Made by a program: the position numbers and the translations under genes. Of a stretch of DNA of 64,000 bases, positions 1 to 64,000 are shown piece after piece. Within the stretch, counting starts at the first letter, position 1. Each line of letters opens with the position of its first letter. Source of the stretch: Candidatus Dojkabacteria bacterium. GTDB taxonomy: Bacteria; Patescibacteriota; Dojkabacteria; GCA-002793355. The stretch is taken from positions 758,294-822,293 of the forward strand of contig CP129477.1 of NCBI GenBank assembly GCA_030583825.1, written 5' to 3'. The notes beneath the pieces are model-generated. The model was not told the DNA's origin. It saw nothing but the letters and a program-made list of their open reading frames with translations, and did not search any database.

Positions 1-434
1 CAGTAGGGGAGTATAGTGTCCCCTTTACGTACAATATAGGTTTTTATGTAGGACTACGACAAAGAGAACTATACGAGCTATAAGTCTTATAAAAAGACAA
101 AGATTTCATGCTTACAGCTAAAAGCCGTGTCATACATTTTAGGTCACTTTGCTTCTGGCTGAATTTACGGCATTATAAATGGATTTTTAGCTATAAATAG
201 TTACAGTTTTTTTCTGCAAAACAATGCATTCTTAAAATGCGAATCAATATAAATCGCTGATAAAAGGGGAGAGCACTATACTCTACTTTTTGGTATTAAA
301 CTTTCCTTCTGTAAAAAATAACGAATCATTTCGATTTCTCTGGGAATCTCGTAAATGTAGATAAGTTATCCACTATAGAATCCTTCACGCTCTAAGTTAA
401 TGAATTCTCTCCTAAATAACACTTTGTTATCCCA

Positions 435-452
435 TGCTATAATGATCATATG
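435..452 (+). promoter_or_regulatory. Extended -10 promoter (TGcTATAAT at 435-443) 6 nt upstream of the ruvA ATG; probable leaderless transcript
   Basis: TGCTATAAT-gatcat-ATG with no Shine-Dalgarno between -10 and start. The same architecture recurs at several other genes in the window. Confidence 0.45.
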
Positions 453-1061
453 ATTGGATTTATTCGAGGAACACTCTTACAAAGCTTTCCAAGTGGTAAA
501 AAAAGTTTCACGGTGACCTTGTGGCCCTATGAATCACTTTCTCAAAACGGACTTGGATACTCTGTCTATATTTCTGCACACACTGCAGCAAAATTAACAC
601 CTGGTGAAGTTGTAGAACTCTGGACGCACCAAGTTTCCACAGATCAGGAGTCTTATGTTATTGGAGTAGAGTCTCAGCGCAAACTTATGTTGTTTTTTAA
701 ACTTATCTCAGTGTCGGGAGTTGGGCCTAAAAGTGCACTTCAGATCATTGACGAGCTTGGATCAGACGGATTACTTGAAGCGGTTCAGGAAAAGAATGTG
801 ACGACAATATCAAAAGTTCCCGGAATCGGAACAAAAACAGCACAGAAAATTATTCTTGAACTGTCCGGGGCACTCGTTATGGAGCAAGAAGGTACCGGAT
901 ATATGGGTCAAATTCAACAGATGTTACTCTCACTTGGGTATAAAGACAAAGAAGCTATAGATATAATGAATAAATCCCGTGATGAGCTTGAAGAAGCTGC
1001 AAAAACAACCACAGATGCCGGTGAATTACTCAGAATAGTGTTACGAAAGCTTACAAAATGA
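450..1061 (+). CDS. ruvA: Holliday junction DNA helicase RuvA
   Basis: 203 aa. Starts MIGFIRG like canonical RuvA. Two helix-hairpin-helix motifs (VSGVGPKSALQII and VPGIGTKTAQKIILEL). Immediately followed by ruvB. Confidence 0.85.
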   Translation: MIGFIRGTLLQSFPSGKKSFTVTLWPYESLSQNGLGYSVYISAHTAAKLTPGEVVELWTHQVSTDQESYVIGVESQRKLMLFFKLISVSGVGPKSALQIIDELGSDGLLEAVQEKNVTTISKVPGIGTKTAQKIILELSGALVMEQEGTGYMGQIQQMLLSLGYKDKEAIDIMNKSRDELEEAAKTTTDAGELLRIVLRKLTK

Positions 1062-1075
1062 GGTAGAATGTAACT

Positions 1076-2119
1076 ATGATTTCAGAACAAACGCTTCCGC
1101 AGGACGAACGCCATCCTATTCAGGATCTTGCGCTTGAGTCCGAATCTACGGGCACAGAAAACGTCGAAGAGATAAGTATCCGACCTCGGTTTCTTGCAGA
1201 ATTAATTGGCCGAGAGCGTGAAAAAGAAGTACTTAACCTACTTATGAGCCCAGTTAAGGCGGGAAATCAAAAGCATGTTGATCATATTCTTTTCTATGGC
1301 CCCCCAGGCTTGGGTAAGACTACATTTGCAAATATCGTTGCCAACGAGCTGGGTGTAAATATGAAAATAACCTCTGGGCCGGCAATTGAGCGCCAGGGAG
1401 ATATTGTCGCCCTACTTACAAACCTTGCCGAAGGAGATGTTCTTTTTATTGATGAGATCCACAGAATGCGTAAAAATATTGAAGAAGTGCTGTATCCTGC
1501 TATGGAAGATTTTAAAGTTGATATTATGATGGGACAAGGGCCAGGAGCACAATCGGTGCGCCTTTCTCTTCCGCGATTTACACTTGTGGGTGCAACAACT
1601 CGTATTGGAATGCTTTCATCTCCACTGCGAGACCGTTTTGGAGCTCATATTCACCTTGATTTCTTTTCTAACGATGAATTAATCTCTCTCTTAAGAAGAA
1701 TCTTGAAAAACGAGCAAATTGACGTTGAGGCAGATGCACTTTTAGAAATTGCTAAACGATCTCGAGGTACAGCACGTATTGCAATCAGACTTTTACGAAG
1801 AGTTAAGGAATATATGCTTGCAAACGCCCATAATAACGTTGTGACGCTCAAAATGGCTCAAAAAACCCTTTCTCTTCTTGGAATTGACTCTTTAGGCCTC
1901 GACGATTTAGACAGAAAAATACTTCAGAGCATTTTTGCCAAGTTTGAAGGTGGCCCAGTAGGAATTAAAACTTTAGCAGCAGCTCTCTCTGAAGACGAAG
2001 AAACAATTGAAGACGTTTATGAACCTTACCTTATGCGTGCAGGACTTTTAAAGAGAACTCCTCGTGGCAGAATTATTACAGAGCATGCTGTGCGTCATTT
2101 GGAAATAACTGAGGTATAA
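1076..2119 (+). CDS. ruvB: Holliday junction ATP-dependent DNA helicase RuvB
   Basis: 347 aa. Walker A GPPGLGKTT, Walker B/sensor DVLFIDEIHR, AAA+ lid and winged-helix C-terminus. 14 nt after ruvA. Confidence 0.9.
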   Translation: MISEQTLPQDERHPIQDLALESESTGTENVEEISIRPRFLAELIGREREKEVLNLLMSPVKAGNQKHVDHILFYGPPGLGKTTFANIVANELGVNMKITSGPAIERQGDIVALLTNLAEGDVLFIDEIHRMRKNIEEVLYPAMEDFKVDIMMGQGPGAQSVRLSLPRFTLVGATTRIGMLSSPLRDRFGAHIHLDFFSNDELISLLRRILKNEQIDVEADALLEIAKRSRGTARIAIRLLRRVKEYMLANAHNNVVTLKMAQKTLSLLGIDSLGLDDLDRKILQSIFAKFEGGPVGIKTLAAALSEDEETIEDVYEPYLMRAGLLKRTPRGRIITEHAVRHLEITEV

Positions 2120-2126
2120 TACTGCT

Positions 2127-3074
2127 ATGGAAGAGACCAATTCATCGTTTAATTCTCAAAACATCGCAGATCTTAACCCATGGCAGATGCTTAAGCATCA
2201 GTTTTCCCAGCTAAGAACAAATGTTCTTTTGATTACATCGCCGGGAAACAAGCAATTCCGCGATATCTCAAAGCGTTTCAGGTTAATGCTTATCTCGTTT
2301 CTGATCCCTTCGATTTTTCTAGTATTAAAGGTGTTTCTTATTGAAGAAGTAACGTCTCTGTATGTTTGGATTGGTATAAGCTTCGCTCTTTCCGTGATTA
2401 CATACTTGCTTTCTTTGTGGGGGTTAAAGTTCCAAATCAGAAAAGAGTCCTACATGTCAGTGTTGAACTTACCGCCATTATTTGTTTTTACTGTTACGTT
2501 GTTTATTTCTCTCGTATTTTTAGGGCCGTTAAACCGTATCTACTTGCTTGCTACGTTTATTCTTTGTATCGCCATAATAATGGTGCTTTTGTACATTCTT
2601 TTACTTGCAGTAAATGTATTGAACGTCAACCTCTTTTATGTGATTCCATTGGGAAAGCTGGCAGAAACTCTACAATACTTTTACTCGGTGATTTGCACGT
2701 TTTTAATGACCTTCTCAACTGCATGGATTTTATTCCACACTGTAGTAACAGATATATGGCTTGCGATTCTCGGTGCTGTGGTGCTTTTTGTGGTACTCAC
2801 AATTATGTTCTTTGAAACGATCTATTATTACACTCCTGTACAAGGTGGAACGCTGCTTTTTTCGATACTTTTAAGCCTTGTAATGATGATTTCCCTCGGT
2901 ATTTACGCTATTTTGTTGCCTTATATGTTCCTTGCATGCATTATTGTGAGTCTGCAAGTCTATGTGATGCTGGGGTTGATGATCCATAAGTCACAAAATA
3001 CATTAAAAGTGCAGATTTATATCGAATATATGGTAATATTTGGACTTATTTTGCTTACAATATTGCTTATCTAG
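2127..3074 (+). CDS. polytopic membrane protein of unknown function
   Basis: 315 aa with about 8 strongly hydrophobic segments; starts 8 nt after the ruvB stop. No recognisable catalytic motif. Confidence 0.5.
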   Translation: MEETNSSFNSQNIADLNPWQMLKHQFSQLRTNVLLITSPGNKQFRDISKRFRLMLISFLIPSIFLVLKVFLIEEVTSLYVWIGISFALSVITYLLSLWGLKFQIRKESYMSVLNLPPLFVFTVTLFISLVFLGPLNRIYLLATFILCIAIIMVLLYILLLAVNVLNVNLFYVIPLGKLAETLQYFYSVICTFLMTFSTAWILFHTVVTDIWLAILGAVVLFVVLTIMFFETIYYYTPVQGGTLLFSILLSLVMMISLGIYAILLPYMFLACIIVSLQVYVMLGLMIHKSQNTLKVQIYIEYMVIFGLILLTILLI

Positions 3075-3359
3075 TTTTTCACTTTATGCCGGAAGAATGG
3101 GGAAGAGGAGAGGGAAGAGAGGAGTTGTGGATAACTAATAGTCCTATAGTAAATATACCCTATAGTTTTTAATATATTCTAGCAAAAGCTACTTTATAAA
3201 ACGTTCGGAAGAGACCCTAATTTCAGTTAAATTAATGATTTTTGAAGAGAGAAATTATTCTATTTTTGATTTTCCACTCTCTTTTTTAATGCTTAGGAGC
3301 AAAAATTTCGGATTCAAGCATTTTGCCCAAATTTGTAAACGTTTTGAGCTCTTCTTAAA

Positions 3360-3385
3360 CTGAGTATAATCTCCCTTATACTCAG
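3360..3385. terminator. perfect 10-bp inverted repeat (CTGAGTATAA-n6-TTATACTCAG) between convergent genes
   Basis: Seen directly in the sequence. Sits in the 470-nt AT-rich gap between the + gene ending at 3074 and the - gene ending at 3544. No clear U-tract, so terminator function is inferred only from position. Confidence 0.3.
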
Positions 3386-3543
3386 TACAGTTGTCAAGAC
3401 AGCACTCTTCCATTGCTGGTTTGTTTCCAAATTACGGTTTGAATTTTGTATTTTATTTCTCTCTTTTTTCACTTAATTTCCCCTAAATAAAATGAAATTT
3501 TTCGATTAATTCGGAAAAAATCCTATAATTGGTAAAATCCCTC

Positions 3544-6500
3544 TTACGGCCTGGCTCCTTGTGGTTGTCTTCCGCCTCTATTGCCACTTCCTGCTCCTGC
3601 TCGACCTCTATTATTGCCCCCATTACCGCTCCCTCTGCCGCCACCTGATCGTTGTTGGCCACCTGACGGAGGTGCTCCCGGTTGAGGAGTTTGTTGTCTC
3701 GGTGTCTGCTGATATTGAGCCTGTGGAACCACCTGAACCTTCTTTTTCCTCGGTCTAAAGAAGAAAGGCATTAAAATCGCGCCAAGACCCGCCACATATA
3801 AGCCGGTAGGATCCATATTAAGATGATCAATGTTTGGGTCAGGTGTAAGAAGCCCGTTTAAAAGCCCTGGTAAGTTGGTGGATGTTGGGGTAAGTGATTC
3901 AGCTCCTGCGATGTCATTGTATCGAAGGAACGGTGCGTTTCCATCGGCCATATTGTTTGCAACATTAATAATTTCTGGATTTAGATATTCACTGGAAAGC
4001 GCAACACCGCTTAATTGAAGTGTGCCATCGTGGCTAAGCGGAATAAACATGTCTCGATCAAAGCCATTTCCGCCTAAATCGGCGACTGCATACGTTACGC
4101 CTTCAGAAGTTTGAATTATGTCGGTAATATGGGTATTTAAAGCCATTTCCCGAGGCATTCCGTTTTCCATAAGCTGTCCTTGGAGTCTATCGTCAAGCGC
4201 ACCCATTCGAGCTTCGAATGCCTGCTGTGCCGGAGTACTGCTTGTGTGAAGAGTCTCTGCAATACCTTGTGCAGCGCTTACAATCTGTGGGCCAAAGCCT
4301 CCAACAACCTTGCCGACCTGATACGCAGCAAATACACCAACTGCGATTGCCTCTCCACGTTGAATTCGTCTATCCGCATTTTCGATTTCCTGTTGTACTG
4401 TTTTAAACGATTCTTGCATTGCAGCATTCATTCCTTGAGGTGTAAGGACTTCTTCAATAAATTTAGTGATTTGAACTGCTTCATCCCAACGCTTTGCTTT
4501 TTGAAGCTCTCTTTTAAACTTCATGATTTCTTCGTGTGTTCTAAAGTTCGCGTTATTGCCTTGAGGATCTTTATAGTACTCATTCAGCTTTGCAGCTATT
4601 GCTTGAACCTGTGCAGAATCGGCATTTTGCAGAACAGTTTCGAGGTTTTGATCAAAATTCGCAAAGGCCGCGCGCGCAATTTTTCGTGCGGCAACTTTCG
4701 CATCAGTTTCTATCGTAGCTTTCCATACTTCCAATACTAAGTCCGCGCCCAACCTAACAGCAAGATTCCCAGGGAAGGGGATAGCAATCGCAGCCGCATT
4801 TAACGCTGCTCCACCTACAGCTGCAACAAGTGCGCGCCTTCCAAGTGCCTTTTTACCTTCTTTCCCTGCAGCTTCCGCCTGTTGTCTATATGTTTTATAT
4901 GCTCGTTTTGCTCCATATAAGGCGACAAGAGCTCCTCCGATTGCAACAATTGGTGCAGTAACTGGTGCTGTTGTTGTAGCAACGGTAACACCAACAGTCA
5001 TTGCGACGCTTACAACAACTTGTTTTACAACTTTCGGCATTGACGACGTAACAACGTCAATAACTCTTGGGCGTCTCATCTGCTCCACTTCTTTGCGGAA
5101 CTTATCAAGCTCCGCTGCCGTCATATTTTTTGCTTCAAATTTTGCTTGAACGGTGGCAATAAACGATATTATTGATCGCGTCTGTTTTTCCTTTTTTGCA
5201 TTTTGCTCGGCTTCTGCCGGTGTTGTCTTTGGTTCATCTTCTTTTCTGTATGCTTCTGCAATAATAAAGCGCCTCGCTCTCCCGTAAATACGGGCGGGAT
5301 GCCTTTCTGCTTCCTGATTTTTCATATTTCGCATACGATTTCTCACGATAACGAGGTGAGGTGGCTTCACGCCATCACCTTCGGCGCGGACGATGCGTTC
5401 TGTAAAGCGATATGCTGGTCTTCTTACATTAATATTTCGGAGTTCACCTAATTCCTGAACAAGCACCTGCCTTGCATGTCTATAAGCGAATATTGCGCGC
5501 TCTCTTTGGCCTTGATCTAACTGTTGAGCTCTTTCTCTTCCCATATATGCATTCAGGCGTCCTTCAGTAGTCGGATGTTGTATAATTTCGCGCATATGTG
5601 CTGCGTTACCAATCTCACGATACATGTGCCACATTCTATTTACTGCCATACGTTTGTTATCACCACCAGGTTTATTCACAATCAAAGCTCGGACGACGGC
5701 TCTTGCATTTTCCCTTTGTTCGTCCTTATCTGCTGGCTTATAGGCAAGTCCATGAATATTTCTCGCAATGTCTTGTGCTCTCCCATTACGCTTTACGTTT
5801 CCTGTGCGTATTTCATCGTCTGTGTTGGCAACAATAATGTGGAGAGTATGGATTCCGTGAATATAGTGTCGAGCTTTTGAATAATTTCTTGCATGAGGGG
5901 TGACCTCGGTAGTAACTTCTCCCAAAAGAAGAAGGTTTTCTCTAATCTGATCAAGCCTTTCTCTCTGTGCTATGCGATTTGTCATTCTTCCTGCATCTAA
6001 AATAACAAGTCGGTAAGCCTCTGCTTGCGCCGGAGTTAATCCATTATCATACCCTTCCAATTCTGCAACAGCTTTTATAAGTAGTTGTTGCTCAATGGCC
6101 AGTTCGTGGGCGCGAATATCAGCGTTTCTATTGGTCATTTCACGAATAATTTGTCCACTTCTTCCTGCGAGATTTGCTCCACGTAATTTGTCTTGTGCTT
6201 CTTGAGAAGCTTCAATCTTTGCGGCAAATTCTTCTGTAGAACCTTTTTTTGTAATGATAGGAACGTATGCAACCATCGCATCCATTATTTCATAGGCGTT
6301 TTCTGGGTTATCTTGCATCGCTCTCGTGGTAAGCAAAAGAATTCTGTCACCTGTTCTTTTATTCCTGTGTGCTGTTGCGTCATTTGTGAGCTCTTGTGCA
6401 TTGTCTGGTACTAAGCCTTTAAATAGTGTGCGTGGGTTTTTCCATTCGGTAAGATCTGCGCTTTGTGATACTGCCCGGCGACTCATTGTAATGGTAAATT

Positions 6501-7521
6501 CCTCTGGTTCCTGTGTTCCATCTCTTTGAACTACATTTGGGTTAATTCCCATTTCTTCAACTGCGTAGCGACGAACCAATGCCCCCATAATGGCTGCAAA
6601 TGAATCAACCGACTGATTTTTATTGTCCAAGTGTCCCGGCATTAACGCAACAAGATCAAGTTCTTCGCCAGGTTTTACATTACTTAATGCGGCAAGCACT
6701 GCTGCGGCATCTTGGGGGTTTCTCAGTAAATAGAGTTGAATTGCAATGCTTAACAATTCTCTATCGCGTTGGTTTTTTTGTTGCTTGCTGTGCTCTTCTA
6801 CTGCAGGGTATCCTCTGTGCTCTCCATCTTTAAGTGTGGCCTCTACCGAGACGTTTCGCGCGACGTTATCAATGATAGCGCTTAGGTTTTTCCTTTCGCC
6901 TTTGGCATCTGGCAGGGTTTGACCATACATGGCATCTAAAAGAATTCTTGCATTCTGGCCAAGCTGTCGTAAAGTGCGATTTTCTTGGTTTATATCGGTT
7001 AGCCCTTCAATTGAAGCCGCGTTTAAAGGTACCCTTCCTCCTACTTCTTTTCCATTATTGCTATATAGCTTTCTTTTGTCCGATTTTGGCGGGACTCTGA
7101 ATTTATCGAGTCCGACGTCATTATCTGATTCTTCGTATGCCTCGAATATTGGGCATCCAACTTCTTTAATTGCATCAAGTCCACTATCTATTGGATCAAT
7201 GAGATCTTCAACAAGCTCATTTGCTTCTTCTGCTTCTAAATTTCTCTTTTTTGACTTATCGTTTTCAACTCGTTGGCGGGCTCGATCTTTCGCTTCATCT
7301 TCTTCTCTTTCTGTGAGAATTGCTTTTGCAAAAAGTCGTACGACTACTTTCCTGTCGTTTTCTTCTTCCATTCCTGAAGGCGCCACAAACTCGGGCAAAT
7401 CAACGCGTGCCGCAGGCTCGTTATCAAGTATTTCGAGAATTTCGGTAGGAGTTGCTTTTTGTAACTCGGCTTCTGTTACTTCGGGTGAATATCCACTTTC
7501 TGGGGCGGCTGCTCTCATCAT
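3544..7521 (-). CDS. very large hypothetical protein (1325 aa) with two central TM helices and an Arg/Gly-rich (RGG-like) C-terminal tail
   Basis: Single uninterrupted ORF. Hydrophobic segments VVVSVAMTVGVTVATTTAPVTAPIVAIGGALVALY and ALVAAVGGAALNAAAIAIPF. The C-terminal 45 aa are GGRGSGNGGNNRGRAGAGSGNRGGRQPQGARP-like. A His-rich HYIHGIHTLHIIVAN segment weakly resembles the relaxase HxH motif but is not convincing. Its start overlaps the upstream gene by ATGA. Confidence 0.55.
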   Translation of the reverse strand: MMRAAAPESGYSPEVTEAELQKATPTEILEILDNEPAARVDLPEFVAPSGMEEENDRKVVVRLFAKAILTEREEDEAKDRARQRVENDKSKKRNLEAEEANELVEDLIDPIDSGLDAIKEVGCPIFEAYEESDNDVGLDKFRVPPKSDKRKLYSNNGKEVGGRVPLNAASIEGLTDINQENRTLRQLGQNARILLDAMYGQTLPDAKGERKNLSAIIDNVARNVSVEATLKDGEHRGYPAVEEHSKQQKNQRDRELLSIAIQLYLLRNPQDAAAVLAALSNVKPGEELDLVALMPGHLDNKNQSVDSFAAIMGALVRRYAVEEMGINPNVVQRDGTQEPEEFTITMSRRAVSQSADLTEWKNPRTLFKGLVPDNAQELTNDATAHRNKRTGDRILLLTTRAMQDNPENAYEIMDAMVAYVPIITKKGSTEEFAAKIEASQEAQDKLRGANLAGRSGQIIREMTNRNADIRAHELAIEQQLLIKAVAELEGYDNGLTPAQAEAYRLVILDAGRMTNRIAQRERLDQIRENLLLLGEVTTEVTPHARNYSKARHYIHGIHTLHIIVANTDDEIRTGNVKRNGRAQDIARNIHGLAYKPADKDEQRENARAVVRALIVNKPGGDNKRMAVNRMWHMYREIGNAAHMREIIQHPTTEGRLNAYMGRERAQQLDQGQRERAIFAYRHARQVLVQELGELRNINVRRPAYRFTERIVRAEGDGVKPPHLVIVRNRMRNMKNQEAERHPARIYGRARRFIIAEAYRKEDEPKTTPAEAEQNAKKEKQTRSIISFIATVQAKFEAKNMTAAELDKFRKEVEQMRRPRVIDVVTSSMPKVVKQVVVSVAMTVGVTVATTTAPVTAPIVAIGGALVALYGAKRAYKTYRQQAEAAGKEGKKALGRRALVAAVGGAALNAAAIAIPFPGNLAVRLGADLVLEVWKATIETDAKVAARKIARAAFANFDQNLETVLQNADSAQVQAIAAKLNEYYKDPQGNNANFRTHEEIMKFKRELQKAKRWDEAVQITKFIEEVLTPQGMNAAMQESFKTVQQEIENADRRIQRGEAIAVGVFAAYQVGKVVGGFGPQIVSAAQGIAETLHTSSTPAQQAFEARMGALDDRLQGQLMENGMPREMALNTHITDIIQTSEGVTYAVADLGGNGFDRDMFIPLSHDGTLQLSGVALSSEYLNPEIINVANNMADGNAPFLRYNDIAGAESLTPTSTNLPGLLNGLLTPDPNIDHLNMDPTGLYVAGLGAILMPFFFRPRKKKVQVVPQAQYQQTPRQQTPQPGAPPSGGQQRSGGGRGSGNGGNNRGRAGAGSGNRGGRQPQGARP

Positions 7522-8171
7522 GGTGTGTCATTTGCTAGGGTTATTACGTCTGGTTGTGGAATATTGTTTTGTGATTGGGGCGATACAAGAAACTCAAGAG
7601 CCCCAGACATATCTCCATCTGCGAGAAGACCTGATAATTGAGTAACTTCCGTCTCTGAGAGCTTTTCAAGCAACTCTTCATATTGGAGTTTTGTCTCAAT
7701 TTCCTGCTGGTACTCGTCAACAATATTGCCAATGATGTCGTCCATAAATTCGTCGAGACTCTTGTTAAATGCATTTTTTGTATAGAAATCCAAAAGCAGA
7801 ATAACCTGAAAAATACTCGGGTCGTTTGACATAACTTCTTCCCAATGTGCGCGAACTTCTTCATCCATGCTTGATACAATTTTTTGCAAAGTTGTATGGT
7901 AAACCAATGCGGTAATTCCCTTCATAAACTCGTTAATAACATCCTCTGGGACGCTACGCTTTCTGAGTAGGTTCAAGTAAGAGGTAAATTTTTTCTGTGC
8001 TGCTGAGAGTTCAAAAGTCTCCGGAGGGGTTGCCTCAAGCATATCTGCAAGCTCTTTATTTTCTGTGGTTGGAGTTTTACGCAATGTCGCCGCGTATTCT
8101 TTTACCGCGTCAGGAGAAAGAAAGTACATTGACTTCCAATCGAAATTTGTTTGTTGCGAGGCAGTCGCCAT
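7518..8171 (-). CDS. hypothetical protein (217 aa), co-operonic with the 1325-aa protein
   Basis: ORF whose stop overlaps the start of the downstream gene by 4 nt (ATGA). Acidic, probably a soluble protein. Confidence 0.5.
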   Translation of the reverse strand: MATASQQTNFDWKSMYFLSPDAVKEYAATLRKTPTTENKELADMLEATPPETFELSAAQKKFTSYLNLLRKRSVPEDVINEFMKGITALVYHTTLQKIVSSMDEEVRAHWEEVMSNDPSIFQVILLLDFYTKNAFNKSLDEFMDDIIGNIVDEYQQEIETKLQYEELLEKLSETEVTQLSGLLADGDMSGALEFLVSPQSQNNIPQPDVITLANDTP

Positions 8172-8301
8172 ACAACATACTACCCTACTTTTGCGGAGTT
8201 GTGAAGCATATTCGCAAATGAAAAAGAGATTGCTAGAAGTGATTTTTTCAGTTGGTATTTCAGATTCCTATAAAAATATGGTCGGTGTTATAATGTTTAT
8301 A

Positions 8302-9441
8302 ATGAGAAAACTACGAATAGAAGATGTTCTTGCTGACACTTCTTTAGCAAAGCTAGATAAACAAAATGAATTTATTCTTCACCTCTTTAATGACAATTAT
8401 AGCGAAGAAACGGTATATAACTACAATCGTGACCTCAGTTTTTTTGCAGAATTTTTAAAAGAAAACTCTACTCCATTCGATCGTATTACAAAAGTAACTA
8501 TTACATACTTTAAAGGATGGATAAAACAGCGCCGACATGTACAAAAAAAGAATACAAAGGAGACTGCTAAAACTGAAAATCCGAAAAATGGGGATAAAGT
8601 TCAACTTAGCAATGGCGTTACTGTGGCACAAAGACGTACAGATTCTACAGAAGACTCCAAAAAAGGCGGAAAAATGAAAAAGCAAATGTATAAAGGCGGA
8701 TATGTAAAAAATAACAATCCCGAAGTTTTAGACGCAATGAGCATTAATAGAATTCTTGTATCATTACGAAATTTTATGAAATTCCTTGTCGAATTTGACT
8801 ATGAAACGCCTCTTGCCCCTGATGCTGTGCAATTAGTAAGAGTTCCAAAGAAGAAACCTCAAGTTCCAACACTCGAAGAAGTGCTTGCTCTCGTAGAATC
8901 CCCTTCTAGCCTTGAATTTGACGATATTATTCGATTAAGAAATCGTGCAATGCTCGAGACTCTTTTGGCAACCGGGATGCGTATTTCCGAGCTTTTAAGT
9001 GTGAATAGAAATCAACTTAACTCTGATGGAAAACTTTTTATCACTGGTAAAGGAAGAAAGCAGCGGTTTGCGTACTTAACAGCCCGAGCGACTGAGCATA
9101 TTCAAGCATACTTGCAAATAAGAAACGATCCCTACCCTGCGCTCTTTATTCCCACAAGAGGAAGTCGTCTTGCAGGAAGTGATCCTCGTGTTTCGACGAA
9201 CTACTTGCAAATGAAAATTGCAGAATATCGCCGATTGCTGGAAATTGTTGTTCCTATCAGTGCTCACACTATTCGTCATGCATTTGCTACCTATCTTGCA
9301 GAAAATGGTGCAAATCCCGCTGCAATTCAAGTATTACTAGGCCATGAAAGTTTGCAAACCACAACGCGATACGTTCATGCAAGTGACAAATTTGCCGAAG
9401 AAACCCACCACGAATACCACCCCGTAGCAGTTACTGATTAG
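8302..9441 (+). CDS. tyrosine site-specific recombinase, XerC/XerD/integrase family, with a ~100-aa insertion between the core-binding and catalytic domains
   Basis: N-terminal core-binding motif ETVYNYNRDLSFFAEFL. Catalytic R (ATGMRISELL), HxxR (HTIRHAFAT) and Tyr (TTRYVH). Start chosen at ATG 8302, which lies 7 nt after TGTTATAAT (8286-8294) in the leaderless pattern. The upstream in-frame extension to 8065 would overlap the divergent gene and is rejected. Alternative starts are 8218, 8279 and 8293. Confidence 0.75.
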   Translation: MRKLRIEDVLADTSLAKLDKQNEFILHLFNDNYSEETVYNYNRDLSFFAEFLKENSTPFDRITKVTITYFKGWIKQRRHVQKKNTKETAKTENPKNGDKVQLSNGVTVAQRRTDSTEDSKKGGKMKKQMYKGGYVKNNNPEVLDAMSINRILVSLRNFMKFLVEFDYETPLAPDAVQLVRVPKKKPQVPTLEEVLALVESPSSLEFDDIIRLRNRAMLETLLATGMRISELLSVNRNQLNSDGKLFITGKGRKQRFAYLTARATEHIQAYLQIRNDPYPALFIPTRGSRLAGSDPRVSTNYLQMKIAEYRRLLEIVVPISAHTIRHAFATYLAENGANPAAIQVLLGHESLQTTTRYVHASDKFAEETHHEYHPVAVTD

Positions 9442-9523
9442 ACGTGAGTTTGAATAATAAAGCGCGAGAATGATGAGTAGAAAGCACGCGATAAAGAAGT
9501 TCTAACAACTGCTTGTTTTTATT

Positions 9524-9616
9524 GCCTAAGAATATTGGGGAGGCGGCACGCAGGTTGTAGCGAGCTTGCGAGCGTTAAACAACCGAGTACTTCCGCCGAC
9601 GAAAGACTTCTTAGGC
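9524..9616. other. GC-rich nested stem structure (GCCTAAGAA...GGCGG...GTTGT...ACAAC...CCGCC...TTCTTAGGC) between the convergent recombinase and gyrA genes
   Basis: A 9-bp outer stem plus two inner stems, seen directly. GC-rich relative to the flanks. No U-tract on either strand, so not a canonical intrinsic terminator. Could be a bidirectional terminator, a protein-binding site or a small structured RNA. Confidence 0.3.
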
Positions 9617-12559
9617 AGCCATTCCAGTCACCTGATCCTTATCCCCAACCTTAATGATTCTGACGCCGCTGGTTTGTCGTCCAAGTACTGGAACACTCTT
9701 TAGTGTGGTCTTCATAACAATACCCTGTTTTGATACAACAATAATTTCTGTTTCGTTTCGGCGATCTTCTTCATTGAAGATTCGAGCAACAACGATTGGG
9801 CCAGTCTTTGTTGCAACTTTTGCAGCAAAAATTCCCTGTCCACCACGCTTTTGAAGTTTGAATTTGTTCAATGCGGTGCATTTTCCATATCCTGCTTCAG
9901 AAATTGTGATCAGAATATCTTTATCATTTCTTACGACTTCCATGGCGATAACGCTGTCATCTCCCTTTACGGTGATTCCCTTTACACCCATTGTGTTTCG
10001 TCCGCTAACTTTTATATCGTTCTCGTCGAATTTAATGGATTTTCCTTTCTTGGTAACAATAATAATATTGTCTTTTCCAGTTGTGAGGCGAGCGTTTATC
10101 AATGAGTCTCCAGGCTTTAAGATGATTGCTGTCAAGCCATTCTTACGAATATTATCAAACTCCGAAAGCTTCGTTTTCTTCATGATTCCCTTTGCTGTTG
10201 CCATAACAATGTGTTGTGCTTCTTTTTCTGTGTCACTGATAGCCAATACTGCGCTGATCTCGGTGTTTTGTGTAATTGCAATCAGGTTCACTATTGGAAG
10301 ACCTTTTGCTGTTTTGGAGTATTCTGGAATTTCGTAGCCACGAACTTTGAATACCTTACCATCGTTTGAGAAGAACATTATCCAATCATGAGTTGAACAT
10401 ACCAACGTGTGGTTTACGTAATCATTTTCTTTTAGCTTTGCGCCGACAGAACCTTTTCCACCGCGGTTTTGAGTACGATACTCTTCTGGGTTAATTCTCT
10501 TAATGTATCCTGCTTTGCTGATTGTTACGAATGTTTGCGCTCGTGCAACCAAGTCTTCTTCTTGAGGTTCGTCTACATCTCCCTTAAACACTTTTGTTCG
10601 TCGCTTGTCTCCAAATCGTGACTTAATATCAACCAATTCTTCACGAATAAGTGACAAAATGTTTGCTTCGGAGGACAAATAAGTCTCATGATGCTTAATA
10701 AGATCCATGATTCCATCGTAGTCGTCTTGAATTTTCTGCCGTTCAAGTGCTGCGAGTTTTCGCAGTTGCATATCAAGAATTGCCTGTGCCTGGACTTCGG
10801 TCAAGTCGAATCGTGCAATCAAGTTTGTTCGTGCCTCGTCCTGAGTTTTCGATGCTCGAATGGTTTTAATAACCTCGTCAATAAAGTCGAGTGCTTTCAA
10901 CAGACCTTCTAAAATATGTGCCTGATATTTATTTTGTGCAAGTTCGAATTCTAATTTTCGAATTGTGACCATCATTCTGTGGTCAAGATAAAGCTCAAGA
11001 ATTCGCTTTAGGTTCAATGTCTTTGGCTCATCTTCGACAAGTGCAATTGTATTCGCGTTAAAGTTCATCTGCAACGCGGTATATTTGTACAATTTGCTGA
11101 TAACAACTTGTGGTGTTGTACCTGTTTTCAGCTCGATAACAACGCGAATTTCGTTCTTTGCTGATTCGTCGCGGAGATATTTAATTCCCTCGATTTTGTC
11201 CTGCTGAACAAGGTCTGCAATGTTCTGAATTAACAACGCTTTGTTTACCTGGTAAGGAAGCTCAGTAATAATTAATGCCTGTCTGCCCTTATCATCTTCT
11301 TCAATTTGGATGACACCACGTGTTTTAATCTTTCCACGGCCTGTTTCGTAAAATGCGAGAATCTCTTTCTGGTTATAAATCTGTCCACCTGTTGGGAAAT
11401 CAGGGCCTTTCACATGCTCCATGAGTTCCTGTGTGGTTACCCTTGAAACAAATCGTGGGTATAGCGATGTTGGCGCTGTTTCACCTTTAGTTTTTTGCTC
11501 TGAGCTCAAAAATTCACGGAGTGTTGTGACATCCTGCTCGAGGATCATTTCGTGTTCAGGTTTTATTTGTCCATCTCGCGCAATTTCTTTAAATGCTGCT
11601 ACTCTGCCCTTGTATGTTGGGTCGTTTGCTGCAATGTAATTTTCCCAATATTCATATGGTTCACTGTTTAGTAATGCTGGAATACGTGTTTTTGACTCTC
11701 GGATTTGGCGTAATACATTGTAAAGTGAGATACCGTTCCATGTGCTCTCTGCGTCAATCATTGTGACCAACGCATCAATGACTTCTCCAAGGTTATGAGG
11801 AGGAATCTTTGTTGCCATACCTACGGCAATACCTTCTGATCCGTTTACAAGTAGGTTTGGAAATGCTGCTGGCAATGTGACTGGCTCATTTCGTGTGCCG
11901 TCGTAGTTAGGTCGGAACAAAACTGTTCCTTTTTCGATATCTTTAATAAGCTCAACTGTAATTTTTGCGAATTTTGCTTCTGTGTAACGCATTTGCGCTG
12001 GAGGGTCACCGTCAATAGATCCAAAGTTTCCCTGTCCATGAACAAGTGGGTATCTCATTGAAAAGTCCTGTGCGAGCTTTACGAGTGTTGGATACACAAC
12101 TGCTTCACCGTGTGGATGATAGTCACCTGTTGTCTGACCTGCAATTTTTGCGCTTTTACGAAATGACGCTGTTGGCCAAAGTAAAAGGTCTCTCATTGCA
12201 ACTAAAATACGTCGCTGTGATGGCTTTAATCCGTCTTTTACGTCTGGAAGTGCTCGAGCGACAATAACGCTCATTGCGTAGTCAATGTAGTCTTTCTTCA
12301 TTGCGTCAACGATTGAAACGTTTACGACGCTTCCGCTTTTAAACCCTGCTCCTGTATAAAGAGATTCGTTTAGTCCTCCGTCATCATCGGAATGCTCTGT
12401 TTCTTCGATTTCTTCAGGCGGAGTTTGTAACAATGTGTCGCTATTTTGTACTTCTGCAGATTCAGTTACTTCGTCTGCTTCTTTTTGCGTTTCTGCAATT
12501 TGTTCCTCGATGAGTTTTTTGACATCGTCGGGAATTGGGGGTTTTTCATTTTTTGCCAT
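9611..12559 (-). CDS. gyrA: DNA gyrase subunit A
   Basis: 982 aa. YIDYAMSVIVARALPDVKDGLKPSQRRIL and the active-site region QGNFGSIDGDPPAQMRYTEAKF. C-terminal beta-pinwheel repeats. About 70-aa acidic N-terminal extension and a ~100-aa insertion between IPPHNLGEV and GPDFPTGG. TAGAAT 7 nt upstream of the ATG (leaderless pattern). Confidence 0.92.
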   Translation of the reverse strand: MAKNEKPPIPDDVKKLIEEQIAETQKEADEVTESAEVQNSDTLLQTPPEEIEETEHSDDDGGLNESLYTGAGFKSGSVVNVSIVDAMKKDYIDYAMSVIVARALPDVKDGLKPSQRRILVAMRDLLLWPTASFRKSAKIAGQTTGDYHPHGEAVVYPTLVKLAQDFSMRYPLVHGQGNFGSIDGDPPAQMRYTEAKFAKITVELIKDIEKGTVLFRPNYDGTRNEPVTLPAAFPNLLVNGSEGIAVGMATKIPPHNLGEVIDALVTMIDAESTWNGISLYNVLRQIRESKTRIPALLNSEPYEYWENYIAANDPTYKGRVAAFKEIARDGQIKPEHEMILEQDVTTLREFLSSEQKTKGETAPTSLYPRFVSRVTTQELMEHVKGPDFPTGGQIYNQKEILAFYETGRGKIKTRGVIQIEEDDKGRQALIITELPYQVNKALLIQNIADLVQQDKIEGIKYLRDESAKNEIRVVIELKTGTTPQVVISKLYKYTALQMNFNANTIALVEDEPKTLNLKRILELYLDHRMMVTIRKLEFELAQNKYQAHILEGLLKALDFIDEVIKTIRASKTQDEARTNLIARFDLTEVQAQAILDMQLRKLAALERQKIQDDYDGIMDLIKHHETYLSSEANILSLIREELVDIKSRFGDKRRTKVFKGDVDEPQEEDLVARAQTFVTISKAGYIKRINPEEYRTQNRGGKGSVGAKLKENDYVNHTLVCSTHDWIMFFSNDGKVFKVRGYEIPEYSKTAKGLPIVNLIAITQNTEISAVLAISDTEKEAQHIVMATAKGIMKKTKLSEFDNIRKNGLTAIILKPGDSLINARLTTGKDNIIIVTKKGKSIKFDENDIKVSGRNTMGVKGITVKGDDSVIAMEVVRNDKDILITISEAGYGKCTALNKFKLQKRGGQGIFAAKVATKTGPIVVARIFNEEDRRNETEIIVVSKQGIVMKTTLKSVPVLGRQTSGVRIIKVGDKDQVTGMAA

Positions 12560-12711
12560 ACGCGCTATTCTACGGTATTTCTAGTGTTAAGGTCAAGTCT
12601 TAGAATGGAAAGATTTTGCCGCTGGTTTGGTATGTTTTTATTACGCAAAAGAGACCTATAGTTTGATTTTAAAATACAGAAATGGTATAATACTGTGGTT
12701 GTTTTATAGAA

Positions 12712-13014
12712 TTGGAGCACTTGGAAATGAGTAGTATCACTTTCCCCTACGCGGTTCGCCTTAAGTCTCCATGGCGGGACTTGATTAAAGAGACGACTGG
12801 GTTAACGGCGCCAGAAGACTGCATTGCATATCTGACATTGAGTCAGGCAAATATCTGGAAAGGACAAAATCCTCCTGATATCCCGGCAGTTTTCATCCCT
12901 GATTCAGAAAAGGTCAAAGTCCATTTTGAGGATGAGTTAGGTGATCCATATCAAGTGGATTTGCCAATTGAGGCACTAGACCTGACAAATGCGTTTCTGA
13001 AGACAGACAAATAG
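12712..13014 (+). CDS. small hypothetical protein (100 aa), stand-alone transcription unit
   Basis: ORF preceded by GGTATAAT (-10) and a GGAG RBS. Confidence 0.35.
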   Translation: MEHLEMSSITFPYAVRLKSPWRDLIKETTGLTAPEDCIAYLTLSQANIWKGQNPPDIPAVFIPDSEKVKVHFEDELGDPYQVDLPIEALDLTNAFLKTDK

Positions 13015-13174
13015 CCAGTAGGGTAAAATTATCGGTTCCACCGCTCCATCTTGAACCTTAGGAGGACTCCAAATGATTAACACACAAAGTTTATTATTTG
13101 CAGTTCTCCTGAATGACACTTTTCTCATAAAAACTACAAAATCCCCGCTATTTTTGCTATAATACTCTGCTCGC

Positions 13175-13462
13175 TTGTACAACAAAGGAGACGACAACGT
13201 GTACACGTACAAGGCAAGCTTGACGGAATATTGGCAGAAGCAGGTCGAAGAAGTCGCGGGAGAAACTCTCTCGAAAGAGTTTACTGTGATTCTTGACACC
13301 ACCCAAGCGCGTAAAGTGCACTGGGGGGAACTGCGTCAGATTACCGATCTCGGCCCAATGGATGAGATGGTAAAAGCCAACTTCGGTTCGGAACAAGAAC
13401 CTAACGAATGGATGGTTCCCCTTGCGGGCATCAGACCAAGTACGTTGAAGTTCGCGGACTAA
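13175..13462 (+). CDS. small hypothetical protein (about 88-95 aa), stand-alone transcription unit
   Basis: Extended -10 TGCTATAAT at 13155-13163. AAGGAG RBS at 13185-13190, with GTG 13199 as the likely true start (the TTG at 13175 is the track's start). Followed by a strong hairpin at 13479-13530. Confidence 0.4.
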   Translation: MYNKGDDNVYTYKASLTEYWQKQVEEVAGETLSKEFTVILDTTQARKVHWGELRQITDLGPMDEMVKANFGSEQEPNEWMVPLAGIRPSTLKFAD

Positions 13463-13478
13463 CCGATAACCGTCAAAC

Positions 13479-13530
13479 GGGAGGACTCAAGCGAAGAATT
13501 AATTTTCCAATTCTTAATTTGCGTCCTCCC
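13479..13530 (+). terminator. long hairpin (GGGAGGAC...GTCCTCCC with an internal GAAGAATTAA/TTAATTCTT stem)
   Basis: Seen directly, 17 nt after the stop of the small ORF. T-rich run a few nt downstream. Confidence 0.45.
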
Positions 13531-13643
13531 AGATGAACTTTTCTTTCCTCGCAAAGTGTAGTTAATATCTTATAGTATTGATTTCTCTGCGTAATTTTGC
13601 TAAAATACACTATCGAACCATTATAGTTTCGTAGGAGTGTATC

Positions 13644-13895
13644 ATGTACACGGTTTTCATTTCGGCTCTTTGGCTGATCGAGTGTGGATTTGATGTCAAA
13701 GGGACAGCGGCACAGTGCCAATTAACTCCAATACAAGTAAAAGGGGTTAATGACGGGACTTATCTCGGTGCGTTAGCAATCATTGATAAAAATCGTACTG
13801 AAGAAATGGCAATCCCGTTTGTCAAAGCAACCTACAATGGCACTGAAATTGACCTCCCGTTATCTCAAATCACCCGAGCCGAAGCCATCGCATGA
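13644..13895 (+). CDS. small hypothetical protein (83 aa), stand-alone transcription unit
   Basis: Preceded by TTGCTAAAATAC (-10-like) and an AGGAGTG RBS 4 nt before the ATG. Followed by an imperfect hairpin AGAGGGCGTC...GACGCTCTCT. Confidence 0.35.
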   Translation: MYTVFISALWLIECGFDVKGTAAQCQLTPIQVKGVNDGTYLGALAIIDKNRTEEMAIPFVKATYNGTEIDLPLSQITRAEAIA

Positions 13896-14013
13896 ATAAC
13901 CTCCAATTAGAGGGCGTCTTTGTTATATACAAACAAAACACTGACGCTCTCTTTGGAACACCTTTCGGCTCCCAACATTTTCAATCTCAATAAAAAATTT
14001 CTGGAATGAATAT

Positions 14014-14538
14014 TTATCTTACTTCCAATAATTCCACTTCAAACACTAATGTTGCATTTGGAGGAATTGCACCTGGAATACCGCTTGCACCATATGCGAG
14101 ACTTCCTGGAATGGTAAGTTTTCTTTTTTCTCCGACTTTCATGCCTTTTACACCCTGATCCCAGCCTTTAATGACCTGACCGGCTCCCAGTGTGAATGAA
14201 AATGGTTCTCCTCTGTCGAGAGAACTATCGAACTTCGTGCCATTTGTTAACGTTCCTGTGTAGTGAACAACGACGATTCTTCCGTCTTCAGCCACTGCAC
14301 CATTTCCTTCGGCAATTGTTTCAATTTGTAATTCTGTAACCATTGGTAATTCAGTTATATTAGGTGTTGGAGTTGGGCTTACAGTTACCTGTCTTTCTCC
14401 TTCTTGAATGCCCTGCGCTGCTCTTGCAACAATCCATAGTACCACGAATGCGCCAACCATCGCAATAAGGATGACCATAAGTGCGACTGAGTCAGCTTTA
14501 ATCTTTTTGTGTAACATAGCTATCAAATTTTTGATCAA
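14014..14538 (-). CDS. FKBP-type peptidyl-prolyl cis-trans isomerase with N-terminal membrane anchor
   Basis: 174 aa. N-terminal TM helix, then a canonical FKBP domain ([56 protein letters not shown]...[10 protein letters not shown]). Confidence 0.85.
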
Positions 14539-14539
14539 G

Positions 14540-15616
14540 TTATTTATTAGGAGTAGGTTTCACCTTTTTCTTTACTTTCTTTTTGGGTGCTTTCTCTTTT
14601 TCCTGCTCTTCAAGCTTGCTAAATCCAAAGCTGCTTCCATGTGAATCTTCCTGCTTGAGTGCATATCGTCGAAGCAACGATACTACCATAAATGTCGCAA
14701 ATATTATTACAAAAATAACGCCTGATTGCCAATAAGAGAGTCCTAACGGTGTGAGTTTTGCCATAAGTTCCGGTTCTGCTGCTGAGCTCGTATCCATAAA
14801 TGGCCATACAACTCGCAAAGATGCTGCAATTAAACCAAGAATGAATGCCAAAAGGTATGACTGATACTTTTCAAACATGACTTTAAGTATTCGTACAGTA
14901 GCGATGACGCCAAGTCCTAAGCCTGCAGCAAACGAAAGGAGATTAACCAAAGTATCCATATCAAGCTGGAATGCGAGAATTTTTGTTGCAGTGCTCAAAA
15001 GGTACTCATACAACCCCATAACGAGTAATGCAAATGAGATGCTGATGCCTGGAAAAAATCCTGCAAGTGAAGAAAATAGTCCTGCAAAGAACATTGTTAC
15101 TGGTGTTATGCTTGAGCGAAGTGCTCCCGGCTGCTGTTCAAAGAACAAAAGAAAGATAATGAGTGAGGTCATAAAAACGATTAGCTCGAGACTGCCCTTC
15201 TTTTTCATTTCCTGGTAAGGAATTTGCAAACATGCGAGGACAATACCAAATGCTGCGGCGAATACATACAGTGGATAACGCTGTAACAAAAAATGCATGA
15301 GATTTGCACCAAGAAGCAATGTGATTGCTGCTCCAATCGCAATTGTTATAAGAAAAACCCACTTGATAGCGAAAAATGATTTTTGTACGTCTTTAAATGT
15401 CTTTTTTCTAATGATCCAAAGGGATAATGTTTTGAGAAACTCTGTGCCATTGTAAAGACACATGATTATTTCGTCATAGAATCCGCCTATAATTGCTGCT
15501 GTCTGTGCACCTACTCCGGGAATAAGCTCGCCAGCTCCCATAAGTGCGCCGTAAATAAGGTTTTTAAGATGATTCATTATTGCTTTTTTATGACAGCTTA
15601 TGAGCGATTGTAACAC
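14540..15616 (-). CDS. polytopic membrane protein, DUF368-like (two PG-x-S/G repeats), with Lys-rich C-terminal tail
   Basis: 358 aa with about 8 TM helices. Internal repeats [15 protein letters not shown] and [15 protein letters not shown] are reminiscent of the DUF368 duplication. Family assignment is tentative. Stop is 1 nt from the start of the FKBP gene. Confidence 0.45.
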
Positions 15617-15685
15617 TATGAGGTTTGAGTGTCATGAGGAAAATGCTATAATGTGCCTGTCGCATATTGAAAGGAGTTCGTAAAA

Positions 15686-15901
15686 GTGTTGAAAGTTACT
15701 TTAACCAACGAAGGTAAGAACTTGGTGGGATTGAGGCTGAGTGCTTCAATTACAGGAGATGCTCGTTGTCAAATTTTGGATGGTGAATTTACTGTTTCAC
15801 GGCAGGTGCCAGGAATTCTTGTATTCATTAAATATGAAAGACAGATTATTCCCCTTCCCCCGACGTTTTGTATATTCATCGAAGAAAAAGTAACCCCTTG
15901 A
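15686..15901 (+). CDS. small hypothetical protein (71 aa), stand-alone unit
   Basis: GCTATAAT -10 at about 15644. AAGGAG RBS 9 nt before the GTG start at 15686. Canonical intrinsic terminator immediately downstream. Confidence 0.4.
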   Translation: MLKVTLTNEGKNLVGLRLSASITGDARCQILDGEFTVSRQVPGILVFIKYERQIIPLPPTFCIFIEEKVTP

Positions 15902-15910
15902 AGATGCGCG

Positions 15911-15970
15911 CGAAGCAATTGTGTTCTTTATTTAGACCCGATTGCTTCGTTGCTTTACCTTTTTTCCCAC
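15911..15970 (+). terminator. intrinsic terminator (CGAAGCAAT-n21-ATTGCTTCG followed by a T-rich tract)
   Basis: 9-bp perfect stem followed by TTGCTTTACCTTTTTTCCC, seen directly. Confidence 0.5.
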
Positions 15971-16115
15971 AAAAAATATATACAGCTGATTTGTATTGGA
16001 TTGATAAAAAAGTAAAACCTTGTGCCTGTATGTTTGTGATTTAGTGAATAGACACGATGTACTGAATTATACCATGAAAACGTAGATTACAACGTATATA
16101 TGCCTGTTGAAAAAT

Positions 16116-16811
16116 TTACCTCGACTGTAAATCCCGAATTGTTTGAAGTGGAATTCCGCCTGCTAAAAATAACGTCAGAACATGGCGCGGAATTTCGGCT
16201 GATTTCATAAAATCAAATGGCGCATATGCACTAAAAAGCTCATTACGGGAAGTCGGATCAACTTGTAAAATGTCTCGAACCTGTTTTCCAATCCACGAAA
16301 CATTTTTCACAATGCGCTGCTCTTTCAGCTTTGCGAGCAATAACAGAATTCTTTGCACTACAGGAAACTCACTCTTCTCAACGAGTAAATTGGCCATAAA
16401 ATCGTTTGGAAGACTGACTGCAGGCATTTCCTCCCAGAAAAATAAAACAGGAGCTTTTCCTGCGTTTAATTGCGTTTCGGAAAATCGCAGAAATGGCTCG
16501 GGGATCATAAATTTCATTTCAGAGATACGAATTTCTCCATGGCTGGGGGTAATTCTAAATGTGACAGGCTCATTCTCCCCCGTATATTGTAAAGTCGCGC
16601 TAAGAAATAAGTCGTGCTCGTTGAGATGAAACTGTGTCATCACTGGGAAAATAAATCCGCCTGCTGGTTGCATAATTGGATGCATGACCAAAATATCTTT
16701 GCCTTCTGAAGTATTTTCTGTGACGATCCTTCTGTACTTTGTAAGGTCAGTAACCGTTGCAAGGCAAATGTCGTGGAATAGTTCTTTTGTTGGGATAACT
16801 TTTTTGGCCAT
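16116..16811 (-). CDS. hypothetical protein (232 aa) encoded directly downstream of efp-epmA
   Basis: ORF continues the efp-epmA gene string on the same strand. Start at ATG 16811 (MAKKVIP) is preferred over the track's 16862 because TATACT lies 5 nt upstream (leaderless pattern). No recognisable motif. Confidence 0.5.
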   Translation of the reverse strand: MAKKVIPTKELFHDICLATVTDLTKYRRIVTENTSEGKDILVMHPIMQPAGGFIFPVMTQFHLNEHDLFLSATLQYTGENEPVTFRITPSHGEIRISEMKFMIPEPFLRFSETQLNAGKAPVLFFWEEMPAVSLPNDFMANLLVEKSEFPVVQRILLLLAKLKEQRIVKNVSWIGKQVRDILQVDPTSRNELFSAYAPFDFMKSAEIPRHVLTLFLAGGIPLQTIRDLQSR

Positions 16812-16885
16812 ATGACAGTATAGCGTTATGGTACGGCGCACGCAATGAGGAAGCACCCGCAACTTTTTGCAGGTGAACGATATTA

Positions 16886-17965
16886 TTAGCGAGTGAAATC
16901 AAAAACAGTAATATCTTTTATATCGCCAAAAAGCATTACCATTCGGTCAATTCCAAGGGCATTTCCGCTACATTCTGGAATTCCCTGTCGAAGCGCTTCT
17001 ATGAAGTCGTAATCAAATTCATATGACTTTTTCCCTTTTGCTTCGATGCTGGCAATTTCTGCTTCAAAAGTTTTTACCTGCAAGTCTGCGTCAGTATTCT
17101 CGGTGAAAGTATTACAAATTTCTAAGCCTGCAATCATGACTTCAAATCGTTCTGCCCAGATAAGCTCTTTTACAGTTTCTCCACGCTTTGGTTTTGCAAG
17201 AGGTGATAATTCATGAGGATAGTCATAGACAATGACAGGAACATCCTGCGGAAGATACGGCTCAATATAGGTAAGCAACAACTGATGAAACAACTCTTCC
17301 CATGTTGTGTGTTCTTCCACTGTAATCGGCAAATGCTTTATTTTTTCAGCAAGAAGTTTCACGGAAAAAGCACGTGTCTCTATATCCCATGTTTCTTCCA
17401 GATCTACGGAAACAAACTCTTTAAATAGATTGTTGATACTTATACGTTTCCATGGCTCTGCGATATTTATCTTTTTGCCCTGATATACAAGAAAGTCTGG
17501 TGCTTCCGGGTGTACTTTCTGAGCAATATATCGAAATAGTTCTTCTGTCGTGCGCATGACATCTTCGTAGTTTTTGCTTTTTTCGTACCATTCCAGAAGT
17601 GAAAACTCTGACATATGTTTCCCGCTGAGTGCTTCTCCGTTGCGAAAGCTTTTAGTCAAAGCGAAATTACTTCCAAACCCTGCTACAAGCATTTTTTTTG
17701 AGAATGACTCAGGAGATGTCAAAAGATACAACGGCCGCGATTCTTTTCCTTCCAGGCCTACTCTACGCTCTTCTGTGGCAAAAACGTCTAAGTAAGACTC
17801 AGGAATTAATGCTGGCTGTAAAATTGGTGCTTCAAACTCAAGAAATCCTCTTTGCGTAAAGAAATCGCGTATATGACGGAGAATTTGTATCTTTAAAAGA
17901 TACGCTTCTCTTGCACTTTTATCTTGCTGAAATCGTTTCCAGAATGGTTGAAATGTCTGTGACAT
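16886..17965 (-). CDS. epmA: EF-P lysine-34 lysyltransferase (EpmA/PoxA/GenX-like truncated class II LysRS paralog)
   Basis: 359 aa, class II aaRS catalytic core only. Motif 2-like FRNGE...SEFSLLEWY and motif 3 GIDRMVMLF. No anticodon-binding domain. Encoded 8 nt downstream of efp. Confidence 0.7.
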   Translation of the reverse strand: MSQTFQPFWKRFQQDKSAREAYLLKIQILRHIRDFFTQRGFLEFEAPILQPALIPESYLDVFATEERRVGLEGKESRPLYLLTSPESFSKKMLVAGFGSNFALTKSFRNGEALSGKHMSEFSLLEWYEKSKNYEDVMRTTEELFRYIAQKVHPEAPDFLVYQGKKINIAEPWKRISINNLFKEFVSVDLEETWDIETRAFSVKLLAEKIKHLPITVEEHTTWEELFHQLLLTYIEPYLPQDVPVIVYDYPHELSPLAKPKRGETVKELIWAERFEVMIAGLEICNTFTENTDADLQVKTFEAEIASIEAKGKKSYEFDYDFIEALRQGIPECSGNALGIDRMVMLFGDIKDITVFDFTR

Positions 17966-17973
17966 AGTTCTTC

Positions 17974-18537
17974 CTATTCAGTAGCACGTCCTTGGTAAGC
18001 GCTTGTTTCTGGGTCAATTTTGACTTTCTCTCCAACGCCGATAAATAAAGGAACCTGCATTTTATGTCCAGTTTCAAGAATTGCGTCTTTCATTGCACCT
18101 GTTGAAGTATTTCCCTTGACTGCGTCGGATGTTTCAATAATTTCAAGAGTTACCTGTGGAGGGAATTTAATCGAAATAAGAGTGTCCATATACATAATAA
18201 TTGTGTATTCTTCTCCTTCTTTCATGAATGGAAGGTATTGCTCTGCGAGTGATCGCTTAAGTTCGTATTGCTCGTAGGTACTTTTGTCCATGAAGAAGAC
18301 ATTGTTGTCGTCAGCATAGACATACTGCATGTTCTGAAAGTTTACTTCCAATTCTTCAACTTTTTCTCCTGATTTGAAGGTAAACGGAACTACTCTTCCA
18401 GAGTTGAGGTTCTTAAGCTTTACGCGTGTAAATGCGGATCCTTTTCCTGGTGAATAAAACTCTGCTTCTGTAATGAAGTTTGGCTCGTTGTTGTACATGA
18501 TGTACATATTCTTACGAATCTGGTCGGTCATTGCCAT
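17974..18537 (-). CDS. efp: elongation factor P
   Basis: 187 aa. Conserved loop SPGKGSAFTRVKLKN containing the modifiable Lys. Three OB/KOW-like domains. Confidence 0.9.
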   Translation of the reverse strand: MAMTDQIRKNMYIMYNNEPNFITEAEFYSPGKGSAFTRVKLKNLNSGRVVPFTFKSGEKVEELEVNFQNMQYVYADDNNVFFMDKSTYEQYELKRSLAEQYLPFMKEGEEYTIIMYMDTLISIKFPPQVTLEIIETSDAVKGNTSTGAMKDAILETGHKMQVPLFIGVGEKVKIDPETSAYQGRATE

Positions 18538-18651
18538 GATTATTGATGTTTTGAAAATTAATTTCTACGCGTATTATAGCAATTATGACTGGATGTGTCA
18601 TTATTTATATGTTAAACTATACCAGTCGAAAGGCTACTACTACGTTGGCTT

Positions 18652-18688
18652 GGGGGTTTCAATTTTGAAATCCCCTTTGCTTTTTTTA
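18652..18688 (+). terminator. intrinsic terminator on + strand (GGGGGTTTC-aattttg-GAAATCCCC then TTTGCTTTTTTTA)
   Basis: Hairpin plus U-tract is canonical only for a + strand transcript. TTGAAA at 18551 and TATTAT at 18572 lie upstream, so a ~100-nt + strand RNA antisense to the efp promoter/NYN 3' end is possible. Confidence 0.3.
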
Positions 18689-19417
18689 TAATTCTCTTTT
18701 CCAACAAATATAGGACTTTAATTTTTGTATATCAAAGAATTGTGCGCCAGTATTTAGCAATTCTTTTGTTATTCTTCTTGCAGTTGCAAATATAACAACT
18801 CTTTTACCGGATTTAATAAGTTGTGTCACTGTATCAGCAAAATCGCTGTCTCCACTCCACAGAATAAAGGTTTTTATTTCCGAAAAAGTTTTCGCGTCTA
18901 TTAACATATCTGAAGCAATTTCAACATCAAAATTACATTTCCTATGTTCAATCTGAAGTATTCCTTTTTTATTTAGCTGTAATAACATTTGGTTTAAGTA
19001 CCTAATAGTGGATTGGCTGAGCCTAGGAAGTAGTGCAGGTAATATAAAATTTTTAAGGACTTCGGTGCTATCGTCAGGAATGCTTGTTACATCAATCGAG
19101 AGCTTCATGATTTTTACGGGTTTTGTTCGTAAATTATACCCGTAACTTTGTAAATCTTCTATTGTTTTTTGAGAAGTTATATCGCCAATCAATATGCCTT
19201 GATAAACTTTTGTGCTGTGAATAGTATCAAAGGATTTAAACAATTGAAAAAGTCTTTTGTAATCAATATGGAAACCGAGTTTGTTTTGCCAATAAAAAAC
19301 ATTCGCGTAATCAATGTAAATGTATGTAGATGAATGAAGAACCTTTTTGAGAGTGTCTATATGGCGCGGCTCTTGAGAGTAAATCTCTTTGATTTTGTCA
19401 GTTGAAGGAATAAACAT
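18686..19417 (-). CDS. NYN/LabA-like (PIN-like) domain protein
   Basis: 243 aa. YIDYANVFY...IASDMLIDA...FILWSGDSDFADTV...GKRVVIF matches the NYN/LabA nuclease-fold signature. Confidence 0.65.
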   Translation of the reverse strand: MFIPSTDKIKEIYSQEPRHIDTLKKVLHSSTYIYIDYANVFYWQNKLGFHIDYKRLFQLFKSFDTIHSTKVYQGILIGDITSQKTIEDLQSYGYNLRTKPVKIMKLSIDVTSIPDDSTEVLKNFILPALLPRLSQSTIRYLNQMLLQLNKKGILQIEHRKCNFDVEIASDMLIDAKTFSEIKTFILWSGDSDFADTVTQLIKSGKRVVIFATARRITKELLNTGAQFFDIQKLKSYICWKREL

Positions 19418-19576
19418 AGAATACTCATACTCTACACCGCAAAAAATGATTGTAATTGGAATAATAGCTCCTCAATATTTGGAGGAAAAGTGTTTCCTTT
19501 ATTTATAGAAAGGAAGGTAAAGTTGCCGCATAGTGGTTTGGGTTATTGAGTGTGAGAGGCACTATGCGGCGAATAT

Positions 19577-19819
19577 TTAAGCAAGGCATGAGAGGAGCGC
19601 GAGGGCGAAAATAGAGTTTGTCCAGAGTGAAAAATTTGCCACGTCTTTGCCATAGCAATTTCCGCTCAGACAGTAGGTATATCGGCAGAGCGCCGATATA
19701 AAAATTGCGAAAAATACAAATACAAGGCAGAACGCAACGATGAGGTTGCGTAAGAACATTGCTTCCACGGGTACTACTCCTTTATTTCTACATGTGCGTA
19801 ATGATGAATTATACCACAA
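19577..19819 (-). CDS. small hydrophobic hypothetical protein (80 aa)
   Basis: ORF with one strongly hydrophobic segment. Weak support. Confidence 0.25.
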   Translation of the reverse strand: MWYNSSLRTCRNKGVVPVEAMFLRNLIVAFCLVFVFFAIFISALCRYTYCLSGNCYGKDVANFSLWTNSIFALALLSCLA

Positions 19820-19833
19820 AATGGCTAAAAAAT

Positions 19834-20247
19834 CTATGTCTCGCTATTTAATAAATTCATAATCTCGTGAATAGGCATAGATCCAAGCTGAGTTTCTAAT
19901 TCGTGGTTCCTGATTGATGTACACTTTGGTATTTCCCCTTGTATCTTTAGAATCTCGACGCAAAGAAAGTTTTTATCTGTAGTTCTATAACCGTAAATTT
20001 CATATTGGATTTTGTTTTTCAAGTCTTTAATCAAGTAGCTTTCAGTTGTGATAGGTAATGAATCTTCGTTAACTTCGTCACCTAAATTCAATATAAGTGA
20101 AATGTATTTATTATCGCCGCGTAACGTTGTTCCGCCACCGAATTCTTTTGCAAGGCCAATGGCTTTTTCGATTATCTGCCTAACGTGAGCATTCTTTTTA
20201 TAGCTCATAAGATATTTGTCCCAATTGTCGTGGAACAAAAGTTCCAC
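19834..20247 (-). CDS. hypothetical protein (137 aa)
   Basis: ORF directly upstream of the 80-aa ORF on the same strand. No motif. Confidence 0.4.
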   Translation of the reverse strand: MELLFHDNWDKYLMSYKKNAHVRQIIEKAIGLAKEFGGGTTLRGDNKYISLILNLGDEVNEDSLPITTESYLIKDLKNKIQYEIYGYRTTDKNFLCVEILKIQGEIPKCTSIRNHELETQLGSMPIHEIMNLLNSET

Positions 20248-20282
20248 AATTCCTTATAAAAACACGAGTGACACGGAAAACT

Positions 20283-21530
20283 TTACTTCTCCCCTACTCT
20301 ACCCGCTTTTTCTCCTGGTACATGTCCGTGAACATATTCAACAATCGCTTCCAAAAGCTTGCGTGTTGTTTCCTCCCAGGTAAATGAACGTGCATACTCA
20401 ATAGCTGGCTCCATTCCTTCGCTGCCACTCTTTCTTCGCGCTAACACTCCAAGACTTTTGACTACGCCGACGGTGTCTTTTGGATCGTGAAGCATTGCAT
20501 ATTCGGTAAAAAGCTCTTTTATTGGGCCATAATTCGAGCTGATAACAGGAACTCCTAGTGATAGTGCTTCAAGCTCTGGCAGGCCGAATCCTTCTGCAAA
20601 TGAAAGCCTAAACAATCCCTGTGAATGTGTCAGATAGTGAACAAGCTCTGAGTCTGAAAGCGTTGGTGTCAGGATAACATTCTCTATAACTCCTTCTTCT
20701 TTTGCCATTGTAAGCAGCTTTTCTTTTTTATTCTGTCCGCCAACAAACACCAGTTGTGCGGTATTAAATTCTGGATACGCGCGGATAAATGTTCCAAATG
20801 CGAGCATGATACCCTCAATATTTTTGTTAAAGTCGTAACCCCCGTAGTACACAAAATACTTATTGTTAATTGGAGAAGCCTTTTCTGTAGGACGATCTTC
20901 TGTTGCCGCAAACAGTGAAGAACCGAGATAAATAGGGACAATATCTTCCTTTCGGCGAAGATACTGAGAAACATTGTCTGCAGAGTGTTTTGAGTTTGTT
21001 ACGATCATGTCGGTCTTTGCAAGCTGGGAAATATACTGGTGATATTCCCATTTAAGCATTGCTCCAATCAATGGATTCTTATGAAAATGTGCTAATGCCA
21101 ACGGAATTAAATCATGAACCATACTCACGGTATAGTCTGCAAGCTTGTGAGTGCCAATCTGGTGTCGAGGGAGAAAATATACGCTGACATCTCCCTGCTC
21201 TTTAATTTGCTTAAAAAGTGGCGTTAACGATGGAGATGCAACCATTCCGTAGTAAAAGTATTTGATAATATTTCGCGATGGAACTGGCAGAGGCAATGTA
21301 TGAACCTGTACTTTATCAAGTGGAACTCCGAGGATTTCTGTCACTTTTGGTGTTGGAGATGATACTAATGTCACGCCGGAAAAGTCTTCTAATAGCTCAT
21401 CTTTGTTTTCTGTCATTTTTACAACGTGTTGAACAATCTCATAAGTGTACCGTCCAATTCCACGGTAACGATGGGAATCCTGCATGGGGAAAGTATTTAA
21501 CAGCAGGTGGATTTTTTTGTGTCCGCGCAT
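20283..21530 (-). CDS. glycosyltransferase family 4 (GT-B, group 1)
   Basis: 415 aa. C-terminal E-x7-E region EGFGLPELEALSLGVPVISSNYGPIKE. Confidence 0.8.
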   Translation of the reverse strand: MRGHKKIHLLLNTFPMQDSHRYRGIGRYTYEIVQHVVKMTENKDELLEDFSGVTLVSSPTPKVTEILGVPLDKVQVHTLPLPVPSRNIIKYFYYGMVASPSLTPLFKQIKEQGDVSVYFLPRHQIGTHKLADYTVSMVHDLIPLALAHFHKNPLIGAMLKWEYHQYISQLAKTDMIVTNSKHSADNVSQYLRRKEDIVPIYLGSSLFAATEDRPTEKASPINNKYFVYYGGYDFNKNIEGIMLAFGTFIRAYPEFNTAQLVFVGGQNKKEKLLTMAKEEGVIENVILTPTLSDSELVHYLTHSQGLFRLSFAEGFGLPELEALSLGVPVISSNYGPIKELFTEYAMLHDPKDTVGVVKSLGVLARRKSGSEGMEPAIEYARSFTWEETTRKLLEAIVEYVHGHVPGEKAGRVGEK

Positions 21531-21591
21531 AGCTAATTGTAGAGGATTAATGTAAAGACCTCAATACCCGATATTTTCCGGGTTTTTAATA

Positions 21592-22953
21592 TCAGGATTG
21601 GTCTGTGTTTGTGTCTGGATTGTCCTTTGGCAAAAATGATTGGTCAACTAATGCTGCAACCTTTTTTCCCTCGCGTACAGCAAAGTTTGTACCACGATCT
21701 TCGGGGTAAATCTGCGTAAAATTGCTCAAGTAAATATTATCTAAAGGAGTCTGCATTGCTGGAATTCTCTCTTTGTATCCTTTTGTGACAACGTGTTGAG
21801 CATTTTTAAATTTGAAGAAGTACGATTCGCGTATGTGAGTTTCATCAAAGTCAGGAAACATTTGCTTGAGGTAACTGTACCAAAGCTTTTTGATTTCTCC
21901 GTCTTCCATTGTGAAGTACTTATGATCGTGAGGAATATACGTTCCCAAGTAATACACATGCTGGTTGTTGTATTTTTCTTTCCCAACAAGATTTGAGTGC
22001 TGAATAAAGACCAGAAATGGTGCTGAAAGATCGTTTATATTGTGCCAGTAAAATTCACTGAGTGATTGCGGAGTAGAAAAGATATGTAATGCTGCCCCAA
22101 GATACGGAACCGAGAGTAACTGTTCTTTGTAAGAGTCTGTCATTTGTTCATGCTCTGTTGTGAGTGCAACAAACACGTGAGATGGCGCTGTAACAATAAC
22201 ACGGTCGAAAATCTCTGAAACATCGTTGATAACAACTGCTACTCGACTTCCCGCTTTGCGTATTGCTGACACGTTCACACTGTTTCTAATCTCCCCATTG
22301 TGTGAGAGAACGGCCTCTTTTAATGCCTGTGTAAGTACCGTGAAACCTCCACTGAAATATCCTAATTTTTCTTTGAGCTCTCCGGGTGCTTTTGACTGTC
22401 CACGAGTGTGAATTCTTGCCCATAACCAGGCCATTGAAATGTCTTCGGCATAGTTATGAAACTTTCCACGGAGTAACGGTTCCCAAATAACTTTTGTGCC
22501 TGCGATGCCTGCCCACCGTTTCATCCAGTGAAGTGCTGATGTTTTTCCAAACGATTCTCCGTTGTGATAATTCGTTAAAAATAAGTATAGGAGTCCTGTT
22601 CTGATTCTGTCAGGTAATGGCAATGGCGAAAATTTGATCAAATCAATCGGGCCTGAAAACGGATATAACTGTTTGTCGTAGTAAATTGCGACACTGCTTT
22701 CGTGCCATTCCAGCTTGTCTGAAATGCCAAGCTCTTCTACAAGCGAAATAATGTCGGTATCGGTTCTAAATAAATGATGATACGCTTTTTCAAGTGCTGT
22801 CCCTTCAATTGTAAAGTCAGCGGCAAGTCCGCCAACAGAAGCTTGTCTCTCGAGAATTGTCACACGGTATCCTTTCTTTAAAAGCTCGTATGCAGCAGTA
22901 AGTCCGGTATATCCTCCGCCAATAATTGCGATATGTGGTGTCTGCGTTCCCAT
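21592..22953 (-). CDS. FAD/NAD(P)-binding oxidoreductase (amine-oxidase/CrtI/protoporphyrinogen-oxidase-like fold)
   Basis: 453 aa. N-terminal Rossmann motif IAIIGGGYTGLTAAYELLKKGYRVTILERQASVGGLA. Confidence 0.7.
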   Translation of the reverse strand: MGTQTPHIAIIGGGYTGLTAAYELLKKGYRVTILERQASVGGLAADFTIEGTALEKAYHHLFRTDTDIISLVEELGISDKLEWHESSVAIYYDKQLYPFSGPIDLIKFSPLPLPDRIRTGLLYLFLTNYHNGESFGKTSALHWMKRWAGIAGTKVIWEPLLRGKFHNYAEDISMAWLWARIHTRGQSKAPGELKEKLGYFSGGFTVLTQALKEAVLSHNGEIRNSVNVSAIRKAGSRVAVVINDVSEIFDRVIVTAPSHVFVALTTEHEQMTDSYKEQLLSVPYLGAALHIFSTPQSLSEFYWHNINDLSAPFLVFIQHSNLVGKEKYNNQHVYYLGTYIPHDHKYFTMEDGEIKKLWYSYLKQMFPDFDETHIRESYFFKFKNAQHVVTKGYKERIPAMQTPLDNIYLSNFTQIYPEDRGTNFAVREGKKVAALVDQSFLPKDNPDTNTDQS

Positions 22954-22956
22954 AAT

Positions 22957-23910
22957 CTACTTGTCTTGCGCGTTAGATTTATTACTTCGCACTGCTGAAA
23001 CAATATACAGCGGGCGATGCTGCACTTCTTTGTAAATGCGGCCAATATAAATTCCAAGCACGCCAAGCATTGTAAGTTGCACGCCGCCAATAAACAAAAC
23101 CGAAAATAGTAATGTTGTCCAACCTGAAACAGTGATATCAGGAAAGAAAATTCTCAACACAAGTGCGTATAAAATGCCCAACGAGCTGATAAGTGTCGTG
23201 AACCATCCAAATTGAGCAATAAGCTGTAGTGGAACTGCTGAAAAACTTGTAATTGCATCAAGGGCTAGCGAAAGCATTTTCGCTAGTGGATAATGAGTTT
23301 TGCCGCTAAAGCGTTCATCACGGTCAAATTGCACCGCTGTTTGCTTGAAACCTACATAACTGACAAGCCCTCGCATAAAACGGTTTGATTCTCGAAATTG
23401 TTGCAACGCTTTCACTACTTTTCTGTCCATTAATCTGAAGTCGCCCGTATCTTTTGGAATGTGAATATTGGCGAAGATTGCGAGCAAGCGATAAAACAAA
23501 AATGCAGTCCACTTTTTGAAAGGTGTGTCTTTTCGGGTTTTTCGCTGAGCATACACAACTTCGTATCCAGCTTCCCATTCTTTGATCAAATCTATGCATA
23601 CTGACGGAGGATCCTGCATATCTGCATCCATGATAATTGCTGCATCTGCTGTGGACATATCAATACCTGCAGTGATTGCAATTTGGTGTCCGAAGTTTCG
23701 GGAAAAATGGATTACAGTGAAAGAATCATCGTTTTTTTGGAATTCATCCAGCATATCTGCGGATTTATCTTTGCTGCCGTCATTAATAAAAATATACGAA
23801 AACGCATATTTATTCTGCAATGGAGAGAATGTCTCTTTCAGAGTCTTAATAAGCCGCTCTAAGTTCCCTTCTTCGTTGTAAACAGGAATAATAATGTCAA
23901 TTTGTTTCAT
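22957..23910 (-). CDS. GT2 polyprenyl-phosphate glycosyltransferase (GtrB/ArnC/DPM1-like) with C-terminal TM helices
   Basis: 317 aa. IIIPVYNEEGNL, FINDGSKDKS and the DxD region IIMDADMQDPP. Two C-terminal TM helices typical of the GtrB family. Confidence 0.8.
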   Translation of the reverse strand: MKQIDIIIPVYNEEGNLERLIKTLKETFSPLQNKYAFSYIFINDGSKDKSADMLDEFQKNDDSFTVIHFSRNFGHQIAITAGIDMSTADAAIIMDADMQDPPSVCIDLIKEWEAGYEVVYAQRKTRKDTPFKKWTAFLFYRLLAIFANIHIPKDTGDFRLMDRKVVKALQQFRESNRFMRGLVSYVGFKQTAVQFDRDERFSGKTHYPLAKMLSLALDAITSFSAVPLQLIAQFGWFTTLISSLGILYALVLRIFFPDITVSGWTTLLFSVLFIGGVQLTMLGVLGIYIGRIYKEVQHRPLYIVSAVRSNKSNAQDK

Positions 23911-23952
23911 TTGCTACTGCATAAATTTACGCGGGCAGTGTACAATTCAATC

Positions 23953-24915
23953 ATGACTAATGATAGTGTAGCACAAATCTTTGTAGAGTGTGCCAAAAAA
24001 GCGGGAGTTCCAGTTACAAAAGCAAAAAACTTTGCGAAAGTAATGGACAACCATCCTGTTACAGAGTATTTCCACCGGGCGGTATTCCACGTTGAACCAA
24101 TCCTCTTCGGGCTTGAATCATCTAGCTATGCAGAAGTAGTAAAACCTATTCTTACGCGATTTGCACTTCTTCCCTACTTTGTTTTTCTCGATACGGAGAG
24201 AATTATTTCCAGACAGTTCTTACAGCTATATTCTCAGAATCTTGTGACACGCTTGATTACCATCTCTACACAGGAACAGAAAAAATCCGGCTTACTCTCA
24301 GCAATTGTGGCGAAGCAGGACAAATGGGAAAAAGACTTTTCTCTATGGCTTGGAATGGCATCGCAGTGTTTGGATAAAGATTTTTTGCTCCGAGATCATT
24401 CTCTTGTAACGACGTATATCCAATCTTTTATAAAAAGCTTTACTCATTGCGCAAGTATTTTTGTGGATTTTTTTGTATTGGAATCTTCTCGATATGACCG
24501 TGACATGGCTGTCTCTCTCCGCGATTTACTCGTGTTGGGAATGTATAACCACAGTAAAAGTATGGCAGACGAATTTAGAACGATTATTGTTCGGGCAAAT
24601 ATAAAGGCATTAGAACTCTTTCCAGAGCAGATTTTTACAGATATGTTGGCAAAGATTGCTGAAGAACGATTTCCGCTTTTTGGAGAGTTTTTCTCGCGTA
24701 AATCAAAGGTAACAAAAGACTTTTTAAAGGATTGCAATCGAATGACAGTTCCCGAAACAATGAGCTCGTTTTTTGCGAATGCTCCTGTGAAATCGCTTGA
24801 AAATATTTCTCACGAACTGCTTGATATTAATAAAGATATGGAGCGTCAGTTACTTCGTACAGAATATATCTCTACGCTAGTCCAACTTACGGACGGAATG
24901 TATCCAAAGGATTAA
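23953..24915 (+). CDS. hypothetical protein (about 320 aa)
   Basis: ORF divergent from the GT2 gene. Start at ATG 23953 is preferred because TACAAT lies 6 nt upstream (leaderless pattern). The track start at 23902 would overlap the GT2 start. Confidence 0.45.
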   Translation: MTNDSVAQIFVECAKKAGVPVTKAKNFAKVMDNHPVTEYFHRAVFHVEPILFGLESSSYAEVVKPILTRFALLPYFVFLDTERIISRQFLQLYSQNLVTRLITISTQEQKKSGLLSAIVAKQDKWEKDFSLWLGMASQCLDKDFLLRDHSLVTTYIQSFIKSFTHCASIFVDFFVLESSRYDRDMAVSLRDLLVLGMYNHSKSMADEFRTIIVRANIKALELFPEQIFTDMLAKIAEERFPLFGEFFSRKSKVTKDFLKDCNRMTVPETMSSFFANAPVKSLENISHELLDINKDMERQLLRTEYISTLVQLTDGMYPKD

Positions 24916-27004
24916 ATTTTGCTGCCTGTTCAGTTGCAACCGTAGCCGCCGCTGGCGCAGGTGGTGTTTCGGGGGCTGGAGGCATCTCCGGAATTCCCTG
25001 AGCAGGTACTTGCTCTTGTGGCTCTTGGTCTGAACTTTCTACGCTTTGTGATTCTGGTTGTGTCATCTGTGCAATTGGTGATGCGGCAAATTCTGCTGCG
25101 AATGCTTCCGCTGGTTTTGGTGCTTCTGCAGATCTTTCTGATTTTCCAACGAGTGTGTCAATTGGCGGTAACCCTGCAGTGGTTGGAACAGTATCTTGCT
25201 GCTTTTGCTGAGGTACTGCTGTTACTTCGACTACAGGAGCTACCTGTTGTTGGGATTCTGGGTTTTCGTTTGGTTCTTGCGCGACTTGTTGGCCAGATAA
25301 TTCCGGAGCTTGCTGTGTTGGAGTTGGTATTGCTGGAGGCGGAGGTTCAACTGGTGTTGTGGCGGTAACAGCTTGTGGTGGAACTTCCTGCGCCGGTATC
25401 TGAGGAGTTGTTTCTGGAACAGGAGGCATTTCGGGCATTGCGCCTAGGGGTAAAGGTTGCTCTTGTGGTGTATTTTGTTCCGGTTCGCTAATTCCTGCTA
25501 CTTCGAGCGGGGATGCTGCAAGTTCAGATAATAAGTCAGAAGACTTTCCTACCGGCGATGGAGCTGCTTGCGGTGGTAATGGCACGGCTGCTTGGGTTAG
25601 AGGCATTGGCTGGCTTGATTGAATTGGCGCGTTTATGGGGACTGCAGGCGTTGGTACTGCCTGAGGTGCCGCAGTGGCCATTGGCATGGTAGCAACCGGA
25701 GTTATAGTAGGTACTGGCGTAGGAATTGGAGTACTTGCCGATGATACTCCTGGCACTGGAGCAGGTATAGGTTGAGGTTGGGTTTGCGCAATAGGTGGCA
25801 TTGTGGGAATTGCCTGAGCCGGAGTATTTTGTGTGGGAGTTAGTGACTGTAAAATCTGCTGCGATGACATTGCCGGTGTGGTTGGAGTTACCTGCGGCGC
25901 AGACGTTTGAAATTGACCTTGAATATTTTGCGGTGCCATAGGCTGAGTAGATGCCATCTGCGCTGGCGTCGTATTTATTTGTCCACTCTGTTGATTCTGT
26001 TGAAATCCTTGCTGTGGCAAAGTTTGACCCTGCGGGTATTGTTGTTGTGGATAGCCAGCAATTGGCTGCTGCATTCCTGGATACTGAGGATATGGCGGTG
26101 GAGATTGCTGCCCTTGCGCGGACGTTGGTATCTGTCCACTCGACATTCCCTGTGTTCCCTGCTGGGGAGCTTGCATTTGGGGGAGCTGAGTCATTTGTTG
26201 AGGGTAAGGAATATATCCCGGAGGATATTGTCCTGGCATTGCTGGCATGTTTCCTTGCATAGTACCTGCTCCTGTTGGTACATTTTGCATACCTTGAGGC
26301 ATAGAAGGCGGGACTTGTCCCATTTGTGGATATGGAGATGGGTACATTTGAGGGTATTGTTGCGGATACGCTCCATACGGATATATTGGAGGTGTCATTT
26401 GTGGCATGCCATAAGGATACACTGCTGGCATTTGTCCTTGTTGCTGCATTGGCGAAGTATTTGTTGCGTCGGAAGGCTTTTTAATCGTCTGAATTGGTGA
26501 CGGCTTTTCTTTTAGTTCGGGAAGTACTGCTTCTCCCTCCAGTACTTCCGCTTGAACTGTACCACTACTCTCTTGCGAATCTTGTGAAACATCCTTTTTA
26601 TCTTGTTTCACATTTTCATCGGCTTCTTCGTGCTTGTGTGCGTCTGCCACAAGAGATTTATACGGAAAATCCGTGTTTATTGAATCGCTACTAAATGTCT
26701 TTACATCAGGTTTCACGATCTCGTCTTTTGAAAAGATGTCTTTCGACCGCGAAATATCTCCGCTTAAATCACCATTTGGTGCTTTTGTTGCTTCCTCTTT
26801 TCCTGTAGAAGTATCTCCAGGGAGTGCTGGCAAGCCATGTGGAGCTGGGTTAGGATTTGCTCCGGAGGCAGATGGCTTTGGCTCGTTTTGAGATACTCCA
26901 CTTAATGCTGAACGACCACCTGCGTCAATGACTTCAGGTTTCTTCCCAAGTTTTTCTGCGATGTTTGTTGCTATGTTCGCAAACATCTTGTCAAAGGTGG
27001 CCAT
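24887..27004 (-). CDS. Pro/Gln/Met-rich intrinsically disordered protein (705 aa), no TM or signal peptide
   Basis: Long uninterrupted ORF with extreme low complexity (YPQQYPQMYPSPYPQMGQVPPSMPQGMQ and similar). C-terminal imperfect repeats PQEQ-PEMPP-PET. Antisense ORFs in this region are composition artefacts. Confidence 0.6.
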   Translation of the reverse strand: MATFDKMFANIATNIAEKLGKKPEVIDAGGRSALSGVSQNEPKPSASGANPNPAPHGLPALPGDTSTGKEEATKAPNGDLSGDISRSKDIFSKDEIVKPDVKTFSSDSINTDFPYKSLVADAHKHEEADENVKQDKKDVSQDSQESSGTVQAEVLEGEAVLPELKEKPSPIQTIKKPSDATNTSPMQQQGQMPAVYPYGMPQMTPPIYPYGAYPQQYPQMYPSPYPQMGQVPPSMPQGMQNVPTGAGTMQGNMPAMPGQYPPGYIPYPQQMTQLPQMQAPQQGTQGMSSGQIPTSAQGQQSPPPYPQYPGMQQPIAGYPQQQYPQGQTLPQQGFQQNQQSGQINTTPAQMASTQPMAPQNIQGQFQTSAPQVTPTTPAMSSQQILQSLTPTQNTPAQAIPTMPPIAQTQPQPIPAPVPGVSSASTPIPTPVPTITPVATMPMATAAPQAVPTPAVPINAPIQSSQPMPLTQAAVPLPPQAAPSPVGKSSDLLSELAASPLEVAGISEPEQNTPQEQPLPLGAMPEMPPVPETTPQIPAQEVPPQAVTATTPVEPPPPAIPTPTQQAPELSGQQVAQEPNENPESQQQVAPVVEVTAVPQQKQQDTVPTTAGLPPIDTLVGKSERSAEAPKPAEAFAAEFAASPIAQMTQPESQSVESSDQEPQEQVPAQGIPEMPPAPETPPAPAAATVATEQAAKFNPLDTFRP

Positions 27005-27060
27005 AGGCAGTTTTATCTTTCTTAATCTTTATTCGTATTTTAAGCTAAGGTGAGTCATCG

Positions 27061-30000
27061 TTAGATTGCTCCTCCTTGCGGCTGTGTAGGCTCTGAGTTT
27101 ACGGCTATATCACTTGTGCTAATGCTAGGTGTGCTCGCTGTTAAGTCGCTGATTGCAGATGGAACTGGTAAATCACTAACCGTTGGTGCAGATGGCGACG
27201 ATGGTGCGATATCAGGCTGTACAACTGCTTGTGGTGTGATTGTTGGAGCTGCTACCGGAGAAGCTGGCATTGCCGGAGATGAAGGCTCTGTTACTGGTGT
27301 AGATGCTACGGCAGGCGTTGAAGGGATGGTCGGTGCTGTTTCTGCCAGCTTTGGCTGTTGTGCGATAAAGCCTGAATCTGCTGCTGAAATTGTTGGCTGT
27401 GCTGCAGGTGCAATCGGCGTTGTAACCGAAGCCATTGATGGCGTTAATGGAGTTGTCGGTGTTGGTGCGGGGAATTCCATTGCTGCTGCAGGCTGTGGTG
27501 TTGATGGTTTTTTGCCTCTGCGTGACATTAATCCAATAATAAAGAGGAGAATCAGAATAACGACGACTGCTCCTACTCCACCGAGAATAAATGGAAGATC
27601 TTTGCGGTGAATGTAAATGCCGCTGATTTCAAAAATCGGTGTATTGTCTTCTCCATTGTTGATTTTTTCCTGAGCCAAGAGAATTAATGGTGCGGTGATT
27701 TCGTCAATTGGTGCGTACGCTGCTTTTGCGGCTTCCAAATCGCGAATTGCCCACTGGTAATATCCTTTTGTCAGGTTATCCAATCCTGAGGCAAATGTTG
27801 TCGAAACAGTGCTGACAGAGTTGCTAATATTTTGCTCTGCAATGAATTTTGAAAGCTCTTCGACAGAAACTCCAGCATTATAGTTTTTATCAGTGACACG
27901 TCCGGAAATTCCGTAAGTGCTGACTGCGATAACTCGACCATCGTTATTTACGATTGGCCCACCGCTGTTGCCTGGGCTGATTGTTGCATCAACTTGTACA
28001 AGCTTGAATTGGCTGTTTGCACTTGGCTTGACTGCACTGACTGTTCCTTTCGTGATTGTTGGAATTGTTGTTGCATCATCGGCGAAAAGTGTTTTGTTGT
28101 TTGCAAGTGACGGAAAACCAATTGCATAGACAGTACTTCCTTCAGTAATGGTTTGGTAATTTCCAAGCTGTAATGTTGGGTATTTGCCCTGAGGTGCGGA
28201 AATTTTTAGCAATGCGAGGTCTGGAACATTGACGGTAAACTCTTTTGTTTCTGCACTGGCATCTGCCTGTTTTGCTTTTTGCTGCTCAATGAGAAACTCG
28301 TAGTAGCTTTCAAGCTCTTTTGTTTGAACAAGCTCTGCTTTCAAATATTTAGTAGGATCTTTTGGTTTGAGTGTTGTTGCGTCAATGTCGAATGGTTCTT
28401 CTCCCTGAATATAAGACTCTTGAGAAGTTCTCTCTGCAGTGATTTTGTTTTCAACAAGACCGTAGGCAATAACATCTGATGCAACAGAAGTAATTTGTTT
28501 TTGCACGGTAGGATCGTTTAAGTCAGCGAGTGGGTATTTTGCAATATATGCTCGTGCAACATCTGTAAGAACATCTTTTGCGAAGCCTGCATCGTTACCT
28601 GCATTAAATGCATCCATTGCTGTATCGAAAGAGTTTGGTGCTGCAACATGTGCATTTGTCACAATTACTCCATCTTCGTGGACAAAGAATCCTGTGCCAA
28701 AACCTGCAGTACAAATTTGGTATGTTTTTCGTGATGCTGTTGGAAGAATATCAGGCATTGATACTTTCATGTTTGAGCAAACGCGTGCGAATACTCGAAC
28801 TGTTGCAGTTTTTCCCATAAGCGCTGCTTTTTCAATTGTAAGAGTTGAAGTCGTGGATGCTCCAAGTACTGCAGCATCGTCTGTTGTAATGCCTCCTTGT
28901 GCGAGTGTTCCGCTTCCATTTTCTGCAAGAGCTGGAATAAATGGGTTTGCAGATGTTTGATGTTCAAACTGTAATGAGCCAATAAGCGCCTCGAGATCTT
29001 TTGCTGCGAATGCCGGATCTCCTTTTTTGTCATTATCTTCCATGCGTGATACTCGAATTTGCATGGTTGATGAAGTCGCTGGAGAAAATCCTAAGTATAC
29101 CGTTCTGGTTGTTAAGTACCCTGAAGAAACATAGCTCATTGTGTAACGGATAAACTCTACTCCATTAATAGTTTGCTTTGCTTTATCTTCAAGAAGCTTA
29201 AACTCTTTGTCTTTGTAGGTTTCGCGGTCAAATTCGATATCTTTTTGCATTCGCTCTTCGAGCGCGGACATTTCTTTAAATCCACGGAAGGTTGCTGCCG
29301 AAAATCCTACTGTAATTGAGGGATTTGAGCTATTCTTGGACAAATATGCAAGCGAGAGGCTGGATTCAGTCTGTGAATTTACTGTCCACATTGTTCTGTC
29401 AAAGGAAATTGTCGCTTTTGCATCTTTAATTTGGGCAACAATATTTGCTTCAAGACCTTCTGGCTTTATTACAACAGACTTAAGAATTGCTGTGTAGTCT
29501 TGCAATACCGCGTCTGACACGACGGCTGTTCCCTGTCGTTTAATAACAATTGCTACGTCAGTATCTTTTTCTCTGCGTGTAAGGACGGTTACTTTATATT
29601 CTGTGCTTACTCCCGGCTGAGTAATTGATTCCACAAAGTAGGTAATGGTAAATGAGGTAACTCCTTCGTTTTCAACTTTTTCTGTAAGCTGAGTGCTCTT
29701 ATAAATAGAGGTGTAATAGTTTGAGTAGTATTCATAAAGATCGGCAAATCTTCCTTTGTCGGGAAGTTCCAGTGATGCATACACTTCATAATTTCCGTAT
29801 GGACTGATTAAAACGCTTCGTGAGCTGTCTGAAACAGAAAATCTATCTGCTGAGTATGTAAGAAGAAGATCTAAATTTGGAGAGTAATATTCTTTTGTTC
29901 CGCCTTCTGCGTATACAAGCTGTTTGCTTAATGCATTTTTAACATCCTGATTATCGGTGTCAACAACGATTGTTCCATCTGCGCTTCGCTGTGTAGATAG

Positions 30001-30339
30001 AAGATTTGATTGAACAATGACAGCGATCGGAATTCCAATTGCCGCAAGAAGTAAAATTGCGACAAAAAGCTTTGGTAAAGCTCCTGCAAGGGGGCTTCGT
30101 GAAGCCGAAACTTTCGATGTTGGTGTGTACTTATTTTTTGAGTCTGTAGGCAATGGAGGAAGTGCTCCCGCCATTGATGCGGTTGCGGGCTGAACAGGAG
30201 AAGCAGCTGGAGTTGACGGCATTGTTGCTGCAGGCTGTGTGACTACTGGTACTGGAGCAGGATTAGCTGGCGTAACAGGTGTCGTCGGCGCTGCCGGTGA
30301 ACTACCTGGAAGTGGCGGTAATGTCGTATTCTGCTCCAT
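27061..30339 (-). CDS. membrane-anchored HtrA/DegP-like (S1, trypsin-fold) serine protease with Pro-rich N- and C-terminal tails
   Basis: 1092 aa. Architecture is Pro/Thr-rich N-tail with two LPPLP motifs, TM1, a ~900-aa external region, TM2 (FILGGVGAVVVILILLFIIGLM followed by RRGKK) and a Pro/Ala/Thr-rich C-tail. The protease core shows catalytic His TNAHV and the Ser motif GNSGGP. Confidence 0.75.
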   Translation of the reverse strand: MEQNTTLPPLPGSSPAAPTTPVTPANPAPVPVVTQPAATMPSTPAASPVQPATASMAGALPPLPTDSKNKYTPTSKVSASRSPLAGALPKLFVAILLLAAIGIPIAVIVQSNLLSTQRSADGTIVVDTDNQDVKNALSKQLVYAEGGTKEYYSPNLDLLLTYSADRFSVSDSSRSVLISPYGNYEVYASLELPDKGRFADLYEYYSNYYTSIYKSTQLTEKVENEGVTSFTITYFVESITQPGVSTEYKVTVLTRREKDTDVAIVIKRQGTAVVSDAVLQDYTAILKSVVIKPEGLEANIVAQIKDAKATISFDRTMWTVNSQTESSLSLAYLSKNSSNPSITVGFSAATFRGFKEMSALEERMQKDIEFDRETYKDKEFKLLEDKAKQTINGVEFIRYTMSYVSSGYLTTRTVYLGFSPATSSTMQIRVSRMEDNDKKGDPAFAAKDLEALIGSLQFEHQTSANPFIPALAENGSGTLAQGGITTDDAAVLGASTTSTLTIEKAALMGKTATVRVFARVCSNMKVSMPDILPTASRKTYQICTAGFGTGFFVHEDGVIVTNAHVAAPNSFDTAMDAFNAGNDAGFAKDVLTDVARAYIAKYPLADLNDPTVQKQITSVASDVIAYGLVENKITAERTSQESYIQGEEPFDIDATTLKPKDPTKYLKAELVQTKELESYYEFLIEQQKAKQADASAETKEFTVNVPDLALLKISAPQGKYPTLQLGNYQTITEGSTVYAIGFPSLANNKTLFADDATTIPTITKGTVSAVKPSANSQFKLVQVDATISPGNSGGPIVNNDGRVIAVSTYGISGRVTDKNYNAGVSVEELSKFIAEQNISNSVSTVSTTFASGLDNLTKGYYQWAIRDLEAAKAAYAPIDEITAPLILLAQEKINNGEDNTPIFEISGIYIHRKDLPFILGGVGAVVVILILLFIIGLMSRRGKKPSTPQPAAAMEFPAPTPTTPLTPSMASVTTPIAPAAQPTISAADSGFIAQQPKLAETAPTIPSTPAVASTPVTEPSSPAMPASPVAAPTITPQAVVQPDIAPSSPSAPTVSDLPVPSAISDLTASTPSISTSDIAVNSEPTQPQGGAI

Positions 30340-30672
30340 GCGAAAAATTTCTAATTTAAGTGAAGGATTTTTGATCCATATATTAGTGTCAGTATAGCAA
30401 AAGCACCTGAATGTGAAAAGGAAAATTGAGAGGAAAAGCGAAAGAAAAGTATTATTCTGTTAAGAAAATGATTCTTTTTAAATATACTCTACTTTTACTC
30501 CCAATTCCCGATTCTAATGTTGAGTTAGAAATATTGACGCGAGAACCTCTTTTTAGGTAAAATAAGAATAGTTATTCTATATTGATAGCTGCAAACTGGT
30601 CTGAAGTTGAAATGCAGAAAGGCTCTACTGCGGGGCACTAGTAGACTGAAATCACTTTCAGTATCCAACGTG

Positions 30673-31116
30673 TTACGATGAGGGGGTGCCGTCCCTCCAA
30701 CTCCAGTTCAGTTTATAGTTATTAAAATATTTTTTGTTTCTAACCCGAAAACAAGTTACAAGAAAATATTTTCCTTCAAGCTTTTCTATCGCACAGGTGA
30801 ATATTTGTTCCTTGAAGGTTTTTACAAACAAAAAGTCTCCTCGTTTTTTGTCCTTATTTAAGTATATTTGGTCAGGGTAGCGCACGATGTCAGTCATATT
30901 AAATAGAATAAAGTCGTATTCTTCGGCTGTTCTTTTATCGTAAAGATGCTTTAGCGCTTTTGTTGTCACTACAACTACGAGTTTGTGAGTTTCTGTATTG
31001 TCTAATACATTTCTTACTATTTTTGTGATATAGCAAACGCTTATTTCTGCCAAAGCAACAAATGCATGATACTCTGTTCTGTAAATATATTTCTGATGAA
31101 AAGTTTTTAGCTGCAT
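30673..31116 (-). CDS. hypothetical protein (147 aa)
   Basis: ORF upstream of the HtrA-like gene on the same strand. No motif recognised. Confidence 0.4.
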   Translation of the reverse strand: MQLKTFHQKYIYRTEYHAFVALAEISVCYITKIVRNVLDNTETHKLVVVVTTKALKHLYDKRTAEEYDFILFNMTDIVRYPDQIYLNKDKKRGDFLFVKTFKEQIFTCAIEKLEGKYFLVTCFRVRNKKYFNNYKLNWSWRDGTPSS

Positions 31117-31260
31117 CCGTTATTTTATTGTTGGAATTATGATTAAAAGTTAGTAATTCTTTATGCCTAAACTCCATTAAAGAATGTTGAATCGTGAAAC
31201 TACACAATCTTCAAAACTTATGTTATGCTGTTCACAGTTAATATCTAATGAACTGCCACC

Positions 31261-33282
31261 ATGGATCTGACTGCCCAACTCTCCGCACTTCTCGGGAATA
31301 AACCTGCGTCAGGAGATACTTCTTCGCAGCCTCAAGCAACACCGCCTGTTTTACCGCAGTCACCTGTTTCTTCAACAGCTGCTTCTGTCGCAACACCAGT
31401 TGCTGCAACGGCAGGATCAATTCCATCGGCAATAACAACCCCTGTAAAAGATTCATCAACTCCGACGCTTGCAACGGCTTCTGTGCCAGCACCACAATTG
31501 CCTACCTCTGCAGACACAAATGCACCAGCCTCGCCTGTAAGTACAATAACCGAACCACCGATACCACCAGCCACTGCTCCGATACTTCCACCATTGCCGT
31601 CAACATCTACAGTTTCTTCCTCAACCCCACCTGTGGCTACTGATACACAAAATAAGGATCAGAATACTCCAGCAACCCTTGAGGCAGAAAAGAAGTCAGA
31701 ATTACCACCTCTTCCAGCACAAGCTGCTCCTTTAGAAGATACAAATCAGAATAAAGAGCCAGCCACTTCCTCTCTACCGGAGAAACCAAAGGATCCTGTT
31801 GCAGACTTGCCTACACCTCCACAGCCCCCATTAAGCGATGTCGCAAAAGAAACAAAAAATGAAAATCCTCTTGAAAAAGCTGAAAAGAAAATAGATTCGG
31901 CACTACCTCCGCTTCCTGATACAGCAACACCGAATACATCACCTTCAACACCTCTAGAAGTGGACAAGAAAAATGAGCTTCCTCCCCTTCCGGAGACGAA
32001 AGATCAAATTCAAAAACTTGAAGAGAAGTCATCATCGGCAGAAGTAAAAGAAATAAAAACGGATGTCACAGAGCCTCAAGACGCAAAGCCTGAGGAAAAG
32101 GAAAAAACAGAAATACCAGTAATAGTTGCGCCTGCTAAAACTGAAGAGGCTCCAAAAGCTGAAAAAGTTGCAGTACCTGAATTGCCAAAAGTAGAGCCTC
32201 CAAAGCCAGAACGAAAAATTGATGCTTCAAAAATGAAGTTCTGGGCAGAGTCACAAAAGACTCTTGAAGAACTTGAAAAATCATGGAATGCTCGAGTTAT
32301 TGCTGTATATATTCCAATGAATGGCAAACTTTCAAACGCGACCGTGAACGAAATGCATTACCATGTTTCACGTCTTGGAAAAGAAGGAAAAGTTGACCGC
32401 CTTGCGCTCGTTATTTACGGCCCGGGTGGAAAAGGAACTGCAGCACTACGCTTAGTAAAAATGATCCGCTCGTATGTTAATTACCTGATCGTTGCTGTTC
32501 CAGATATTGCTGCATCGGCAATGACAATGCTTGCTGTTGGCGCAGACCAACTTGTTATGAGTCCAATTGCAATGCTCTCTCCGGTTGATACATCTGTCAC
32601 GCATCCACTTGCTCCACGATCTCATGGGCAATCAAACATGCCAGTTTCAATCGAGATCACACAGATCAAAAAGTATCTTGAAATGGTAAAAGCTGATAAT
32701 TATCATAATTCACCGAATTTTAACGACACAGCAGAGGCAGTTCTGAGCGAACATGTTCACCCAATTGTACTTGGACATATGCAGCGTGCCGCAACGCTTT
32801 CAACAATGATTACAGAAAAGATTCTTTCAATTCACATGAAAGACAAAGCAAAAGTGGCGTTTATTGCAAAAACACTCAGTGAAGAATTTCCGTCACACGA
32901 CTTCCCTATTTTTATGGATGACGTATTGGCAATGGGATTAAACGCATCCGCGATGTCTGCGGAAGATATTGAGAAATGTGCCAGTTTATTTGAATATTAC
33001 AAAGTTCTTACAACCGATGTCTCGTCAGTAGACGGTAACAAAAAACTTATGGTCGCCCGAACTGCGGTTATTGAATCAACAGATTTGCGATCATGGTTCC
33101 ACAACGAAGAAACATTGCAGCAAAAAGAAGATGGTAAATGGACACGTATGTCGGAATATCATGACTTTATGCGTGCGATTCCAATGAAAGTAAAAGAGAA
33201 TGAGTACACTGTTAAGCCCGCAACGTTTGCGCAATTTAAAGAGTGGTTGAAAAACGGCGAGGTTGAGGACAAACAGGCATAG
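31261..33282 (+). CDS. ClpP/SppA-fold serine protease (S49/SDH-like) with 340-aa Pro/Thr/Ser-rich disordered N-terminus carrying four LPPLP motifs
   Basis: 673 aa. C-terminal domain LVIYGPGGKGTAALRLVKMIRSY...IVAVPDIAASAMTMLAVGADQLVMSPIAMLSPVD aligns with the ClpP-family nucleophile-Ser region (AASAM). No TM, so predicted cytoplasmic. Confidence 0.65.
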   Translation: MDLTAQLSALLGNKPASGDTSSQPQATPPVLPQSPVSSTAASVATPVAATAGSIPSAITTPVKDSSTPTLATASVPAPQLPTSADTNAPASPVSTITEPPIPPATAPILPPLPSTSTVSSSTPPVATDTQNKDQNTPATLEAEKKSELPPLPAQAAPLEDTNQNKEPATSSLPEKPKDPVADLPTPPQPPLSDVAKETKNENPLEKAEKKIDSALPPLPDTATPNTSPSTPLEVDKKNELPPLPETKDQIQKLEEKSSSAEVKEIKTDVTEPQDAKPEEKEKTEIPVIVAPAKTEEAPKAEKVAVPELPKVEPPKPERKIDASKMKFWAESQKTLEELEKSWNARVIAVYIPMNGKLSNATVNEMHYHVSRLGKEGKVDRLALVIYGPGGKGTAALRLVKMIRSYVNYLIVAVPDIAASAMTMLAVGADQLVMSPIAMLSPVDTSVTHPLAPRSHGQSNMPVSIEITQIKKYLEMVKADNYHNSPNFNDTAEAVLSEHVHPIVLGHMQRAATLSTMITEKILSIHMKDKAKVAFIAKTLSEEFPSHDFPIFMDDVLAMGLNASAMSAEDIEKCASLFEYYKVLTTDVSSVDGNKKLMVARTAVIESTDLRSWFHNEETLQQKEDGKWTRMSEYHDFMRAIPMKVKENEYTVKPATFAQFKEWLKNGEVEDKQA

Positions 33283-33304
33283 TTAGAAAGAAGTATTTTT
33301 TTGA

Positions 33305-33817
33305 TTAACTTTCTTCGGGTTTTATTGTACTCTGGAAAAAACTTGAGCAAATATCTTTATAAACTTGAAAAGATTGAACTTCTCCTAGCCCAGCAATTAA
33401 TAGTGCTAGATTATATAGTGCAACAAGATAGGGGACGTTTAGTCGCTTATCGCTTTCTATTTCTTCAATTCCCATAAAAGCTTTAAGGATTTGCACATGA
33501 TTATTAATTTTATCTAGCTTGAAGAAATATTTGTTCTTAAAGAAAAACCAAAATGTAATCATTATACCCAGGCGTTTATTTCCATTTGAAAAATAATGCC
33601 CTTTTATAATAGCTGTAAATAAATAACCTGCTTTATCATATATTGTTGGATAGTAATCATTATTCTTTGCTAATTGTAATACGCCATTCAATCTCTTAAA
33701 TCCTTCCTGGTCTGCTCCATAATCAATTGCTGGGTTATCCGGACTATCTAATATTTCTTTAATATATTGAAAAATGAACTCTAAATCAGCTTCATTAATA
33801 TAGGAAATTTTCCTCAT
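33305..33817 (-). CDS. Fic/Doc family protein (death-on-curing-like toxin)
   Basis: 170 aa containing HYFSNGNKR, the Doc variant of the Fic motif (HPFVDGNKR in Doc). Confidence 0.7.
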   Translation of the reverse strand: MRKISYINEADLEFIFQYIKEILDSPDNPAIDYGADQEGFKRLNGVLQLAKNNDYYPTIYDKAGYLFTAIIKGHYFSNGNKRLGIMITFWFFFKNKYFFKLDKINNHVQILKAFMGIEEIESDKRLNVPYLVALYNLALLIAGLGEVQSFQVYKDICSSFFQSTIKPEES

Positions 33818-33960
33818 TTTTCAGACAAGACAATCAATAATGGACGAAAAGTATCTATCATTTTTTTGATTTTTTTCTGAGAAGAGGCTTTAGAAGTAAT
33901 GACTTTTCTTAAGTCAGTAAGATTAGGATGCGCTTTCTCTTTTGGCTTGTTAATTGTCAT
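33814..33960 (-). CDS. small Lys-rich protein (48 aa), putative antitoxin partner of the Doc-like gene
   Basis: Hand-translated MTINKPKEKAHPNLTDLRKVITSKASSQKKIKKMIDTFRPLLIVLSEK. Its stop overlaps the Doc start by ATGA. TGATATAAT lies 5 nt upstream of its ATG. Not in the ORF track because it is under 60 aa. Confidence 0.4.
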   Translation of the reverse strand: MTINKPKEKAHPNLTDLRKVITSKASSQKKIKKMIDTFRPLLIVLSEK

Positions 33961-34004
33961 AGAAGATTATATCACTTTTAGTGTGACACCATCTCTAAAC
34001 CACT

Positions 34005-36689
34005 CTACGCTTCCACGACCTTTGCCTCAGTGACTTCTCCTCCGCAGAGTGATGTCACAAGCGTGGTAAGCTCCTGCAATGCTTTTTCAATAGCAGAGCT
34101 TTCAATTCCTGGATAGCCATCAATAAAAAGAATGACATTTTCAGTATCGTTCGTTATTTTTGTTCGATCTGAATCACGATAGTTCAAATTCAGGCAAATC
34201 ACACCCTTTTGGTCAGCATAGACAAGAGATCCACTTTTTGCAGTCTCCGGTTCGCTTTCGCCGATTTTATACATAGTTTCATTGTCAGCGGCATAACGAA
34301 GCGTTATTGGTTTTGAAACTGTGTCGTAGTCGTATGCAGCCATTGGAAGTCCAAGCTCGATTGACTTGATATTGTAAGAATCAACAAGGTTATTCACGTT
34401 ATACAAGTCTTTGCCTGCAACAATTCTGCGAATCAATGCCTCTGCACTATTTAACGTGCTGTCAGGGTCTGCTCCGAATGCTTTGTACATATCCCGAATT
34501 TGAGAGATACTCGCAATTTTCTTAACTTCTGCAGGAGTTGAGTACTGTCCTCGAACTTTTGCTGTAATTTCGTCTCGAAATGTAGTAAATATTTCACTTT
34601 TCAAGTGAGAGCCTTTTTCGATTTTGATATTTTTTACAACTGCGTATCCAACTTTAAATCCTGGAAAGTTTTGGGAAACAGCAGGATCAATTTGCAATAC
34701 TGTCCCACTTTTAGGCGAGTCAGATAACGAAGAGGAACTATCTTTTCCTGGTTGTTCTGGTATAGCGCTATTTTTAAAGACAAACTCCTGCCCTTCCTTT
34801 CCGGTATACTTTTCTGGATCCAGAATCATAATGCCTTCTGCATCGGTGCCGAGACTAAGTTCTTTTGCGGAACAAAGCATTCCTTCTGATTTAACTCCAC
34901 GCATATTGCGATGAGTAATCACCAGAGCATTGCCATCTTTGCCTTTCATTGTTTCGATCTTTGCACCTTCCAAAGCAACAGGAACATAATCTCCTACGCG
35001 AATATTGTGGGCTCCGGTAATAATTTGTAGCACGTTTGGAAATGTCGTACCTGATGGTTTTGATCGCTTTACATTCACTTTTGTTACTAACAATTTGTCA
35101 GCATTTGGGTGCATTGCAATCTCGACGATTTGGCCAACAACAAAGCGTGATTCTGGCATTGTATTGGTTTCTGTAAACAATTCCGGGTAAATTTCTTTTG
35201 TAATTTCTTCGGTCTCATGGCGCATCTGCGGGAAGATTGTTCCTTCTCGTGCGGTAATGTCTTCAAAAAACCAGAAAATTCTTTCACTGTGGCCATACCC
35301 ACATGTTGGAGGCATGCCATATTCAAGCATTTCGCAAAAGTCTACATCAAGCATTTGTGCTTCGTCGTCGCCAGAATCACGAAGGCTCTGCTGGTCAAGA
35401 AAGCTTTGCAACTGATCCAACGGATCGTTCTTTTCTGAATAGCCATTACCAAGTTCGCTTCCCGCAAGAATGACATGAAAACGCTCTGTAACCAATGGAT
35501 TATCGGGTTTTGCTTTTGCAAGCGGTGACATAAACATTGGCTCATTAATCAAAAATGCCGGGCCGGAGAGTGTTTTTCGAATAAGTTTCCACAAATTGTC
35601 AATCATTCTGTTGCGGTTTACGTGGCCACTGGAAAGGTCAACCCCTTCTTTTTCGATAACTTTTGCAATTTTTTCATCCGAGTCGGCAAAGATATCAACG
35701 TCGAAGCGCTCTTTAATGATGCCGGCATAGTCAATTGTTTGCCATTCGTCTGCGAGATCAAAGCTGTGTCCTCGAGTTGAAAACTTCGTGGTTCCGTATA
35801 CTTCATTTGCGACATAGCGGAACATTTCCTTTGTTAGTTGCATTCCTTCGTTATAGTCGGCATATGCCCAATACCACTCAAGCTGGTAGTATTCCTGCAA
35901 GTGCTCGTCGCTGATCCCTTCGTTTCGGAAGTTTGGAGCAAGTGTGTAAATTTTCTCGTATCCTGCGCCAATTAAGCGTTTTTGATACAGCTCTGTGGAG
36001 ATTCTCAAGAAAAAGTCTTGGTCTAAATCGTTGTGATGAGTAATAAATGGTCGAGCGTCTGCTCCACCGGTAACGTGCTCAAGTACCGGAGTTTCCACTT
36101 CTATAAAGCCATTCATTTTCATAAACTCACGGTTTGCTGCCCAGAATTTTGCTTTTCGTTCAAATCGCTCTTTTATTCCCGGAGTGACCATAATGTCCAA
36201 ATAGCGGCGCCGAAACCGTTGTTCTTTGTCCAGAAGTTTCCGTGGCGCTGGTCGTAAGGATTTTGTAAGAAGCACAATGCCTGTCACTAGAAGGGATACC
36301 TCTCCACGTTGGGTTTTTGTAACAGTTCCTGTCGCCTGAATAAAGTCACCATCGTCTAAAAGTTCAAGCTCTTCCCATCCGAGAATGCTTTTTGACAAAT
36401 CACTTTTGATTGTGTCGTCTTTTATGTAAAGCTGGATTTTGCCAGTTTGGTCGGTTAAGTCCATAAATACAATTTTGCCGTGATCGCGTCTGGAAGTAAT
36501 ACGTCCTGCAAGGGTAACGGTTTTTTCTGCGTGTGTTTCGTAGTGTTCGGTAATTTCTGCCTGAGAATATTCTTTTACAGATCGTGCGGGAAATGGATCA
36601 ATGCCAAGTGACTTCAACTTCTTCAGCTTGAGCATACGTTCATTGCGTTGGCCGATAAGAGAGCTGGTCAGTTCTACACTGTCTGACAT
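34005..36689 (-). CDS. lysS: lysyl-tRNA synthetase (class II) fused to C-terminal tRNA-binding (EMAP/Trbp111-like) and B3/4-like domains
   Basis: 894 aa. N-terminal OB anticodon-binding domain plus class II core (FRNEGISDEHLQEYYQLEWY, GYGHSERIFWF). Residues about 520-640 carry MHPNADKLLV...GMLCSAKELSLG, typical of the tRNA_bind OB domain. The remainder resembles the PheT B3/4 domain. Confidence 0.85.
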   Translation of the reverse strand: MSDSVELTSSLIGQRNERMLKLKKLKSLGIDPFPARSVKEYSQAEITEHYETHAEKTVTLAGRITSRRDHGKIVFMDLTDQTGKIQLYIKDDTIKSDLSKSILGWEELELLDDGDFIQATGTVTKTQRGEVSLLVTGIVLLTKSLRPAPRKLLDKEQRFRRRYLDIMVTPGIKERFERKAKFWAANREFMKMNGFIEVETPVLEHVTGGADARPFITHHNDLDQDFFLRISTELYQKRLIGAGYEKIYTLAPNFRNEGISDEHLQEYYQLEWYWAYADYNEGMQLTKEMFRYVANEVYGTTKFSTRGHSFDLADEWQTIDYAGIIKERFDVDIFADSDEKIAKVIEKEGVDLSSGHVNRNRMIDNLWKLIRKTLSGPAFLINEPMFMSPLAKAKPDNPLVTERFHVILAGSELGNGYSEKNDPLDQLQSFLDQQSLRDSGDDEAQMLDVDFCEMLEYGMPPTCGYGHSERIFWFFEDITAREGTIFPQMRHETEEITKEIYPELFTETNTMPESRFVVGQIVEIAMHPNADKLLVTKVNVKRSKPSGTTFPNVLQIITGAHNIRVGDYVPVALEGAKIETMKGKDGNALVITHRNMRGVKSEGMLCSAKELSLGTDAEGIMILDPEKYTGKEGQEFVFKNSAIPEQPGKDSSSSLSDSPKSGTVLQIDPAVSQNFPGFKVGYAVVKNIKIEKGSHLKSEIFTTFRDEITAKVRGQYSTPAEVKKIASISQIRDMYKAFGADPDSTLNSAEALIRRIVAGKDLYNVNNLVDSYNIKSIELGLPMAAYDYDTVSKPITLRYAADNETMYKIGESEPETAKSGSLVYADQKGVICLNLNYRDSDRTKITNDTENVILFIDGYPGIESSAIEKALQELTTLVTSLCGGEVTEAKVVEA

Positions 36690-36997
36690 GACATGATCAA
36701 ATAAAGTTAGTAAGAGGCTGTTTTGAGTAATATTACAGCACTGTGTATTTTACCCGAATTTGGGACAAAAACGCAATGTCTCTTATAAACTCTCGACAAA
36801 CGCGCTATAAATTGATTTCGACCCCCAAATATTGTATAATATAGTGTATTTTCACACAGTTTTTGAGAGAATACTTTTCGTGCCTCAAGGCACATTAAAA
36901 ATGGGGGAAACAATATACAACGCGTATCTTTCGTGATTTGTCATGCTCATGTGTCGCAGCAATTGTGAGCCATGGGAATCGAGCTCGTATAAGGCGC

Positions 36998-37028
36998 TTG
37001 ACAAATACTATAAGATATGTAATAATAT
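36998..37028 (+). promoter_or_regulatory. consensus sigma70 promoter (TTGACA-17-AATAAT/TAATAT), copy 1
   Basis: TTGACAAATACTATAAGATATGTAATAATATACTGTAC. A near-identical copy lies 191 nt downstream. Confidence 0.5.
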
Positions 37029-37188
37029 ACTGTACTTCAACAGAGATCTGGTCTTCTCAAATTATCCGAGAAGATGTCGTTTCCGGTATTTTGCCCCTTA
37101 AAAATATACCGTACTACTACTCTGCTTGCTTGTAAGAATCCCTCAAAGAAATGTTAAAACGCAATGCTTTTATTGCATATAAAAGTCA

Positions 37189-37219
37189 TTGACAAATACT
37201 ACAGGATATGTAATAATAT
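37189..37219 (+). promoter_or_regulatory. consensus sigma70 promoter, copy 2 (TTGACAAATACTACAGGATATGTAATAATATACTGTAC)
   Basis: 38 of 40 nt identical to copy 1. Followed by short hairpins (AATCTTC/GAAGATT and CAACC-GCAA-GGTTG) and then leader repeat A. Confidence 0.5.
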
Positions 37220-37368
37220 ACTGTACCTCAAAAGGAAAGAGAAAGAAGAGAAGAATCTTCAAAAAGAAGATTGATCTGTTCTTTTTCGCAAGAAAATGAA
37301 CGAACTTTGAAACCGGTATTTCAACTTAAGAGTCAACCGCAAGGTTGCGAATAAGATTGAAAACCAAT

Positions 37369-37546
37369 GGCTTCTGGGAAGTGAAAGTTGAACAAGCTGA
37401 TGTCAGAAAGCTTAGAGGGTTTTCGAAAGAGAACTTTGTAAGCTTTCTGGCTGATGCTAGACTGAAACGGAATCGCGTAAGCGAAACCTCATCCTCTTGT
37501 AGGATGGTAATACCCCTGTCCAATTTTTCACTAAGGAGATTTCAAA
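37369..37546 (+). repeat. leader repeat A: ~180-nt promoter/5'-UTR module ending in the RBS AAGGAG, 7 nt before the ATG of the 296-aa gene
   Basis: Over 98% identical to 38654-38833. Contains the 11-bp stem CAGAAAGCTTA/TAAGCTTTCTG with a 24-nt loop, flanked by the direct repeats GCTGATGT/GCTGATGC. A second hairpin CATCCT-cttgt-AGGATG precedes the RBS. Confidence 0.7.
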
Positions 37547-38437
37547 ATGTCAAATCGTGGTTGTGGTTCTATGCTTCTGGTAGGTGCGGTTATCCTGCTT
37601 CTCATCGGCGTGGCAATCTGGTTCGTTCCGTCCTTGTCAAACGTTCGTGAAAGCATCGAAACGGCAGTCATCGAGTCCCAAGCGCAAGTTCTTGACCCGG
37701 CTGTGGGTGGCGTATCGCAAGATATTGCTTCCGTTACACTGAATGGTCAGCAGTACGCAATAACGGGACTAACCATGATTGTCAGTGATCGCTCTCAATG
37801 CCGACCTGCGGATGCGTCTGTACCCTGCGTTGTCGTCCCACAGTGCTTCTCTGGTTGCTCTGCCAGCTTTGTCAACATTCGTGTGGACTCGGCAGATGAC
37901 CTTATGTACTTAGACGGGAATCTGGTTACAACATTCGACGCAACGGTTGATGCCCTCTTTTATGACGTGCCTGATGGGGAATACACCCTGCGTGTCCAAA
38001 ACACAATAGCTCGGTGGTATAACCTCTACATCATGCCTCGTTTCGAGGGTGCTACGGCGCAGGGTCTTCCAACTCAGGAATCAACTCAGAACGCTCCCGC
38101 AGTGGTGACCCCTTCTTCTGTTACTATTGATGGTCGCGCCATTCTGCTGGAAACCGAACTGAAGCTGGTTCGCGCTCAGACAGATTGTGGTGAACACGCA
38201 AACTGCGTTGTTGCTCCAACGTGCTTCGCTCAGACAGGTTGTATTGTCGAGGTCGTTACCCCATTGTTGTTTACTTCAGTAGACGCGAGTGCAACACTCA
38301 ATAACAATGGGAACATCACCACCTACACATTCGACCAACTGAAAGATGCCGCGTTTGCAAACATTGCCGCAGGTCGCTACACCCTCACAATCTCACACCC
38401 CACCGCAGGGAATGCTTTTTTCGACATCGCACGCTGA
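37547..38437 (+). CDS. secreted or membrane-anchored protein with two internal Cys-containing repeat domains (296 aa), GC-rich
   Basis: N-terminal TM/signal MLLVGAVILLLIGVAIWFV. Two roughly 110-aa repeats, each with C-x7/5-C-VVxPxCF-x3-GC and G(E/R)YTL(R/T). Local GC about 52% against about 37% in the flanks. Confidence 0.55.
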   Translation: MSNRGCGSMLLVGAVILLLIGVAIWFVPSLSNVRESIETAVIESQAQVLDPAVGGVSQDIASVTLNGQQYAITGLTMIVSDRSQCRPADASVPCVVVPQCFSGCSASFVNIRVDSADDLMYLDGNLVTTFDATVDALFYDVPDGEYTLRVQNTIARWYNLYIMPRFEGATAQGLPTQESTQNAPAVVTPSSVTIDGRAILLETELKLVRAQTDCGEHANCVVAPTCFAQTGCIVEVVTPLLFTSVDASATLNNNGNITTYTFDQLKDAAFANIAAGRYTLTISHPTAGNAFFDIAR

Positions 38438-38590
38438 CCAACGTTCCCCCCACCTTATCCACCCCCAGAAGCCCCCCAAACCCCTAGAGAAAAATTGAAC
38501 ACTTCGGTGTTATACAATCAATTTCTCTAGGGGTGCTTCGCTTTTCCTGCTTTCTTAAGAAAGAAGGTAGAAAAAACGAAGTTTGAATAT
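38438..38590 (+). terminator. 3' trailer A: long imperfect hairpin CTAGAGAAA...AACAC-TTCG-GTGTT...TTTCTCTAG, then conserved hairpin GCTTCG...CTTTCTTAAGAAAG...CGAAG and TTTGAA
   Basis: Inverted repeats seen directly. The second hairpin is almost identical in trailer B, while the first is structurally conserved but sequence-diverged. Confidence 0.45.
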
Positions 38591-38653
38591 CGCACCTTAA
38601 AATAGTTTATATGTATTAAAGTCAGCTTTATTGCTGCAAAATATGTATGAACA

Positions 38654-38833
38654 AAGCTTCTGGGAAGTGAAAGATGAACAAGCTGATGTCAGAAAGCTTA
38701 GAGGGTTTTCGAAAGAGAACTTTGTAAGCTTTCTGGCTGATGCTAGACTGAAACGGGATCGCGTAAGCGAAACCTCATCCTCTTGTAGGATGGTAATACC
38801 CCTGTCCAATTTTTCACATAAGGAGATTTCAAA
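38654..38833 (+). repeat. leader repeat B, upstream of the 152-aa gene
   Basis: Differs from repeat A at only 3 positions (T/A, A/G and a 1-nt indel). Ends in the same RBS-ATG spacing. Confidence 0.7.
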
Positions 38834-39292
38834 ATGGCTACATCTGGTAAATCCGCAGGTAAGGCAACACGCAGAGAAAGTAAGCCGAACATCATTGTAA
38901 CCGTGCTGTTTTTCATCTGGTGTGCAATCACGCTTATCGGCACGTTCAGCATCGTTTTTGGTGGCGGCATTGCTACTTCTACTGGTGACTGGGTGGCACG
39001 GTTGTTTTTCACGGCAATCTTCTGGGTTGTTATGGCAGTACTGTTTTTCGCTCTTGACTGGATTCCTGATCAGGAATTCGATTTTGCGAAACGCGGTCTT
39101 GGTGCTGTGCTGAACCCCCGCAAGGACGACGAAGATGATACTGAAGAAGACGATGAAGAACCTGTGCGCTCTGTAAAACCCGATGCGTCTAAACGCCCTG
39201 CTCCCACTTCGCGCCGTACCGTCGTTAAACCCGTCACTCCCCCTGCTCCTCCCAAAACCGACGACGATGACGACGAACCTGTTTTAATCTGA
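38834..39292 (+). CDS. small membrane protein (152 aa; two TM helices) with acidic/Pro-rich C-terminal tail, GC-rich
   Basis: IIVTVLFFIWCAITLIGTF and AIFWVVMAVLFFALDWI, followed by the tail DDEDDTEEDDEE...PPAPPKTDDDDDEP. Confidence 0.5.
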   Translation: MATSGKSAGKATRRESKPNIIVTVLFFIWCAITLIGTFSIVFGGGIATSTGDWVARLFFTAIFWVVMAVLFFALDWIPDQEFDFAKRGLGAVLNPRKDDEDDTEEDDEEPVRSVKPDASKRPAPTSRRTVVKPVTPPAPPKTDDDDDEPVLI

Positions 39293-39448
39293 CCAGCGTT
39301 CCCTCCACCCTCCCCTCCCCCAGAAGCCCCCCCTCCCTAGAATAAATGTTCACCGAAAGGTGTATTTACAAAACATTTATTTCTAGGGAAGGGCTTCGCT
39401 TTTCCTGCTTTCTTAAGTAAGAAGGTAGAAAAAACGAAGTTTGAACTT
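39293..39448 (+). terminator. 3' trailer B (CTAGAATAAATGTT-CACC-GAAA-GGTG...AACATTTATTTCTAG, then the conserved GCTTCG...CGAAG hairpin)
   Basis: Same two-hairpin architecture as trailer A. The sequence starts with CCAGCGTTCCCTCCACC against CCAACGTTCCCCCCACC in trailer A. Confidence 0.45.
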
Positions 39449-39486
39449 TAAAAATCTGGCCTTATAGACGAATGAATTGCCAGGTT

Positions 39487-39521
39487 GGCTTAGAGGGTTT
39501 TAAAAAAGAACCTTGTGAGCC
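39487..39521 (+). repeat. degenerate third copy of the leader core (GGCTTAGAGGGTTTTAAAAAAGAACCTTGTGAGCC)
   Basis: Matches the loop/stem core GCTTAGAGGGTTTTCGAAAGAGAACTTTGTAAGC of leaders A and B. Followed by a TAAGGAG RBS and the 124-aa gene. Confidence 0.4.
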
Positions 39522-39572
39522 ACTCTGGCACCTATTGTTCACGCAAGTCTACGCTCTATAAGGAGAAACACA

Positions 39573-39947
39573 ATGGCTAACCAATTAGTCGGTTCAGGTT
39601 CAGCAAAGTTTGAAGGCGATGTTCCTCAGGTAACGGTCTCCAGCGCAATCGAAGATTACCATACCCAACTCACCACGCTCCTCAACAATCTCGTCTGGGG
39701 TAAAGGTATCAGCGCGGTCACGTTGCAGAATGGGGACTACATGCGCCTGCGGCTTCAGAATGGTACGACAACAGATTACTACAAACGTTCTGATGGCACG
39801 GGTTACTTCCCTATTAAGGATGGTGTCTTGACACTCGAAATGCTTCCCGCGATTCGCTTCATGGAAAGTTTCATTAAGGGTAAAGTCACCGTCGCCGAAC
39901 TCAAAACCTATACCGTCATCGTTGAAATCTACCGCAAAACCGCCTGA
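39573..39947 (+). CDS. hypothetical protein (124 aa), GC-rich
   Basis: ORF with TAAGGAG RBS 8 nt upstream. No TM and no motif. Confidence 0.45.
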   Translation: MANQLVGSGSAKFEGDVPQVTVSSAIEDYHTQLTTLLNNLVWGKGISAVTLQNGDYMRLRLQNGTTTDYYKRSDGTGYFPIKDGVLTLEMLPAIRFMESFIKGKVTVAELKTYTVIVEIYRKTA

Positions 39948-40225
39948 CCTAAACCGCATCACCCTCCTCTTCGCCATTGTCTTCCTGGAAGAAGCTCTTC
40001 AACTTATATCTTGCCCTCGCGCAGAATACTTTGAATCTTCTTCCAGCCAGACAACCCTTTTATACACTCAAAATCACAATAAAAATCATACGTACACAAA
40101 TCATTCATTCGTTACGTATTGTCATTACTATTTTTAGAAAGTTAAAAAGTGAGAAACCAGAAGAAGGTGCATGTTTACATGACGCGGATCTTCTCCTGGT
40201 TGCTCTTTATGTTCATCTGAATCTG

Positions 40226-40978
40226 TCAGGGCCAGTTTGGAATTCTTTCGGCGTACACCTCTAAAGCGCATGATCGCCCATTATTTGATAGACTGTTTCT
40301 ATCAGTAATGTAGCTAAGCACGCCAACCACGATATACGTTCCTCTTTTGACCACAGGGCCACCGCTATTTCCTTTACAAATAACTCCGTTTGTTCCATCA
40401 GTTTCAATTCGCAGTGACTCATCACTTGTGACAGTCAACTGGTATTGTAGCCACTGTTCAGTGACAATATCGGGAATTTCAACTGCGGAGACGTTTCTTG
40501 TCGAGTATTGCAGAGTGTATGCGAGAACTTCACCGTCACGAATCGCTTGTGCGATTTGTGTTTGCTCGGCGGATGTTGGAGAATACCAACCAAATGGGTC
40601 TCTCGTGCGCGTATCCGCAAAGGAAATCGAATTTAAGTCCAGCACGAAAAGCAATTCAGTGTTTGGTACCCATGCAAATATGATAGACTCGGGGTTACGC
40701 GGATTCTCTTCATCCCATCTCATGGAATACAACACATGGTGGACTGAACCAAGAAAATACCCGCCGTTGTATTCAAAGATAAATCCACTTCCCCGTGCAT
40801 AGCAACTCCATAAAACTACTGTACCTGACACAAAGTCTGGTGCAGTTTTGTCTACGGGGAGGATATCATACGGTAAGTCGCCGGGAATACAGTATGTTTG
40901 CGCCTTCGCGGGATTCAGATTACCAAAGAGCGAGAAAAAAACGAAAACTGCGATAAAAACGTGAGCTACGTGTTTCAT
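40226..40978 (-). CDS. secreted trypsin-fold (S1) serine protease
   Basis: Start at ATG 40978 (MKHVAHVFIAVFVFFSLFGNLNPAKAQ, a signal peptide) with a GGAG RBS. Catalytic Ser motif CKGNSGGPVV near the C-terminus. His in GSVHHV. Confidence 0.65.
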   Translation of the reverse strand: MKHVAHVFIAVFVFFSLFGNLNPAKAQTYCIPGDLPYDILPVDKTAPDFVSGTVVLWSCYARGSGFIFEYNGGYFLGSVHHVLYSMRWDEENPRNPESIIFAWVPNTELLFVLDLNSISFADTRTRDPFGWYSPTSAEQTQIAQAIRDGEVLAYTLQYSTRNVSAVEIPDIVTEQWLQYQLTVTSDESLRIETDGTNGVICKGNSGGPVVKRGTYIVVGVLSYITDRNSLSNNGRSCALEVYAERIPNWP

Positions 40979-41143
40979 GAGGTTATCTCCGTATATGTAC
41001 AAAGTTCGAATATGTATTATATCATACTATAGGTCTTCTATACACTCCCCTATCCACTATCTCTCCTCTTGCCACATCCCCATACAAACGCTACTATCTT
41101 GTAATACATATTTTTGGTTCGCGTAACTTAATTCGCATACATA

Positions 41144-42019
41144 ATGTTCCAAAAGCTGAAAAAACAATTGCTGAATATTGCCCTGTCTCCATTTGTTGGT
41201 ACTGGTATAGGTTTGAAATTTCCGGATATTTCAAACGCTCTCACTCGCTACTATCTTTCGCTTGACCCTAAAAAAGAACTTACTGTCGCTACAAGAGAGA
41301 AATTTGACATACATGTTGATGGTACAGATCACGGTGTTGGTTTTGAATTACAAGTAACTCGTCAGTTTGAACCGCATGTGTCCCGCGAGTTAAAAAAGTT
41401 TCTTCCTAACGCACAGACTTTTGTAGATGTTGGTGCTAATATTGGGTACATAAGCGCGTTTGCAGCTTCTCGCAATGCAAAACTGCGCATTCTCTCTATT
41501 GAGCCTGACTCTCACAATCGCGAGTTATTAACAAAAAATCTTCTCCCTTGGAAGGATCAAGTTAAAATTGTGCCTTATGCTGTAGGCGATAATGTTATGT
41601 TAGTGTCACTTTCTCAGTCGGAAAATCACGGTGCTATTCAGATTCAAGAACTACCGGGCTCGGTACAAATGGAAACGCTAGACAATCTTTGTGCAGATAT
41701 GTCTTACATTGACCTTATGAAAATGGATATCGAAGGCTACGAATGCCACGCAATTCGCGGAATGAAGCACTTGCTTAAAGAAAATAGAATCGGCGCACTT
41801 ATTATAGAGTGCTATCCTCAAAAGCTGGAACAGTTTGACTCAACCGCATTGTTGCTTGTTGAACTACTCTCTCCGTTTTTTTCTTTTGCAGCAATTGAAG
41901 GTACCGGTCTTAAACACTTTAAAGGTATTGTAGATACAGCCGAGTATGTAGAGTCTCGTATTTGCTCGAACCTTCTCTGCCTTGCCAAAAAGCCCCTGGA
42001 GCCTGCTCGCTTTGCCTAG
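41144..42019 (+). CDS. FkbM-family SAM-dependent methyltransferase
   Basis: 291 aa. FVDVGANIGYIS (SAM-binding G-rich loop) and MKMDIEGYECHAI (the FkbM hallmark DIEGxE). Confidence 0.75.
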   Translation: MFQKLKKQLLNIALSPFVGTGIGLKFPDISNALTRYYLSLDPKKELTVATREKFDIHVDGTDHGVGFELQVTRQFEPHVSRELKKFLPNAQTFVDVGANIGYISAFAASRNAKLRILSIEPDSHNRELLTKNLLPWKDQVKIVPYAVGDNVMLVSLSQSENHGAIQIQELPGSVQMETLDNLCADMSYIDLMKMDIEGYECHAIRGMKHLLKENRIGALIIECYPQKLEQFDSTALLLVELLSPFFSFAAIEGTGLKHFKGIVDTAEYVESRICSNLLCLAKKPLEPARFA

Positions 42020-42089
42020 AGCATAAATTCCAGGGAAAAATACTCAGCGAATATCTATCCAGAGGGGCAATTTCCCAGTATAATGACCT

Positions 42090-45000
42090 ATGAAATTCAG
42101 GGTGGTTACTTTTATCTTGTTGTTATTGTTGTGTACCGCATTTGCACCACTCTTTATTCCTATGGTGTTTTTGGACAGAACATATATGTTCGGAGATCTA
42201 TTTCCTCTTTTTGGCCCCGACTCAGCCTCTGTAACGTTACAGCGAATTCATTCCTTTTTTGATCCGGTAAATGGCTCTGTCAGCTTTGAGTACCTACGGT
42301 ACAGCCCAGTATTTTCACTCATTATGGTGGCAGTAAACGCGTTTCACGGTAACGAAGCAGCCGGATGGGCACTCATGACTTTCATTGCAGTGCTTGTAGG
42401 ATTCTTAGGAATGGCATTGCTTTTTAGAACATATTTGGCTACAGACAGGATTTCTAACCTGCTGTTATATATCGCAATTACCCTCTTTTACTTTTTGAAC
42501 TTTTATAGCATTACGCGTGTGGTTCATATTTTTATGTGGCACGCATTTCTCGTATTCCCGATGCTTTTGTTTTTAGGCATGGAGTACGCTCGACAGCTTC
42601 GCTGGAGGTATATTTTTGCCTATTCGTTGGTACTGCTTTCATTTATGATTTTGCCTCATGGCATTTTGTATGCAGGACTTTTGCATGTCGTTATTTCTGC
42701 GCATGTATTTTCTCGGCGAGGAATTATTTCTGGATTACAGTTTGCTTTGGTTCCAATAATAGTCTACCTCTTGGGAAATGTTCATGTAATTTGGGGAACA
42801 ATGCTAACGTCGCAGGAATATCCGTACCGAATTAACCTGACTCAGCTTGAAGTACTGTCACGGAATGCTTCTGGATGGAATACTCTAGCGTTTGCGAATA
42901 ACTGGTGGCTTTTTGTTGACGAAGGAAATATCTTCAGCAACTTTACCTATATGTTTTCTGGACTTGCGTTGTCTGGAGCATTTTTGATTTTCATTTTTGC
43001 AAAAACAATAAATGCGCTCTTTCCGCAGAAGCGATATCGTCTTTTTTACTACCTCATGTGGTGGGCGGTGTTTGGGGTAGTTATTTTTATTAGTAGCGGC
43101 TACACAAACGACTGGATGCGATTTTTTATTGATATTTTGACCTACACCGAAAGACTTGGACTCACTGCATACATCCGAGAATGGGGTCGAACTGCAATCT
43201 TGCTTCCAATCCTATTTCTTACAGGAGTACTTATTGTCAGAAGCGAAGATACCGAGAAAGTCTACAATATCATTTTTGTGGGAGTTATTACTTCTTTGGC
43301 ATTCTTAAATATTGTTTCTTCTCCAATTATTGTGCCGTATTTATATCGCTCTTTCCGCGCTGTAACTTTACCGGAAGAATACGTAAAGACAGCGGAAATG
43401 TTTACGACAGCAGATAAAATTGCCTGGACAACTCCAAGTAATACTGTCCTTATTCAGGAAAGCGAGCGTGCCGCCTGGGATAGGACAAAAAATATTCACA
43501 TGGTATCAAATAGTATTGGCGGAAGATACGGAAATCCATTTTTGAAACGTTCTGTTGCTGCAGTTTTTATTGAAGAATCATCTCCATCGAGAGAGCTTCT
43601 TGATCGCTTGGATATTCGCGCCGTTATTAAAAAGAAAGATATGGTGACGGATAACGAAGCAGTATTCTCAAATTACAATTCCAGCGACTTTTCATTTACC
43701 GGTGGCACCTACTTTGACGTTGCCGACCTAGGCAAGAAAGACAAACTTAAGATAATTGATAATCCTTCGTATTTATTTGATCCATCGCAAAATATCGCCA
43801 CCTGGTCATTACTGTCCAAAGTTCTACCATCATCTCGTGTGCTGAATACGATGCGGTTGCAAAACAGCAATCTTACCGTGCTCGATACACGAACCGGTAT
43901 AGAAGACCTTATTGCTACTAACGCAGTGTTGGAGAAAGAATATCCGGTAAATACTCCGTATACCTCGCTTTTGAAGGGTGATTTTAGAGTCAGTTGGGCA
44001 CGAGGAAGTACAAGTAACTACCTCCACGAAGAATTTCACAATGCACTGAAAGTAAAGAAAATTGAAAACTATCAAGACGACCTTGGGTTAGGGCTTATTT
44101 ACACCGATGCGGCTCCGTTTTCACTTGATATTGCTGCGCAATCTCTGGAGCCAACCGCTGATTGGGATTTTTTCCGAGTTGCCTTACATAAGCAAATATT
44201 TGACCTCAATGATGATTCCGAGGCTGCGATTGTTGAAGGCTATCCTGTATTTGAGCTAACTGAAAAGCAGAAAGAATGGGAAATTATTAAGTTTCCAAGG
44301 TTTAGTGCTCAGCGTGGAGATTTCTATAACATTACATTGCAGCTTAAACTTGAAAATACCTACGAGCCCCATGTAAAGCTGAGAATCTATGCAAAGAATG
44401 GCGCACAACTTGAAGAAGTATATTTAAAAGATCTTACTCAGATTCCTCAGGGTACTGAAGAAAATATCAGAATTGATTGGTACAACAATATTGAGCAAGA
44501 TGAAGTTGATGTAGAAATGGCAATCTTTCACGGATACGATACTCCTATGCCATTGCCGGCCAGCGTGATGATAAAACGCGCTCGTGTGGTGAATATGCAA
44601 GATTTTGTAAGTTTTCCCAACTTTGGAACAGGATTTACAGTTCCAGAAAGCGATAGCTACACGATTCTTGCCCGTGTTCTTAAGAGTAGAGACGGTGGAG
44701 CTATCATTTTTACCTTTCCGCAGAAGGAATTTCAAGTGCGAACAATTGATAATAGCGCATATTTTGATTGGGTCGAGCTTGGCGAGACAACGCTACAACC
44801 AAGAGGCCGTTATATTATTCAAAGCATTTCCGGTTTTAATGCGGTGAATGCACTTGTGATGATTCCTACATCAGAATATGAAGTACTCAAAACTGCTGCT
44901 GCAAACCAACAGCGTTCTGGAAATAATTATGTATACTATTCTGCTCCGGGAATCGCAACGGATGCAATGAAGGTATCACTTGCGCCTGGAACTTACACGA

Positions 45001-45560
45001 TTCATAACTTCAAGAATTCGGGCGAGATAACAAGGACTTTTTCATGGACACAGACAAGAACGAGTGGCGAAAATGCCTTAGAATCGCCCGCTCCAGATGT
45101 CGGCGTCCTGGCTGTACCGGCAAATGTTCAGGCGCCACAGACGGGCAATGTGACGATTTCGCACCGCTCATCCAATAAAATCGAAGGGACATTCGTCACA
45201 ACTCAAAATAATGCTTTACTGCAATTTGGAGAATACTTTTCACCGCTGTGGAAACTTGAAATTAAAGGACAAAATAGCTCTGCCGTTATTGAGGCTTCCC
45301 CGCTTTATCTCGATGCTAATGGATTTATTATTCCCCTAAAAGGCGAATATACATTTACGCTCACTCTTGAGCATGCAGAAGATATCACATTTATAAAAAG
45401 TACTTCATATGTATGGTTTATAATAATCGTAGCGTTGTTGCTGCTTTCTATTCGCGAGTTGATCGTTGGAATGTCAGTACCTCGTCCGCCAAAAAGCACT
45501 CCAACTGCTCCGGAACATAATTTACTCCCCACGTTCATAAACTCAGGGGATTCTGTATGA
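42090..45560 (+). CDS. very large polytopic membrane protein (1156 aa): N-terminal ~10-TM bundle, ~700-aa external domain, C-terminal TM anchor. Putative GT-C-type glycosyltransferase or polymerase
   Basis: Hydropathy read from the sequence. The architecture resembles AftD/YfhO/PMT-like GT-C enzymes. Genomic context is FkbM, GT4 and GT2. Family assignment is inferential. Confidence 0.45.
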   Translation: MKFRVVTFILLLLLCTAFAPLFIPMVFLDRTYMFGDLFPLFGPDSASVTLQRIHSFFDPVNGSVSFEYLRYSPVFSLIMVAVNAFHGNEAAGWALMTFIAVLVGFLGMALLFRTYLATDRISNLLLYIAITLFYFLNFYSITRVVHIFMWHAFLVFPMLLFLGMEYARQLRWRYIFAYSLVLLSFMILPHGILYAGLLHVVISAHVFSRRGIISGLQFALVPIIVYLLGNVHVIWGTMLTSQEYPYRINLTQLEVLSRNASGWNTLAFANNWWLFVDEGNIFSNFTYMFSGLALSGAFLIFIFAKTINALFPQKRYRLFYYLMWWAVFGVVIFISSGYTNDWMRFFIDILTYTERLGLTAYIREWGRTAILLPILFLTGVLIVRSEDTEKVYNIIFVGVITSLAFLNIVSSPIIVPYLYRSFRAVTLPEEYVKTAEMFTTADKIAWTTPSNTVLIQESERAAWDRTKNIHMVSNSIGGRYGNPFLKRSVAAVFIEESSPSRELLDRLDIRAVIKKKDMVTDNEAVFSNYNSSDFSFTGGTYFDVADLGKKDKLKIIDNPSYLFDPSQNIATWSLLSKVLPSSRVLNTMRLQNSNLTVLDTRTGIEDLIATNAVLEKEYPVNTPYTSLLKGDFRVSWARGSTSNYLHEEFHNALKVKKIENYQDDLGLGLIYTDAAPFSLDIAAQSLEPTADWDFFRVALHKQIFDLNDDSEAAIVEGYPVFELTEKQKEWEIIKFPRFSAQRGDFYNITLQLKLENTYEPHVKLRIYAKNGAQLEEVYLKDLTQIPQGTEENIRIDWYNNIEQDEVDVEMAIFHGYDTPMPLPASVMIKRARVVNMQDFVSFPNFGTGFTVPESDSYTILARVLKSRDGGAIIFTFPQKEFQVRTIDNSAYFDWVELGETTLQPRGRYIIQSISGFNAVNALVMIPTSEYEVLKTAAANQQRSGNNYVYYSAPGIATDAMKVSLAPGTYTIHNFKNSGEITRTFSWTQTRTSGENALESPAPDVGVLAVPANVQAPQTGNVTISHRSSNKIEGTFVTTQNNALLQFGEYFSPLWKLEIKGQNSSAVIEASPLYLDANGFIIPLKGEYTFTLTLEHAEDITFIKSTSYVWFIIIVALLLLSIRELIVGMSVPRPPKSTPTAPEHNLLPTFINSGDSV

Positions 45561-48244
45561 TGCATTCCTATAATTTAAGAGCCCGGTGGTCAACTATTTG
45601 TTGGCTTATTGGTTTTGTATTGCTTAATGTACTGTTATGGCTTGTATTGTTTCGATACAATGGCTATATCTTTTTCTGGGATTTATCTGGAGGATTTCCT
45701 CTTGAAAACTCTTATTTGCAGTACTTCTTTACCTACTCTCCGTATGATGGTGTTGATATTGCGCTCAAGCAGCGTGCGCCAATAATGATGGTTGTGTTCA
45801 TTATTCAAAAGATATGCGAAATATTTGGTGCGTCTTCTATTGGGTTGCCAATCAAAATCGTTTTGTGGATTATGTTTGCTGGAACATACACAAGCTTTTT
45901 TATTTTTGGACAGAAAATTGCAAACTCACTTCGTATTTCACTCGACAACTCCTTTAAAACTCAATTTCTATGGATGATCCTCTCACTTCTTTCGTTACTT
46001 ATTCCATTTTACCTGTACCGAATTGTGCATTTGCATCTCTTTTTGTTCCCAATGTTCTACCCTGTGTTTATTTATATTGTTATCGCATTGCTGACAAGAA
46101 AAGCCCTGAGTACTAAATTATGGTCTGTTATTGCCCTGTTTCTTTTTTTTGGAATTACGACGCCACATGCAATTCTTTATTTTACAGCTACCTTTATTGT
46201 TCTTCTAGGAATGCTATTTCTTCGAAGGGAAGCAGTCTCTTTATCGCAGATTATACGAAGACTAGCGATGTTTATATTTCTTGCAGCAGTTATGAATCTC
46301 CACTGGCTATTACTCTTTATTTCTACTCCTATCGTTGCGCCAAACTACACAGTGAATGAAAGTATGATGGACTTATTAACTCAAAATCTATCGTTCTTTA
46401 GTTTCTTTACCGACACCGGAGACTGGTTTATCGCAGGAAAAGAATTATCTCCGCTTGCAGAAAACTCATTTATGCAAATTCTCCAAATTCTCGGACTGTA
46501 TTTGTATATCTCTTTTATACTCTTTGCTGTAAAAGCATATAGAAAAAATGTAGTAGTACTCTCTGGGATAATAATTACTCTACTTGTCTTTCTTTCGACA
46601 GTTCCGGAGATGCCTATCTTTCACTATATTACGACGCGCTTAGTTTATTTTGATGCTGGATGGTTGCTGAGGGAAGTATATCGTCTTAAATTTCTTTCTT
46701 CGTTTTGGATGTTCTTTTTATTCGCACTGGGGATTTTTACAATTTTGAGAACTCAGTGGACAAATAACCGATATGATCTATTTGTCTCCCGTGTAATTGC
46801 TTTTACTGCGATTTTACTTTTTATTGCGTGGAACCTGCCGTTATCGGTAAAAATATTTCAATATATCCGTCCACAGATAGTTCCTTCAGAATTGATGGAT
46901 GTAAATAACGCGCTGTCTAAGGAGCATTATGGAATGGTTGCATACTTGCCGGAATCACCGCAGAATAACGTCGAATGGCTAAAAACTGCATTTCCTGGAG
47001 TTGACACTGCAAACCGTGATGCTATTAAGTATGCACTGGCTAAACCGCCAGTACATGAGAGTAGCAGCCTTCCTAACCCGAAGTCATTTAAAGAACGGTA
47101 TATGTATTCTCTGTTTGGAGAGCAATCTATTCCTATTGCGAGCAAACTTGCGCAATCAGGCATAGGATATTTCATTATTGAAAAATCATCGCAAGCACCG
47201 TATTGTGTGCTTGTTTCGTCGTTACAAATAGATGCAATGTTTCAATTTTTACATGATGAGGTGAATGTAAAAGTCCTCCATGATGATAAGTACTTTTCTT
47301 TGTATAAACTACGTACATATAGAGAGTCATTTATCGAAAAAGTGCAACATGTGCAAGAAACGAAATTAGAGCTTTTTACTCATCCGGACGATATATTTAT
47401 AATTGACAGCTTGTCTGGGGAGTATTCTAAGGAGAGTGGCTGGAATAAAGCGTCGTTGAAAGACCCTATTAATTATGAGTTTTCTCAGATTGCACTTCGA
47501 TATTTGCCAATTGCTCCATTTTCTCGTCAGTTTGACGGCATTTTGTATTCGTATGTTGCAGATGTTCCTGAAGAACCATACTATGCGTCTACTCGCCTTG
47601 AGCTTGACCCACAGTGCCGAAGAGATTGTGATATTTGGGCAGCCGTATTATTTTCTCCTCGAGGTGGAAATCTTTCTTTCACAGTGAATGGAGAAACAAT
47701 GTTATTGCCTCTAAGAGAAGATACAACCGAAATTCGATGGGTGAAACTATTTCGTGGAATGTCGTTTAAGCCTGGCGATTCGGTTCCACTTACCTTGGCT
47801 AATGAAAAAGGATTCTCTGCAATAACAGCAGTTGCATTTGATGCCAGTGGAAGCTTTGCTCAGCAAGCAAATATAGCTGCTTACGAGACTGAGGTTGCAT
47901 CACCTTCGTGTTATATTCAGGAACGATCTTTGTTTAAAAGTATTCAGACTTTTGCCGTGACTACATACTGTAATACCCCGACTCAGTTGGTAAATTCGGT
48001 GTTCGAATCGGAGTTTCTTGTCTTCGATATAAAAACTTTACATTTCTCTTTTGCAAATGAAATTTCCGTACCAGAAGGAGTTAATTCGCATGTCGTATTC
48101 TTTGTCGGTAGAAAAGATATTGCATTGTGGGCTTTGCTGTTGGTAGAAAGTATTTTGCTAGTTGGATTTTGTTTGTATGTATTCCGACCATTTTTCGCGA
48201 ATTTTATCCCAGGAAAAATGAGAGGCAAACTGAATTCCCGCTAA
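45557..48244 (+). CDS. large polytopic membrane protein (895 aa) with the same architecture (N-terminal TM bundle, external domain, C-terminal TM)
   Basis: Start overlaps the previous stop (ATGATG). About 12 N-terminal hydrophobic segments and a C-terminal helix ALWALLLVESILLVGFCLYVF. Confidence 0.45.
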   Translation: MMHSYNLRARWSTICWLIGFVLLNVLLWLVLFRYNGYIFFWDLSGGFPLENSYLQYFFTYSPYDGVDIALKQRAPIMMVVFIIQKICEIFGASSIGLPIKIVLWIMFAGTYTSFFIFGQKIANSLRISLDNSFKTQFLWMILSLLSLLIPFYLYRIVHLHLFLFPMFYPVFIYIVIALLTRKALSTKLWSVIALFLFFGITTPHAILYFTATFIVLLGMLFLRREAVSLSQIIRRLAMFIFLAAVMNLHWLLLFISTPIVAPNYTVNESMMDLLTQNLSFFSFFTDTGDWFIAGKELSPLAENSFMQILQILGLYLYISFILFAVKAYRKNVVVLSGIIITLLVFLSTVPEMPIFHYITTRLVYFDAGWLLREVYRLKFLSSFWMFFLFALGIFTILRTQWTNNRYDLFVSRVIAFTAILLFIAWNLPLSVKIFQYIRPQIVPSELMDVNNALSKEHYGMVAYLPESPQNNVEWLKTAFPGVDTANRDAIKYALAKPPVHESSSLPNPKSFKERYMYSLFGEQSIPIASKLAQSGIGYFIIEKSSQAPYCVLVSSLQIDAMFQFLHDEVNVKVLHDDKYFSLYKLRTYRESFIEKVQHVQETKLELFTHPDDIFIIDSLSGEYSKESGWNKASLKDPINYEFSQIALRYLPIAPFSRQFDGILYSYVADVPEEPYYASTRLELDPQCRRDCDIWAAVLFSPRGGNLSFTVNGETMLLPLREDTTEIRWVKLFRGMSFKPGDSVPLTLANEKGFSAITAVAFDASGSFAQQANIAAYETEVASPSCYIQERSLFKSIQTFAVTTYCNTPTQLVNSVFESEFLVFDIKTLHFSFANEISVPEGVNSHVVFFVGRKDIALWALLLVESILLVGFCLYVFRPFFANFIPGKMRGKLNSR

Positions 48245-49270
48245 GACTTTTGAAATATATGTTTGATCCTGTACCTGGATACGAGTAATAATATCCGGTA
48301 ATACTGTTTCTAGTGCTGTTCCTTCCGGGAAAATATAGCCTGTATCGTCTTTTACACTATCTTGTAATCCTGGAACTTTAAAGCAAAGCGTAGGAACTCC
48401 CTGACTTGCCGCTTCTGTTACTGTTATTCCCCACCCTTCACGCGGAGAAAGCTGTACATGCAAATGGCTTCTGCGAAGCAACTCAACTTTCTTTTCTTCT
48501 GTAACATACCCGTGAAATGTAACCGATGACTCTAGTCCAAGCTCTTTTGTAATTTCTTCCAAACGTGCTTCGTCATCTCCTTTGCCGACAATGTCGAAAT
48601 GCACGGGCACATTGAGAGTATCTTTAATCAAAGAAAGACTTCGCAAAAATAAATCCAGCCGCTTATGTCTTTTTACCCGCCCTAGCGCAATAAATCGAAT
48701 ACCTTCATTCAACGGATGCGCAGAATATTCATATTGTGTAAGTTTTGTGGCAATGCCATTCGGGATGACAGTGATATGCTCTGCCGGAATTCCAAGTGCT
48801 TCAACCTGTTCAAATGACGACTGTGAAACAGTCACAATTGAAGCATTTTTATACAGTGTACTCGTAAGAAAGCGCGCAATACTTCCTAATAATGGGCCAA
48901 TTATTCCCAACTCTGCTTTCCACTCCTCTTTTTGAATATGATGGACAATTGCAATGGCTTTTTTATTCAAAAGAGGTACAAGAAACGGCCATGCATTGTA
49001 GTTCTCAATGATAATATCTGTATTTTTGGATAAGTTTCGAAGAAAATAAAGCGGTAGCTCAAGATACAGGGAAAATTTATTTCCTCTATGAATATATGTT
49101 ACTCCATTATCTTGCTGCATATGTGCAGCACCTGGAAAGTTACCACATAGCACTGTTACAGAATGTCCCTGCGATGCGAGATGCTCCACCATATGTGTTA
49201 TGTATGTTTCTGCACCCCCCGCTGACGGATGAAATTTATCTCTCCAGCTGAAGCAAACAATGTTAGCCAT
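48158..49270 (-). CDS. glycosyltransferase family 4
   Basis: 370 aa. EGWGITVTEAASQGVPTLCFKVPGL (E-x7-E). Its 3' end overlaps the convergent 895-aa gene by 87 nt. Confidence 0.8.
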   Translation of the reverse strand: MANIVCFSWRDKFHPSAGGAETYITHMVEHLASQGHSVTVLCGNFPGAAHMQQDNGVTYIHRGNKFSLYLELPLYFLRNLSKNTDIIIENYNAWPFLVPLLNKKAIAIVHHIQKEEWKAELGIIGPLLGSIARFLTSTLYKNASIVTVSQSSFEQVEALGIPAEHITVIPNGIATKLTQYEYSAHPLNEGIRFIALGRVKRHKRLDLFLRSLSLIKDTLNVPVHFDIVGKGDDEARLEEITKELGLESSVTFHGYVTEEKKVELLRRSHLHVQLSPREGWGITVTEAASQGVPTLCFKVPGLQDSVKDDTGYIFPEGTALETVLPDIITRIQVQDQTYISKVLAGIQFASHFSWDKIREKWSEYIQTKSN

Positions 49271-49287
49271 AACAGTCGTCTCTTAAC

Positions 49288-50970
49288 TTAGTGTATACGA
49301 ATCAGGTAAATACCGTCTTTGCTCCATTCTATAGCATTGGTATAACACTGAGCAACATCTTCTTTTTCGTCGTAGGCTTTTACATTGTTGTCAAAAATGA
49401 CAAAGTCAATGGTATCACTACTTTCTAAAAGTTGGCAGTTACGGTATTGTTCTAAGTATTCGCTATAGCGATGATGTCTTTCCATAAACCCTCCATTGCT
49501 AATAAAGTTTGCCTTTTGCAGGTAAGGATGAAAATCTGTACCAAAATATCCCCATAAATATTCTTTCATATATAAACGCTGTGGTTGTGGTACAACTAAT
49601 ACGTTACTGCCTTCGGGCATAGGAATTTCTGTATATGCCTGAGGAATCTTCACGAAAACGGTATTGCTAACAACGTTTCCTGTCCACCATGGGAAAGATG
49701 TTCCCACCATGCTCATAACTATAACGCAGAATGCGGCAATGAAAAGAAAAGATTTTTTCTTGATAAGATTGACTATTTCGCTAAAAAACGTTGGTAAAAG
49801 AAATATCAGTGGGAAAAATGATAATGCCCATAATTTTGTGGAGCTCCAGCGCAATATTTGATTTACAATGGGCACAAAACGCAGTAAGTTCATTGTGTAA
49901 CCCGAAATAAGTATTTGGGCAACAATCCATAACGAGAGTAGAAATAGAGTACGTCGGGACTTCTTTTTAGTTTGATACACAGTCGCTATTATGACAAGCG
50001 GTGGTAATATTCCCATTAACACAAAGGGAATTGAATCGTAGAGAGGTTCCAGTTCAAAAATTCTCTCTCCTTCGCCCTTGTTTAAGAGCATCCAGCTTGT
50101 TGCGGAACGAACTACGTTTGTTAGAGAATTTCGTTGAATTTCTGCAGCCAGCAATGATTCTGTAACTTCTTGTGACTTTGGATCCTGCGCAATTTCCTGT
50201 CCATACGAAACAATTTCAATCGGTAAAAATACACGGTGCGAGCTCAAAAGAATGAGAAACTGGGTAACAATTGCCCATACTCCCAAAATTGTAATAGCTT
50301 TTATTATCGCATTTTTCCCTTCGCTCCTATCGTTAAGCCATGCGATACTCACGATAGTTGCAGTCACAATAAAAAATCCGAACGCAACGGGATTGATAGA
50401 AGTTCCAAAGAGAAAAAGTATCCCCACAGACTCCAAAATTGTGAGCAAAAGTGTTTTATCTTGTCGGTCGGTGGTAATAAAGTGAATGAACGCTGGTATT
50501 CCTGCAAACGCTGAGGCAAATAATACGATAGGCTGTGAATATATCCACAGCGGTATTAGCGAACTCAATACAAAAAGAAGGCCGAGGATAACGATAATAC
50601 CTTTAAATCGTGTGATTTGCTCTACAATGACTGCTTTTTCCACAAGTTTTATGATAAAAAAGCACCCTATGAAAAATGATCCCCAGTAAAAGATGTGCGA
50701 CACAACCCACGCGGGAATCGAAAAAAACGTAAGAATAATGCTCGGAGTATATAATAGTGGGCCAAATTCAAAGAAATTACTCGAATGTTGAATGTGATAC
50801 CACAGTGTTTCAAATGAGAAGAAAGGAGATCCATTGTCCAAACCCATAATTGTGTATTCAGGGCGTATATTTATAAGTACAGCAATGGACAGAAAAATCC
50901 AAATAAGTACAGGATAGTGGCGGTTTATATACGAGTTCCAAGTTTTATATCTTTCAAAAAGCTTATGCAT
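49288..50970 (-). CDS. polytopic membrane protein (560 aa), putative GT-C glycosyltransferase using a polyprenyl-phosphate-sugar donor
   Basis: About 12 TM segments with a C-terminal soluble domain. Sandwiched between and translationally coupled to GT2 (8-nt overlap) and GT4 (17-nt gap). This mirrors ArnC/ArnT or Dpm1/Pmt pairings. Confidence 0.45.
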   Translation of the reverse strand: MHKLFERYKTWNSYINRHYPVLIWIFLSIAVLINIRPEYTIMGLDNGSPFFSFETLWYHIQHSSNFFEFGPLLYTPSIILTFFSIPAWVVSHIFYWGSFFIGCFFIIKLVEKAVIVEQITRFKGIIVILGLLFVLSSLIPLWIYSQPIVLFASAFAGIPAFIHFITTDRQDKTLLLTILESVGILFLFGTSINPVAFGFFIVTATIVSIAWLNDRSEGKNAIIKAITILGVWAIVTQFLILLSSHRVFLPIEIVSYGQEIAQDPKSQEVTESLLAAEIQRNSLTNVVRSATSWMLLNKGEGERIFELEPLYDSIPFVLMGILPPLVIIATVYQTKKKSRRTLFLLSLWIVAQILISGYTMNLLRFVPIVNQILRWSSTKLWALSFFPLIFLLPTFFSEIVNLIKKKSFLFIAAFCVIVMSMVGTSFPWWTGNVVSNTVFVKIPQAYTEIPMPEGSNVLVVPQPQRLYMKEYLWGYFGTDFHPYLQKANFISNGGFMERHHRYSEYLEQYRNCQLLESSDTIDFVIFDNNVKAYDEKEDVAQCYTNAIEWSKDGIYLIRIH

Positions 50971-51718
50971 GTTCCAGCTTTGAAAATATGCGGTATTTTA
51001 TAACCTGGCGGTACATCTGAATAAACTCTTTTATAACGTTTGGAATTGCTTTTGCAACATTGAGTTTGCTACCGTTTTTTACATACCAAGTACTTGCATG
51101 CTCTTTTGTTTTGTATCCTAGATATTTCATAATGAGCAGAATATTTACGTCGAATGTCCATCCTTTTGCAACAATATATGGCGCAACCTGCTTAATAACT
51201 GGCGCACGAAACAATTTTAGTCCACATTGGGTGTCATTGAAATATAGTCGGAATAAAGTACGAACAGCAATATTAAAAAGTCTACTCATTATATGTCTTG
51301 TAAGCGGAAGATGCCCAATAATCTTGCTTTTCCTCATATATCGGCTTGAAATAATAGCATCATACTCTACATCTCTATGTAAAACACGATACAATGAGAC
51401 AATATCTTGCCCCGGAGAAGCACCATCGGCATCAATAAATCCAATAATATCTCCTTGCGACATAGATACACCTTGCAGCACTGCTTCGCCTTTACCGTTT
51501 ACTTTACCAATATCAATAATTTGCAAGCTTTTAAAACGGTTATCTTTTTTTACTTGTTGGAGAATATCAACAGTTTCGTCTGTTGTGTTGTTAACAATGA
51601 CCAGTACTTCGAAATCTTCTTCGTTGAACCGGGATGTCAGAGAATAATACACATCGAGAATAGTGGGACGGATTCTATGAGCCTCGTCTTTTGCAGGGAT
51701 GATGATTGACAGTTTCAT
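50963..51718 (-). CDS. GT2 glycosyltransferase (polyprenyl-phosphate sugar synthase-like)
   Basis: 251 aa. LSIIIPAKDEAHRI, VIVNNTTDET and the DxD region GFIDADGASP. Confidence 0.8.
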   Translation of the reverse strand: MKLSIIIPAKDEAHRIRPTILDVYYSLTSRFNEEDFEVLVIVNNTTDETVDILQQVKKDNRFKSLQIIDIGKVNGKGEAVLQGVSMSQGDIIGFIDADGASPGQDIVSLYRVLHRDVEYDAIISSRYMRKSKIIGHLPLTRHIMSRLFNIAVRTLFRLYFNDTQCGLKLFRAPVIKQVAPYIVAKGWTFDVNILLIMKYLGYKTKEHASTWYVKNGSKLNVAKAIPNVIKEFIQMYRQVIKYRIFSKLEHA

Positions 51719-51765
51719 TGTAGGAAATTATATCCTACTCTCCACTGTTTGTCTTGATGGTAGAT

Positions 51766-51990
51766 CTATGACTTAGCGGCCACAGAGTGAAGAAGACGTC
51801 CATAACCGGCAATAACAATACCGATACCATAAACGACTGCTCCAAAAATACCGATAGTATCAAAGTTGTAGCTTGTTTCCTCAGGTGTAATGTACGGACT
51901 TGTTCCCCCGGCTGCATTAACAATAGCTGGAGAAGAGGCAACCATCATCACAACACCAAGAAAAATAGCTATAAGAACTATTTTTTTCAT
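51766..51990 (-). CDS. small membrane/secreted protein (75 aa), paralog of 52231..52461
   Basis: Start at MKKIVLIAI (51990), preceded by a GAGAAAGAGGAAT RBS. N-terminal hydrophobic helix, then GGTSPYITPEETSYNFD, then a second Gly-rich hydrophobic helix. Confidence 0.45.
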   Translation of the reverse strand: MKKIVLIAIFLGVVMMVASSPAIVNAAGGTSPYITPEETSYNFDTIGIFGAVVYGIGIVIAGYGRLLHSVAAKS

Positions 51991-52230
51991 ATTCCTCTTT
52001 CTCAATATTAATTTTACAGAATATTATACTATAGGATTGTATTACTGTCAAGGTGGTACCTACCCTCTTTAGGGTCTATGTACTGAGGGCAATACTTTGC
52101 AACTTGATGAGCAAGAATATAATAAACTGTAAGCTTTAAACGAAAAGAAGGTACAAAAGTAACAGAGATCTATGAGTTTCGAAGTGAGAAATTTCCCAAT
52201 AGTGGGAAGATTTGAATATGGAAAGAAGAA

Positions 52231-52461
52231 TTACTTCTCTGCGTATTTGTTCGAAATGATTTTACCGGCGGTATAAAACAGAATTCCACCGAACCATACG
52301 ACACCGCCGACAATAAAAAGCATATCAAAGTTAATGCTGGTATCTTCTGGATCAACATATGGGCTCCCTGTTGCTGCAATTTTCGGAATTGAAAGAAAAA
52401 GAGTCATCGCAAAATATGCGACGATTGCACTTGCTATGAGGAACAGTTTTTTAGTATTCAT
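52231..52461 (-). CDS. small membrane/secreted protein (76 aa), paralog of 51766..51990
   Basis: Same layout: MNTKKLFLIASAIVAYFAMTLFLSIPKIAATGSPYVDPEDTSINFD, then a Gly-rich helix. Confidence 0.45.
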   Translation of the reverse strand: MNTKKLFLIASAIVAYFAMTLFLSIPKIAATGSPYVDPEDTSINFDMLFIVGGVVWFGGILFYTAGKIISNKYAEK

Positions 52462-52538
52462 GTTTCTATGAATAGGCAGTAATTTACGTTACGAACATGC
52501 TAATACAAATTTTTTGAAAATGCAAATAATAAGGCTCT

Positions 52539-52796
52539 TTAAAGAATACCTAATAATTTTGCGATAAAGCTGAGTGTACTTTCTGTTGGAATGCCGAGAG
52601 CATTAAATATCCATAACGTTGTTAAAGTTATAACCCAAAGGAATATTGTCTTTATGTATAGTTCGTACTTTACCCACCATGTCTCCTGGTACTTAACAAA
52701 GTCAGTTATTGCGGATCTATATTTTTCCGTAATAGTGTATGTGTCATTGGCCCACTCTTTCATAAGTAGGACGATATCGCGCTCGCTTTGTGTCAT
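52539..52796 (-). CDS. small membrane protein (85 aa), hypothetical
   Basis: ORF with a C-terminal hydrophobic helix. Weak support. Confidence 0.3.
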   Translation of the reverse strand: MTQSERDIVLLMKEWANDTYTITEKYRSAITDFVKYQETWWVKYELYIKTIFLWVITLTTLWIFNALGIPTESTLSFIAKLLGIL

Positions 52797-53092
52797 TATA
52801 AATTTCTCTAATGATGAGATTTTTTAGCTAGTTGTGGGTAACGTCTGTCAATTTCTCTATTTGCTTTACGAAACTCGCGGATTGCAATTTTGAGCATATC
52901 AATAATGACTTGTGATCCGTCTATTTCTCCAGAAGGAGTTTTTGGCACTTTATAGTTTGCCATGTCTTGACAAGAAATCAAATTATATACTCAAGTATAG
53001 CGATTCTGAACGCACATTTCAAACGAAAATGTCGGAACTTGGTAAGAACTTTAGCTATTATAAATTGGGAAAAGTGATCGGTAAACTAAACT

Positions 53093-53791
53093 CTAGCGAG
53101 CGTATCCTGAGTTAGTTCTGTCGGCAAAAATGACAATACGAATAGGAGACTTCAAATATTTACATGTGTACAAGATCATATCTGTATTTGCGGGGTTAAT
53201 AAGAGTGACTTCTTCTACTCTGCGGACAACGTACTCAAACTTACGCTGATTCCAAATGACTGTGAAAGTATCTCCAGGCTTTAGCTTTGGCAAGTTAAAA
53301 AATGAATTTGTTTTTCTGAATTCATTTGTCCATTCAATATATCCGAATCGGTGGGCTGCGAGCACTGTTGGCTTTGTGAAATCTTCGGGATTTCCCCAAT
53401 CAGGAGTTCTCCACATTCCTCGATATAATGCTCTTTTACTGTCCTGTCCTTCGTGAATCGGCCCATTTACCCCAATACTTGGAATAAGTAGTGTATTTGT
53501 TTTAGGTAAATTTGGATCAACTGGCGGTAATATTGGCTCTGCAGGAGTTGGAGTAGGTGTTACAGGTATATTTGACGGTGTTGGCGTTGGAGTTGCGGCC
53601 GCAACGGTGGAAATAGTCAATGTAGCAATTTCGTCTTCAGTGGCATCGGGATTTATCGAGTAGTAAATGTAAGGAAACGCCGGAATCAATACAAAAATAA
53701 GGCCAAGTGCAACGAACACTGCTCCGATTGCTGTGTAAATACGTCCAATTTGCGACAGAAACTGCTGTCTTTCGTTCTGGTAATACTGCAT
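53093..53791 (-). CDS. sortase family transpeptidase
   Basis: 232 aa. N-terminal TM anchor, TPTPTPS...TPTPTPAEP linker, LLIPSIGVNGPIHEG, conserved His in VLAAHRFGY, catalytic Cys in the TLxTC-like MILYTCKY, and a downstream Arg. Confidence 0.8.
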   Translation of the reverse strand: MQYYQNERQQFLSQIGRIYTAIGAVFVALGLIFVLIPAFPYIYYSINPDATEDEIATLTISTVAAATPTPTPSNIPVTPTPTPAEPILPPVDPNLPKTNTLLIPSIGVNGPIHEGQDSKRALYRGMWRTPDWGNPEDFTKPTVLAAHRFGYIEWTNEFRKTNSFFNLPKLKPGDTFTVIWNQRKFEYVVRRVEEVTLINPANTDMILYTCKYLKSPIRIVIFADRTNSGYAR

Positions 53792-53882
53792 ATCTTAATT
53801 ATACTACACATTATATTGTCATCTTCGATTTTCAAATATGAGGTTGCGAGAAAAAAAATAATTCACTATACTGTTCCTGAGC

Positions 53883-55517
53883 ATGGCTTTCACAATATTA
53901 AAAATCAATAAAGAGAAAACTGTTATTTGGGGAAAGCGCCTTACCTTCGTGGTAATCTTGCTATTATCTCTTTTTGGAATCTGGGGAGCTGTCTTCACTT
54001 ATCAAGAATCACTAACCGCTTGGGATGATATTCATACCTGGAAAAATCCAACAGTTATGTATAAAGATTTAGGTAATGAATCAAAGAATACATTAACAGT
54101 AGATGAAGAATCTCAGACAATTCAATACGACATCGAATATTGTGCTTTGTACCAGGTCACTATATCGGCAGACAATATCGAATATAACTGTTCTTATCTC
54201 CCCTACACATATTTAAAAGATTTCGCATTTGATAAAGTCACTAATACGGTATCAGGAGCTCCTATAGGGAAAGATTTCTCTTTTACATATCCACGTAATA
54301 CTGAAAACGCAGTATTTCCTGAAAGCTACCTAAGCCAACCAGTGTTAAATGAAGATTCATTTGCTTCAGATATCGGGAGCGCCGCTGTTCCTGTGAAGTT
54401 TACCGCAGATTTTCGATATGAAAAGCCGGATAAGAACCTATTTTCACTTATAAATCACTACTTTAAATATAGAACGGGAAATTTTTCTGAACTTCGCACA
54501 ACACTACTCTCTTGGTCTATTGAAAATTATGAAATACCACAACAGCCAGATCAGATGTCAGCGTCTGATAGAGATAAAGTTTTAAAAGAATGGGCAGATA
54601 AAGCCTTAGCAGATATTGAAAAATTCTATGGAATAGAAGGAGACATTGCAATGGCGGACTTCTCTGTGAAAGATGTGTTAAACAAGATCAAGAAAAATGA
54701 TGTTGTTTGTAAACTAAATTCCTTATCGAATAACGCAGAATGCTCAACTAAAGATGTTTCATATACAGATACAACTTTAATGCTGTATATGTATGCAAAG
54801 GCATATTCAGATCCAGGAATTGCAGAGAAAATTGCGACAGCAATAAAAGGCACGTACTTTCCTTTTACCGTTACTCGTGATGAAGAAGGAGCAATTGTAA
54901 ATGAACGTATTTCTTTTTCTGGATATCCACTATGCCCTATTATTGAAATTGAACGTGGACGCTTAAATCATGCTAATGTCTCTTTTGCTCGCGAGTATTA
55001 TAATCGAGTGGGATCATGGGTTTCTCATGCTCCACAATTGGTGTCAATTAATATTATAAACAGCGGAGAGAACAATTTATCAACCGTTTTTGTAAATAAT
55101 CCAGCAGCACGTGCGGTAGATACAGTGTGTGTAGACTTTCTGACAAAAAACGAGAAATTAACTGAATCGTATAGATTTGATGCATTATCGAGCGAAGATG
55201 ATAAAAGTGAATTTCATTCGCTTATGTTGTTGCGTTATCTGACATTATTCAAAGAAGGCAAAACGACTGTAAACATTTCTGACAATCATTTGAATTTTGC
55301 TGCTTATCCAACGGATGAATGGAAACAGCTTGCTGCTGAAGATCTTTTTATAAGTACTTTTTTGCATCCCTATAAGTATAACTTTCTGAGTCAACCATAT
55401 ACTTCTCAAGTTGTTGAAACAAATCAAAACTCTGTTGATAATTTAGTAGAATATGTTAAAACAGGAAATGTAGGTCTCACCTTATTAGTTATCTATTCTA
55501 TCTATGCATCGCTCTAA
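53883..55517 (+). CDS. N-terminally TM-anchored extracytoplasmic protein (544 aa), module A partner
   Basis: TM LTFVVILLLSLFGIWGAVF, then W-x-D...WKNP and SQTIQY...YC.LYQVT...YNC motifs shared with the 58926 paralog. Hydrophobic C-terminal 15 aa. Confidence 0.55.
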   Translation: MAFTILKINKEKTVIWGKRLTFVVILLLSLFGIWGAVFTYQESLTAWDDIHTWKNPTVMYKDLGNESKNTLTVDEESQTIQYDIEYCALYQVTISADNIEYNCSYLPYTYLKDFAFDKVTNTVSGAPIGKDFSFTYPRNTENAVFPESYLSQPVLNEDSFASDIGSAAVPVKFTADFRYEKPDKNLFSLINHYFKYRTGNFSELRTTLLSWSIENYEIPQQPDQMSASDRDKVLKEWADKALADIEKFYGIEGDIAMADFSVKDVLNKIKKNDVVCKLNSLSNNAECSTKDVSYTDTTLMLYMYAKAYSDPGIAEKIATAIKGTYFPFTVTRDEEGAIVNERISFSGYPLCPIIEIERGRLNHANVSFAREYYNRVGSWVSHAPQLVSINIINSGENNLSTVFVNNPAARAVDTVCVDFLTKNEKLTESYRFDALSSEDDKSEFHSLMLLRYLTLFKEGKTTVNISDNHLNFAAYPTDEWKQLAAEDLFISTFLHPYKYNFLSQPYTSQVVETNQNSVDNLVEYVKTGNVGLTLLVIYSIYASL

Positions 55518-58500
55518 ATATTTAAAAATCTTTATCACGGCACTCTTCGTATGTTTTTCTCTATTTATTAGTATTCCTTCGGTAGAAGCTCAATATACAA
55601 ACTTATGTGGATCAGGTATTGGAGGAAGTTTTTATGGTTGTTCAGCCAACTGTAGTACATCCGGCCAGTCTTGCTCGGGCCCATATGTAGGAAGGTATGT
55701 CTGTAATGGACGTCATAATGAATGTGGTGGCGGTGGAGCGACTCCTTTTAGCCAGCAGGAAATTACTAACGGTACTCTTTATATGAATGCGGCATGTGGA
55801 CAAACAGTGCAGTTGGATGTATGGAGCGATAGATTTTATGGAAACTTAACAGGGTATATGGTCTATTATGGTGGTGATTGTACAGTAACAACTCCTCCAC
55901 CGACTCAGTCTCCTCCTCCGCCTATTTGTACATCCTGTTCCTCATATAATAACTGTCAATCGGGCACGCCTCCTTCAAAGTTTAGGCAGACACCTCAAAA
56001 TTACAGCGGTAGCTGGAGAACTTGTTATAACGGTCAGACATGTGGTTCTTCTAGTCCGTGTAATTGTCCTTCTACCGGTGGTAACTGTTATTGGACTCAT
56101 TACTATAACTCTGCGCCATCCTGCTCTATTTCTCTCGATAGAACAAGCGTAACTCGTGAAGATGCACCAATAAATATGAGATTGACTGTCTCTGACGCGG
56201 ACTATGGTGACACAGTTGAAATTACTGGATTTGAAGTTTCAAACTACTGTGCCCAAATCAGAACACAAGGTGGTACTTCTCTCTCAAACGGTATTGTCGT
56301 TAAGTTAGGATCTGATAGTCCTGGCTACACAACTCAGGTGAATAATTTTGTTCTTAACCAACAACTCGCGCACGGAGTGTTCAACTATATAGGAGGAACT
56401 TCCCTATGTCAGGCAACAGTAACAATACAAATTACAGATAGAGTCGGTGATTCAGGAGATTCTCAAGCTACACGAACATGTAGTGCTTCTTTTAGCGTGA
56501 CAAACCATGCTCCTTACCTTGTGAGCGCAGAAATGATAGATAGAGACCCTGTTACTTCACTACGACGACAAACAAACCTTGTTGATGGTATTAATGGTTC
56601 TCCTCCAACTGTTTGGGTCTCATCTCAAAGTTTTGATCAAAGACCTGCACAGTGTAATGCTTCAGTAGATCTTAATGGGAACCCTATTACAGATTGTAAC
56701 CCTAAAACGCCAATCAGAACGAAATCAAATCCATTCGAATTAGGCTTTACGGTCAATGATAATAACGGAAGCAAAGATATCAATTATGCAGGGGTATGGA
56801 TCCAACGAGTAGATATTCCTAACGGTGCAGTCGCTCCAGTTTATCCGCCAGTTGCGTCCTCAGTTCGACGAAGCTTAGCATTCTTTTATTCTGATTATAA
56901 CGATAGGTTTATCGGTTCTGGAAATCATTGGATTACTCGTGCAGACTTTAATACCAATTTAGTAACAGGAACTAATCGTCTTGCGGGTATGCGACTTGGT
57001 GGCGGTGGAATTGGAAACTCTTCGTCGCCTTATCGTTCAAGCTTATATAGAGAATGGCAAACGGTAGGATTTCCTGACTGTTATGATTCATCCGCGTCTT
57101 GTAATAGTTCGAATATTCCAACTAACAGCCGAAACTTTTTTAATGGAACACTTGCGGATTACCATAACTACTTGTGGGATGTTGTTGCAACAAGCAATAA
57201 CTACATATGTTATGACAACTCAATGTATCCACGTATTTCATCTAGCTGTGATAATTCATGCGCTGCATGTGTACGAAGATCACAAACGAATTCTGTTCTT
57301 CAAATGGGCCCAAATGCGATTCGATTTGGGTTTGAATTGCAAATAAATGAGCAAATGGCTGAGGGACGGTACGCTATTTTGCTTATGGCAGATGATAAAG
57401 TCGGTGCGACACTAAACAATGGCCCGCAATGGGGATCCTTTACTCGTAGAGGAGTCTACTGCTCAAATTGTGGTGCTGATCAGTTTATTATGGGTATAGA
57501 TAAAACGCCTCCAACCTACACTACCCGCTTCCGCGAAGGTATCGGAGATGAAATTTATGCAGACGTTGCGAATATTGCAGACAATCTTTCGGGTTATGCC
57601 GGATTGTATAGAATCATTTATTACAAGCAGGATCCAACCGGTCAACGGGCATTCTTGACAAATGCAGCAGGAAATTGTCAGTACAATGGACAGCAAAACT
57701 GTTACACAGGTGCAACTCCACAAAGTGGCTTTACATTTGTCGGTTACGGTGTGCGAGGTGCGGATATTGTGCACTCTTATGTATGTCTCTACGACGTCGC
57801 AGGAAACGGTGGATGTCGCCTTGATGACATGAATCCAGCGTTTGTTGCTCAGGATAACTGGATGAAAACGTCAATGGGCTCAATATATAGCAATACAAGT
57901 GCGCTAAGTACTTCAGCATTTCAGATTCAAGTTCCGGCAAACCCTCCAAACGTAGATATTGCTCAAACACTAGCAGCAGACTTACTGTATGCACCATTTA
58001 CTGACCAGAGAAATACTGTTGTTTCTGGGGCATATGTATCTGCAGCAAGCGCTCCTGGTGTGTCTGGAGGAAATAGCAATAGGCAGGGAGGAACTGGCGG
58101 AGATTATCGTCAGCTCTCGGCTACAAACAGACTTAATGTTACTGGAATTATTGACAACTCAGGAACACGATACGGTACTGGTGGTTGGTATGCTCGAATG
58201 CTGTCGTTAGCTAACTATAATTGTCCAATTTTGAAAGCACGAGGAACAGTCACACCTGCAGGGCTTAATAGTCAGTGTCAGGAATTTACCAGCGGTAACT
58301 TAGTGGCTTTGGATCAGATGGAAAACCCATCGGTGCAAAATAAAATGATTACACTTAACCTTCCAACAGGAAGCAGAACTCGTACAACGCGCGATTATAC
58401 ATGTTCGAGAAATAACATCATTTTTGTTGCATCAGGTCACTTGGAATGGACTCGTCAGTTGCGTAAAACCACTTCAACAGGGATATCAAGCACATGTGTC

Positions 58501-58857
58501 TTTGTTGTCGCGAATGGCGCGACTTTGACAATTGGTGATGAGCCGAATAATGAGCATGCGACAAATGTTGATAGATTCCAGGCAGGTATTATTGCTGACG
58601 GTAATATTGTTGTCGAGCTTGGAGCCAGAGGTTCTAACGGTCAATTTGATATGCTCCAGCTTCATGGGTTTGTGTTTGCTGCAAGAAGTACTCCACGGTT
58701 TGAGCGTGACTTGATCTTCTCGATTAACAAACAGCTTCCGTCAGAATACCTGGTGTATGACCCGTTGGTTATTGACTCGATGCGACCACTGCTTGGAACA
58801 ACACAATACAGTGAATTCAGATGTGGAACATCTTCACATCCAGTTTGTGCTGATTAG
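55504..58857 (+). CDS. giant secreted Cys-rich protein (1117 aa), module A
   Basis: Signal peptide (cleavage likely after SVEA). Cys-rich N-terminal region, PPPTQSPPPP linker, and blocks SPSCSISLDRTSVTREDAPINM, GDTVEITG and GIGDEIYADVANIADNLSGYAGLYRIIYYKQDP. About 60% identical to 60428..63805. Start overlaps the previous gene by 14 nt. Confidence 0.6.
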   Translation: MHRSKYLKIFITALFVCFSLFISIPSVEAQYTNLCGSGIGGSFYGCSANCSTSGQSCSGPYVGRYVCNGRHNECGGGGATPFSQQEITNGTLYMNAACGQTVQLDVWSDRFYGNLTGYMVYYGGDCTVTTPPPTQSPPPPICTSCSSYNNCQSGTPPSKFRQTPQNYSGSWRTCYNGQTCGSSSPCNCPSTGGNCYWTHYYNSAPSCSISLDRTSVTREDAPINMRLTVSDADYGDTVEITGFEVSNYCAQIRTQGGTSLSNGIVVKLGSDSPGYTTQVNNFVLNQQLAHGVFNYIGGTSLCQATVTIQITDRVGDSGDSQATRTCSASFSVTNHAPYLVSAEMIDRDPVTSLRRQTNLVDGINGSPPTVWVSSQSFDQRPAQCNASVDLNGNPITDCNPKTPIRTKSNPFELGFTVNDNNGSKDINYAGVWIQRVDIPNGAVAPVYPPVASSVRRSLAFFYSDYNDRFIGSGNHWITRADFNTNLVTGTNRLAGMRLGGGGIGNSSSPYRSSLYREWQTVGFPDCYDSSASCNSSNIPTNSRNFFNGTLADYHNYLWDVVATSNNYICYDNSMYPRISSSCDNSCAACVRRSQTNSVLQMGPNAIRFGFELQINEQMAEGRYAILLMADDKVGATLNNGPQWGSFTRRGVYCSNCGADQFIMGIDKTPPTYTTRFREGIGDEIYADVANIADNLSGYAGLYRIIYYKQDPTGQRAFLTNAAGNCQYNGQQNCYTGATPQSGFTFVGYGVRGADIVHSYVCLYDVAGNGGCRLDDMNPAFVAQDNWMKTSMGSIYSNTSALSTSAFQIQVPANPPNVDIAQTLAADLLYAPFTDQRNTVVSGAYVSAASAPGVSGGNSNRQGGTGGDYRQLSATNRLNVTGIIDNSGTRYGTGGWYARMLSLANYNCPILKARGTVTPAGLNSQCQEFTSGNLVALDQMENPSVQNKMITLNLPTGSRTRTTRDYTCSRNNIIFVASGHLEWTRQLRKTTSTGISSTCVFVVANGATLTIGDEPNNEHATNVDRFQAGIIADGNIVVELGARGSNGQFDMLQLHGFVFAARSTPRFERDLIFSINKQLPSEYLVYDPLVIDSMRPLLGTTQYSEFRCGTSSHPVCAD

Positions 58858-58925
58858 CGCTAATCCCTAGTTTCTTTTGACAGTGAAAGGTTGACGTAGG
58901 CGTTTTTTTTAGGCATTATTATGGT

Positions 58926-60425
58926 ATGAAGTCAGTGTTTCGAAACGCGCGTTTCTGGAAAATTATCATCGGAATTGTTTTATTACTTGTAATGTCTGGT
59001 GCTGCTGTCGTTTTCATTTCAAACCTTGTGTGGGAAGATGATTCTTCATGGAAAAATCCTCAATTTAACTATTTTGACCCAGGTACCGAAGCCGGCGAAC
59101 TAAAGCTCGTTATTAATGATCACAACGACAAGTCGCAGACTATCAAAGTTGAAAATTGTACTCTCTTTTCTGTAACGACTGAAAATGATGTTACAAAGTA
59201 CGTTTGTACGACAGCTCCTCTTGCAGAAGTCGTTAGAAATCCTGGACTCGCAGAAGATCCTCATACCCATATTGTTGTATTTGACTACATAAAAGATAAG
59301 ACACCTCTTCCTGAAGCGTATGTTGGGATGGATTCTCTTTCAGAGTTTTCGTTTATCGGTACAATTTCAGATCCGGTTCAGGTCAATTTTACAGTGAGCT
59401 ATATTCAGAATAAGCCGGAGAAATCTTTGCTTCCCTCGATTATTCATGCGTGGAATTGGATCGTAAGTAAGCAGCATGGATTGTATACGACAACAATTCG
59501 TTCCTGGAAAGTAGATACAACAAAAACAATTTCGCAGCTAACGTTTTACCCAACTCCGGAAAATATTGAAGCGGAAGTACTTTCTCCTTGGGCATATTCA
59601 GATGATGAGATTACTCCAACTCCTGCTCTTCCCGCTGTCTCTGAATTGGAGAATACATTTGCATCTATTGTAAGGTCTGTAAAAGAACGAAATTTTTCTC
59701 TCTACGAGCAAAATGCAGTACAGAATCGAGTATGGCAAACAGCAAACAATGGCGAGCTTGCTGGATTTACTAAAGAAGGTACTCGTGTACTTATTCATCG
59801 TGGTTTAACAGGTGAACAAAATTGGAAGCAAACTCCCGCAGGAACTTGTGGTGTTTTTGCAACTATGTCACATCCTCAAGTAGAAGGTGTTCAATTTGTA
59901 ACGTTTGAGGGCCCACGCTACTCATCTGTTAATATTTCTGCTCCGGATTCAAGTGGACGCTGGATTATGGTGTTTCCAGATGGTCGAGCTCAATATGTAC
60001 AAGATACCGGATGGCGCTACCAGTTACTACAGACATTTTATGCAAAACAAGGTGAACATCTTATTGCCAAAGCAGATATTTCATTTGCATACGATAATGG
60101 GAAATGGCGTTACTATGGTGGATTGTGGGAATATAACTACGATTACCAGGGTGAGCATGGTGCAAAAGAGCCAGCAAATGTAACATTTGATGGAAACGAA
60201 AAGAATGAATACCCTTCGACAATCGAGATTTCTGAAGGACAGGTTGTCGCATGGAAAAATCTTTATGGTATGGTAACAGCTATAGATCCAATCAGAAATG
60301 ATTACTGGGGAGGCATGACTCTCTTAGGTGGAACTTTCAAGCAAAAATTTGATGTTCCAGGAGAATATACATATAGAATTTGCTCAACAGTAAATGAGCG
60401 ATTGGGTAAAGTTATTGTAAAATAA
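58926..60425 (+). CDS. N-terminally TM-anchored extracytoplasmic protein (499 aa), module B partner (distant paralog of 53883..55517)
   Basis: TM IIIGIVLLLVMSGAAVVFI. WEDDSSWKNP, SQTIKVENCTLFSVT...YVC and DK(N/S)L.PSIIH blocks shared with module A. Confidence 0.55.
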   Translation: MKSVFRNARFWKIIIGIVLLLVMSGAAVVFISNLVWEDDSSWKNPQFNYFDPGTEAGELKLVINDHNDKSQTIKVENCTLFSVTTENDVTKYVCTTAPLAEVVRNPGLAEDPHTHIVVFDYIKDKTPLPEAYVGMDSLSEFSFIGTISDPVQVNFTVSYIQNKPEKSLLPSIIHAWNWIVSKQHGLYTTTIRSWKVDTTKTISQLTFYPTPENIEAEVLSPWAYSDDEITPTPALPAVSELENTFASIVRSVKERNFSLYEQNAVQNRVWQTANNGELAGFTKEGTRVLIHRGLTGEQNWKQTPAGTCGVFATMSHPQVEGVQFVTFEGPRYSSVNISAPDSSGRWIMVFPDGRAQYVQDTGWRYQLLQTFYAKQGEHLIAKADISFAYDNGKWRYYGGLWEYNYDYQGEHGAKEPANVTFDGNEKNEYPSTIEISEGQVVAWKNLYGMVTAIDPIRNDYWGGMTLLGGTFKQKFDVPGEYTYRICSTVNERLGKVIVK

Positions 60426-60427
60426 GT

Positions 60428-63400
60428 ATGATTGTAATTAGGTTGCCAAAAATATTTGTATTAATTATTGCAGCGATAATAGGAAGTATTAGCCTACTCT
60501 CTTTTGTCCCTACTGTAGATGCAAATGTCATGCTTACTCAATGTGCAGCATGTAATAACATTGGCAATACTTGTGTCGAAATTTCGGGTTACCAGTGTGC
60601 TTCTCAGGCTGTTATTCAAGCAACCTGCGGAGGAGTAGCTCCAGGATACGAAGACTATTGGTGTTTTAGAAAAAATGGTGAAGATTATTATTGTGCCGCA
60701 CTTGTAAATATCTCAGATAAAGCATGTGGAAACCGATGTATTCGTGTAACTCGTAAATCAGGCGGCGGCGGTGGTGGCGGAGGGCCAACATCACCTCCAC
60801 CAGTGACTACTCCATGGCCAAGTACTCCTCCACCAACATATTGGCCAACACCAACACCTCCCCCACCTCCTCCATACTGTACTCCGGAACAAGGATATAA
60901 TACCTGTCAGCCATCGGAGGCTCCAACAAAATTTAGAACAAGACCAGTATCGTATAGCTGTGAAATTAAAACCGCTTATCCAGGTGGATGGCAGTGTTCA
61001 AGTCAATCGCCATGTTCATGTGGTAGTAGTATCTCGTACTCTTCGTATGTAAGGTACTATAACAACAGTCCGTCCTGCTCTATTTCTTTAGACAGAACAA
61101 GCGTAACACGTGAAGATGCGCCAATAAATATGAACTTAACAGTTACTGATGCGGATTATGGAGACACAGTCGAAATTACTGGATACCGAGTTGAAAACCA
61201 CTGTGCATTAATTCGCACAACAGGTGGAGCATCTCTCTCTAACGGTATTGTTGTAAAACTAGGTTCAGATAGCCCTGGTTACACAATGCAAAATAACCAA
61301 TTTGTTATTAACCAGCAAATTGCGCATGGAGTGTATACTGGCAACCCATCACTGTGTCAGGCGCGTGTCGTTATTGAAATTCGTGACAGAATTGGTGAGG
61401 CCGGCGATACACAAGATGTCGCGCAGTGTTCTGCAACATTTACTGTTCGAAACGAAGCTCCTCAATTAACAGGCGTGGAGTTATACGATCGTGATCCTGT
61501 CAACTCATTACGAAGGCCAGGAAACTTAGTGAATGGTTCAGCAGCAGTATGGGTTTCTTCGCAGGACTTTAATGCTCGACCAGCACAATGTAATTCGCCG
61601 GTAGATGTTGACGGTAATCCTCCAACAGATTGTGATCCTGAAACACCAATTGTGACAAAAACAAATCCATTCGAATTTTTCTTTACTGTTCGTGATGGAA
61701 ACGGTGCACGAGACATTAACTATGGCGGTATTTGGTTACAGCGAAGTGACATTCCGAATGGAGCAAATGCCCCTGTTTACCCAGTTGTTTCTGGAGGATC
61801 AAGAACAAGTATTACTGCAATGTATTCCGACTATTCAGATAGATTTATTTCAAACGGATTCCATTGGATAACACGTGCAGACTTAAATGCAAACCTTGCG
61901 ACAGGAACAAACCGTTTCTCTGGTATGAGAATTGGCGGAAGCGGAACAGGAAATTCATCGAGTCCATTTAGGTCAAGCCTATATCGTGAATGGCAAATTG
62001 CAGGATTTCCAGACTGTCTTGAAACATCATATGGATGTCAAACATCGAATATTCCTCCATCAAGCCAAGGCGGGTTTGGAGGAAATGCAGGGAATTATCA
62101 CGACTATTTATGGGATGTTGTTTCAAATACAAACAACTACATTTGTTACGATAACTCTTTGTCGCCACGTGTTACTTCGACTTGTGATAACTCGTGTGCT
62201 GCATGTATTCGTCGTTCGCAGACAAATGCAATTCAGCAGGTGGACAATAATACAGTAAAGTTCGGCTTTGAAATCCAGGCAAACGAGACTCTTGGCGAAG
62301 GACGCTACTCTATTTTGCTTATGGCAGATGATAAGGTCGGTGTTGGACTAAATGCCGGCCCGCAATGGGGAGCATTTACACGAAATGGCGCCTATTGTAC
62401 AAACTGTGGATCGAATCAATTTGTGCTTGGAATAGACAAATCATTCCCAACATATACTACTCGCTTCCGCGAAGGTATTGGTGATGAAATTTACGCAGAT
62501 GTAGCAAATATTACAGATAATCTTTCCGGTTACGCAGGACTTTACAGAATTATTTACTACAAGCAGGATCCAGAAGGCATTCGAACATTCCTTACAAACG
62601 CTGGACTTAATTGTCAGTATAATGGTCAACAAAATTGTTACACTGGCCCAACTCCGCAGAGCGGTTTTACTTTTCTAGGGTATGGCGTGCGTGGTAAAGA
62701 TATTGTCCATGCATACGTCTGTTTGTATGATGTCGCCGGAAACGGTGGCTGCCGACGCGACGATATGAACCCCGAATTTGTTGCGCAAGCAAACTGGATG
62801 AAAACATCAATGGGAAGTATTTACTCGAACGTAAGCGCCAGCTCGGCAAGCGCGTTTAGTGTTCAGATGCCATCTAACCCACCGAATACTGACCAGTCAC
62901 TTGCAGATGATATTCTCTATGCTCCATACTTTAACTCGAATTTGCACGATTACTCATTTACAAACAGCGCGTATATCTCAGCAGCGATTGCACCGGGAAT
63001 TTCAGGTGGTCAGCAAAATCAACAAGGTGGCGTTCAAGGTTTTTACCGCCGACTTGATGCAGCGCACCTCTTTAACAGGACAGGAATTATTGATAATTCG
63101 GGCACACGTATTGGTTCTGGAGGTTGGTATGCTCGAATTCTTTCGATTGCAAACTATAACTGTCCGGGACTTCGTAATTTGGGAACGACATCGGAGCTTG
63201 GAGTAAATAACCGATGCCATACCTTTACAGAAAATAGTGCATCAATGCTTCAAGGGCGACTTGCAGATGCATCGTCGCAGAACAAAATCATTATTTTGAA
63301 TTTGCCGAATGGTATTCAGAATGTGAACACAGATCTAACATGCCGAAATACGAACATTATATTTATTGCCAGTGGAACGTTAGCAATAAATGGTCAGTTG

Positions 63401-63805
63401 AGAAAATCACGAGCAGGTCTTGCTTCTGATGCTTGTGTCTTTGTCGTAAACGAAGGTGCAACATTACAAATTGGAGATTTGCCAGAAAGCCAGTCGCTTG
63501 CGGGTACAACAGAAATTGACCGATTCGAAGCAGGTATTATTGCAGACGGAAACTTTATTACTGAGCTTGGAACAAGAGGATCAAATGGCAAGTTTGATCA
63601 ATTGCAGATTCATGGGTTTGTATACGCAGCAAAAACAACACCGCTATTCCTTCGCGACTTGGTCTTCTCTGAAAACCGACAATTACCGTCAGAGTGGATT
63701 ATCTACGATGCACAAATGAATGATGCCTTGCGAAGTCTCCTCGGAGTTTCACGTTACAGCGACCTCCGCTGTGGCGCATCATCTCACCCTGTGTGTGAGC
63801 AATAA
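60428..63805 (+). CDS. giant secreted Cys-rich protein (1125 aa), module B (paralog of 55504..58857)
   Basis: Signal peptide. Cys-rich N-domain, a Gly8 run, a Pro/Thr linker (PTSPPPVTTPWPSTPPPTYWPTPTPPPPPPY), then domains collinear with module A. Starts 2 nt after the previous stop. Confidence 0.6.
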   Translation: MIVIRLPKIFVLIIAAIIGSISLLSFVPTVDANVMLTQCAACNNIGNTCVEISGYQCASQAVIQATCGGVAPGYEDYWCFRKNGEDYYCAALVNISDKACGNRCIRVTRKSGGGGGGGGPTSPPPVTTPWPSTPPPTYWPTPTPPPPPPYCTPEQGYNTCQPSEAPTKFRTRPVSYSCEIKTAYPGGWQCSSQSPCSCGSSISYSSYVRYYNNSPSCSISLDRTSVTREDAPINMNLTVTDADYGDTVEITGYRVENHCALIRTTGGASLSNGIVVKLGSDSPGYTMQNNQFVINQQIAHGVYTGNPSLCQARVVIEIRDRIGEAGDTQDVAQCSATFTVRNEAPQLTGVELYDRDPVNSLRRPGNLVNGSAAVWVSSQDFNARPAQCNSPVDVDGNPPTDCDPETPIVTKTNPFEFFFTVRDGNGARDINYGGIWLQRSDIPNGANAPVYPVVSGGSRTSITAMYSDYSDRFISNGFHWITRADLNANLATGTNRFSGMRIGGSGTGNSSSPFRSSLYREWQIAGFPDCLETSYGCQTSNIPPSSQGGFGGNAGNYHDYLWDVVSNTNNYICYDNSLSPRVTSTCDNSCAACIRRSQTNAIQQVDNNTVKFGFEIQANETLGEGRYSILLMADDKVGVGLNAGPQWGAFTRNGAYCTNCGSNQFVLGIDKSFPTYTTRFREGIGDEIYADVANITDNLSGYAGLYRIIYYKQDPEGIRTFLTNAGLNCQYNGQQNCYTGPTPQSGFTFLGYGVRGKDIVHAYVCLYDVAGNGGCRRDDMNPEFVAQANWMKTSMGSIYSNVSASSASAFSVQMPSNPPNTDQSLADDILYAPYFNSNLHDYSFTNSAYISAAIAPGISGGQQNQQGGVQGFYRRLDAAHLFNRTGIIDNSGTRIGSGGWYARILSIANYNCPGLRNLGTTSELGVNNRCHTFTENSASMLQGRLADASSQNKIIILNLPNGIQNVNTDLTCRNTNIIFIASGTLAINGQLRKSRAGLASDACVFVVNEGATLQIGDLPESQSLAGTTEIDRFEAGIIADGNFITELGTRGSNGKFDQLQIHGFVYAAKTTPLFLRDLVFSENRQLPSEWIIYDAQMNDALRSLLGVSRYSDLRCGASSHPVCEQ

Positions 63806-64000
63806 ACATTGGTAGGAAAATAATGATTATTGCGGAACCGTAGCGAAAAATATGAACGATTTCATATTTTTTGCAAGGAGTCCTCTATTACACATGAGCA
63901 ACAAAATCACATTTTGTGCGAATAAACGCTTCTCGCTTGTTCATAAAAAGAGTACTCGACTTTTAACGCTTACATTCTTCAAAGGGTTTCCTTGCAACAC

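What the first reader, a model, noticed from the sequence alone, without database searches (positions are those of the whole stretch)
24887..33282. Cluster of proteases with giant proline-rich disordered tails and a recurrent LPPLP motif, plus a 705-aa Pro/Gln-rich IDP
Seen in sequence:
- A two-TM HtrA-like S1 protease has Pro-rich N-terminal (about 100 aa) and C-terminal (about 170 aa) tails. Both are predicted cytoplasmic by the positive-inside rule.
- The adjacent 705-aa protein is almost entirely P/Q/M-rich low complexity without TM or signal peptide.
- The divergently encoded ClpP/S49-fold protease has a 340-aa Pro/Thr/Ser N-terminal region.
- The exact pentapeptide LPPLP occurs 4 times in the ClpP-like protein (ILPPLPS, ELPPLPA, ALPPLPD, ELPPLPE) and twice in the HtrA-like N-tail (TLPPLPG, ALPPLPT).

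Inference:
- Repeated short linear motifs in IDRs of co-located proteases suggest a shared docking partner, possibly the PQ-rich protein, or a polyproline-binding scaffold.
- This would be an unusual proteolytic assembly for a bacterium.
Basis: partly seen in the sequence, partly recalled or inferred. Interest (0 to 1): 0.6.

Follow-up and report, generated by a model that had tools for sequence, protein, structure and literature searches.

The report
Conserved LPPLP motif on protease tails
In an uncultivated ultra-small (CPR, Dojkabacteria) bacterium, a membrane protease, its co-transcribed proline-rich partner and a neighbouring ClpP-like protease carry long disordered cytoplasmic tails bearing a short LPPLP motif that is far too frequent and too well conserved to be chance, so it is probably a docking site for a binding partner that has not been identified.

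Summary
The window (Candidatus Dojkabacteria MAG) encodes three proteins. One is a 1092-aa two-TM HtrA-type S1 protease with disordered tails. One is a 705-aa Pro/Gln-rich protein with no known domain. One, divergently encoded, is a 673-aa ClpP/SppA-fold "SDH" protease with a ~315-aa disordered N-tail.

LPPLP occurs 4+2 times against ~0.01 expected per tail (p<5e-5). It occurs in no other reading frame of a real gene in the 64 kb.

It behaves as a selected short linear motif:
- Codons differ between copies.
- Flanks diverge while the core stays invariant down to 32-39% identity.
- PP dipeptides are otherwise depleted in several of the tails.
- Across 122 family representatives it appears 9 times in tails and never in ectodomains.
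- It moves between module proteins. Where the protease has no tails and the SDH homologue is a pseudoprotease, the partner protein carries two copies.

All carriers are predicted cytoplasmic.

The PQ-rich protein is more likely a fellow client than the receptor.

This is a new variant of known protease families with an undescribed bacterial PPII motif. Interest is moderate.

The parts
27061..30339 (-). 1092-aa two-TM HtrA-type (S1, Trypsin_2) protease with an extracytoplasmic catalytic domain and two cytoplasmic disordered tails
   Evidence: Pfam PF13365, E=1.2e-26. Triad H564/D707/S792 and C521/C543 are invariant in 40 homologues. AF2 model plus Foldseek give Deg1/DegQ/AlgW/DegS as top hits. 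TM and charge analysis.
30070..30339 (-). Protease N-tail (aa 1-90), disordered, 23% Pro, predicted cytoplasmic
   Evidence: pLDDT<50 over most of aa 1-84. Net +3 charge before TM1.
30307..30321 (-). LPPLP copy 1 of the protease (aa 7-11, TLPPLPG)
   Evidence: The same N-terminal position carries the motif in L003, P0014, P0017, P0018 and P0024, and LPPIP in P0019.
30148..30162 (-). LPPLP copy 2 of the protease (aa 60-64, ALPPLPT), ~27 aa before TM1
   Evidence: Conserved in the L005 fragment (NLPPLPT). Degenerate in L003 (LPPLT).
30013..30069 (-). TM1 of the protease (aa 91-109)
   Evidence: Hydropathy 3.07. Helix 88-120 in the AF2 model.
27835..28842 (-). HtrA-type protease domain (aa ~500-835) with a helical insertion; no PDZ domain follows
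27535..27591 (-). TM2 of the protease (aa 917-935)
   Evidence: Hydropathy 3.19, followed by RRGKK. Helix 912-939.
27064..27534 (-). Protease C-tail (aa 936-1092), disordered, 20% Pro, with no PP dipeptide at all
   Evidence: Low pLDDT: block means below 50 from aa ~941 to the C-terminus. PP count 0 against 5.9 expected, p<2e-4.
24887..27004 (-). 705-aa disordered Pro/Gln-rich protein, downstream of the protease on the same strand (56-bp gap). It is the orthologue of single-pass membrane proteins in other lineages.
   Evidence: No Pfam or NCBIfam hit. Same gene order in L003, L009, L010 and L016, with gaps of 21, -4, 16 and 1 bp. Conserved islands.
26942..27004 (-). N-terminal amphipathic helix of the 705-aa protein (aa 1-21, MATFDKMFANIATNIAEKLGK). 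It takes the place of the TM anchor found in orthologues.
   Evidence: Hydrophobic moment 0.45, in the top 1-2% of shuffles. Near-identical in L003. Orthologues L10_339, L9_340 and L16_309 have a TM helix instead.
26630..26752 (-). Conserved island of the 705-aa protein (aa 85-125, SRSKDIFSKDEIVKPD...INTDFPYKSLV); it matches L3_IDP541 and L10_339 by BLAST and reaches L9_340 and L16_309 through them
   Evidence: BLAST matches between the window protein, L3, L10, L9 and L16 proteins
24890..24916 (-). Conserved extreme C-terminal motif FNPLDTFRP (FNPLDTLLP, FNPTDPIIP and YSPTDPLLP in orthologues)
31261..33282 (+). 673-aa ClpP/SppA-fold SDH-type serine protease with a ~315-aa disordered N-tail and no TM or signal peptide, divergent from the protease gene
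   Evidence: PF01972. AF2 plus Foldseek give SppA/ClpP. Closest PDB sequence is PH1510-N (NfeD). Orthologues.
31261..31302 (+). N-terminal peptide MDLTAQLSALLGNK, near-invariant in four lineages (identical in three; one substitution, S8A, in L10_630)
   Evidence: Identical in the window protein, P0002 and P0003; L10_630 differs by S8A and after Lys14. Helix 4-10 in AF2. Not significantly amphipathic.
31585..31599 (+). LPPLP copy 1 of the SDH protease (aa 109)
31702..31716 (+). LPPLP copy 2 of the SDH protease (aa 148); aligned with LPPLP in P0002 and P0003
31903..31917 (+). LPPLP copy 3 of the SDH protease (aa 215)
31978..31992 (+). LPPLP copy 4 of the SDH protease (aa 240); aligned with LPPLP in P0002
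32215..33279 (+). Folded ClpP-like domain (aa 319-673): nucleophile motif AAS419AM, invariant H448, helical lid and a C-terminal beta-rich subdomain (aa 587-654)
23953..24915 (+). 320-aa protein of unknown function, convergent with the 705-aa gene and positionally conserved in all syntenic loci. It evolves fast. Whether it belongs to the module is uncertain.
   Evidence: Only 39% identity between the window and L003, against 79-81% for the protease.

Best explanation
LPPLP is a selected short linear motif of the polyproline-II hydrophobic-P-x-hydrophobic-P type. It sits on the cytoplasmic disordered tails of a membrane-associated protease module found in a Dojkabacteria-related CPR clade.

**The module**
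- A two-TM HtrA-type protease. Its catalytic ectodomain faces outward and both tails face the cytoplasm.
- A co-transcribed proline-rich protein, tethered to the membrane by a TM helix or, in this genome, by an amphipathic helix.
- In some lineages, a divergently encoded cytoplasmic ClpP/SppA-fold (SDH-type) protease or pseudoprotease, held on a ~300-400-aa disordered leash behind a near-invariant N-terminal peptide.

**Proposed mechanism**
- The motif copies act as interchangeable, multivalent docking sites for one conserved cytoplasmic reader that has not been identified.
- Because any polypeptide of the module can present the site, the motif has moved between the three proteins during evolution.

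**Shown versus inferred**
- Shown: the motif, its statistics, its conservation, its restriction to tails, the protein folds and the gene order.
- Inferred: the topology, the docking function and the existence of a reader.
For: **Excess over chance**
- 4 and 2 copies against 0.011 and 0.004 expected; none of 20,000 shuffles reached the observed counts.
- In 122 two-TM family representatives there are 9 copies in 13.5k tail residues and none in 82k ectodomain residues. Shuffled tails give a mean of 0.08 and a maximum of 2.
- LPPLP is the most recurrent 5-mer in the tails of the cluster proteins.

**Selection at the protein level**
- Copies use different Leu and Pro codons.
- The five core residues are invariant in 24 instances, while the flanks vary.
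- PP dipeptides are depleted in several of the tails: 0 against 5.9 expected in the protease C-tail, and 2 against 9 in L10_630.
- The only two PP dipeptides in the whole 1092-aa protease lie inside LPPLP.

**Conservation with mobility**
- The motif is retained in SDH orthologues at 58% and 32% identity.
- It is retained in protease homologues at 31-37% identity: P0014, P0017, P0018, P0024 and P0050. It occurs in N-tails and in C-tails.
- In L010 the protease has no tails and the SDH homologue has no LPPLP and no catalytic Ser. There the partner protein ends with two LPPLP copies.
- In L009 and L016 both the protease and the partner protein carry one copy.

**Same compartment**
- Positive-inside charges place the protease tails and the partner protein's Pro-rich region in the cytoplasm.
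- The SDH protein has no TM or signal peptide.
- An invariant Cys pair sits in the ectodomain.

**Operon**
- The protease and partner genes are separated by 56, 21, 16, 1 or -4 bp.
Against: - No reader protein was found.
- AF2 did not dock any LPPLP or the N-terminal helix onto the SDH domain.
- Most members of the protease family have Pro-rich tails without LPPLP.
- LPPLP-bearing homologues P0018, P0024 and P0050 are not next to SDH or partner genes.
- More distant SDH homologues (36-40% identity) have short tails without the motif.
- Topology rests on hydropathy and charge only.
- The whole proteome of the organism could not be examined. Only the 64-kb window and ~200 kb of related loci were available.
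- No LPPLP ligand system turned up for bacteria: none of the 19 papers containing 'LPPLP' has a title or abstract concerning such a system.
Confidence: 0.5

Rival explanations
1. The motif has no dedicated reader. LPPLP elements are 'stickers' in otherwise inert proline-rich spacers. They drive weak multivalent self-association, such as clustering or condensate formation at the membrane, among the three disordered proteins. The P/Q/Y/M-rich core of the 705-aa protein would contribute to this.
For: - All three proteins are largely disordered and multivalent.
- The 705-aa protein has a Q/P/G/M/Y-rich, uncharged core (aa 181-340) of the kind seen in phase-separating domains.
- The motif can sit on any of the partners.
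Against: - Strict invariance of all five residues over deep divergence is more typical of recognition by a folded pocket than of generic stickiness.
- The Q/Y-rich composition is not conserved in the orthologues.
- Some carriers have only one copy.
Confidence: 0.15
2. LPPLP is a recognition or processing site, or a degron, for a protease. That protease could be the neighbouring SDH-type enzyme or another one. The tails would then be trimmed or the proteins turned over in a regulated way.
For: - The motif is found on and next to proteases.
- SppA-type and NfeD-type relatives of the SDH domain cleave membrane-proximal peptides. This is known for the families matched.
- The SDH domain sits on a long leash near the membrane.
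Against: - X-Pro-Pro bonds are poor substrates for most serine proteases.
- In L010 the SDH homologue has lost its catalytic Ser, yet LPPLP is retained on the partner protein.
- LPPLP-bearing homologues exist without a neighbouring SDH gene.
Confidence: 0.1
3. LPPLP acts at the level of translation. The diprolyl would cause EF-P-dependent ribosome pausing that tunes expression or co-translational membrane targeting, especially just after the start codon of the protease.
For: - In six lineages (five with LPPLP, one with LPPIP) the protease motif lies at codons 5-18.
- PP is otherwise avoided in several tails.
- EF-P and an EpmA-like gene lie ~7 kb away, both here and in L010.
Against: - Pausing would not require both Leu residues and the third Pro to be invariant.
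- Copies occur at the extreme C-terminus (L10_339 ends with LPPLPTQQ).
- Copies occur in C-tails after both TM helices and as four spaced copies in a soluble protein.
Confidence: 0.1
4. One reading: the 705-aa PQ-rich protein is the receptor that binds the LPPLP tails of the two proteases.
For: - It is co-located with the protease and lies directly downstream on the same strand.
- It contains conserved islands that could be binding sites.
Against: - Its orthologues carry LPPLP themselves.
- No known domain matches it.
- The PQ-rich composition is not conserved.
- LPPLP-bearing protease homologues occur without such a neighbour.
Confidence: 0.05
5. The motif is a by-product of composition, codon bias or DNA repeats.
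For: The regions are Pro-rich and of low complexity.
Against: - Shuffles give an expectation of ~0.01 per tail.
- Other Pro-rich regions in the window lack the motif.
- Codons differ between copies.
- The motif is conserved across lineages.
Confidence: 0.02

Closest known systems
HtrA/DegP/DegS family (MEROPS S1C) membrane-anchored or periplasmic serine proteases
   Same: - Chymotrypsin-fold protease domain with an intact His-Asp-Ser triad.
- Best structural matches are Deg1, DegQ, AlgW and DegS.
- Predicted extracytoplasmic catalytic domain.
   Different: - No PDZ domain.
- Two TM helices bracket an ~800-aa ectodomain that also holds two alpha/beta domains of unknown function, a helical insertion and a helical bundle.
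- Long disordered cytoplasmic tails at both ends.
- NCBIfam Do-family score is 72 against a cut-off of 416.
SDH-type ClpP-like serine proteinases (Pfam PF01972, MEROPS S49 neighbourhood), SppA and NfeD/PH1510-N
   Same: - ClpP/crotonase-type fold.
- GPGG and AAS(419)AM nucleophile motifs.
- Passes the Pfam gathering score.
- SppA, ClpP and PH1510-N are the closest structures.
   Different: - A ~315-aa disordered N-tail with four LPPLP copies behind a near-invariant 14-aa N-terminal peptide.
- An extra helical lid and a beta-rich C-terminal subdomain.
- No TM segment.
- Far below the NCBIfam equivalog cut-off (46.9 against 250).
Eukaryotic SH3-domain (and class II WW-domain) ligands, e.g. the RPLPPLP class I Src-SH3 consensus and the LPPLP motif of TOM1L1
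   Same: - Identical hydrophobic-P-x-hydrophobic-P core presented in a disordered region, often in several copies.
- Lys at +2 (LPPLPxK) in 6 of 24 instances, resembling class II ligands.
- The eukaryotic examples come from my own knowledge and from the titles retrieved.
   Different: - A bacterial cytoplasm, with no SH3, WW or EVH1 reader identified.
- Flanking basic residues are not consistently present.
- The resemblance is a lead, not a demonstrated mechanism.
Bacterial proteins with a membrane anchor plus a P/Q-rich linker, such as ZipA (also the FtsK, FtsN and TonB linkers)
   Same: - Orthologues of the 705-aa protein have an N-terminal TM helix (N-out/C-in), followed by a charged segment and a long Pro-rich cytoplasmic region.
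   Different: - No C-terminal globular domain; the protein ends in short conserved motifs.
- No sequence similarity.
- In this genome the TM helix is replaced by an amphipathic helix.
Known bacterial short linear motifs in disordered tails (FtsZ C-terminal peptide, SSB C-terminal tip, beta-clamp-binding motif, GpsB-binding motifs of PBP tails)
   Same: - A short invariant peptide inside a fast-evolving disordered tail.
- It is shared by several client proteins.
   Different: - A different sequence class (PPII rather than amphipathic or acidic).
- The carriers are proteases and their partner.

Membership tests
HtrA/DegP (S1C) proteases | Chymotrypsin-fold protease domain with a His-Asp-Ser triad | tested here: met
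   PF13365 E=1.2e-26. H564, D707 and S792 are invariant in 40 homologues. Foldseek top hits are all HtrA family.
HtrA/DegP (S1C) proteases | One or two C-terminal PDZ domains | tested here: not met
   No PDZ hit in Pfam at E<=0.01. The protease domain is followed by a helical bundle and TM2.
HtrA/DegP (S1C) proteases | Reaches the curated family score (NCBIfam TIGR02037 Do family) | tested here: not met
   72.1 bits against a cut-off of 416.2; only the C-terminal half of the protease domain aligns.
HtrA/DegP (S1C) proteases | Extracytoplasmic location of the catalytic domain | tested here: inconclusive
   The positive-inside rule and an invariant Cys pair point to it. There is no experimental or dedicated topology prediction.
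SDH-type ClpP-like serine proteinase (PF01972) | Passes the Pfam gathering score | tested here: met
   38.7 bits against 31.3. Homologues P0001-P0010 carry precomputed PF01972.
SDH-type ClpP-like serine proteinase (PF01972) | ClpP/SppA fold with the nucleophile Ser at the N-terminus of the core helix | tested here: met
   AF2 pLDDT is ~90 for aa 320-673. SppA (4kwb, 3rst) and ClpP are the top Foldseek hits. AAS419AM is invariant and aligns with the AASAG segment of PH1510-N, which holds that enzyme's catalytic Ser (Ser97, from my own knowledge of the published structure).
SDH-type ClpP-like serine proteinase (PF01972) | NCBIfam equivalog NF047768 cut-off | tested here: not met
   46.9 bits against 250. 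It is a divergent subfamily.
SDH-type ClpP-like serine proteinase (PF01972) | Identity of the general base (His/Asp triad or Lys dyad) and proteolytic activity | not testable with these tools
   H448 and D443 are invariant but lie in a low-confidence loop (aa 444-468). An enzymatic assay is needed.
SH3-type (PxxP) ligand motif | Hydrophobic-P-x-hydrophobic-P core in a disordered region | tested here: met
   24 instances of L-P-P-L-P, all in predicted disordered tails.
SH3-type (PxxP) ligand motif | Basic residue at the class I (-3) or class II (+2) position | tested here: inconclusive
   K at +2 in 6 of 24 instances. K at -3 to -5 in about half. Neither is consistent.
SH3-type (PxxP) ligand motif | Binding to an SH3 or other PPII-binding domain encoded by the same organism | not testable with these tools
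   Only 64 kb of the 1.09-Mb genome is available. No SH3, WW or EVH1 hit appeared among the window proteins scanned.
ZipA-like anchor plus P/Q-linker proteins | N-terminal TM anchor followed by charged and Pro-rich cytoplasmic regions | tested here: met
   Met in orthologues L9_340, L10_339 and L16_309. The window protein has an amphipathic helix instead.
ZipA-like anchor plus P/Q-linker proteins | C-terminal globular FtsZ-binding domain | tested here: not met
   No domain hit. The protein is of low complexity through to its C-terminus.

The most novel reading that the evidence does not exclude
A clade of CPR bacteria may use a eukaryote-like system built on a polyproline-II motif and a matching reader domain.

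- A conserved but unrecognised cytoplasmic PPII-binding protein would read LPPLP sites on the tails of an outward-facing HtrA-type protease, on its membrane-tethered partner and on a leashed ClpP-fold protease.
- This would physically couple extracytoplasmic and cytoplasmic proteolysis into one trans-membrane relay, or position the module at a specific cell site such as a host-attachment or division site.
Probability: 0.15. Interest if true: 0.75.

Novelty: new variant of a known kind. Interest (0 to 1): 0.5.

Why it matters
Short linear motifs read by dedicated domains organise much of eukaryotic cell biology. Few are known in bacteria, and my literature search found none described for the candidate phyla radiation (CPR), whose cell biology is almost unexplored.

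This finding offers a concrete, experimentally tractable motif:
- It has five invariant residues.
- There are 24 independent instances.
- All instances sit on cytoplasmic tails of a membrane protease module.

The motif can be used as bait to fish out an unknown partner. If a reader exists, it would reveal how an extracytoplasmic protease is wired to the cytoplasm in ultra-small bacteria. It would also add a PPII-type recognition system to the bacterial repertoire.

The way the motif moves between subunits is also a clean natural example of how short linear motifs evolve within a complex.

Tried and rejected
**Searches that returned nothing**
- A scan of genome contigs with the SDH alignment found no relative.
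- A scan of metagenome contigs with the same alignment found no relative.
- Orthologous loci therefore had to be reached through exact-protein look-ups.
- The first full-length homologue search was swamped by low-complexity words and gave only 3 hits. It was repeated with the folded domain alone.

- The FKBP-type prolyl isomerase at 14014-14538 was considered because FKBPs prefer Leu-Pro. It has an N-terminal TM anchor and is probably extracytoplasmic. Rejected.
- The conserved neighbour of 320 aa (23953-24915) evolves much faster than the motif carriers: 39% against 79-81% identity. It is barely alignable in L009 and L010. Deprioritised.
- The SDH protein's own beta-rich C-terminal subdomain is also present in homologues without LPPLP. 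AF2 did not dock the tail onto it. Not supported.

**Other ideas tested**
- The SDH N-terminal peptide as an amphipathic membrane anchor: its hydrophobic moment is not above that of shuffles. Specific docking is more likely.
- A DNA-repeat origin for the motif: rejected because codons differ between copies.
- Sortase or LPxTG-type sorting signals: the motif is not followed by a C-terminal TM helix, and the window's large unknown proteins have no LPxTG.

**Literature**
- Searches for LPPLP in bacteria and for disordered or Pro-rich proteins in Patescibacteria found nothing relevant.

**Promoter and terminator scan**
- The scan of the region gave no more sites than shuffled sequence.

Full report
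**Source and gene content**

The 673-aa protein is identical to a protein of a Candidatus Dojkabacteria (CPR) MAG, on a 1.09-Mb contig. The same locus is found in two read-archive assemblies.

The region holds these genes:
- 24887-27004(-): a 705-aa protein with no family hit.
- 27061-30339(-): a 1092-aa Trypsin_2 protease.
- 30673-31116(-): a small PBECR-type nuclease-like gene.
- 31261-33282(+): a 673-aa PF01972 'SDH' ClpP-like protease.
- 33305-33817(-): a Fic/Doc gene.

**Check of the observation**

The protease:
- It has two hydrophobic helices, at aa 91-109 and 917-935.
- Positive charges lie on the N-side of the first helix and the C-side of the second.
- The 90-aa N-tail and the 157-aa C-tail are therefore predicted cytoplasmic, and the ~800-aa middle part extracytoplasmic.
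- An AF2 model built on 40 homologues gives pLDDT<50 for most of both tails and confident structure in between.

The 673-aa protein:
- It has no TM segment.
- AF2 gives pLDDT<50 for nearly all of aa 12-315, with a short helix at aa 4-10, and a confident fold for aa 320-673.

The 705-aa protein:
- It is 18% Pro and 13% Gln, with no TM helix.
- It is not uniform. Aa 1-180 are charged and contain conserved islands. Aa 181-340 are Q/P/G/M/Y-rich and uncharged. Aa 341-480 are P/Q/T/A-rich. Aa 481-705 are acidic.

LPPLP:
- It occurs at exactly the six stated positions.
- The only other six-frame occurrence in the window is in an antisense frame.

**Is it more than chance?**

- Composition-preserving shuffles of each tail give 0.011 and 0.004 expected copies, against 4 and 2 observed. 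None of 20,000 shuffles reached the observed counts.
- Five other Pro-rich segments in the window, with up to 35% Pro in 60 aa, have no copy.
- The copies are encoded with different Leu and Pro codons, so they are not DNA repeats.
- PP dipeptides are depleted in several of the tails. The protease C-tail has 0 against 5.9 expected (p<2e-4). L10_630 has 2 against 9.0. The 705-aa protein has 15 against 22.4.
- The only two PP dipeptides in the whole 1092-aa protease are those inside LPPLP.

The motif is therefore kept against a background that avoids its central dipeptide.

**Related loci**

Exact-protein look-ups gave syntenic loci from other metagenomes. The gene order kept in L003, L009, L010 and L016 is: LysRS (not seen in L009, whose contig ends upstream), SDH-like gene (divergent, in some lineages), protease, Pro-rich protein, unknown ~250-340-aa protein (convergent), GT2 (L003 and L009), amine-oxidase-like gene, GT1.

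The protease and the Pro-rich gene are separated by 56, 21, 16, 1 or -4 bp. They are very probably co-transcribed and, in L009, translationally coupled.

The PBECR and Fic/Doc genes are absent from L003, so they are insertions rather than parts of the module.

**Conservation of the motif**

In SDH orthologues at 58% and 32% identity, the tail sequence is otherwise barely alignable. LPPLP is nevertheless kept at aligned positions (three and two copies). The first 16 residues, MDLTAQLSALLGNKPA, are identical.

The fragment of the divergent protease in L005 keeps NLPPLPT about 25 aa before TM1.

An exhaustive profile-free search with the protease core found 104 cluster representatives below 1e-30. 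Among the 150 best-scoring representatives, 122 have the two-TM architecture.
- Their C-tails range from 9 to 404 aa and are mostly P/Q/T/V-rich.
- LPPLP occurs in P0014, P0017, P0018, P0024 and P0050, and LPPIP in P0019. These share 31-37% identity with the window protein.
- The motif lies either within the first 5-18 residues or in the C-tail, and never in the ectodomain.
- Overall there are 9 copies in 13.5k tail residues and 0 in 82k ectodomain residues. Shuffled tails give a mean of 0.08 and a maximum of 2.

Finding the same motif in both N-tails and C-tails independently supports the two tails sharing one compartment.

**The motif moves between module proteins**

In L010:
- The protease (39-41% identity) has essentially no tails.
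- The SDH homologue keeps the N-terminal peptide (MDLTAQLAALLGNK, one substitution) and a ~395-aa disordered tail, but it has no LPPLP.
- That homologue has also lost GPGG, the nucleophile (AASAM replaced by LTGMM) and the segment containing the invariant His. It is therefore probably a pseudoprotease.
- The orthologue of the 705-aa protein is a 339-aa single-pass membrane protein with a positively charged C-side. It ends with NLPPLPD...TLPPLPTQQ.

In L009 and L016, both the protease N-tail and the TM-anchored partner carry one copy each.

In the window and in L003, the partner has only degenerate versions (LPALP, LPPID/LPPLE), and the proteases carry the canonical copies.

In the loci examined, at least one LPPLP is kept on the cytoplasmic face of the module, while the polypeptide that carries it changes. 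This is typical of a short linear motif that recruits something to a complex. It also argues against the PQ-rich protein being the receptor.

**What the proteins are**

The protease:
- Its domain has the invariant triad H564/D707/S792 and an invariant Cys pair, C521/C543.
- Its best structural matches are HtrA-family enzymes.
- It has no PDZ domain and lies far below curated HtrA cut-offs.
- The ectodomain also contains two alpha/beta domains (aa 123-455), a disordered linker, a helical insertion and a helical bundle before TM2.

The SDH domain:
- It has the ClpP/SppA fold.
- It has an invariant AAS419AM motif that aligns with the AASAG segment of PH1510-N, which holds that enzyme's catalytic Ser.
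- Its more distant homologues (36-40% identity, P0004-P0010) have short tails, no LPPLP and no MDLTAQ peptide, and they are not next to a protease.
- The long LPPLP tail is therefore a clade-specific addition.

The 705-aa protein:
- Its N-terminal helix is significantly amphipathic (hydrophobic moment 0.45, top 1-2% of shuffles).
- It occupies the place of the TM helix in the orthologues, so a peripheral membrane tether is a reasonable inference.
- The protein also has conserved islands and a conserved extreme C-terminal motif, [FY][NS]P[LT]D..P.

The SDH N-terminal peptide is not particularly amphipathic but is near-invariant across the four lineages. This fits a specific docking peptide better than a lipid anchor.

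**Most likely mechanism**

Shown:
- A selected, mobile, tail-restricted motif.
- The protein folds.
- The gene order and the close spacing of the protease and partner genes (operon inferred).

Inferred:
- LPPLP is a PPII-type site read by a conserved cytoplasmic protein that was not identified.
- Multivalent display on the protease tails, the tethered partner and the leashed ClpP-like (pseudo)protease serves to cluster, localise or regulate the module.

The core is identical to the classical SH3-ligand core (own knowledge). Lys at +2 occurs in 6 of 24 instances. No SH3, WW or EVH1-type domain was seen among the window proteins that were scanned against Pfam, and the rest of the genome was not available.

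**Rivals**

- Reader-less self-association.
- A processing site or degron.
- EF-P-dependent translational pausing. The N-terminal position in the protease and the nearby EF-P/EpmA genes fit this. The invariance of both Leu residues and the copies at C-termini do not.
- The PQ-rich protein as receptor.
- A compositional artefact, which is refuted.

**Comparison with known systems and novelty**

Each enzyme is a divergent member of a known superfamily: an HtrA-type S1 protease without PDZ, and a PF01972/S49-like ClpP fold. The partner resembles anchor-plus-P/Q-linker proteins such as ZipA, but only in layout.

No paper in the searched library has a title or abstract pointing to a bacterial LPPLP motif. 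The finding is therefore a new variant of known kinds, with a candidate new bacterial short linear motif.

It is a solid lead of moderate interest. Its value depends on whether a reader exists.

Noticed in passing
window 30673-31116 (-): A 147-aa PBECR2/3-like (barnase/EndoU/colicin-E5/RelE-type nuclease) gene sits in the divergent intergenic region between the two protease genes. It is absent from the orthologous locus L003, where that spacer is only 163 bp. It is therefore likely a recent insertion of a toxin-like gene. No obvious antitoxin ORF was found.
   Followed up: partly
window 33305-33960 (-): A Fic/Doc-family toxin gene (170 aa) lies after a 48-aa ORF (33814-33960) that may be its antitoxin. 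The pair sits between the SDH protease and LysRS. In L003 a NYN-domain gene occupies this position. This looks like a variable slot for toxin-antitoxin-like or mobile genes.
   Followed up: partly
window 16886-18537 (-); L010 19526-22532: Elongation factor P (17974-18537) and a 359-aa class II tRNA-synthetase-like gene (16886-17965) lie ~7 kb from the Pro-rich cluster. The second gene resembles an EpmA/PoxA-type EF-P lysyl-transferase. The same pair lies at a similar distance in L010. This may be plain synteny, but EF-P is the factor needed to translate PP motifs.
   Followed up: partly
proteins P0113, P0129, P0138, P0139, P0143, P0159, P0161, P0162 (homologues of window 27061-30339): A different subclade of the same two-TM protease family carries another conserved cytoplasmic motif, PHHAKPYRKRH, immediately before TM1. 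Clade-specific conserved peptides in the N-tail seem to be a general feature of this family.
   Followed up: partly
L010 7926-9818 (-): The SDH-like orthologue in the lineage with the tail-less protease has lost GPGG, the nucleophile Ser and the His-containing segment. It keeps the N-terminal MDLTAQLAALLGNK peptide (one substitution) and a ~395-aa disordered tail. It is a probable pseudoprotease kept for a scaffolding role.
   Followed up: yes
window 34005-36689 (-): The lysyl-tRNA synthetase is 894 aa. It carries a tRNA_bind domain plus a B3_4 domain (normally found in the PheRS beta subunit) at its C-terminus. The orthologues in L003 and L010 are ~640 aa and lack B3_4. An ArgRS with B3_4 and tRNA_bind domains is seen in L007.
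   Followed up: no
window 53093-63805: A sortase gene (53093-53791) has a TM anchor and a Pro-rich linker. It is followed by four large proteins (544, 1117, 499 and 1125 aa) with signal or anchor sequences and no family hit. Two of them are paralogues ending in ...RCG(T/A)SSHPVC. None has an LPxTG signal.
   Followed up: partly
window 3544-7521 (-) and 8065-9441 (+): A 1325-aa protein has no family hit and a Gly/Arg/Gln-rich C-terminus. It lies next to a tyrosine recombinase with a ~100-aa N-terminal extension. The local G+C content is higher (0.45) than in the rest of the window (~0.40).
   Followed up: no
window 40226-41002 (-): A second, small (258-aa) trypsin-like protein (PF00089, E=3.5e-6) is encoded 10 kb downstream. 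It was not examined further.
   Followed up: no
window 27061-30339 (-), aa 123-455: The N-terminal half of the protease ectodomain folds into two alpha/beta domains with confident AF2 structure but no Pfam match. Their function was not explored; substrate or host-surface recognition is one possibility.
   Followed up: no

Follow-up and report, generated by a model that had tools for sequence, protein, structure and literature searches.

In the early operon of phage T7, three promoters stand in tandem and each gene is preceded by an RNase III hairpin; RNase III requires double-stranded RNA of about two helical turns. Rho is loaded at sites rich in C and poor in G. In Bacillus thuringiensis cry and in ompA, with its 5' stem-loop, tandem promoters, a structured 5' UTR and a strong 3' stem-loop accompany an abundant lineage-specific protein. 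Variable surface-protein genes offer a different precedent, with conserved 5' UTRs in the vpma genes of Mycoplasma agalactiae, which have Xer1 (PMC2268961), and flanking homology in the UHS/DHS of Borrelia hermsii (PMC6011951). Integron gene cassettes form rows of promoterless genes, and an imperfect palindrome comes after every gene.

These systems all resemble in part a locus on the chromosome of one uncultured Candidatus Dojkabacteria bacterium, bounded by lysS and a trypsin-like gene, which contains three near-consensus promoters and three mutually unrelated genes. The order is common to each gene: a leader hairpin of 21-22 bp, AAGGAG as a perfect ribosome-binding site, the coding sequence, TGACC with a very C-rich tract, and two stable hairpins. 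With the T7 early operon (A1, A2, A3) the locus shares three stacked strong sigma-70 promoters followed by unrelated small genes, a long mismatch-bearing hairpin of about two helical turns before each gene, and stable 3' hairpins that would remain on each message. Unlike T7, it is chromosomal and without sequence or protein similarity to the phage, and its stems are near-perfect with a tetraloop, whereas T7 sites have a large internal loop; cleavage at the Dojkabacteria hairpins is predicted. We give a probability of about one half to the reading that this is a lineage-specific operon of three genes with very high expression, whose modules serve RNA processing, stability and termination and were spread by local duplication and gene conversion.

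Genes and promoters of the locus

We analysed a 64-kb stretch of DNA (hereafter the window), for which an earlier note had described the repeated elements; its observation is confirmed, every feature being found at its coordinates and far beyond chance. The elements of the locus described below are on the plus strand, apart from the hairpin at 40151-40205, which has no assigned strand. Gene 1 (QY314_03630, 37547-38437) encodes 296 aa with an N-terminal transmembrane helix and two internal Cys-rich repeats, gene 2 (QY314_03635, 38834-39292) encodes 152 aa with two transmembrane segments and an acidic Pro-rich tail, and gene 3 (QY314_03640, 39573-39947) encodes 124 aa with no fold match. A search for relatives in other organisms found none for any of the three, which are all orphans. 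Comparison of the coding regions with each other, which the note had called unrelated, likewise revealed no similarity, no gene family and no common signal peptide. The note had also taken all three products for secreted or membrane proteins; hydrophobic segments are present in those of genes 1 and 2, which are membrane or surface proteins, and absent from the 124-aa protein. Between the units, the stop codon and the start codon mark the exact onset and the exact end of homology.

Upstream of gene 1 lie the two tandem promoters noted before, P1 (36998-37043, TTGACA-17-TGtAATAAT) and its duplicate P2 (37189-37234, TTGACA-17-AATAAT; 91% identity over 46 nt), each matching 11/12 consensus positions with a TG-extended -10. 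We found a third, weaker promoter-like copy, P0 (36812-36840, TTGATT-17-TATAAT), with 61% identity to the P1 unit. The copies are spaced by 186 nt (P0-P1) and 191 nt (P1-P2), and the 38-nt promoter pattern occurs solely at 36998 and 37189 (chance expectation 0). A stable stem-loop at 37239-37287 (-22.5 kcal/mol, z -4.9), which ranks within the window's 30 best local folds, lies about 10-15 nt past the expected P2 start site and is a candidate 5'-terminal stabiliser.

No convincing promoter was found in the spaces between genes 1-3, and the single block P0-P2 appears to serve all three. Internal promoters are possible, because weak -35/-10-like pairs (TTGAAT-17-TTTATA, TTGAAC-16-TATAGA) lie 3' of the second trailer hairpin, T2.

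Leaders and leader hairpins

The leader 1 block (37370-37546) contains three hairpins, H1a (37404-37449), H2 (37469-37488, GUAA loop) and H3 (37489-37507), as well as the ribosome-binding site AAGGAG at 37533-37538. The stem of H1a has 21 bp, a single G-G mismatch and a GAAA tetraloop on top (-31.4 kcal/mol); the earlier note had described a stem of 11 bp and a loop of 24 nt. The leader 2 block (38656-38833; H1b 38690-38735, ribosome-binding site 38820-38825) is the copy of over 98% identity reported before the 152-aa gene: 37370-37549 and 38656-38836 share 98.3% identity over 181 nt, with two substitutions and one indel. This near-identity of the 180-nt repeat could also be explained by recency alone.

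The degenerate copy reported before gene 3 was recovered as well, since leader 3 shares 43 nt with the other leaders at 81% identity, the remainder being not alignable. The leader core GCTTAGAGGGTTTT occurs three times (37410, 38696, 39488) against 0.01 expected. In the leader-3 hairpin H1c (39478-39530, 22 bp, -32.0 kcal/mol), the inner core matches H1a/b and the outer stem differs in sequence yet stays paired (22 pairs), and the G-G mismatch is conserved in all three leaders. The AAGGAG of gene 3 is at 39560-39565. As only two to three copies exist, the covariation evidence amounts to one or two independent comparisons. When 60-nt folds are ranked over every position and both strands of the window, H1a, H1b and H1c take the first three places in stability (-31 to -32 kcal/mol; mean -8.6, sd 3.8), H1c being the most stable of all, and the top 30 folds include five more hairpins of the locus.

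Trailers and C-rich tracts

Directly 3' of the gene 1 stop codon is a C-rich, G-poor tract beginning TGACC (38438-38482; C 58%, G 7%), and a second follows gene 2 (39293-39337; C 67%, G 9%). Ranked by C-minus-G skew among the 45-mers of either strand of the window, tract 2 is first, tract 1 second and the gene 3 tract sixth. Each of the first two tracts leads into a pair of hairpins: T1a (38481-38533, CCCCUAGAG...CUCUAGGGG, UUCG tip, z -6.5) and T2a (38536-38581, z -4.2) after gene 1, and T1b (39335-39389, GAAA tip, z -6.7) and T2b (39394-39439) after gene 2. As the earlier note had it, the copies of the first hairpin are diverged in sequence and those of the second are nearly identical: T1a and T1b differ at most positions with the same architecture and equal fold quality (z about -6.5), T2a and T2b are about 98% identical, and the trailers as a whole (38438-38587 and 39293-39445) share 79% identity with indels. 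T2a is followed by UUUGAA, without a U-tract; this and the lack of a convincing intergenic promoter were counted for an operon.

These trailers had been attributed to the first two genes only. Past its stop codon gene 3 also has TGACC with a C-rich tract, together with a hairpin of 78 nt (39977-40054, z -6.5; whole trailer 39948-40054), an analogue of the other two trailers without sequence homology, and therefore the frame occurs three times. Between the convergent gene 3 and trypsin-like gene, a further hairpin (40151-40205, z -4.2, followed by a U-run on the minus strand) is the probable common end of both transcripts.

GNRA or UUCG tetraloops cap H1a/b, H2, T1a and T1b, which suggests that selection acts on the RNA and not on the DNA, and the view that the leader and trailer elements are selected at the RNA level is supported. 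The unstructured tracts of about 45 nt, C-rich and G-poor from the stop codon on and followed by pause or 3'-end hairpins, resemble Rho-dependent terminators (rut). However, rut sites are not known to recur as conserved modules that carry paired hairpins, and both the presence of Rho in this genome and its action here are putative.

Confinement of the modules to the locus

Searches for leader or trailer copies in the window, in 13 kb of extra flank and in relatives found none beyond the locus, nor were there any in 185,579 species genomes, JGI metagenomes, IMG/VR, phages or plasmids. The earlier interpretation is supported in part: a common leader and a common trailer do surround unrelated genes behind duplicated strong promoters, and the genes are atypical in composition for the genome. 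The cassette-like expression platform proposed earlier is not supported in view of this confinement, which the note itself had named as counting against it. The modules are probably locus-specific signals for mRNA processing and stability and not a mobile cassette platform.

Alternative explanations

The exact limits of homology at ATG and stop codon, the one promoter block ahead of three genes and the two membrane or surface products also suit a different role, in which leaders and trailers are homology arms, and unequal crossing-over or gene conversion deletes, swaps or moves genes behind the promoter block. Published precedents exist (PMC6011951, PMC2268961): as in vpma and UHS/DHS, near-identical sequence runs to the start codon of different genes, with downstream homology and one active promoter, and here there is a possible recombinant. 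Logan contig L022 (sample DRR859400) runs from lysS through P0-P2 and the leader straight into gene 2. It lacks exactly 1286 bp, with the crossover inside an 83-nt identical stretch containing H1. Since this is the exact product of recombination between leaders, the repeats may act as recombination substrates. L023, from another sample, has a mixed leader haplotype. However, both are short contigs from low-coverage samples crossing a repeat longer than the assembler k of 31, so that they may be graph chimeras, and L022 is either the expected product of leader-by-leader recombination or such a chimera. L001 has the plain leader-1 haplotype, and the other contigs examined do not span the repeat, most of them ending at leader boundaries as a two-copy repeat predicts. 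Unlike vpma and UHS/DHS, the locus has no gene family, common signal peptide, adjacent recombinase or silent gene archive, no further leader- or trailer-flanked genes being found in any collection searched. Because all copies are direct repeats, recombination can only delete, irreversibly, rather than invert or convert. On balance, we consider a role as homology arms unlikely.

A cis-regulatory function of the leader RNA is also doubtful, whether as a translational operator for a protein, perhaps one of the three products, or as a mask of the ribosome-binding site opened by a signal such as temperature or a ligand. The retention of H1 and its mismatch in all three leaders, when the rest of leader 3 cannot be aligned, would fit such a role, as would the minimum-energy folds, in which each of the three ribosome-binding sites pairs with a segment lying 5' of H1 (CUUCU with AGGAG in leaders 1 and 2; a perfect 8-bp pairing of CCUUAUAG with CUAUAAGG in leader 3). 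The probability that the site is unpaired is 0.04 in leader 2 against 0.47 in shuffles, but in leader 1 it is 0.47 against 0.44, and masking in leader 3 is weakly above shuffles (20% tail). The thermosensor proposed earlier is not supported, sequestration being no better than in shuffled leaders in two of three copies, and accessibility is ordinary relative to the other 35 genes. A riboswitch or other known cis-regulator fares no better, as the Rfam scan of the leader gave no match even at E up to 10 and a plain, near-perfect 21-bp hairpin is dissimilar to a multi-helix, ligand-binding aptamer. The repeated trailers would also be left unexplained.

The composition of the genes bears on a third possibility, that a phage, plasmid or host bacterium recently donated the 3.5-kb block, which keeps donor expression signals and codons and whose repeats have no special role here. 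GC of the three genes is 8-10 points above the window mean and 4-9 above the flanking genes, short of the 15 points first reported; only third-codon-position GC (.47-.56, where the remaining window has about.34) is higher by 13-22 points. Codon preference is A-avoiding and unlike the genome background, and the difference is more than one of GC: GGT climbs from.23 to.67 and GAA from.72 to.88, GGA drops from.47 to.03, and all NNC codons of two-fold families are up. Translation initiation is equally set apart. Among 38 genes only these three have AAGGAG 7-8 nt from ATG; most neighbouring genes lack a ribosome-binding site and many are apparently leaderless, with a -10 box 4-13 nt ahead of the start codon in 12 of the remaining genes. 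The codon shift, the restricted AAGGAG and the 11/12 consensus promoters with extended -10 were counted for an operon; codon bias and ribosome-binding-site use could instead mean foreign origin.

Acquisition, which the earlier note had thought probable, would agree with this atypical usage, with the three orphan proteins and with the absence of synteny with the two nearest available relatives. However, the block has no similarity to phage or plasmid records, IMG/VR or PHROGs, and neither an integrase, a tRNA gene nor a flanking direct repeat is present at it. The codon shift goes partly away from GC (GAA, GGT), consistent with translational selection, and P0-P2 are of the sigma-70 type also used elsewhere in the window. 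Foreign origin, which in itself gives no account of module function, is in our view improbable.

An integron-like array of gene cassettes, whose hairpins would be attC-type recombination sites, is suggested by imperfect palindromes after two promoterless genes behind a common promoter but is highly improbable, as the locus has conserved leaders without counterpart in integrons, hairpins with RNA-type tetraloops that are apparently selected as RNA, no RYYYAAC or GTTRRRY core sites and no integron integrase. With no intI-type gene in the window and no attC cores, this candidate is effectively refuted; the only tyrosine recombinase, at 8065-9441, lies 28 kb from the locus, none being adjacent, and is of XerC/D type (183 bits with the XerC model, 55 bits with the integron-integrase model, cut-off 265).

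A putative operon of processed messages

In the operon that we favour, transcription would initiate at the stacked P0, P1 and P2 and run through the three cistrons. H1 may be a double-strand-specific (RNase III-type) processing site, a 5' stabiliser or both. The C-rich, G-poor tract past each stop codon would be a Rho-loading-like tract, and the two very stable trailer hairpins may block 3' exonucleases or act as partial terminators. An older duplication is likely to have spread the modules inside the locus, after which T1, the C-tracts and leader 3 would have diverged in sequence with structure retained, and a recent gene conversion may have made leaders 1 and 2 uniform over 180 nt, as far as the ATG. 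The arrangement recalls the stabilisers of cry and ompA, although those belong to single genes and identical modules here surround three different cistrons.

Processing at H1 would turn each cistron into a separate, stable, well-translated mRNA, as in the T7 early operon. Should the repeats act as homology arms instead, they would mean population-level variation of surface proteins, like that of Borrelia UHS/DHS or Mycoplasma vpma/vsp.

The locus and its three orphan proteins

Between lysS and a trypsin-like gene, the + strand carries three genes of 296 aa (gene 1, 37547..38437), 152 aa (gene 2, 38834..39292) and 124 aa (gene 3, 39573..39947). In a metagenome-assembled Candidatus Dojkabacteria bacterium, identical genes bear the tags QY314_03630, QY314_03635 and QY314_03640, on a contig of 1,090,595 bp. 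All three are orphans. Each protein matched only itself in word-indexed searches of 5.8 billion protein sequences; the only additions, two marginal matches (E ~1e-4) to beta-sandwich repeats of surface proteins, came from a full phmmer search over 1.84 billion representatives. Nothing rose above the cut-offs of Pfam, PHROGs or NCBIfam.

The gene 1 product has a transmembrane helix at its N-terminus and, internally, a pair of Cys-rich repeats (31% identity, E 4e-9); the similarity of these repeats is kept at the protein level, which argues that gene 1 is a real gene. The gene 2 product has an acidic, Pro-rich tail in addition to two transmembrane segments. The gene 3 product has no hydrophobic segment and is soluble, and its AlphaFold model, of moderate quality, gave no fold match. 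The earlier description of three small secreted or membrane proteins thus applies to genes 1 and 2 and not to gene 3, and a protein comparison agrees that the three coding regions are mutually unrelated.

The remainder of the window is ordinary chromosome, with RuvA/RuvB, a XerC/D-type recombinase, a second class II aminoacyl-tRNA synthetase, glycosyltransferases and a fused LysRS; no tRNA genes were found in the 64 kb. The LysRS (34005-36689, - strand) is 894 aa long and carries a C-terminal fusion of a tRNA-binding domain and a B3/4 domain. In the nearest relatives the enzyme has 511 aa (L009) or 704 aa (L006), the longer one with another kind of C-terminal extension. The window has two genes for trypsin-like serine proteases (27061-30339 and 40226-41002, both - strand). 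The second, of 258 aa, adjoins the locus downstream and is convergent with gene 3, a terminal hairpin at 40151-40205 being common to both.

Further away, four large genes of 544, 1117, 499 and 1125 aa are faced by a sortase gene (53093-53791, - strand), which the annotation assigns to Pfam Sortase. The same annotation gives none of the four a Pfam family; a separate Pfam search of the 544-aa and 499-aa genes also gave no matches. The region 53093-63805 may correspond to a sortase-dependent surface-protein or pilus cluster. Two stretches of ~1.4 kb (12560-14013 and 51719-53092) contain no ORF of at least 120 aa. Two hairpins in the first (13471-13530, - strand, and 13901-13960, + strand) are among the most stable in the window, and the second has a perfect 12/12 consensus promoter at 52051 (- strand).

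Promoters, codon usage and translation signals

All the sequence features listed in the earlier note are present in the window. Its two tandem consensus promoters lie upstream of gene 1 at 36998 (P1) and 37189 (P2); both read TTGACA-17-AATAAT with a TG-extended -10 and match 11/12 consensus positions, and the 38-nt pattern that they have in common matches the window at these two sites only. We can add a weaker third copy, P0, at 36812 (TTGATT-17-TATAAT), which gives a spacing between units of 186 and 191 nt. A stem-loop at 37239-37287 (z -4.9) lies near the expected start site of P2.

The GC content of the coding regions had been put about 15 points higher than that of the flanking genes; this is true of third-codon-position GC only, the overall excess being 8-10 points over the window mean. 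Compared with the other 35 genes of the window, the three genes shift from.23 to.67 for GGT, from.47 to.03 for GGA, from.38 to.81 for CGY, from.19 to.57 for ATC, from.43 to.80 for TAC, from.08 to.31 for CTG and from.72 to.88 for GAA. A-ending codons are avoided, and NNC and GGT are preferred. Several of the shifts run toward T or A. The pattern is not simple GC enrichment but the usual signature of translational selection, with foreign origin as another possibility.

The three genes also stand apart in their translation signals. The motif AAGGAG at 7-8 nt from the ATG occurs in three of the 38 long ORFs, namely genes 1-3. Most genes of the window have no Shine-Dalgarno sequence. In 12 of the 38, none of them genes 1-3, a TATAAT-like -10 box ends 4-13 nt ahead of the start codon. 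This is the leaderless pattern, and it suggests that leaderless mRNAs are widespread in this Dojkabacteria genome (for example, at the starts 450, 2127, 9611(-), 42090, 50963(-) and 53093(-)).

Repeated leaders and trailers

The same layout is found three times: a long leader hairpin (H1a, H1b and H1c before genes 1, 2 and 3), AAGGAG, the coding sequence, TGACC with a C-rich tract, a long hairpin and a second hairpin. Homology between units starts precisely at the stop codon and stops precisely at the start codon. The near-identical ~180-nt leaders described before genes 1 and 2 were recovered, the leader at 37370-37549 being repeated at 38656-38836 with two substitutions and one indel, as was the degenerate core upstream of gene 3. 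Identity falls from 98% to ~50% immediately upstream of 37370/38656, where a small hairpin has no significant stability.

What had been described as an 11-bp stem with a 24-nt loop is in fact, in H1a and H1b, a 21-bp stem closed by a GAAA tetraloop and interrupted by a single G-G mismatch; H1c has 22 bp. Leader 3 aligns with leaders 1 and 2 at H1 only, and there its outer stem differs in sequence and is still paired over 22 bp. H1 lies 85 nt upstream of the RBS in leaders 1 and 2 and 30 nt upstream of it in leader 3. When every 60-nt stretch of both strands of the 64 kb was folded (mean -8.6 kcal/mol, sd 3.8), H1a, H1b and H1c were the three most stable folds (-31.4, -31.4 and -32.0 kcal/mol), and five further hairpins of the 3.5-kb locus were among the top 30. 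The predicted H1 stems have the length (at least ~20 bp) and the position (5' UTR or intercistronic) of RNase III sites.

ATG mini-ORFs cross H1 in an identical frame in all three leaders (37400-37441, 38686-38727 and 39472-39561). Their product in leaders 1 and 2 is MSESLEGFRKRTL*, and in leader 3 the mini-ORF has 29 codons, contains GLEGFKKEP and ends in a stop codon that overlaps the RBS. Since none of the three has an RBS of its own, they are probably a by-product of the conserved core. An antisense ORF of 65-70 aa within the leaders was also rejected as a gene, as it has no RBS and exists only through the repeat.

Hairpin trailers had been noticed after the first two genes, and we confirm these; a trailer of like design after gene 3 had been missed. 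The trailers at 38438-38587 and 39293-39445 are 79% identical with indels, and identity is 79-90% apart from the second hairpins (T2). The first trailer hairpins, T1a and T1b, differ at most positions, and both form long hairpins of equal stability. In the gene 3 trailer, TGACC and a C-rich tract are followed by a 78-nt hairpin (z -6.5) and then by the terminal hairpin common with the trypsin-like gene.

When the 45-mers of both strands of the window are ordered by C-over-G skew, the tracts after genes 2 and 1 (67% C and 9% G; 58% C and 7% G) take the first two places and the one after gene 3 the sixth. Those after genes 1 and 2 are unpaired in the predicted folds; a C-rich, G-poor and predictedly unstructured tract downstream of a stop codon is the sequence pattern of Rho terminators. 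T2 is followed by UUUGAA and not by a U-tract, and a terminator scan gave no intrinsic terminator at the T1 or T2 stems proper. We also considered the C-rich tracts as anti-SD mimics and rejected this, as, by duplex energy, they pair with the three translation start regions no better than shuffles do.

H1a/b, T1a, T1b and the smaller leader hairpin H2 are all capped by GNRA or UUCG tetraloops. Such loops are favoured in RNA and are meaningless for DNA recombination sites. Together with structure kept despite diverged sequence, these caps therefore point to selection at the RNA level, a case that is supportive and not conclusive because it comes down to one or two independent comparisons. The coexistence of 98% identical leaders, with ~50% identity upstream, and 79-90% identical trailers fits an older duplication of the entire frame; a recent gene conversion would then have made leaders 1 and 2 alike over 180 nt.

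Occurrence in other genomes and in population contigs

The exact pattern of the leader core had no match in 185,579 species genomes, JGI metagenomes or IMG/VR, and the trailer pattern none in IMG/VR; its single match in JGI metagenomes was read and dismissed as chance. Low-stringency blastn with promoter, pre-leader, leader and trailer queries, run over the window, ~13 kb of added flank and the relatives' loci, had matches at the locus itself only, and phage and plasmid collections gave no match. The modules of the cassette-like expression platform proposed earlier have no further copies in any of these sequences. Upstream of lysS, the two nearest available genomes (LysRS identity 65%) carry genes unrelated to those here. 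Dispersed repeats of the REP/BIME or MITE kind do not account for the blocks, which have no copy beyond the locus in the 64 kb and ~13 kb flank and no terminal inverted repeats.

Logan contigs of several sequencing runs agree with the window at 100% identity, and most of them end at leader boundaries, as expected of a two-copy repeat. Two short contigs are different. L022 (DRR859400) lacks 1286 bp, namely gene 1 and trailer 1, and runs from lysS through P0-P2 and a leader directly into gene 2; its positions 1-1451 correspond to window 36610-37549 joined to 38656-39346, and it switches from the leader-1 to the leader-2 allele within an 83-nt identical stretch that holds H1. L023 (SRR24948962, positions 1-999) has a mixed leader haplotype. 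These contigs may reflect true recombination or gene conversion, or else be chimeras of the k=31 de Bruijn graph in low-coverage samples.

A proposed mechanism and its alternatives

We give a probability of roughly one half to the reading that the locus is a strongly transcribed single operon whose repeated modules act on RNA. The anatomy and its statistics are observed; co-transcription, cleavage, Rho action and high expression are our inferences. H1 would be an RNase III-type processing site and/or a 5' stabiliser, giving each cistron an equally efficient translation start, and on the 3' side the C-rich tract would be Rho-loading-like, the hairpins being structures that protect the end or terminate in part. 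In the early operon of phage T7, three promoters stand in tandem and each gene is preceded by an RNase III hairpin; it may be the closest functional analogue, as tandem promoters and one hairpin per gene are found likewise here.

Three alternatives seem unlikely to us, to a similar degree. In the first, leaders and trailers serve as recombination arms for the deletion or exchange of cassettes. The arrangement of L022 would be the exact product expected of leader-by-leader recombination and gives a hint of such recombination at the locus; against this stands the lack of an archive, a gene family or a recombinase. The locus resembles the vpma/vsp and Vmp UHS/DHS surface-variation loci in having conserved sequence up to the start codon and one promoter block, but differs from them in that its proteins are unrelated, no silent copies occur in the collections searched and no recombinase is adjacent.

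In the second, the leader is a cis-regulatory operator or an RBS-masking switch. Predicted folds do pair the RBS in all three leaders, yet compared with shuffled upstream sequence only leader 2 falls in the 2% tail, with leader 3 in the 20% tail and leader 1 unremarkable; masking is thus not significant in two of the three, nor as a feature common to all leaders. The riboswitch proposed earlier is not borne out by Rfam 15, as the scan of the whole window had no match at gathering score and a permissive scan of 36700-40200 only chance-level matches (E of 0.15 or more). In the third, a foreign insertion has kept its donor's signals, which concerns origin and is compatible with the other readings.

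Slightly less probable still is that the modules have a dual purpose, serving at the RNA level as a separate RBS-dependent high-output channel and at the DNA level, through their near-identity, for the deletion or exchange of whole cistrons in the population behind fixed promoters. The cargo would then be a few orphan envelope proteins, in the reduced genome of an episymbiont with mostly SD-less, leaderless-type mRNAs. If true, the Candidate Phyla Radiation would have a simple surface-variation system in the style of cassettes, and L022 would be a real deletion variant.

An integron-like array is very improbable: direct reading of T1 and T2 found no RYYYAAC ... GTTRRRY cores flanking the palindromes and hence no attC, and there is no intI, the only tyrosine recombinase of the 64 kb (8065-9441) being XerC/D-like, far below integron-integrase cut-offs and 28 kb away, in line with the earlier remark that no integrase is adjacent. 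The cassette-platform, riboswitch and integron readings are thus unsupported by anything testable here.

Significance

The locus is a new, locus-specific instance of already known kinds of untranslated-region elements. No other available sequence conserves these elements, so their significance is local, and they constitute no new widespread RNA family or mobile system. Of interest is the genomic contrast, with RBS-dependent translation in a genome whose other genes mostly have no RBS. To our knowledge, almost nothing has been established about the control of gene expression in the Candidate Phyla Radiation, or about which proteins its members produce in large amounts to live on a host cell. 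Here, three orphan genes, two of them for membrane proteins, are set apart by their stacked consensus promoters, long and structured leaders, perfect RBS, optimised codons and elaborate 3' ends. If the reading as a strongly transcribed operon is right, they would be concrete targets for metatranscriptomics and metaproteomics, and the locus would be a compact natural case of modular untranslated-region units reused around different genes.

What the first reader, a model, noticed from the sequence alone, without database searches (positions are those of the whole stretch)
53093..63805. Tandemly duplicated two-gene surface module (TM-anchored ~500-aa protein plus ~1120-aa secreted Cys-rich protein) next to a sortase
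Seen in sequence:
- Genes 53883-55517 and 55504-58857 (module A) are repeated as 58926-60425 and 60428-63805 (module B).
- The large proteins share long near-identical blocks (SPSCSISLDRTSVTREDAPINM, GDTVEITG, GIGDEIYADVANI.DNLSGYAGLYRIIYYKQDP) at roughly 60% identity overall.
- The N-terminal Cys-rich regions and Pro/Thr/Gly linkers are diverged.
- The small partners are much more diverged (about 25% identity) but keep WKNP and SQTI..C motifs.
- Within each module the genes are translationally coupled (14-nt overlap in A, 2-nt gap in B).
- A sortase gene lies immediately upstream on the opposite strand.

Inference:
- None of the four proteins matches a family I can name.
- The conserved pairing of a membrane anchor/chaperone-like partner with a giant cysteine-rich exoprotein, amplified in tandem and diversifying at the N-terminus, looks like a host-interaction or adhesin/effector system.
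- Such systems are known in reduced-genome episymbionts.
- None of the four carries an obvious LPXTG sorting signal, so how or whether the sortase acts on them is open.
Basis: partly seen in the sequence, partly recalled or inferred. Interest (0 to 1): 0.78.

Follow-up and report, generated by a model that had tools for sequence, protein, structure and literature searches.

The report
Sortase-linked paired surface-protein cassette, duplicated
This stretch of an uncultured ultra-small (Patescibacteria/CPR) bacterium carries two tandem copies of an unannotated gene pair, a membrane-anchored ~500-aa protein plus a secreted cysteine-rich ~1,100-aa protein built like an adhesin, next to a sortase whose likely substrates lie on its other side.

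Summary
The five ORFs sit at the stated coordinates. The large proteins are 64% identical over 976 aa. The small ones match only over the first ~240 aa (29%).

None of the four proteins matches Pfam, NCBIfam or PDB sequences. A whole-library profile search found about 20 near-full-length relatives at the 50%-identity cluster level, all in Patescibacteria.

- **Pairing:** small→large holds in all 19 modules examined.
- **Sortase:** one lies directly upstream in 7 of 14 loci.
- **Fold:** a good AlphaFold model (pLDDT 82) shows a signal peptide, a Cys-rich β head, a Pro/Thr linker, a string of Ig/PKD-like β-sandwiches and a C-terminal β-helix of ice-binding-protein (DUF3494)-like fold. This is adhesin-like, with no enzyme or toxin domain.

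New findings:
- The sortase's probable substrates lie on its other side. They are two ~75-aa proteins with a signal peptide, a 'TPxxT(S/G)' motif, a TM helix and a basic tail. Relatives carry ~300-aa versions.
- The variable unit is the small gene plus the head-coding 5′ end of the large gene.

Best reading: a conserved CPR surface adhesin-like cassette. The adhesive function and the partner's anchoring role are inferred, not shown.

The parts
51766..52005 (-). Tiny protein 2 (79 aa; an ATG at 51990 gives a 74-aa form). Signal peptide, 'AAGGTSPYITPEETSYNFD', TM helix and a basic tail. Candidate sortase substrate or sortase-associated membrane peptide.
   Evidence: Conserved in L001 and L003. 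It shares the P-x-x-T-[SG]...D + TM + basic-tail signal with the ~300-aa proteins upstream of the sortase in L007, L011 and L017.
52023..52051 (-). Perfect sigma-70 consensus (TTGACA-17-TATAAT) just upstream of tiny protein 2.
   Evidence: 12 of 12 matches. Region-wide promoter counts are not above the shuffle controls, so this is a lead only.
52231..52461 (-). Tiny protein 1 (76 aa). Signal peptide, 'ATGSPYVDPEDTSINFD', TM helix and a basic tail. Candidate sortase substrate.
53093..53791 (-). Sortase (232 aa). N-terminal TM anchor, Pro/Thr linker and catalytic domain with His146, Cys209 (LYTCK) and Arg217.
   Evidence: Pfam PF04203, E = 1.9e-11. No class-specific NCBIfam model reaches its cut-off. 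No PDB sequence match. Catalytic residues are invariant in 7 orthologues.
53800..55900 (+). Hypervariable cassette: small A plus the head-coding 5' end of large A.
   Evidence: Nucleotide identity to the syntenic locus L001 falls to 38-53% across this block, against 62-77% in the flanks. Small-partner identity tracks head identity: partial r = 0.67 given the body, 0 of 5000 permutations reach it.
53883..55517 (+). Small partner A (544 aa). Bitopic protein with a basic N-terminus, one TM segment and a ~500-aa predicted extracellular part. Carries W..D...WKNP, C..C..P, H192, SW211 and YPLCPIxE motifs and a short hydrophobic C-terminal tail.
   Evidence: No family match.
55504..55587 (+). Large A signal peptide (aa 1-28, ...SVEA|Q).
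   Evidence: Hydrophobic segment 9-27. Helix 4-21 in the model.
55588..55878 (+). Large A head (aa 29-125), an 'A-type' Cys-rich β domain (YTNLCGSG...CGQTVQLDV...GYMVYYGGDC).
   Evidence: pLDDT about 90. At least 74 other secreted proteins carry this domain at their N-terminus.
55879..56100 (+). Pro/Thr linker and conserved Cys-rich neck (aa 126-199).
   Evidence: pLDDT below 50. Cys142, 151 and 188 are conserved in all 18 aligned members, and Cys174 and 195 in 83-89%.
56101..57918 (+). Large A body (aa 200-805), a string of Ig/PKD-like β-sandwich domains with conserved disulfide cysteines.
58171..58857 (+). Large A C-terminal module (aa 890-1117): a long α-helix packed against a β-helix, ending in the invariant C-G-x-S-x-H-P-x-C loop.
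58926..60425 (+). Small partner B (499 aa). It has the same TM segment and N-terminal ~230-aa domain as A, but a different C-terminal half.
   Evidence: Its orthologue in L001 is 56% identical.
60428..63805 (+). Large B (1125 aa). Signal peptide, a 'B-type' Cys-rich head, a Gly/Pro linker, then the same body and C-terminal module as large A.

Best explanation
The region is a lineage-specific cell-surface gene cluster of a Patescibacteria (CPR) bacterium. Its closest named relatives are Dojkabacteria-type MAGs.

Each module encodes two proteins.
- The large protein is a Sec-exported, disulfide-rich fibrillar protein. From N to C it has a variable Cys-rich head, a Pro/Thr linker, an Ig/PKD-like β-sandwich stalk and a conserved C-terminal β-helix module. 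It has no membrane or wall anchor of its own.
- The small protein is translationally coupled to it. It is a bitopic membrane protein with a large extracellular part.

Most likely mechanism (inferred):
- The small protein's conserved membrane-proximal ~230-aa domain docks or assembles the anchorless large protein at the cell surface through the large protein's conserved C-terminal part. This presents the variable head outward as a binding (adhesin-like) element.
- The neighbouring sortase does not process these four proteins in the classical way. Its cognate substrates are encoded on its other side. In this genome they are reduced to two ~75-aa proteins carrying a non-canonical 'TPxxT(S/G)...D + TM + basic tail' sorting signal.
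- Sortase, substrates and modules are co-inherited as one surface-structure locus.
- The small gene plus the head-coding part of the large gene form the variable cassette. The body and C-terminal module are the conserved scaffold.

Shown: export signals, domain architecture, fold classes, conserved cysteines, the pairing, the synteny and the mosaic variability.

Inferred: disulfide formation, small-large docking, adhesion or host binding, and sortase specificity.
For: - **ORFs and paralogy:**
- **Export and anchoring:** signal peptides on the large proteins, one N-terminal TM in the small ones, 41 and 39 Cys. Of the 41 Cys of large A, 27 are conserved in at least 80% of 18 family members.
- **No known family:**
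- **Family size and modularity:** 134 profile hits, about 20 of them near full length. The C-terminal module and the head also occur separately in other proteins.
- **Taxonomy:** Patescibacteria.
- **Pairing and sortase link:** pairing in 19 of 19 modules, sortase directly upstream in 7 of 14 loci.
- **Structure:** pLDDT 82.1. Fold matches are to Ig-like arrays of Gram-positive adhesins and complement MG domains, and to PKD and the IBP-1/DUF3494 β-helix.
- **Sortase substrates:** conserved tiny proteins. Homologous signals occur on ~300-aa secreted proteins directly upstream of the sortase in L007, L011 and L017.
- **Sortase catalytic residues:** the triad is invariant.
- **Domain shared by both small types:** only the TM segment and the first ~230 aa.
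- **Variable cassette:**
- **Literature:** CPR genomes are known to encode large Cys-rich extracellular proteins proposed to mediate attachment (PMC4736985). [quoted passage not shown]
Against: - No result shows that the small and large proteins bind each other. No structure was obtained for the small protein.
- The sortase is absent from half of the loci, so it is not needed for every module.
- The co-variation of small partner and head may only reflect physical adjacency in one recombination block.
- Proteins that carry only the head have no small partner.
- Distant relatives that carry the C-terminal module lie in type IV pilus clusters, not next to sortases.
- The mature part of the tiny 'substrates' would be only ~12 residues, which is odd for a wall-anchored protein.
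Confidence: 0.5

Rival explanations
1. Sortase-built heteromeric surface fibre. The sortase cleaves the tiny or ~300-aa substrates at T|S/G. The acyl intermediate is then resolved by an amine (a Lys or the N-terminus) on the anchorless large protein or on the small partner, so the cluster's products become covalently joined, as in Gram-positive pilus assembly.
For: - The arrangement sortase substrates - sortase - small - large is conserved in 7 loci spanning about 30% sequence identity.
- The large proteins lack any anchor.
- The head domain occurs elsewhere on proteins with LPXTG-like signals.
- Pilus-type sortase chemistry is established knowledge.
Against: - No pilin motif (YPKN-like) or class C sortase signature was found. 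The class C model scores 25.7 bits against a cut-off of 160.
- Half of the modules have no adjacent sortase.
- Nothing tested here bears on cross-linking.
Confidence: 0.15
2. Type IV pilus-associated adhesin. The large protein is a PilY1/MshQ-like accessory protein displayed by, or working with, type IV pili encoded elsewhere in the genome.
For: - Distant family members that share the C-terminal module lie inside T4P clusters. P0044 sits directly upstream of PilM. P0042 and a 688-aa member sit between prepilin peptidase/pilins and PilM.
- P0031 carries DUF2341. The link of DUF2341 to MshQ is from my own knowledge.
- T4P drive Saccharibacteria episymbiosis (abstract of PMC11623550).
Against: - No pilus gene appears in the 64-kb window, among the ORFs of at least 150 aa that were scanned, or among the called genes of the contexts examined for close relatives.
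- The signal peptides are Sec-type, not prepilin-type.
- The proteins upstream of the T4P-linked relatives are not detectably related to the small partner.
Confidence: 0.12
3. Polymorphic effector with a cognate partner. The variable Cys-rich head is a toxin or effector, and the co-varying small protein is its specific immunity or neutralising partner, a mirror image of CDI/Rhs toxin-immunity cassettes.
For: - The small partner and the head vary together as one contiguous cassette on a conserved scaffold.
- Several head types sit on one body.
- Each genome examined has several copies.
Against: - No toxin domain was detected.
- The small partner is a ~500-aa extracellular membrane protein, unlike typical immunity proteins.
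- The same head occurs on many structural or anchored proteins that have no small partner.
- Co-variation is expected from adjacency alone.
Confidence: 0.08
4. Structural envelope component (S-layer-like or wall-associated scaffold) with no specific binding role.
For: - The neighbouring genes are a cell-envelope/glycosyltransferase cluster at 41-52 kb.
- The locus keeps its chromosomal position next to a UvrD/AddA-type helicase gene.
Against: - The very high Cys content is unusual for S-layer proteins (my own knowledge).
- No SLH or other wall-binding domain was found.
- A variable head and a fast-evolving partner are not expected of a pure scaffold.
Confidence: 0.08

Closest known systems
Gram-positive fibrillar adhesins (MSCRAMMs such as ClfB/SdrD; antigen I/II C123)
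   Same: An N-terminal signal peptide, a distal head, and a stalk of tandem Ig-like β-sandwich domains. These structures are among the best Foldseek matches. A sortase is encoded nearby.
   Different: There is no C-terminal LPXTG/TM/basic sorting signal, and there are 39-41 cysteines. The C-terminus is a β-helix module. A dedicated membrane-anchored partner gene is always present upstream. There is no sequence-level homology.
Large cysteine-rich extracellular proteins of CPR bacteria (Peribacteria; PMC4736985)
   Same: Large, signal-peptide-bearing, Cys-rich proteins of CPR genomes with no functional prediction. They were proposed to mediate attachment, and strain variation was noted.
   Different: That paper describes a general class averaging about 1,655 aa and about 7% Cys. 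Here a specific family is defined, with a fixed architecture, an obligate partner gene and a sortase link. Homology to the Peribacteria proteins was not tested.
Sortase-dependent surface display and pilus loci; SafA, the small TM protein linked to actinobacterial SrtA (PMC9282373)
   Same: The sortase has the His-Cys-Arg triad. Neighbouring genes end in a motif + TM + basic tail. Tiny membrane proteins are genetically linked to the sortase.
   Different: The motif is TPxxT(S/G), with two residues between Pro and Thr, not LPXTG. The sortase fits none of the class C, D or E models. The tiny proteins have a cleavable signal peptide and no FPW motif, so they are not SafA homologues. Their mature ectodomain would be only about 12 residues.
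Ice-binding-protein fold (IBP-1 / DUF3494 β-solenoid)
   Different: Nothing in Pfam-A reached E < 0.1, so no DUF3494 match was found. Sequence identity is about 12%. The module ends in a conserved disulfide loop. No reason to expect ice binding.
Type IV pilus-associated large proteins (PilY1/MshQ type)
   Same: Distant family members are encoded inside T4P clusters, and one carries DUF2341.
   Different: The window's clade is sortase-linked rather than pilus-linked. There is no β-propeller or vWA domain and no prepilin signal.
Two-gene exoprotein systems with a variable cassette (TpsB/TpsA; CdiA-CT/CdiI)
   Same: A small gene is coupled to a gene for a protein of more than 1,000 aa. A conserved scaffold carries a swappable terminal domain that co-varies with the adjacent gene.
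   Different: This is an analogy only. The cell envelope is presumably of the single-membrane (monoderm) type, as the Gram-positive-type sortase suggests; this was not tested. No β-barrel transporter, TPS domain or toxin domain is present. The variable end is N-terminal and the partner lies upstream.

Membership tests
Sortase (PF04203) | Match to the sortase domain above Pfam's gathering score | tested here: met
   44.2 bits against a cut-off of 26.6, E = 1.9e-11, residues 101-224.
Sortase (PF04203) | Catalytic His, Cys (TLxTC-like) and Arg | tested here: met
   H146 (AAHR), C209 (LYTCK) and R217 are invariant in 7 orthologues.
Sortase classes C, D and E (NCBIfam) | Score above the class model's cut-off | tested here: not met
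   Class C scores 25.7 (cut-off 160), class D 21.1 (cut-off 165) and class E 17.5 (cut-off 160). The enzyme remains unclassified.
LPXTG-type sortase substrates (the four module proteins) | C-terminal sorting motif, then a hydrophobic segment, then a basic tail | tested here: not met
   No C-terminal TM-like segment in any of the four. The only motif-like match is an internal TPQSG with no TM after it.
Sortase substrates (tiny proteins 51766-52005 and 52231-52461) | Signal peptide plus a tripartite C-terminal signal, conserved next to the sortase | tested here: met
   Both have a signal peptide, P-x-x-T-[SG]...D, a TM helix and K/R. The same signal occurs on ~300-aa proteins upstream of the sortase in L007, L011 and L017. 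Cleavage itself cannot be tested with these tools.
Ice-binding / DUF3494 family | Sequence match to the family model | tested here: not met
Ig-like / PKD β-sandwich domains | β-sandwich fold superposable on PKD or Ig domains | tested here: met
Polymorphic toxin systems | A recognisable toxin domain with a small cognate immunity gene | tested here: not met
   No toxin family in Pfam or NCBIfam. The partner is a ~500-aa membrane protein.
Type IV pilins / prepilin-processed proteins | Class III signal peptide (G|FTLxE followed by a hydrophobic helix) | tested here: not met
   The N-termini are Sec-type (large) or a plain TM anchor (small).
S-layer proteins | SLH or another wall-binding module; usually Cys-poor | tested here: not met
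   No such Pfam domain. 39-41 Cys per protein.

The most novel reading that the evidence does not exclude
The cluster encodes a previously undescribed surface-display system for monoderm CPR bacteria with two unusual features.

First, an anchorless, disulfide-knotted giant adhesin is held by a dedicated bitopic partner. That partner is exchanged together with the adhesin's head as a single specificity cassette.

Second, a sortase of an unclassified type uses a TPxxT(S/G) signal and ~12-residue 'minimal' substrates. These would serve to tag or tether the complex covalently, rather than to display a protein domain.
Probability: 0.15. Interest if true: 0.8.

Novelty: new variant of a known kind. 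Interest (0 to 1): 0.55.

Why it matters
How ultra-small CPR/Patescibacteria recognise and hold on to their hosts is largely unknown beyond type IV pili. This locus defines three undescribed protein families or domains: the large scaffold with its C-terminal β-helix module, the small partner, and a ~105-aa Cys-rich head domain.

It also gives a clear genetic architecture: a conserved scaffold with a swappable partner-plus-head cassette, and a sortase with a non-canonical sorting signal. These are concrete, testable candidates for host-specificity determinants.

The sorting signal offers a bioinformatic handle for finding the sortase-dependent surface proteome in these lineages.

Tried and rejected
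- **Word-indexed searches for the small protein:** both the single sequence and the 11-sequence profile returned nothing, not even the known relatives. This is uninformative about family size.
- **First GTDB scan:** large B alone found nothing. The profile scan did succeed.
- **First AlphaFold run:** 6 sequences gave pLDDT 41 and was unusable. It was replaced by an 82-row alignment.
- **AFDB Foldseek library:** unavailable.
- **BFVD search:** only generic FN3/Ig arrays, so no phage link.
- **PDB sequence and profile searches:** nothing for the large, small or sortase proteins.
- **RNA genes:** no tRNA or Rfam element in the window.
- **Promoter and terminator scans:** counts not above shuffles.
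- **C-terminal tail of small A (…YVKTGNVGLTLLVIYSIYASL):** considered as a cryptic sorting signal and rejected. It is not conserved as a motif, has no basic tail and is absent from small B.
- **Small-partner homology in T4P-linked relatives:** hhalign against the proteins upstream found no relationship. There is only a weak hint for L020.
- **Enzyme reading of the β-helix (lyase or glycosidase):** rejected for lack of any catalytic family match. The best β-helix fold matches are ice-binding proteins and autotransporter passengers.

Full report
**1. Observation**

- sortase 53093-53791(-)
- small A 53883-55517(+)
- large A 55504-58857(+)
- small B 58926-60425(+)
- large B 60428-63805(+)

The 14-nt overlap in module A and the 2-nt gap in module B follow from these coordinates.

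The alignment starts only after residue ~150, so the N-terminal heads are unrelated.

The small pair is related at E = 4e-16, but only over the first ~240 residues (29% identity). The C-terminal halves are different.

The large proteins have a Sec-type signal peptide and 41 and 39 cysteines. The seven other window proteins counted have 0-8. The small proteins have one N-terminal TM segment after a basic N-terminus, so their bulk is predicted to lie outside the cell. None of the four has a C-terminal hydrophobic segment or a sorting motif.

The sortase call is sound: PF04203 is above its cut-off, and His146, Cys209 and Arg217 are invariant.

**2. Is it a known family?**

No. None of the four proteins gets a significant match. 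Pfam and NCBIfam give nothing better than E≈0.08, far below the cut-offs, and PDB sequence and profile searches give nothing better than E≈0.3.

The word-indexed search found only five relatives of large B among 5.8 billion clusters. An exhaustive profile search of 1.84 billion representatives found 134 hits. They fall into three groups:
- About 20 relatives covering most of the length, at 24-41% identity.
- About 40 proteins that share only the C-terminal ~150-250 residues.
- About 74 proteins that share only the N-terminal Cys-rich head of large A.

The protein is therefore modular. A profile scan of GTDB genomes places the family in Patescibacteria. The records include Ca. Dojkabacteria cMAG.26, 'Patescibacteria group bacterium BroJett019', a MAG labelled Saccharibacteria and a Magasanikiibacteriota fragment.

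The window itself is ordinary chromosome. It carries gyrA, ruvAB, aaRS genes and efp, and a glycosyltransferase/envelope cluster at 41-52 kb directly upstream of the locus.

**3. Conserved anatomy across genomes**

In 15 loci with usable upstream sequence, every large gene is directly preceded by a small-family gene, 19 modules of 19.

Tandem duplication occurs in the window and in L001, L003, L006 and L008. Two complete or near-complete genomes instead carry two separate single modules each. A third assembly (CAZCKT01) carries a tandem pair plus one further module (L008, L012).

In an NJ tree the copies from one lineage group together. This means either repeated lineage-specific duplication or homogenisation of the bodies by gene conversion.

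A sortase orthologue lies directly upstream in 7 loci: the window, L001, L003, L006, L007, L011 and L017.
- In 4 loci with at least 6 kb upstream, no sortase is present.
- In 3 loci with only 1.2-1.7 kb upstream, none is seen.
- In both genomes with two separate loci, exactly one locus has the sortase.

The sortase link is therefore real but not obligatory per module.

**4. What the sortase acts on**

Downstream of the sortase on its own strand lie two conserved ~75-aa genes, 52231-52461(-) and 51766-52005(-). Each has a signal peptide, then S-P-Y-[IV]-[TD]-P-E-[ED]-T-S-x-N-F-D, then a TM helix and a basic tail. Both are conserved in L001 and L003.

A scan of all fetched loci for the pattern 'motif + TM + basic tail' found matches next to the sortase in six of the seven sortase-linked loci. 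The only others were three short ORFs with no such context.

In L007, L011 and L017 the gene or genes directly upstream of the sortase encode ~300-aa secreted proteins. Each has a globular part and a long Pro/Thr stalk, and ends in ...(H)TP(E/K/T)DTGFAD(D/N) + TM + basic tail.

This is the classical tripartite sorting-signal layout with a non-canonical motif, in which two residues separate Pro from Thr. The simplest reading is that these proteins are the sortase's substrates, not the module proteins.

In the window's lineage the substrates have shrunk to the signal itself, which would leave about 12 mature residues. Why is unexplained. A SafA-like role as a small sortase-associated membrane factor is an alternative (PMC9282373), but they lack SafA's FPW motif.

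A perfect TTGACA-17-TATAAT sits just upstream of the second tiny gene. The scan as a whole is not above chance.

**5. Structure of the large protein**

With 6 sequences AlphaFold failed, at pLDDT 41. I then built an 82-row alignment from full-length relatives, trimmed C-terminal modules and trimmed heads. This gave pLDDT 82.1 and pTM 0.63, with 656 residues at 90 or above.

| Residues (large A) | Feature |
|---|---|
| 1-28 | signal peptide |
| 29-125 | compact β head |
| 126-199 | Pro/Thr linker and Cys-rich neck (low confidence) |
| 200-805 | successive β-sandwich domains |
| 806-867 | low-confidence segment |
| 890-1117 | long α-helix packed on a β-helix, ending in an invariant C-G-x-S-x-H-P-x-C loop |

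Fold searches gave the following.
- Foldseek against the PDB returns tandem Ig-like arrays: complement C3/C4 and α2-macroglobulin MG domains, antigen I/II C123, ClfB, SdrD and titin. TM-scores normalised to the query are 0.15 or less, so this is a class resemblance.
- The viral library gives only FN3/Ig arrays.

No enzymatic or toxin fold appears.

Of the 41 cysteines of large A, 27 are conserved in at least 80% of 18 family members. This fits a disulfide-stabilised extracellular protein.

**6. The head**

The head of large A is a member of a widespread, undescribed ~105-aa domain: YTNLCGSG..C..C...G.C.G..V.K.TC.G...C...CGKTVQIDVF.K.C...W.C...L.GYMVWYSGDC.

It sits at the N-terminus of many secreted CPR proteins, usually followed by a Pro/Thr linker. 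Downstream parts include SdrD_B, SpaA-like and DUF11/CLIPPER domains, and even a papain-like peptidase. Several of these proteins end in LPXTG-like signals: TPKTG, LAATG or MPKAG, each followed by a TM helix and a basic tail.

Two head-only proteins checked in context have no small partner upstream.

Large B, L001A and L003B carry other head types.

**7. What varies**

The small partner evolves far faster than the large protein. Between the window and the syntenic L001:

| Protein | Identity, window vs L001 |
|---|---|
| sortase | 78% |
| large A | 67% |
| small A | 26% |
| large B | 77% |
| small B | 56% |

Across 18 modules, small-partner identity correlates with head identity (r = 0.74) much better than with body identity (r = 0.46). 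The partial correlation given the body is 0.67, and 0 of 5000 permutations reach it. The pattern holds when close pairs are removed.

At the nucleotide level, window against L001 shows one contiguous low-identity block at about 53.8-55.9 kb (38-53%). It covers small A and the head-coding part of large A, and it ends near the head-linker junction. The flanks are 62-77% identical.

So the variable unit is 'small gene + head' and the conserved unit is 'body + C-terminal module'. This could reflect a functional small-head relationship, or simply that the two are adjacent in one recombining or fast-evolving block. The data cannot separate these.

What all small proteins share, including the B type, is the TM segment and the first ~230 residues. 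That makes this domain the best candidate for the conserved function, such as docking the conserved part of the large protein.

**8. Wider relatives**

Distant proteins that carry the C-terminal module and parts of the body also have Sec signals and Cys-rich N-termini. Two of the three contexts examined are type IV pilus clusters:
- P0044 lies directly before pilM.
- P0042 and a 688-aa member lie between prepilin peptidase/pilins and pilM.

The third context (L020) has two members in tandem. Its 535-aa upstream protein shows the small-family FPLCPV and D..C motifs, but only at 24% hhalign probability. The proteins upstream of the T4P-linked members are not detectably related to the small partner.

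The superfamily therefore seems tied to cell-surface appendage loci in general. The window's clade is the sortase-linked branch.

**9. Verdict**

The best-supported reading is a conserved Patescibacteria surface cassette. An exported, disulfide-rich, adhesin-like fibrillar protein is coupled to a membrane-anchored partner. Both are co-inherited with a sortase that has its own non-canonical substrates.

Adhesion or host binding and small-large docking are inferences from architecture, synteny and the literature on CPR surface proteins (PMC4736985, PMC6744442). They are not results.

This is a new variant of a known kind, fibrillar surface adhesins and sortase loci. Its undescribed parts are the large and small protein families, the head domain, the TPxxT(S/G) signal with its minimal substrates, and the partner-plus-head variable cassette.

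Noticed in passing
window 51766-52005(-) and 52231-52461(-): Two conserved ~75-aa proteins consist of little more than a signal peptide and a sortase-type sorting signal (SPY[IV][TD]PE[ED]TS.NFD + TM + basic tail). A perfect sigma-70 consensus lies at 52051->52023(-). Why a sorting signal would be kept without a passenger domain is unexplained.
   Followed up: partly
window 55588-55878 (large A residues 29-125); proteins P0038-P0137: The Cys-rich head is a widespread, unannotated ~105-aa domain at the N-terminus of at least 74 clusters of secreted CPR proteins. Their downstream parts are diverse: SdrD_B, SpaA-like, DUF11/CLIPPER and papain-like peptidase domains. Some end in LPXTG-like signals.
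   Followed up: partly
L018 2219-5500, L019 140-3421, L021 6001-8472 and 9846-11912: Distant relatives that share the C-terminal β-helix module are encoded inside type IV pilus gene clusters, next to pilM, pilins and prepilin peptidase.
   Followed up: partly
window 52600-53100: A ~0.5-kb stretch between tiny protein 1 and the sortase has no counterpart in the syntenic locus L001 (6-21% identity). It includes the non-conserved 85-aa ORF 52539-52796(-).
   Followed up: no
window 42090-45560(+) and 45557-48244(+): Two overlapping genes encode giant polytopic membrane proteins (1156 and 895 aa, with 11 and 13 TM-like segments by the hydropathy scan). Neither has a Pfam match. They sit in a glycosyltransferase cluster with GT4 at 48158-49270, a 560-aa protein with no Pfam match at 49288-50970 (its orthologue lies beside the sortase in L003) and GT2 at 50963-51718.
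   Followed up: no
window 34005-36689(-): An 894-aa protein combines a class II (Asp/Lys/Asn-type) aminoacyl-tRNA synthetase core with tRNA_bind and B3_4 domains. This is an unusual fusion.
   Followed up: no
window 16886-17965(-) and 17974-18537(-): A class II aaRS-like protein matching only the catalytic-core family (tRNA-synt_2), with no anticodon-binding domain hit, lies next to EF-P. This looks like an EpmA/PoxA-EF-P pair.
   Followed up: no
window 3544-7521(-) and 8065-9441(+): A 1325-aa protein with no Pfam match and a Gly/Arg-rich tail lies near a tyrosine recombinase (Phage_integrase). This may be a mobile-element remnant.
   Followed up: no
window 27061-30339(-), 24887-27004(-), 31261-33282(+): A 1092-aa membrane protein carries a trypsin-like domain. 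Next to it are a 705-aa Pro/Ala-rich protein with no Pfam match and a 673-aa SDH/ClpP-like protease. Together they form another cluster of large envelope proteins.
   Followed up: no
L020 19-1626: A 535-aa TM protein lies upstream of two tandem distant large-family members. It carries the small-family motifs FPLCPV and D..C, but hhalign probability is only 24%. The pairing may extend further than sequence searches can show.
   Followed up: partly
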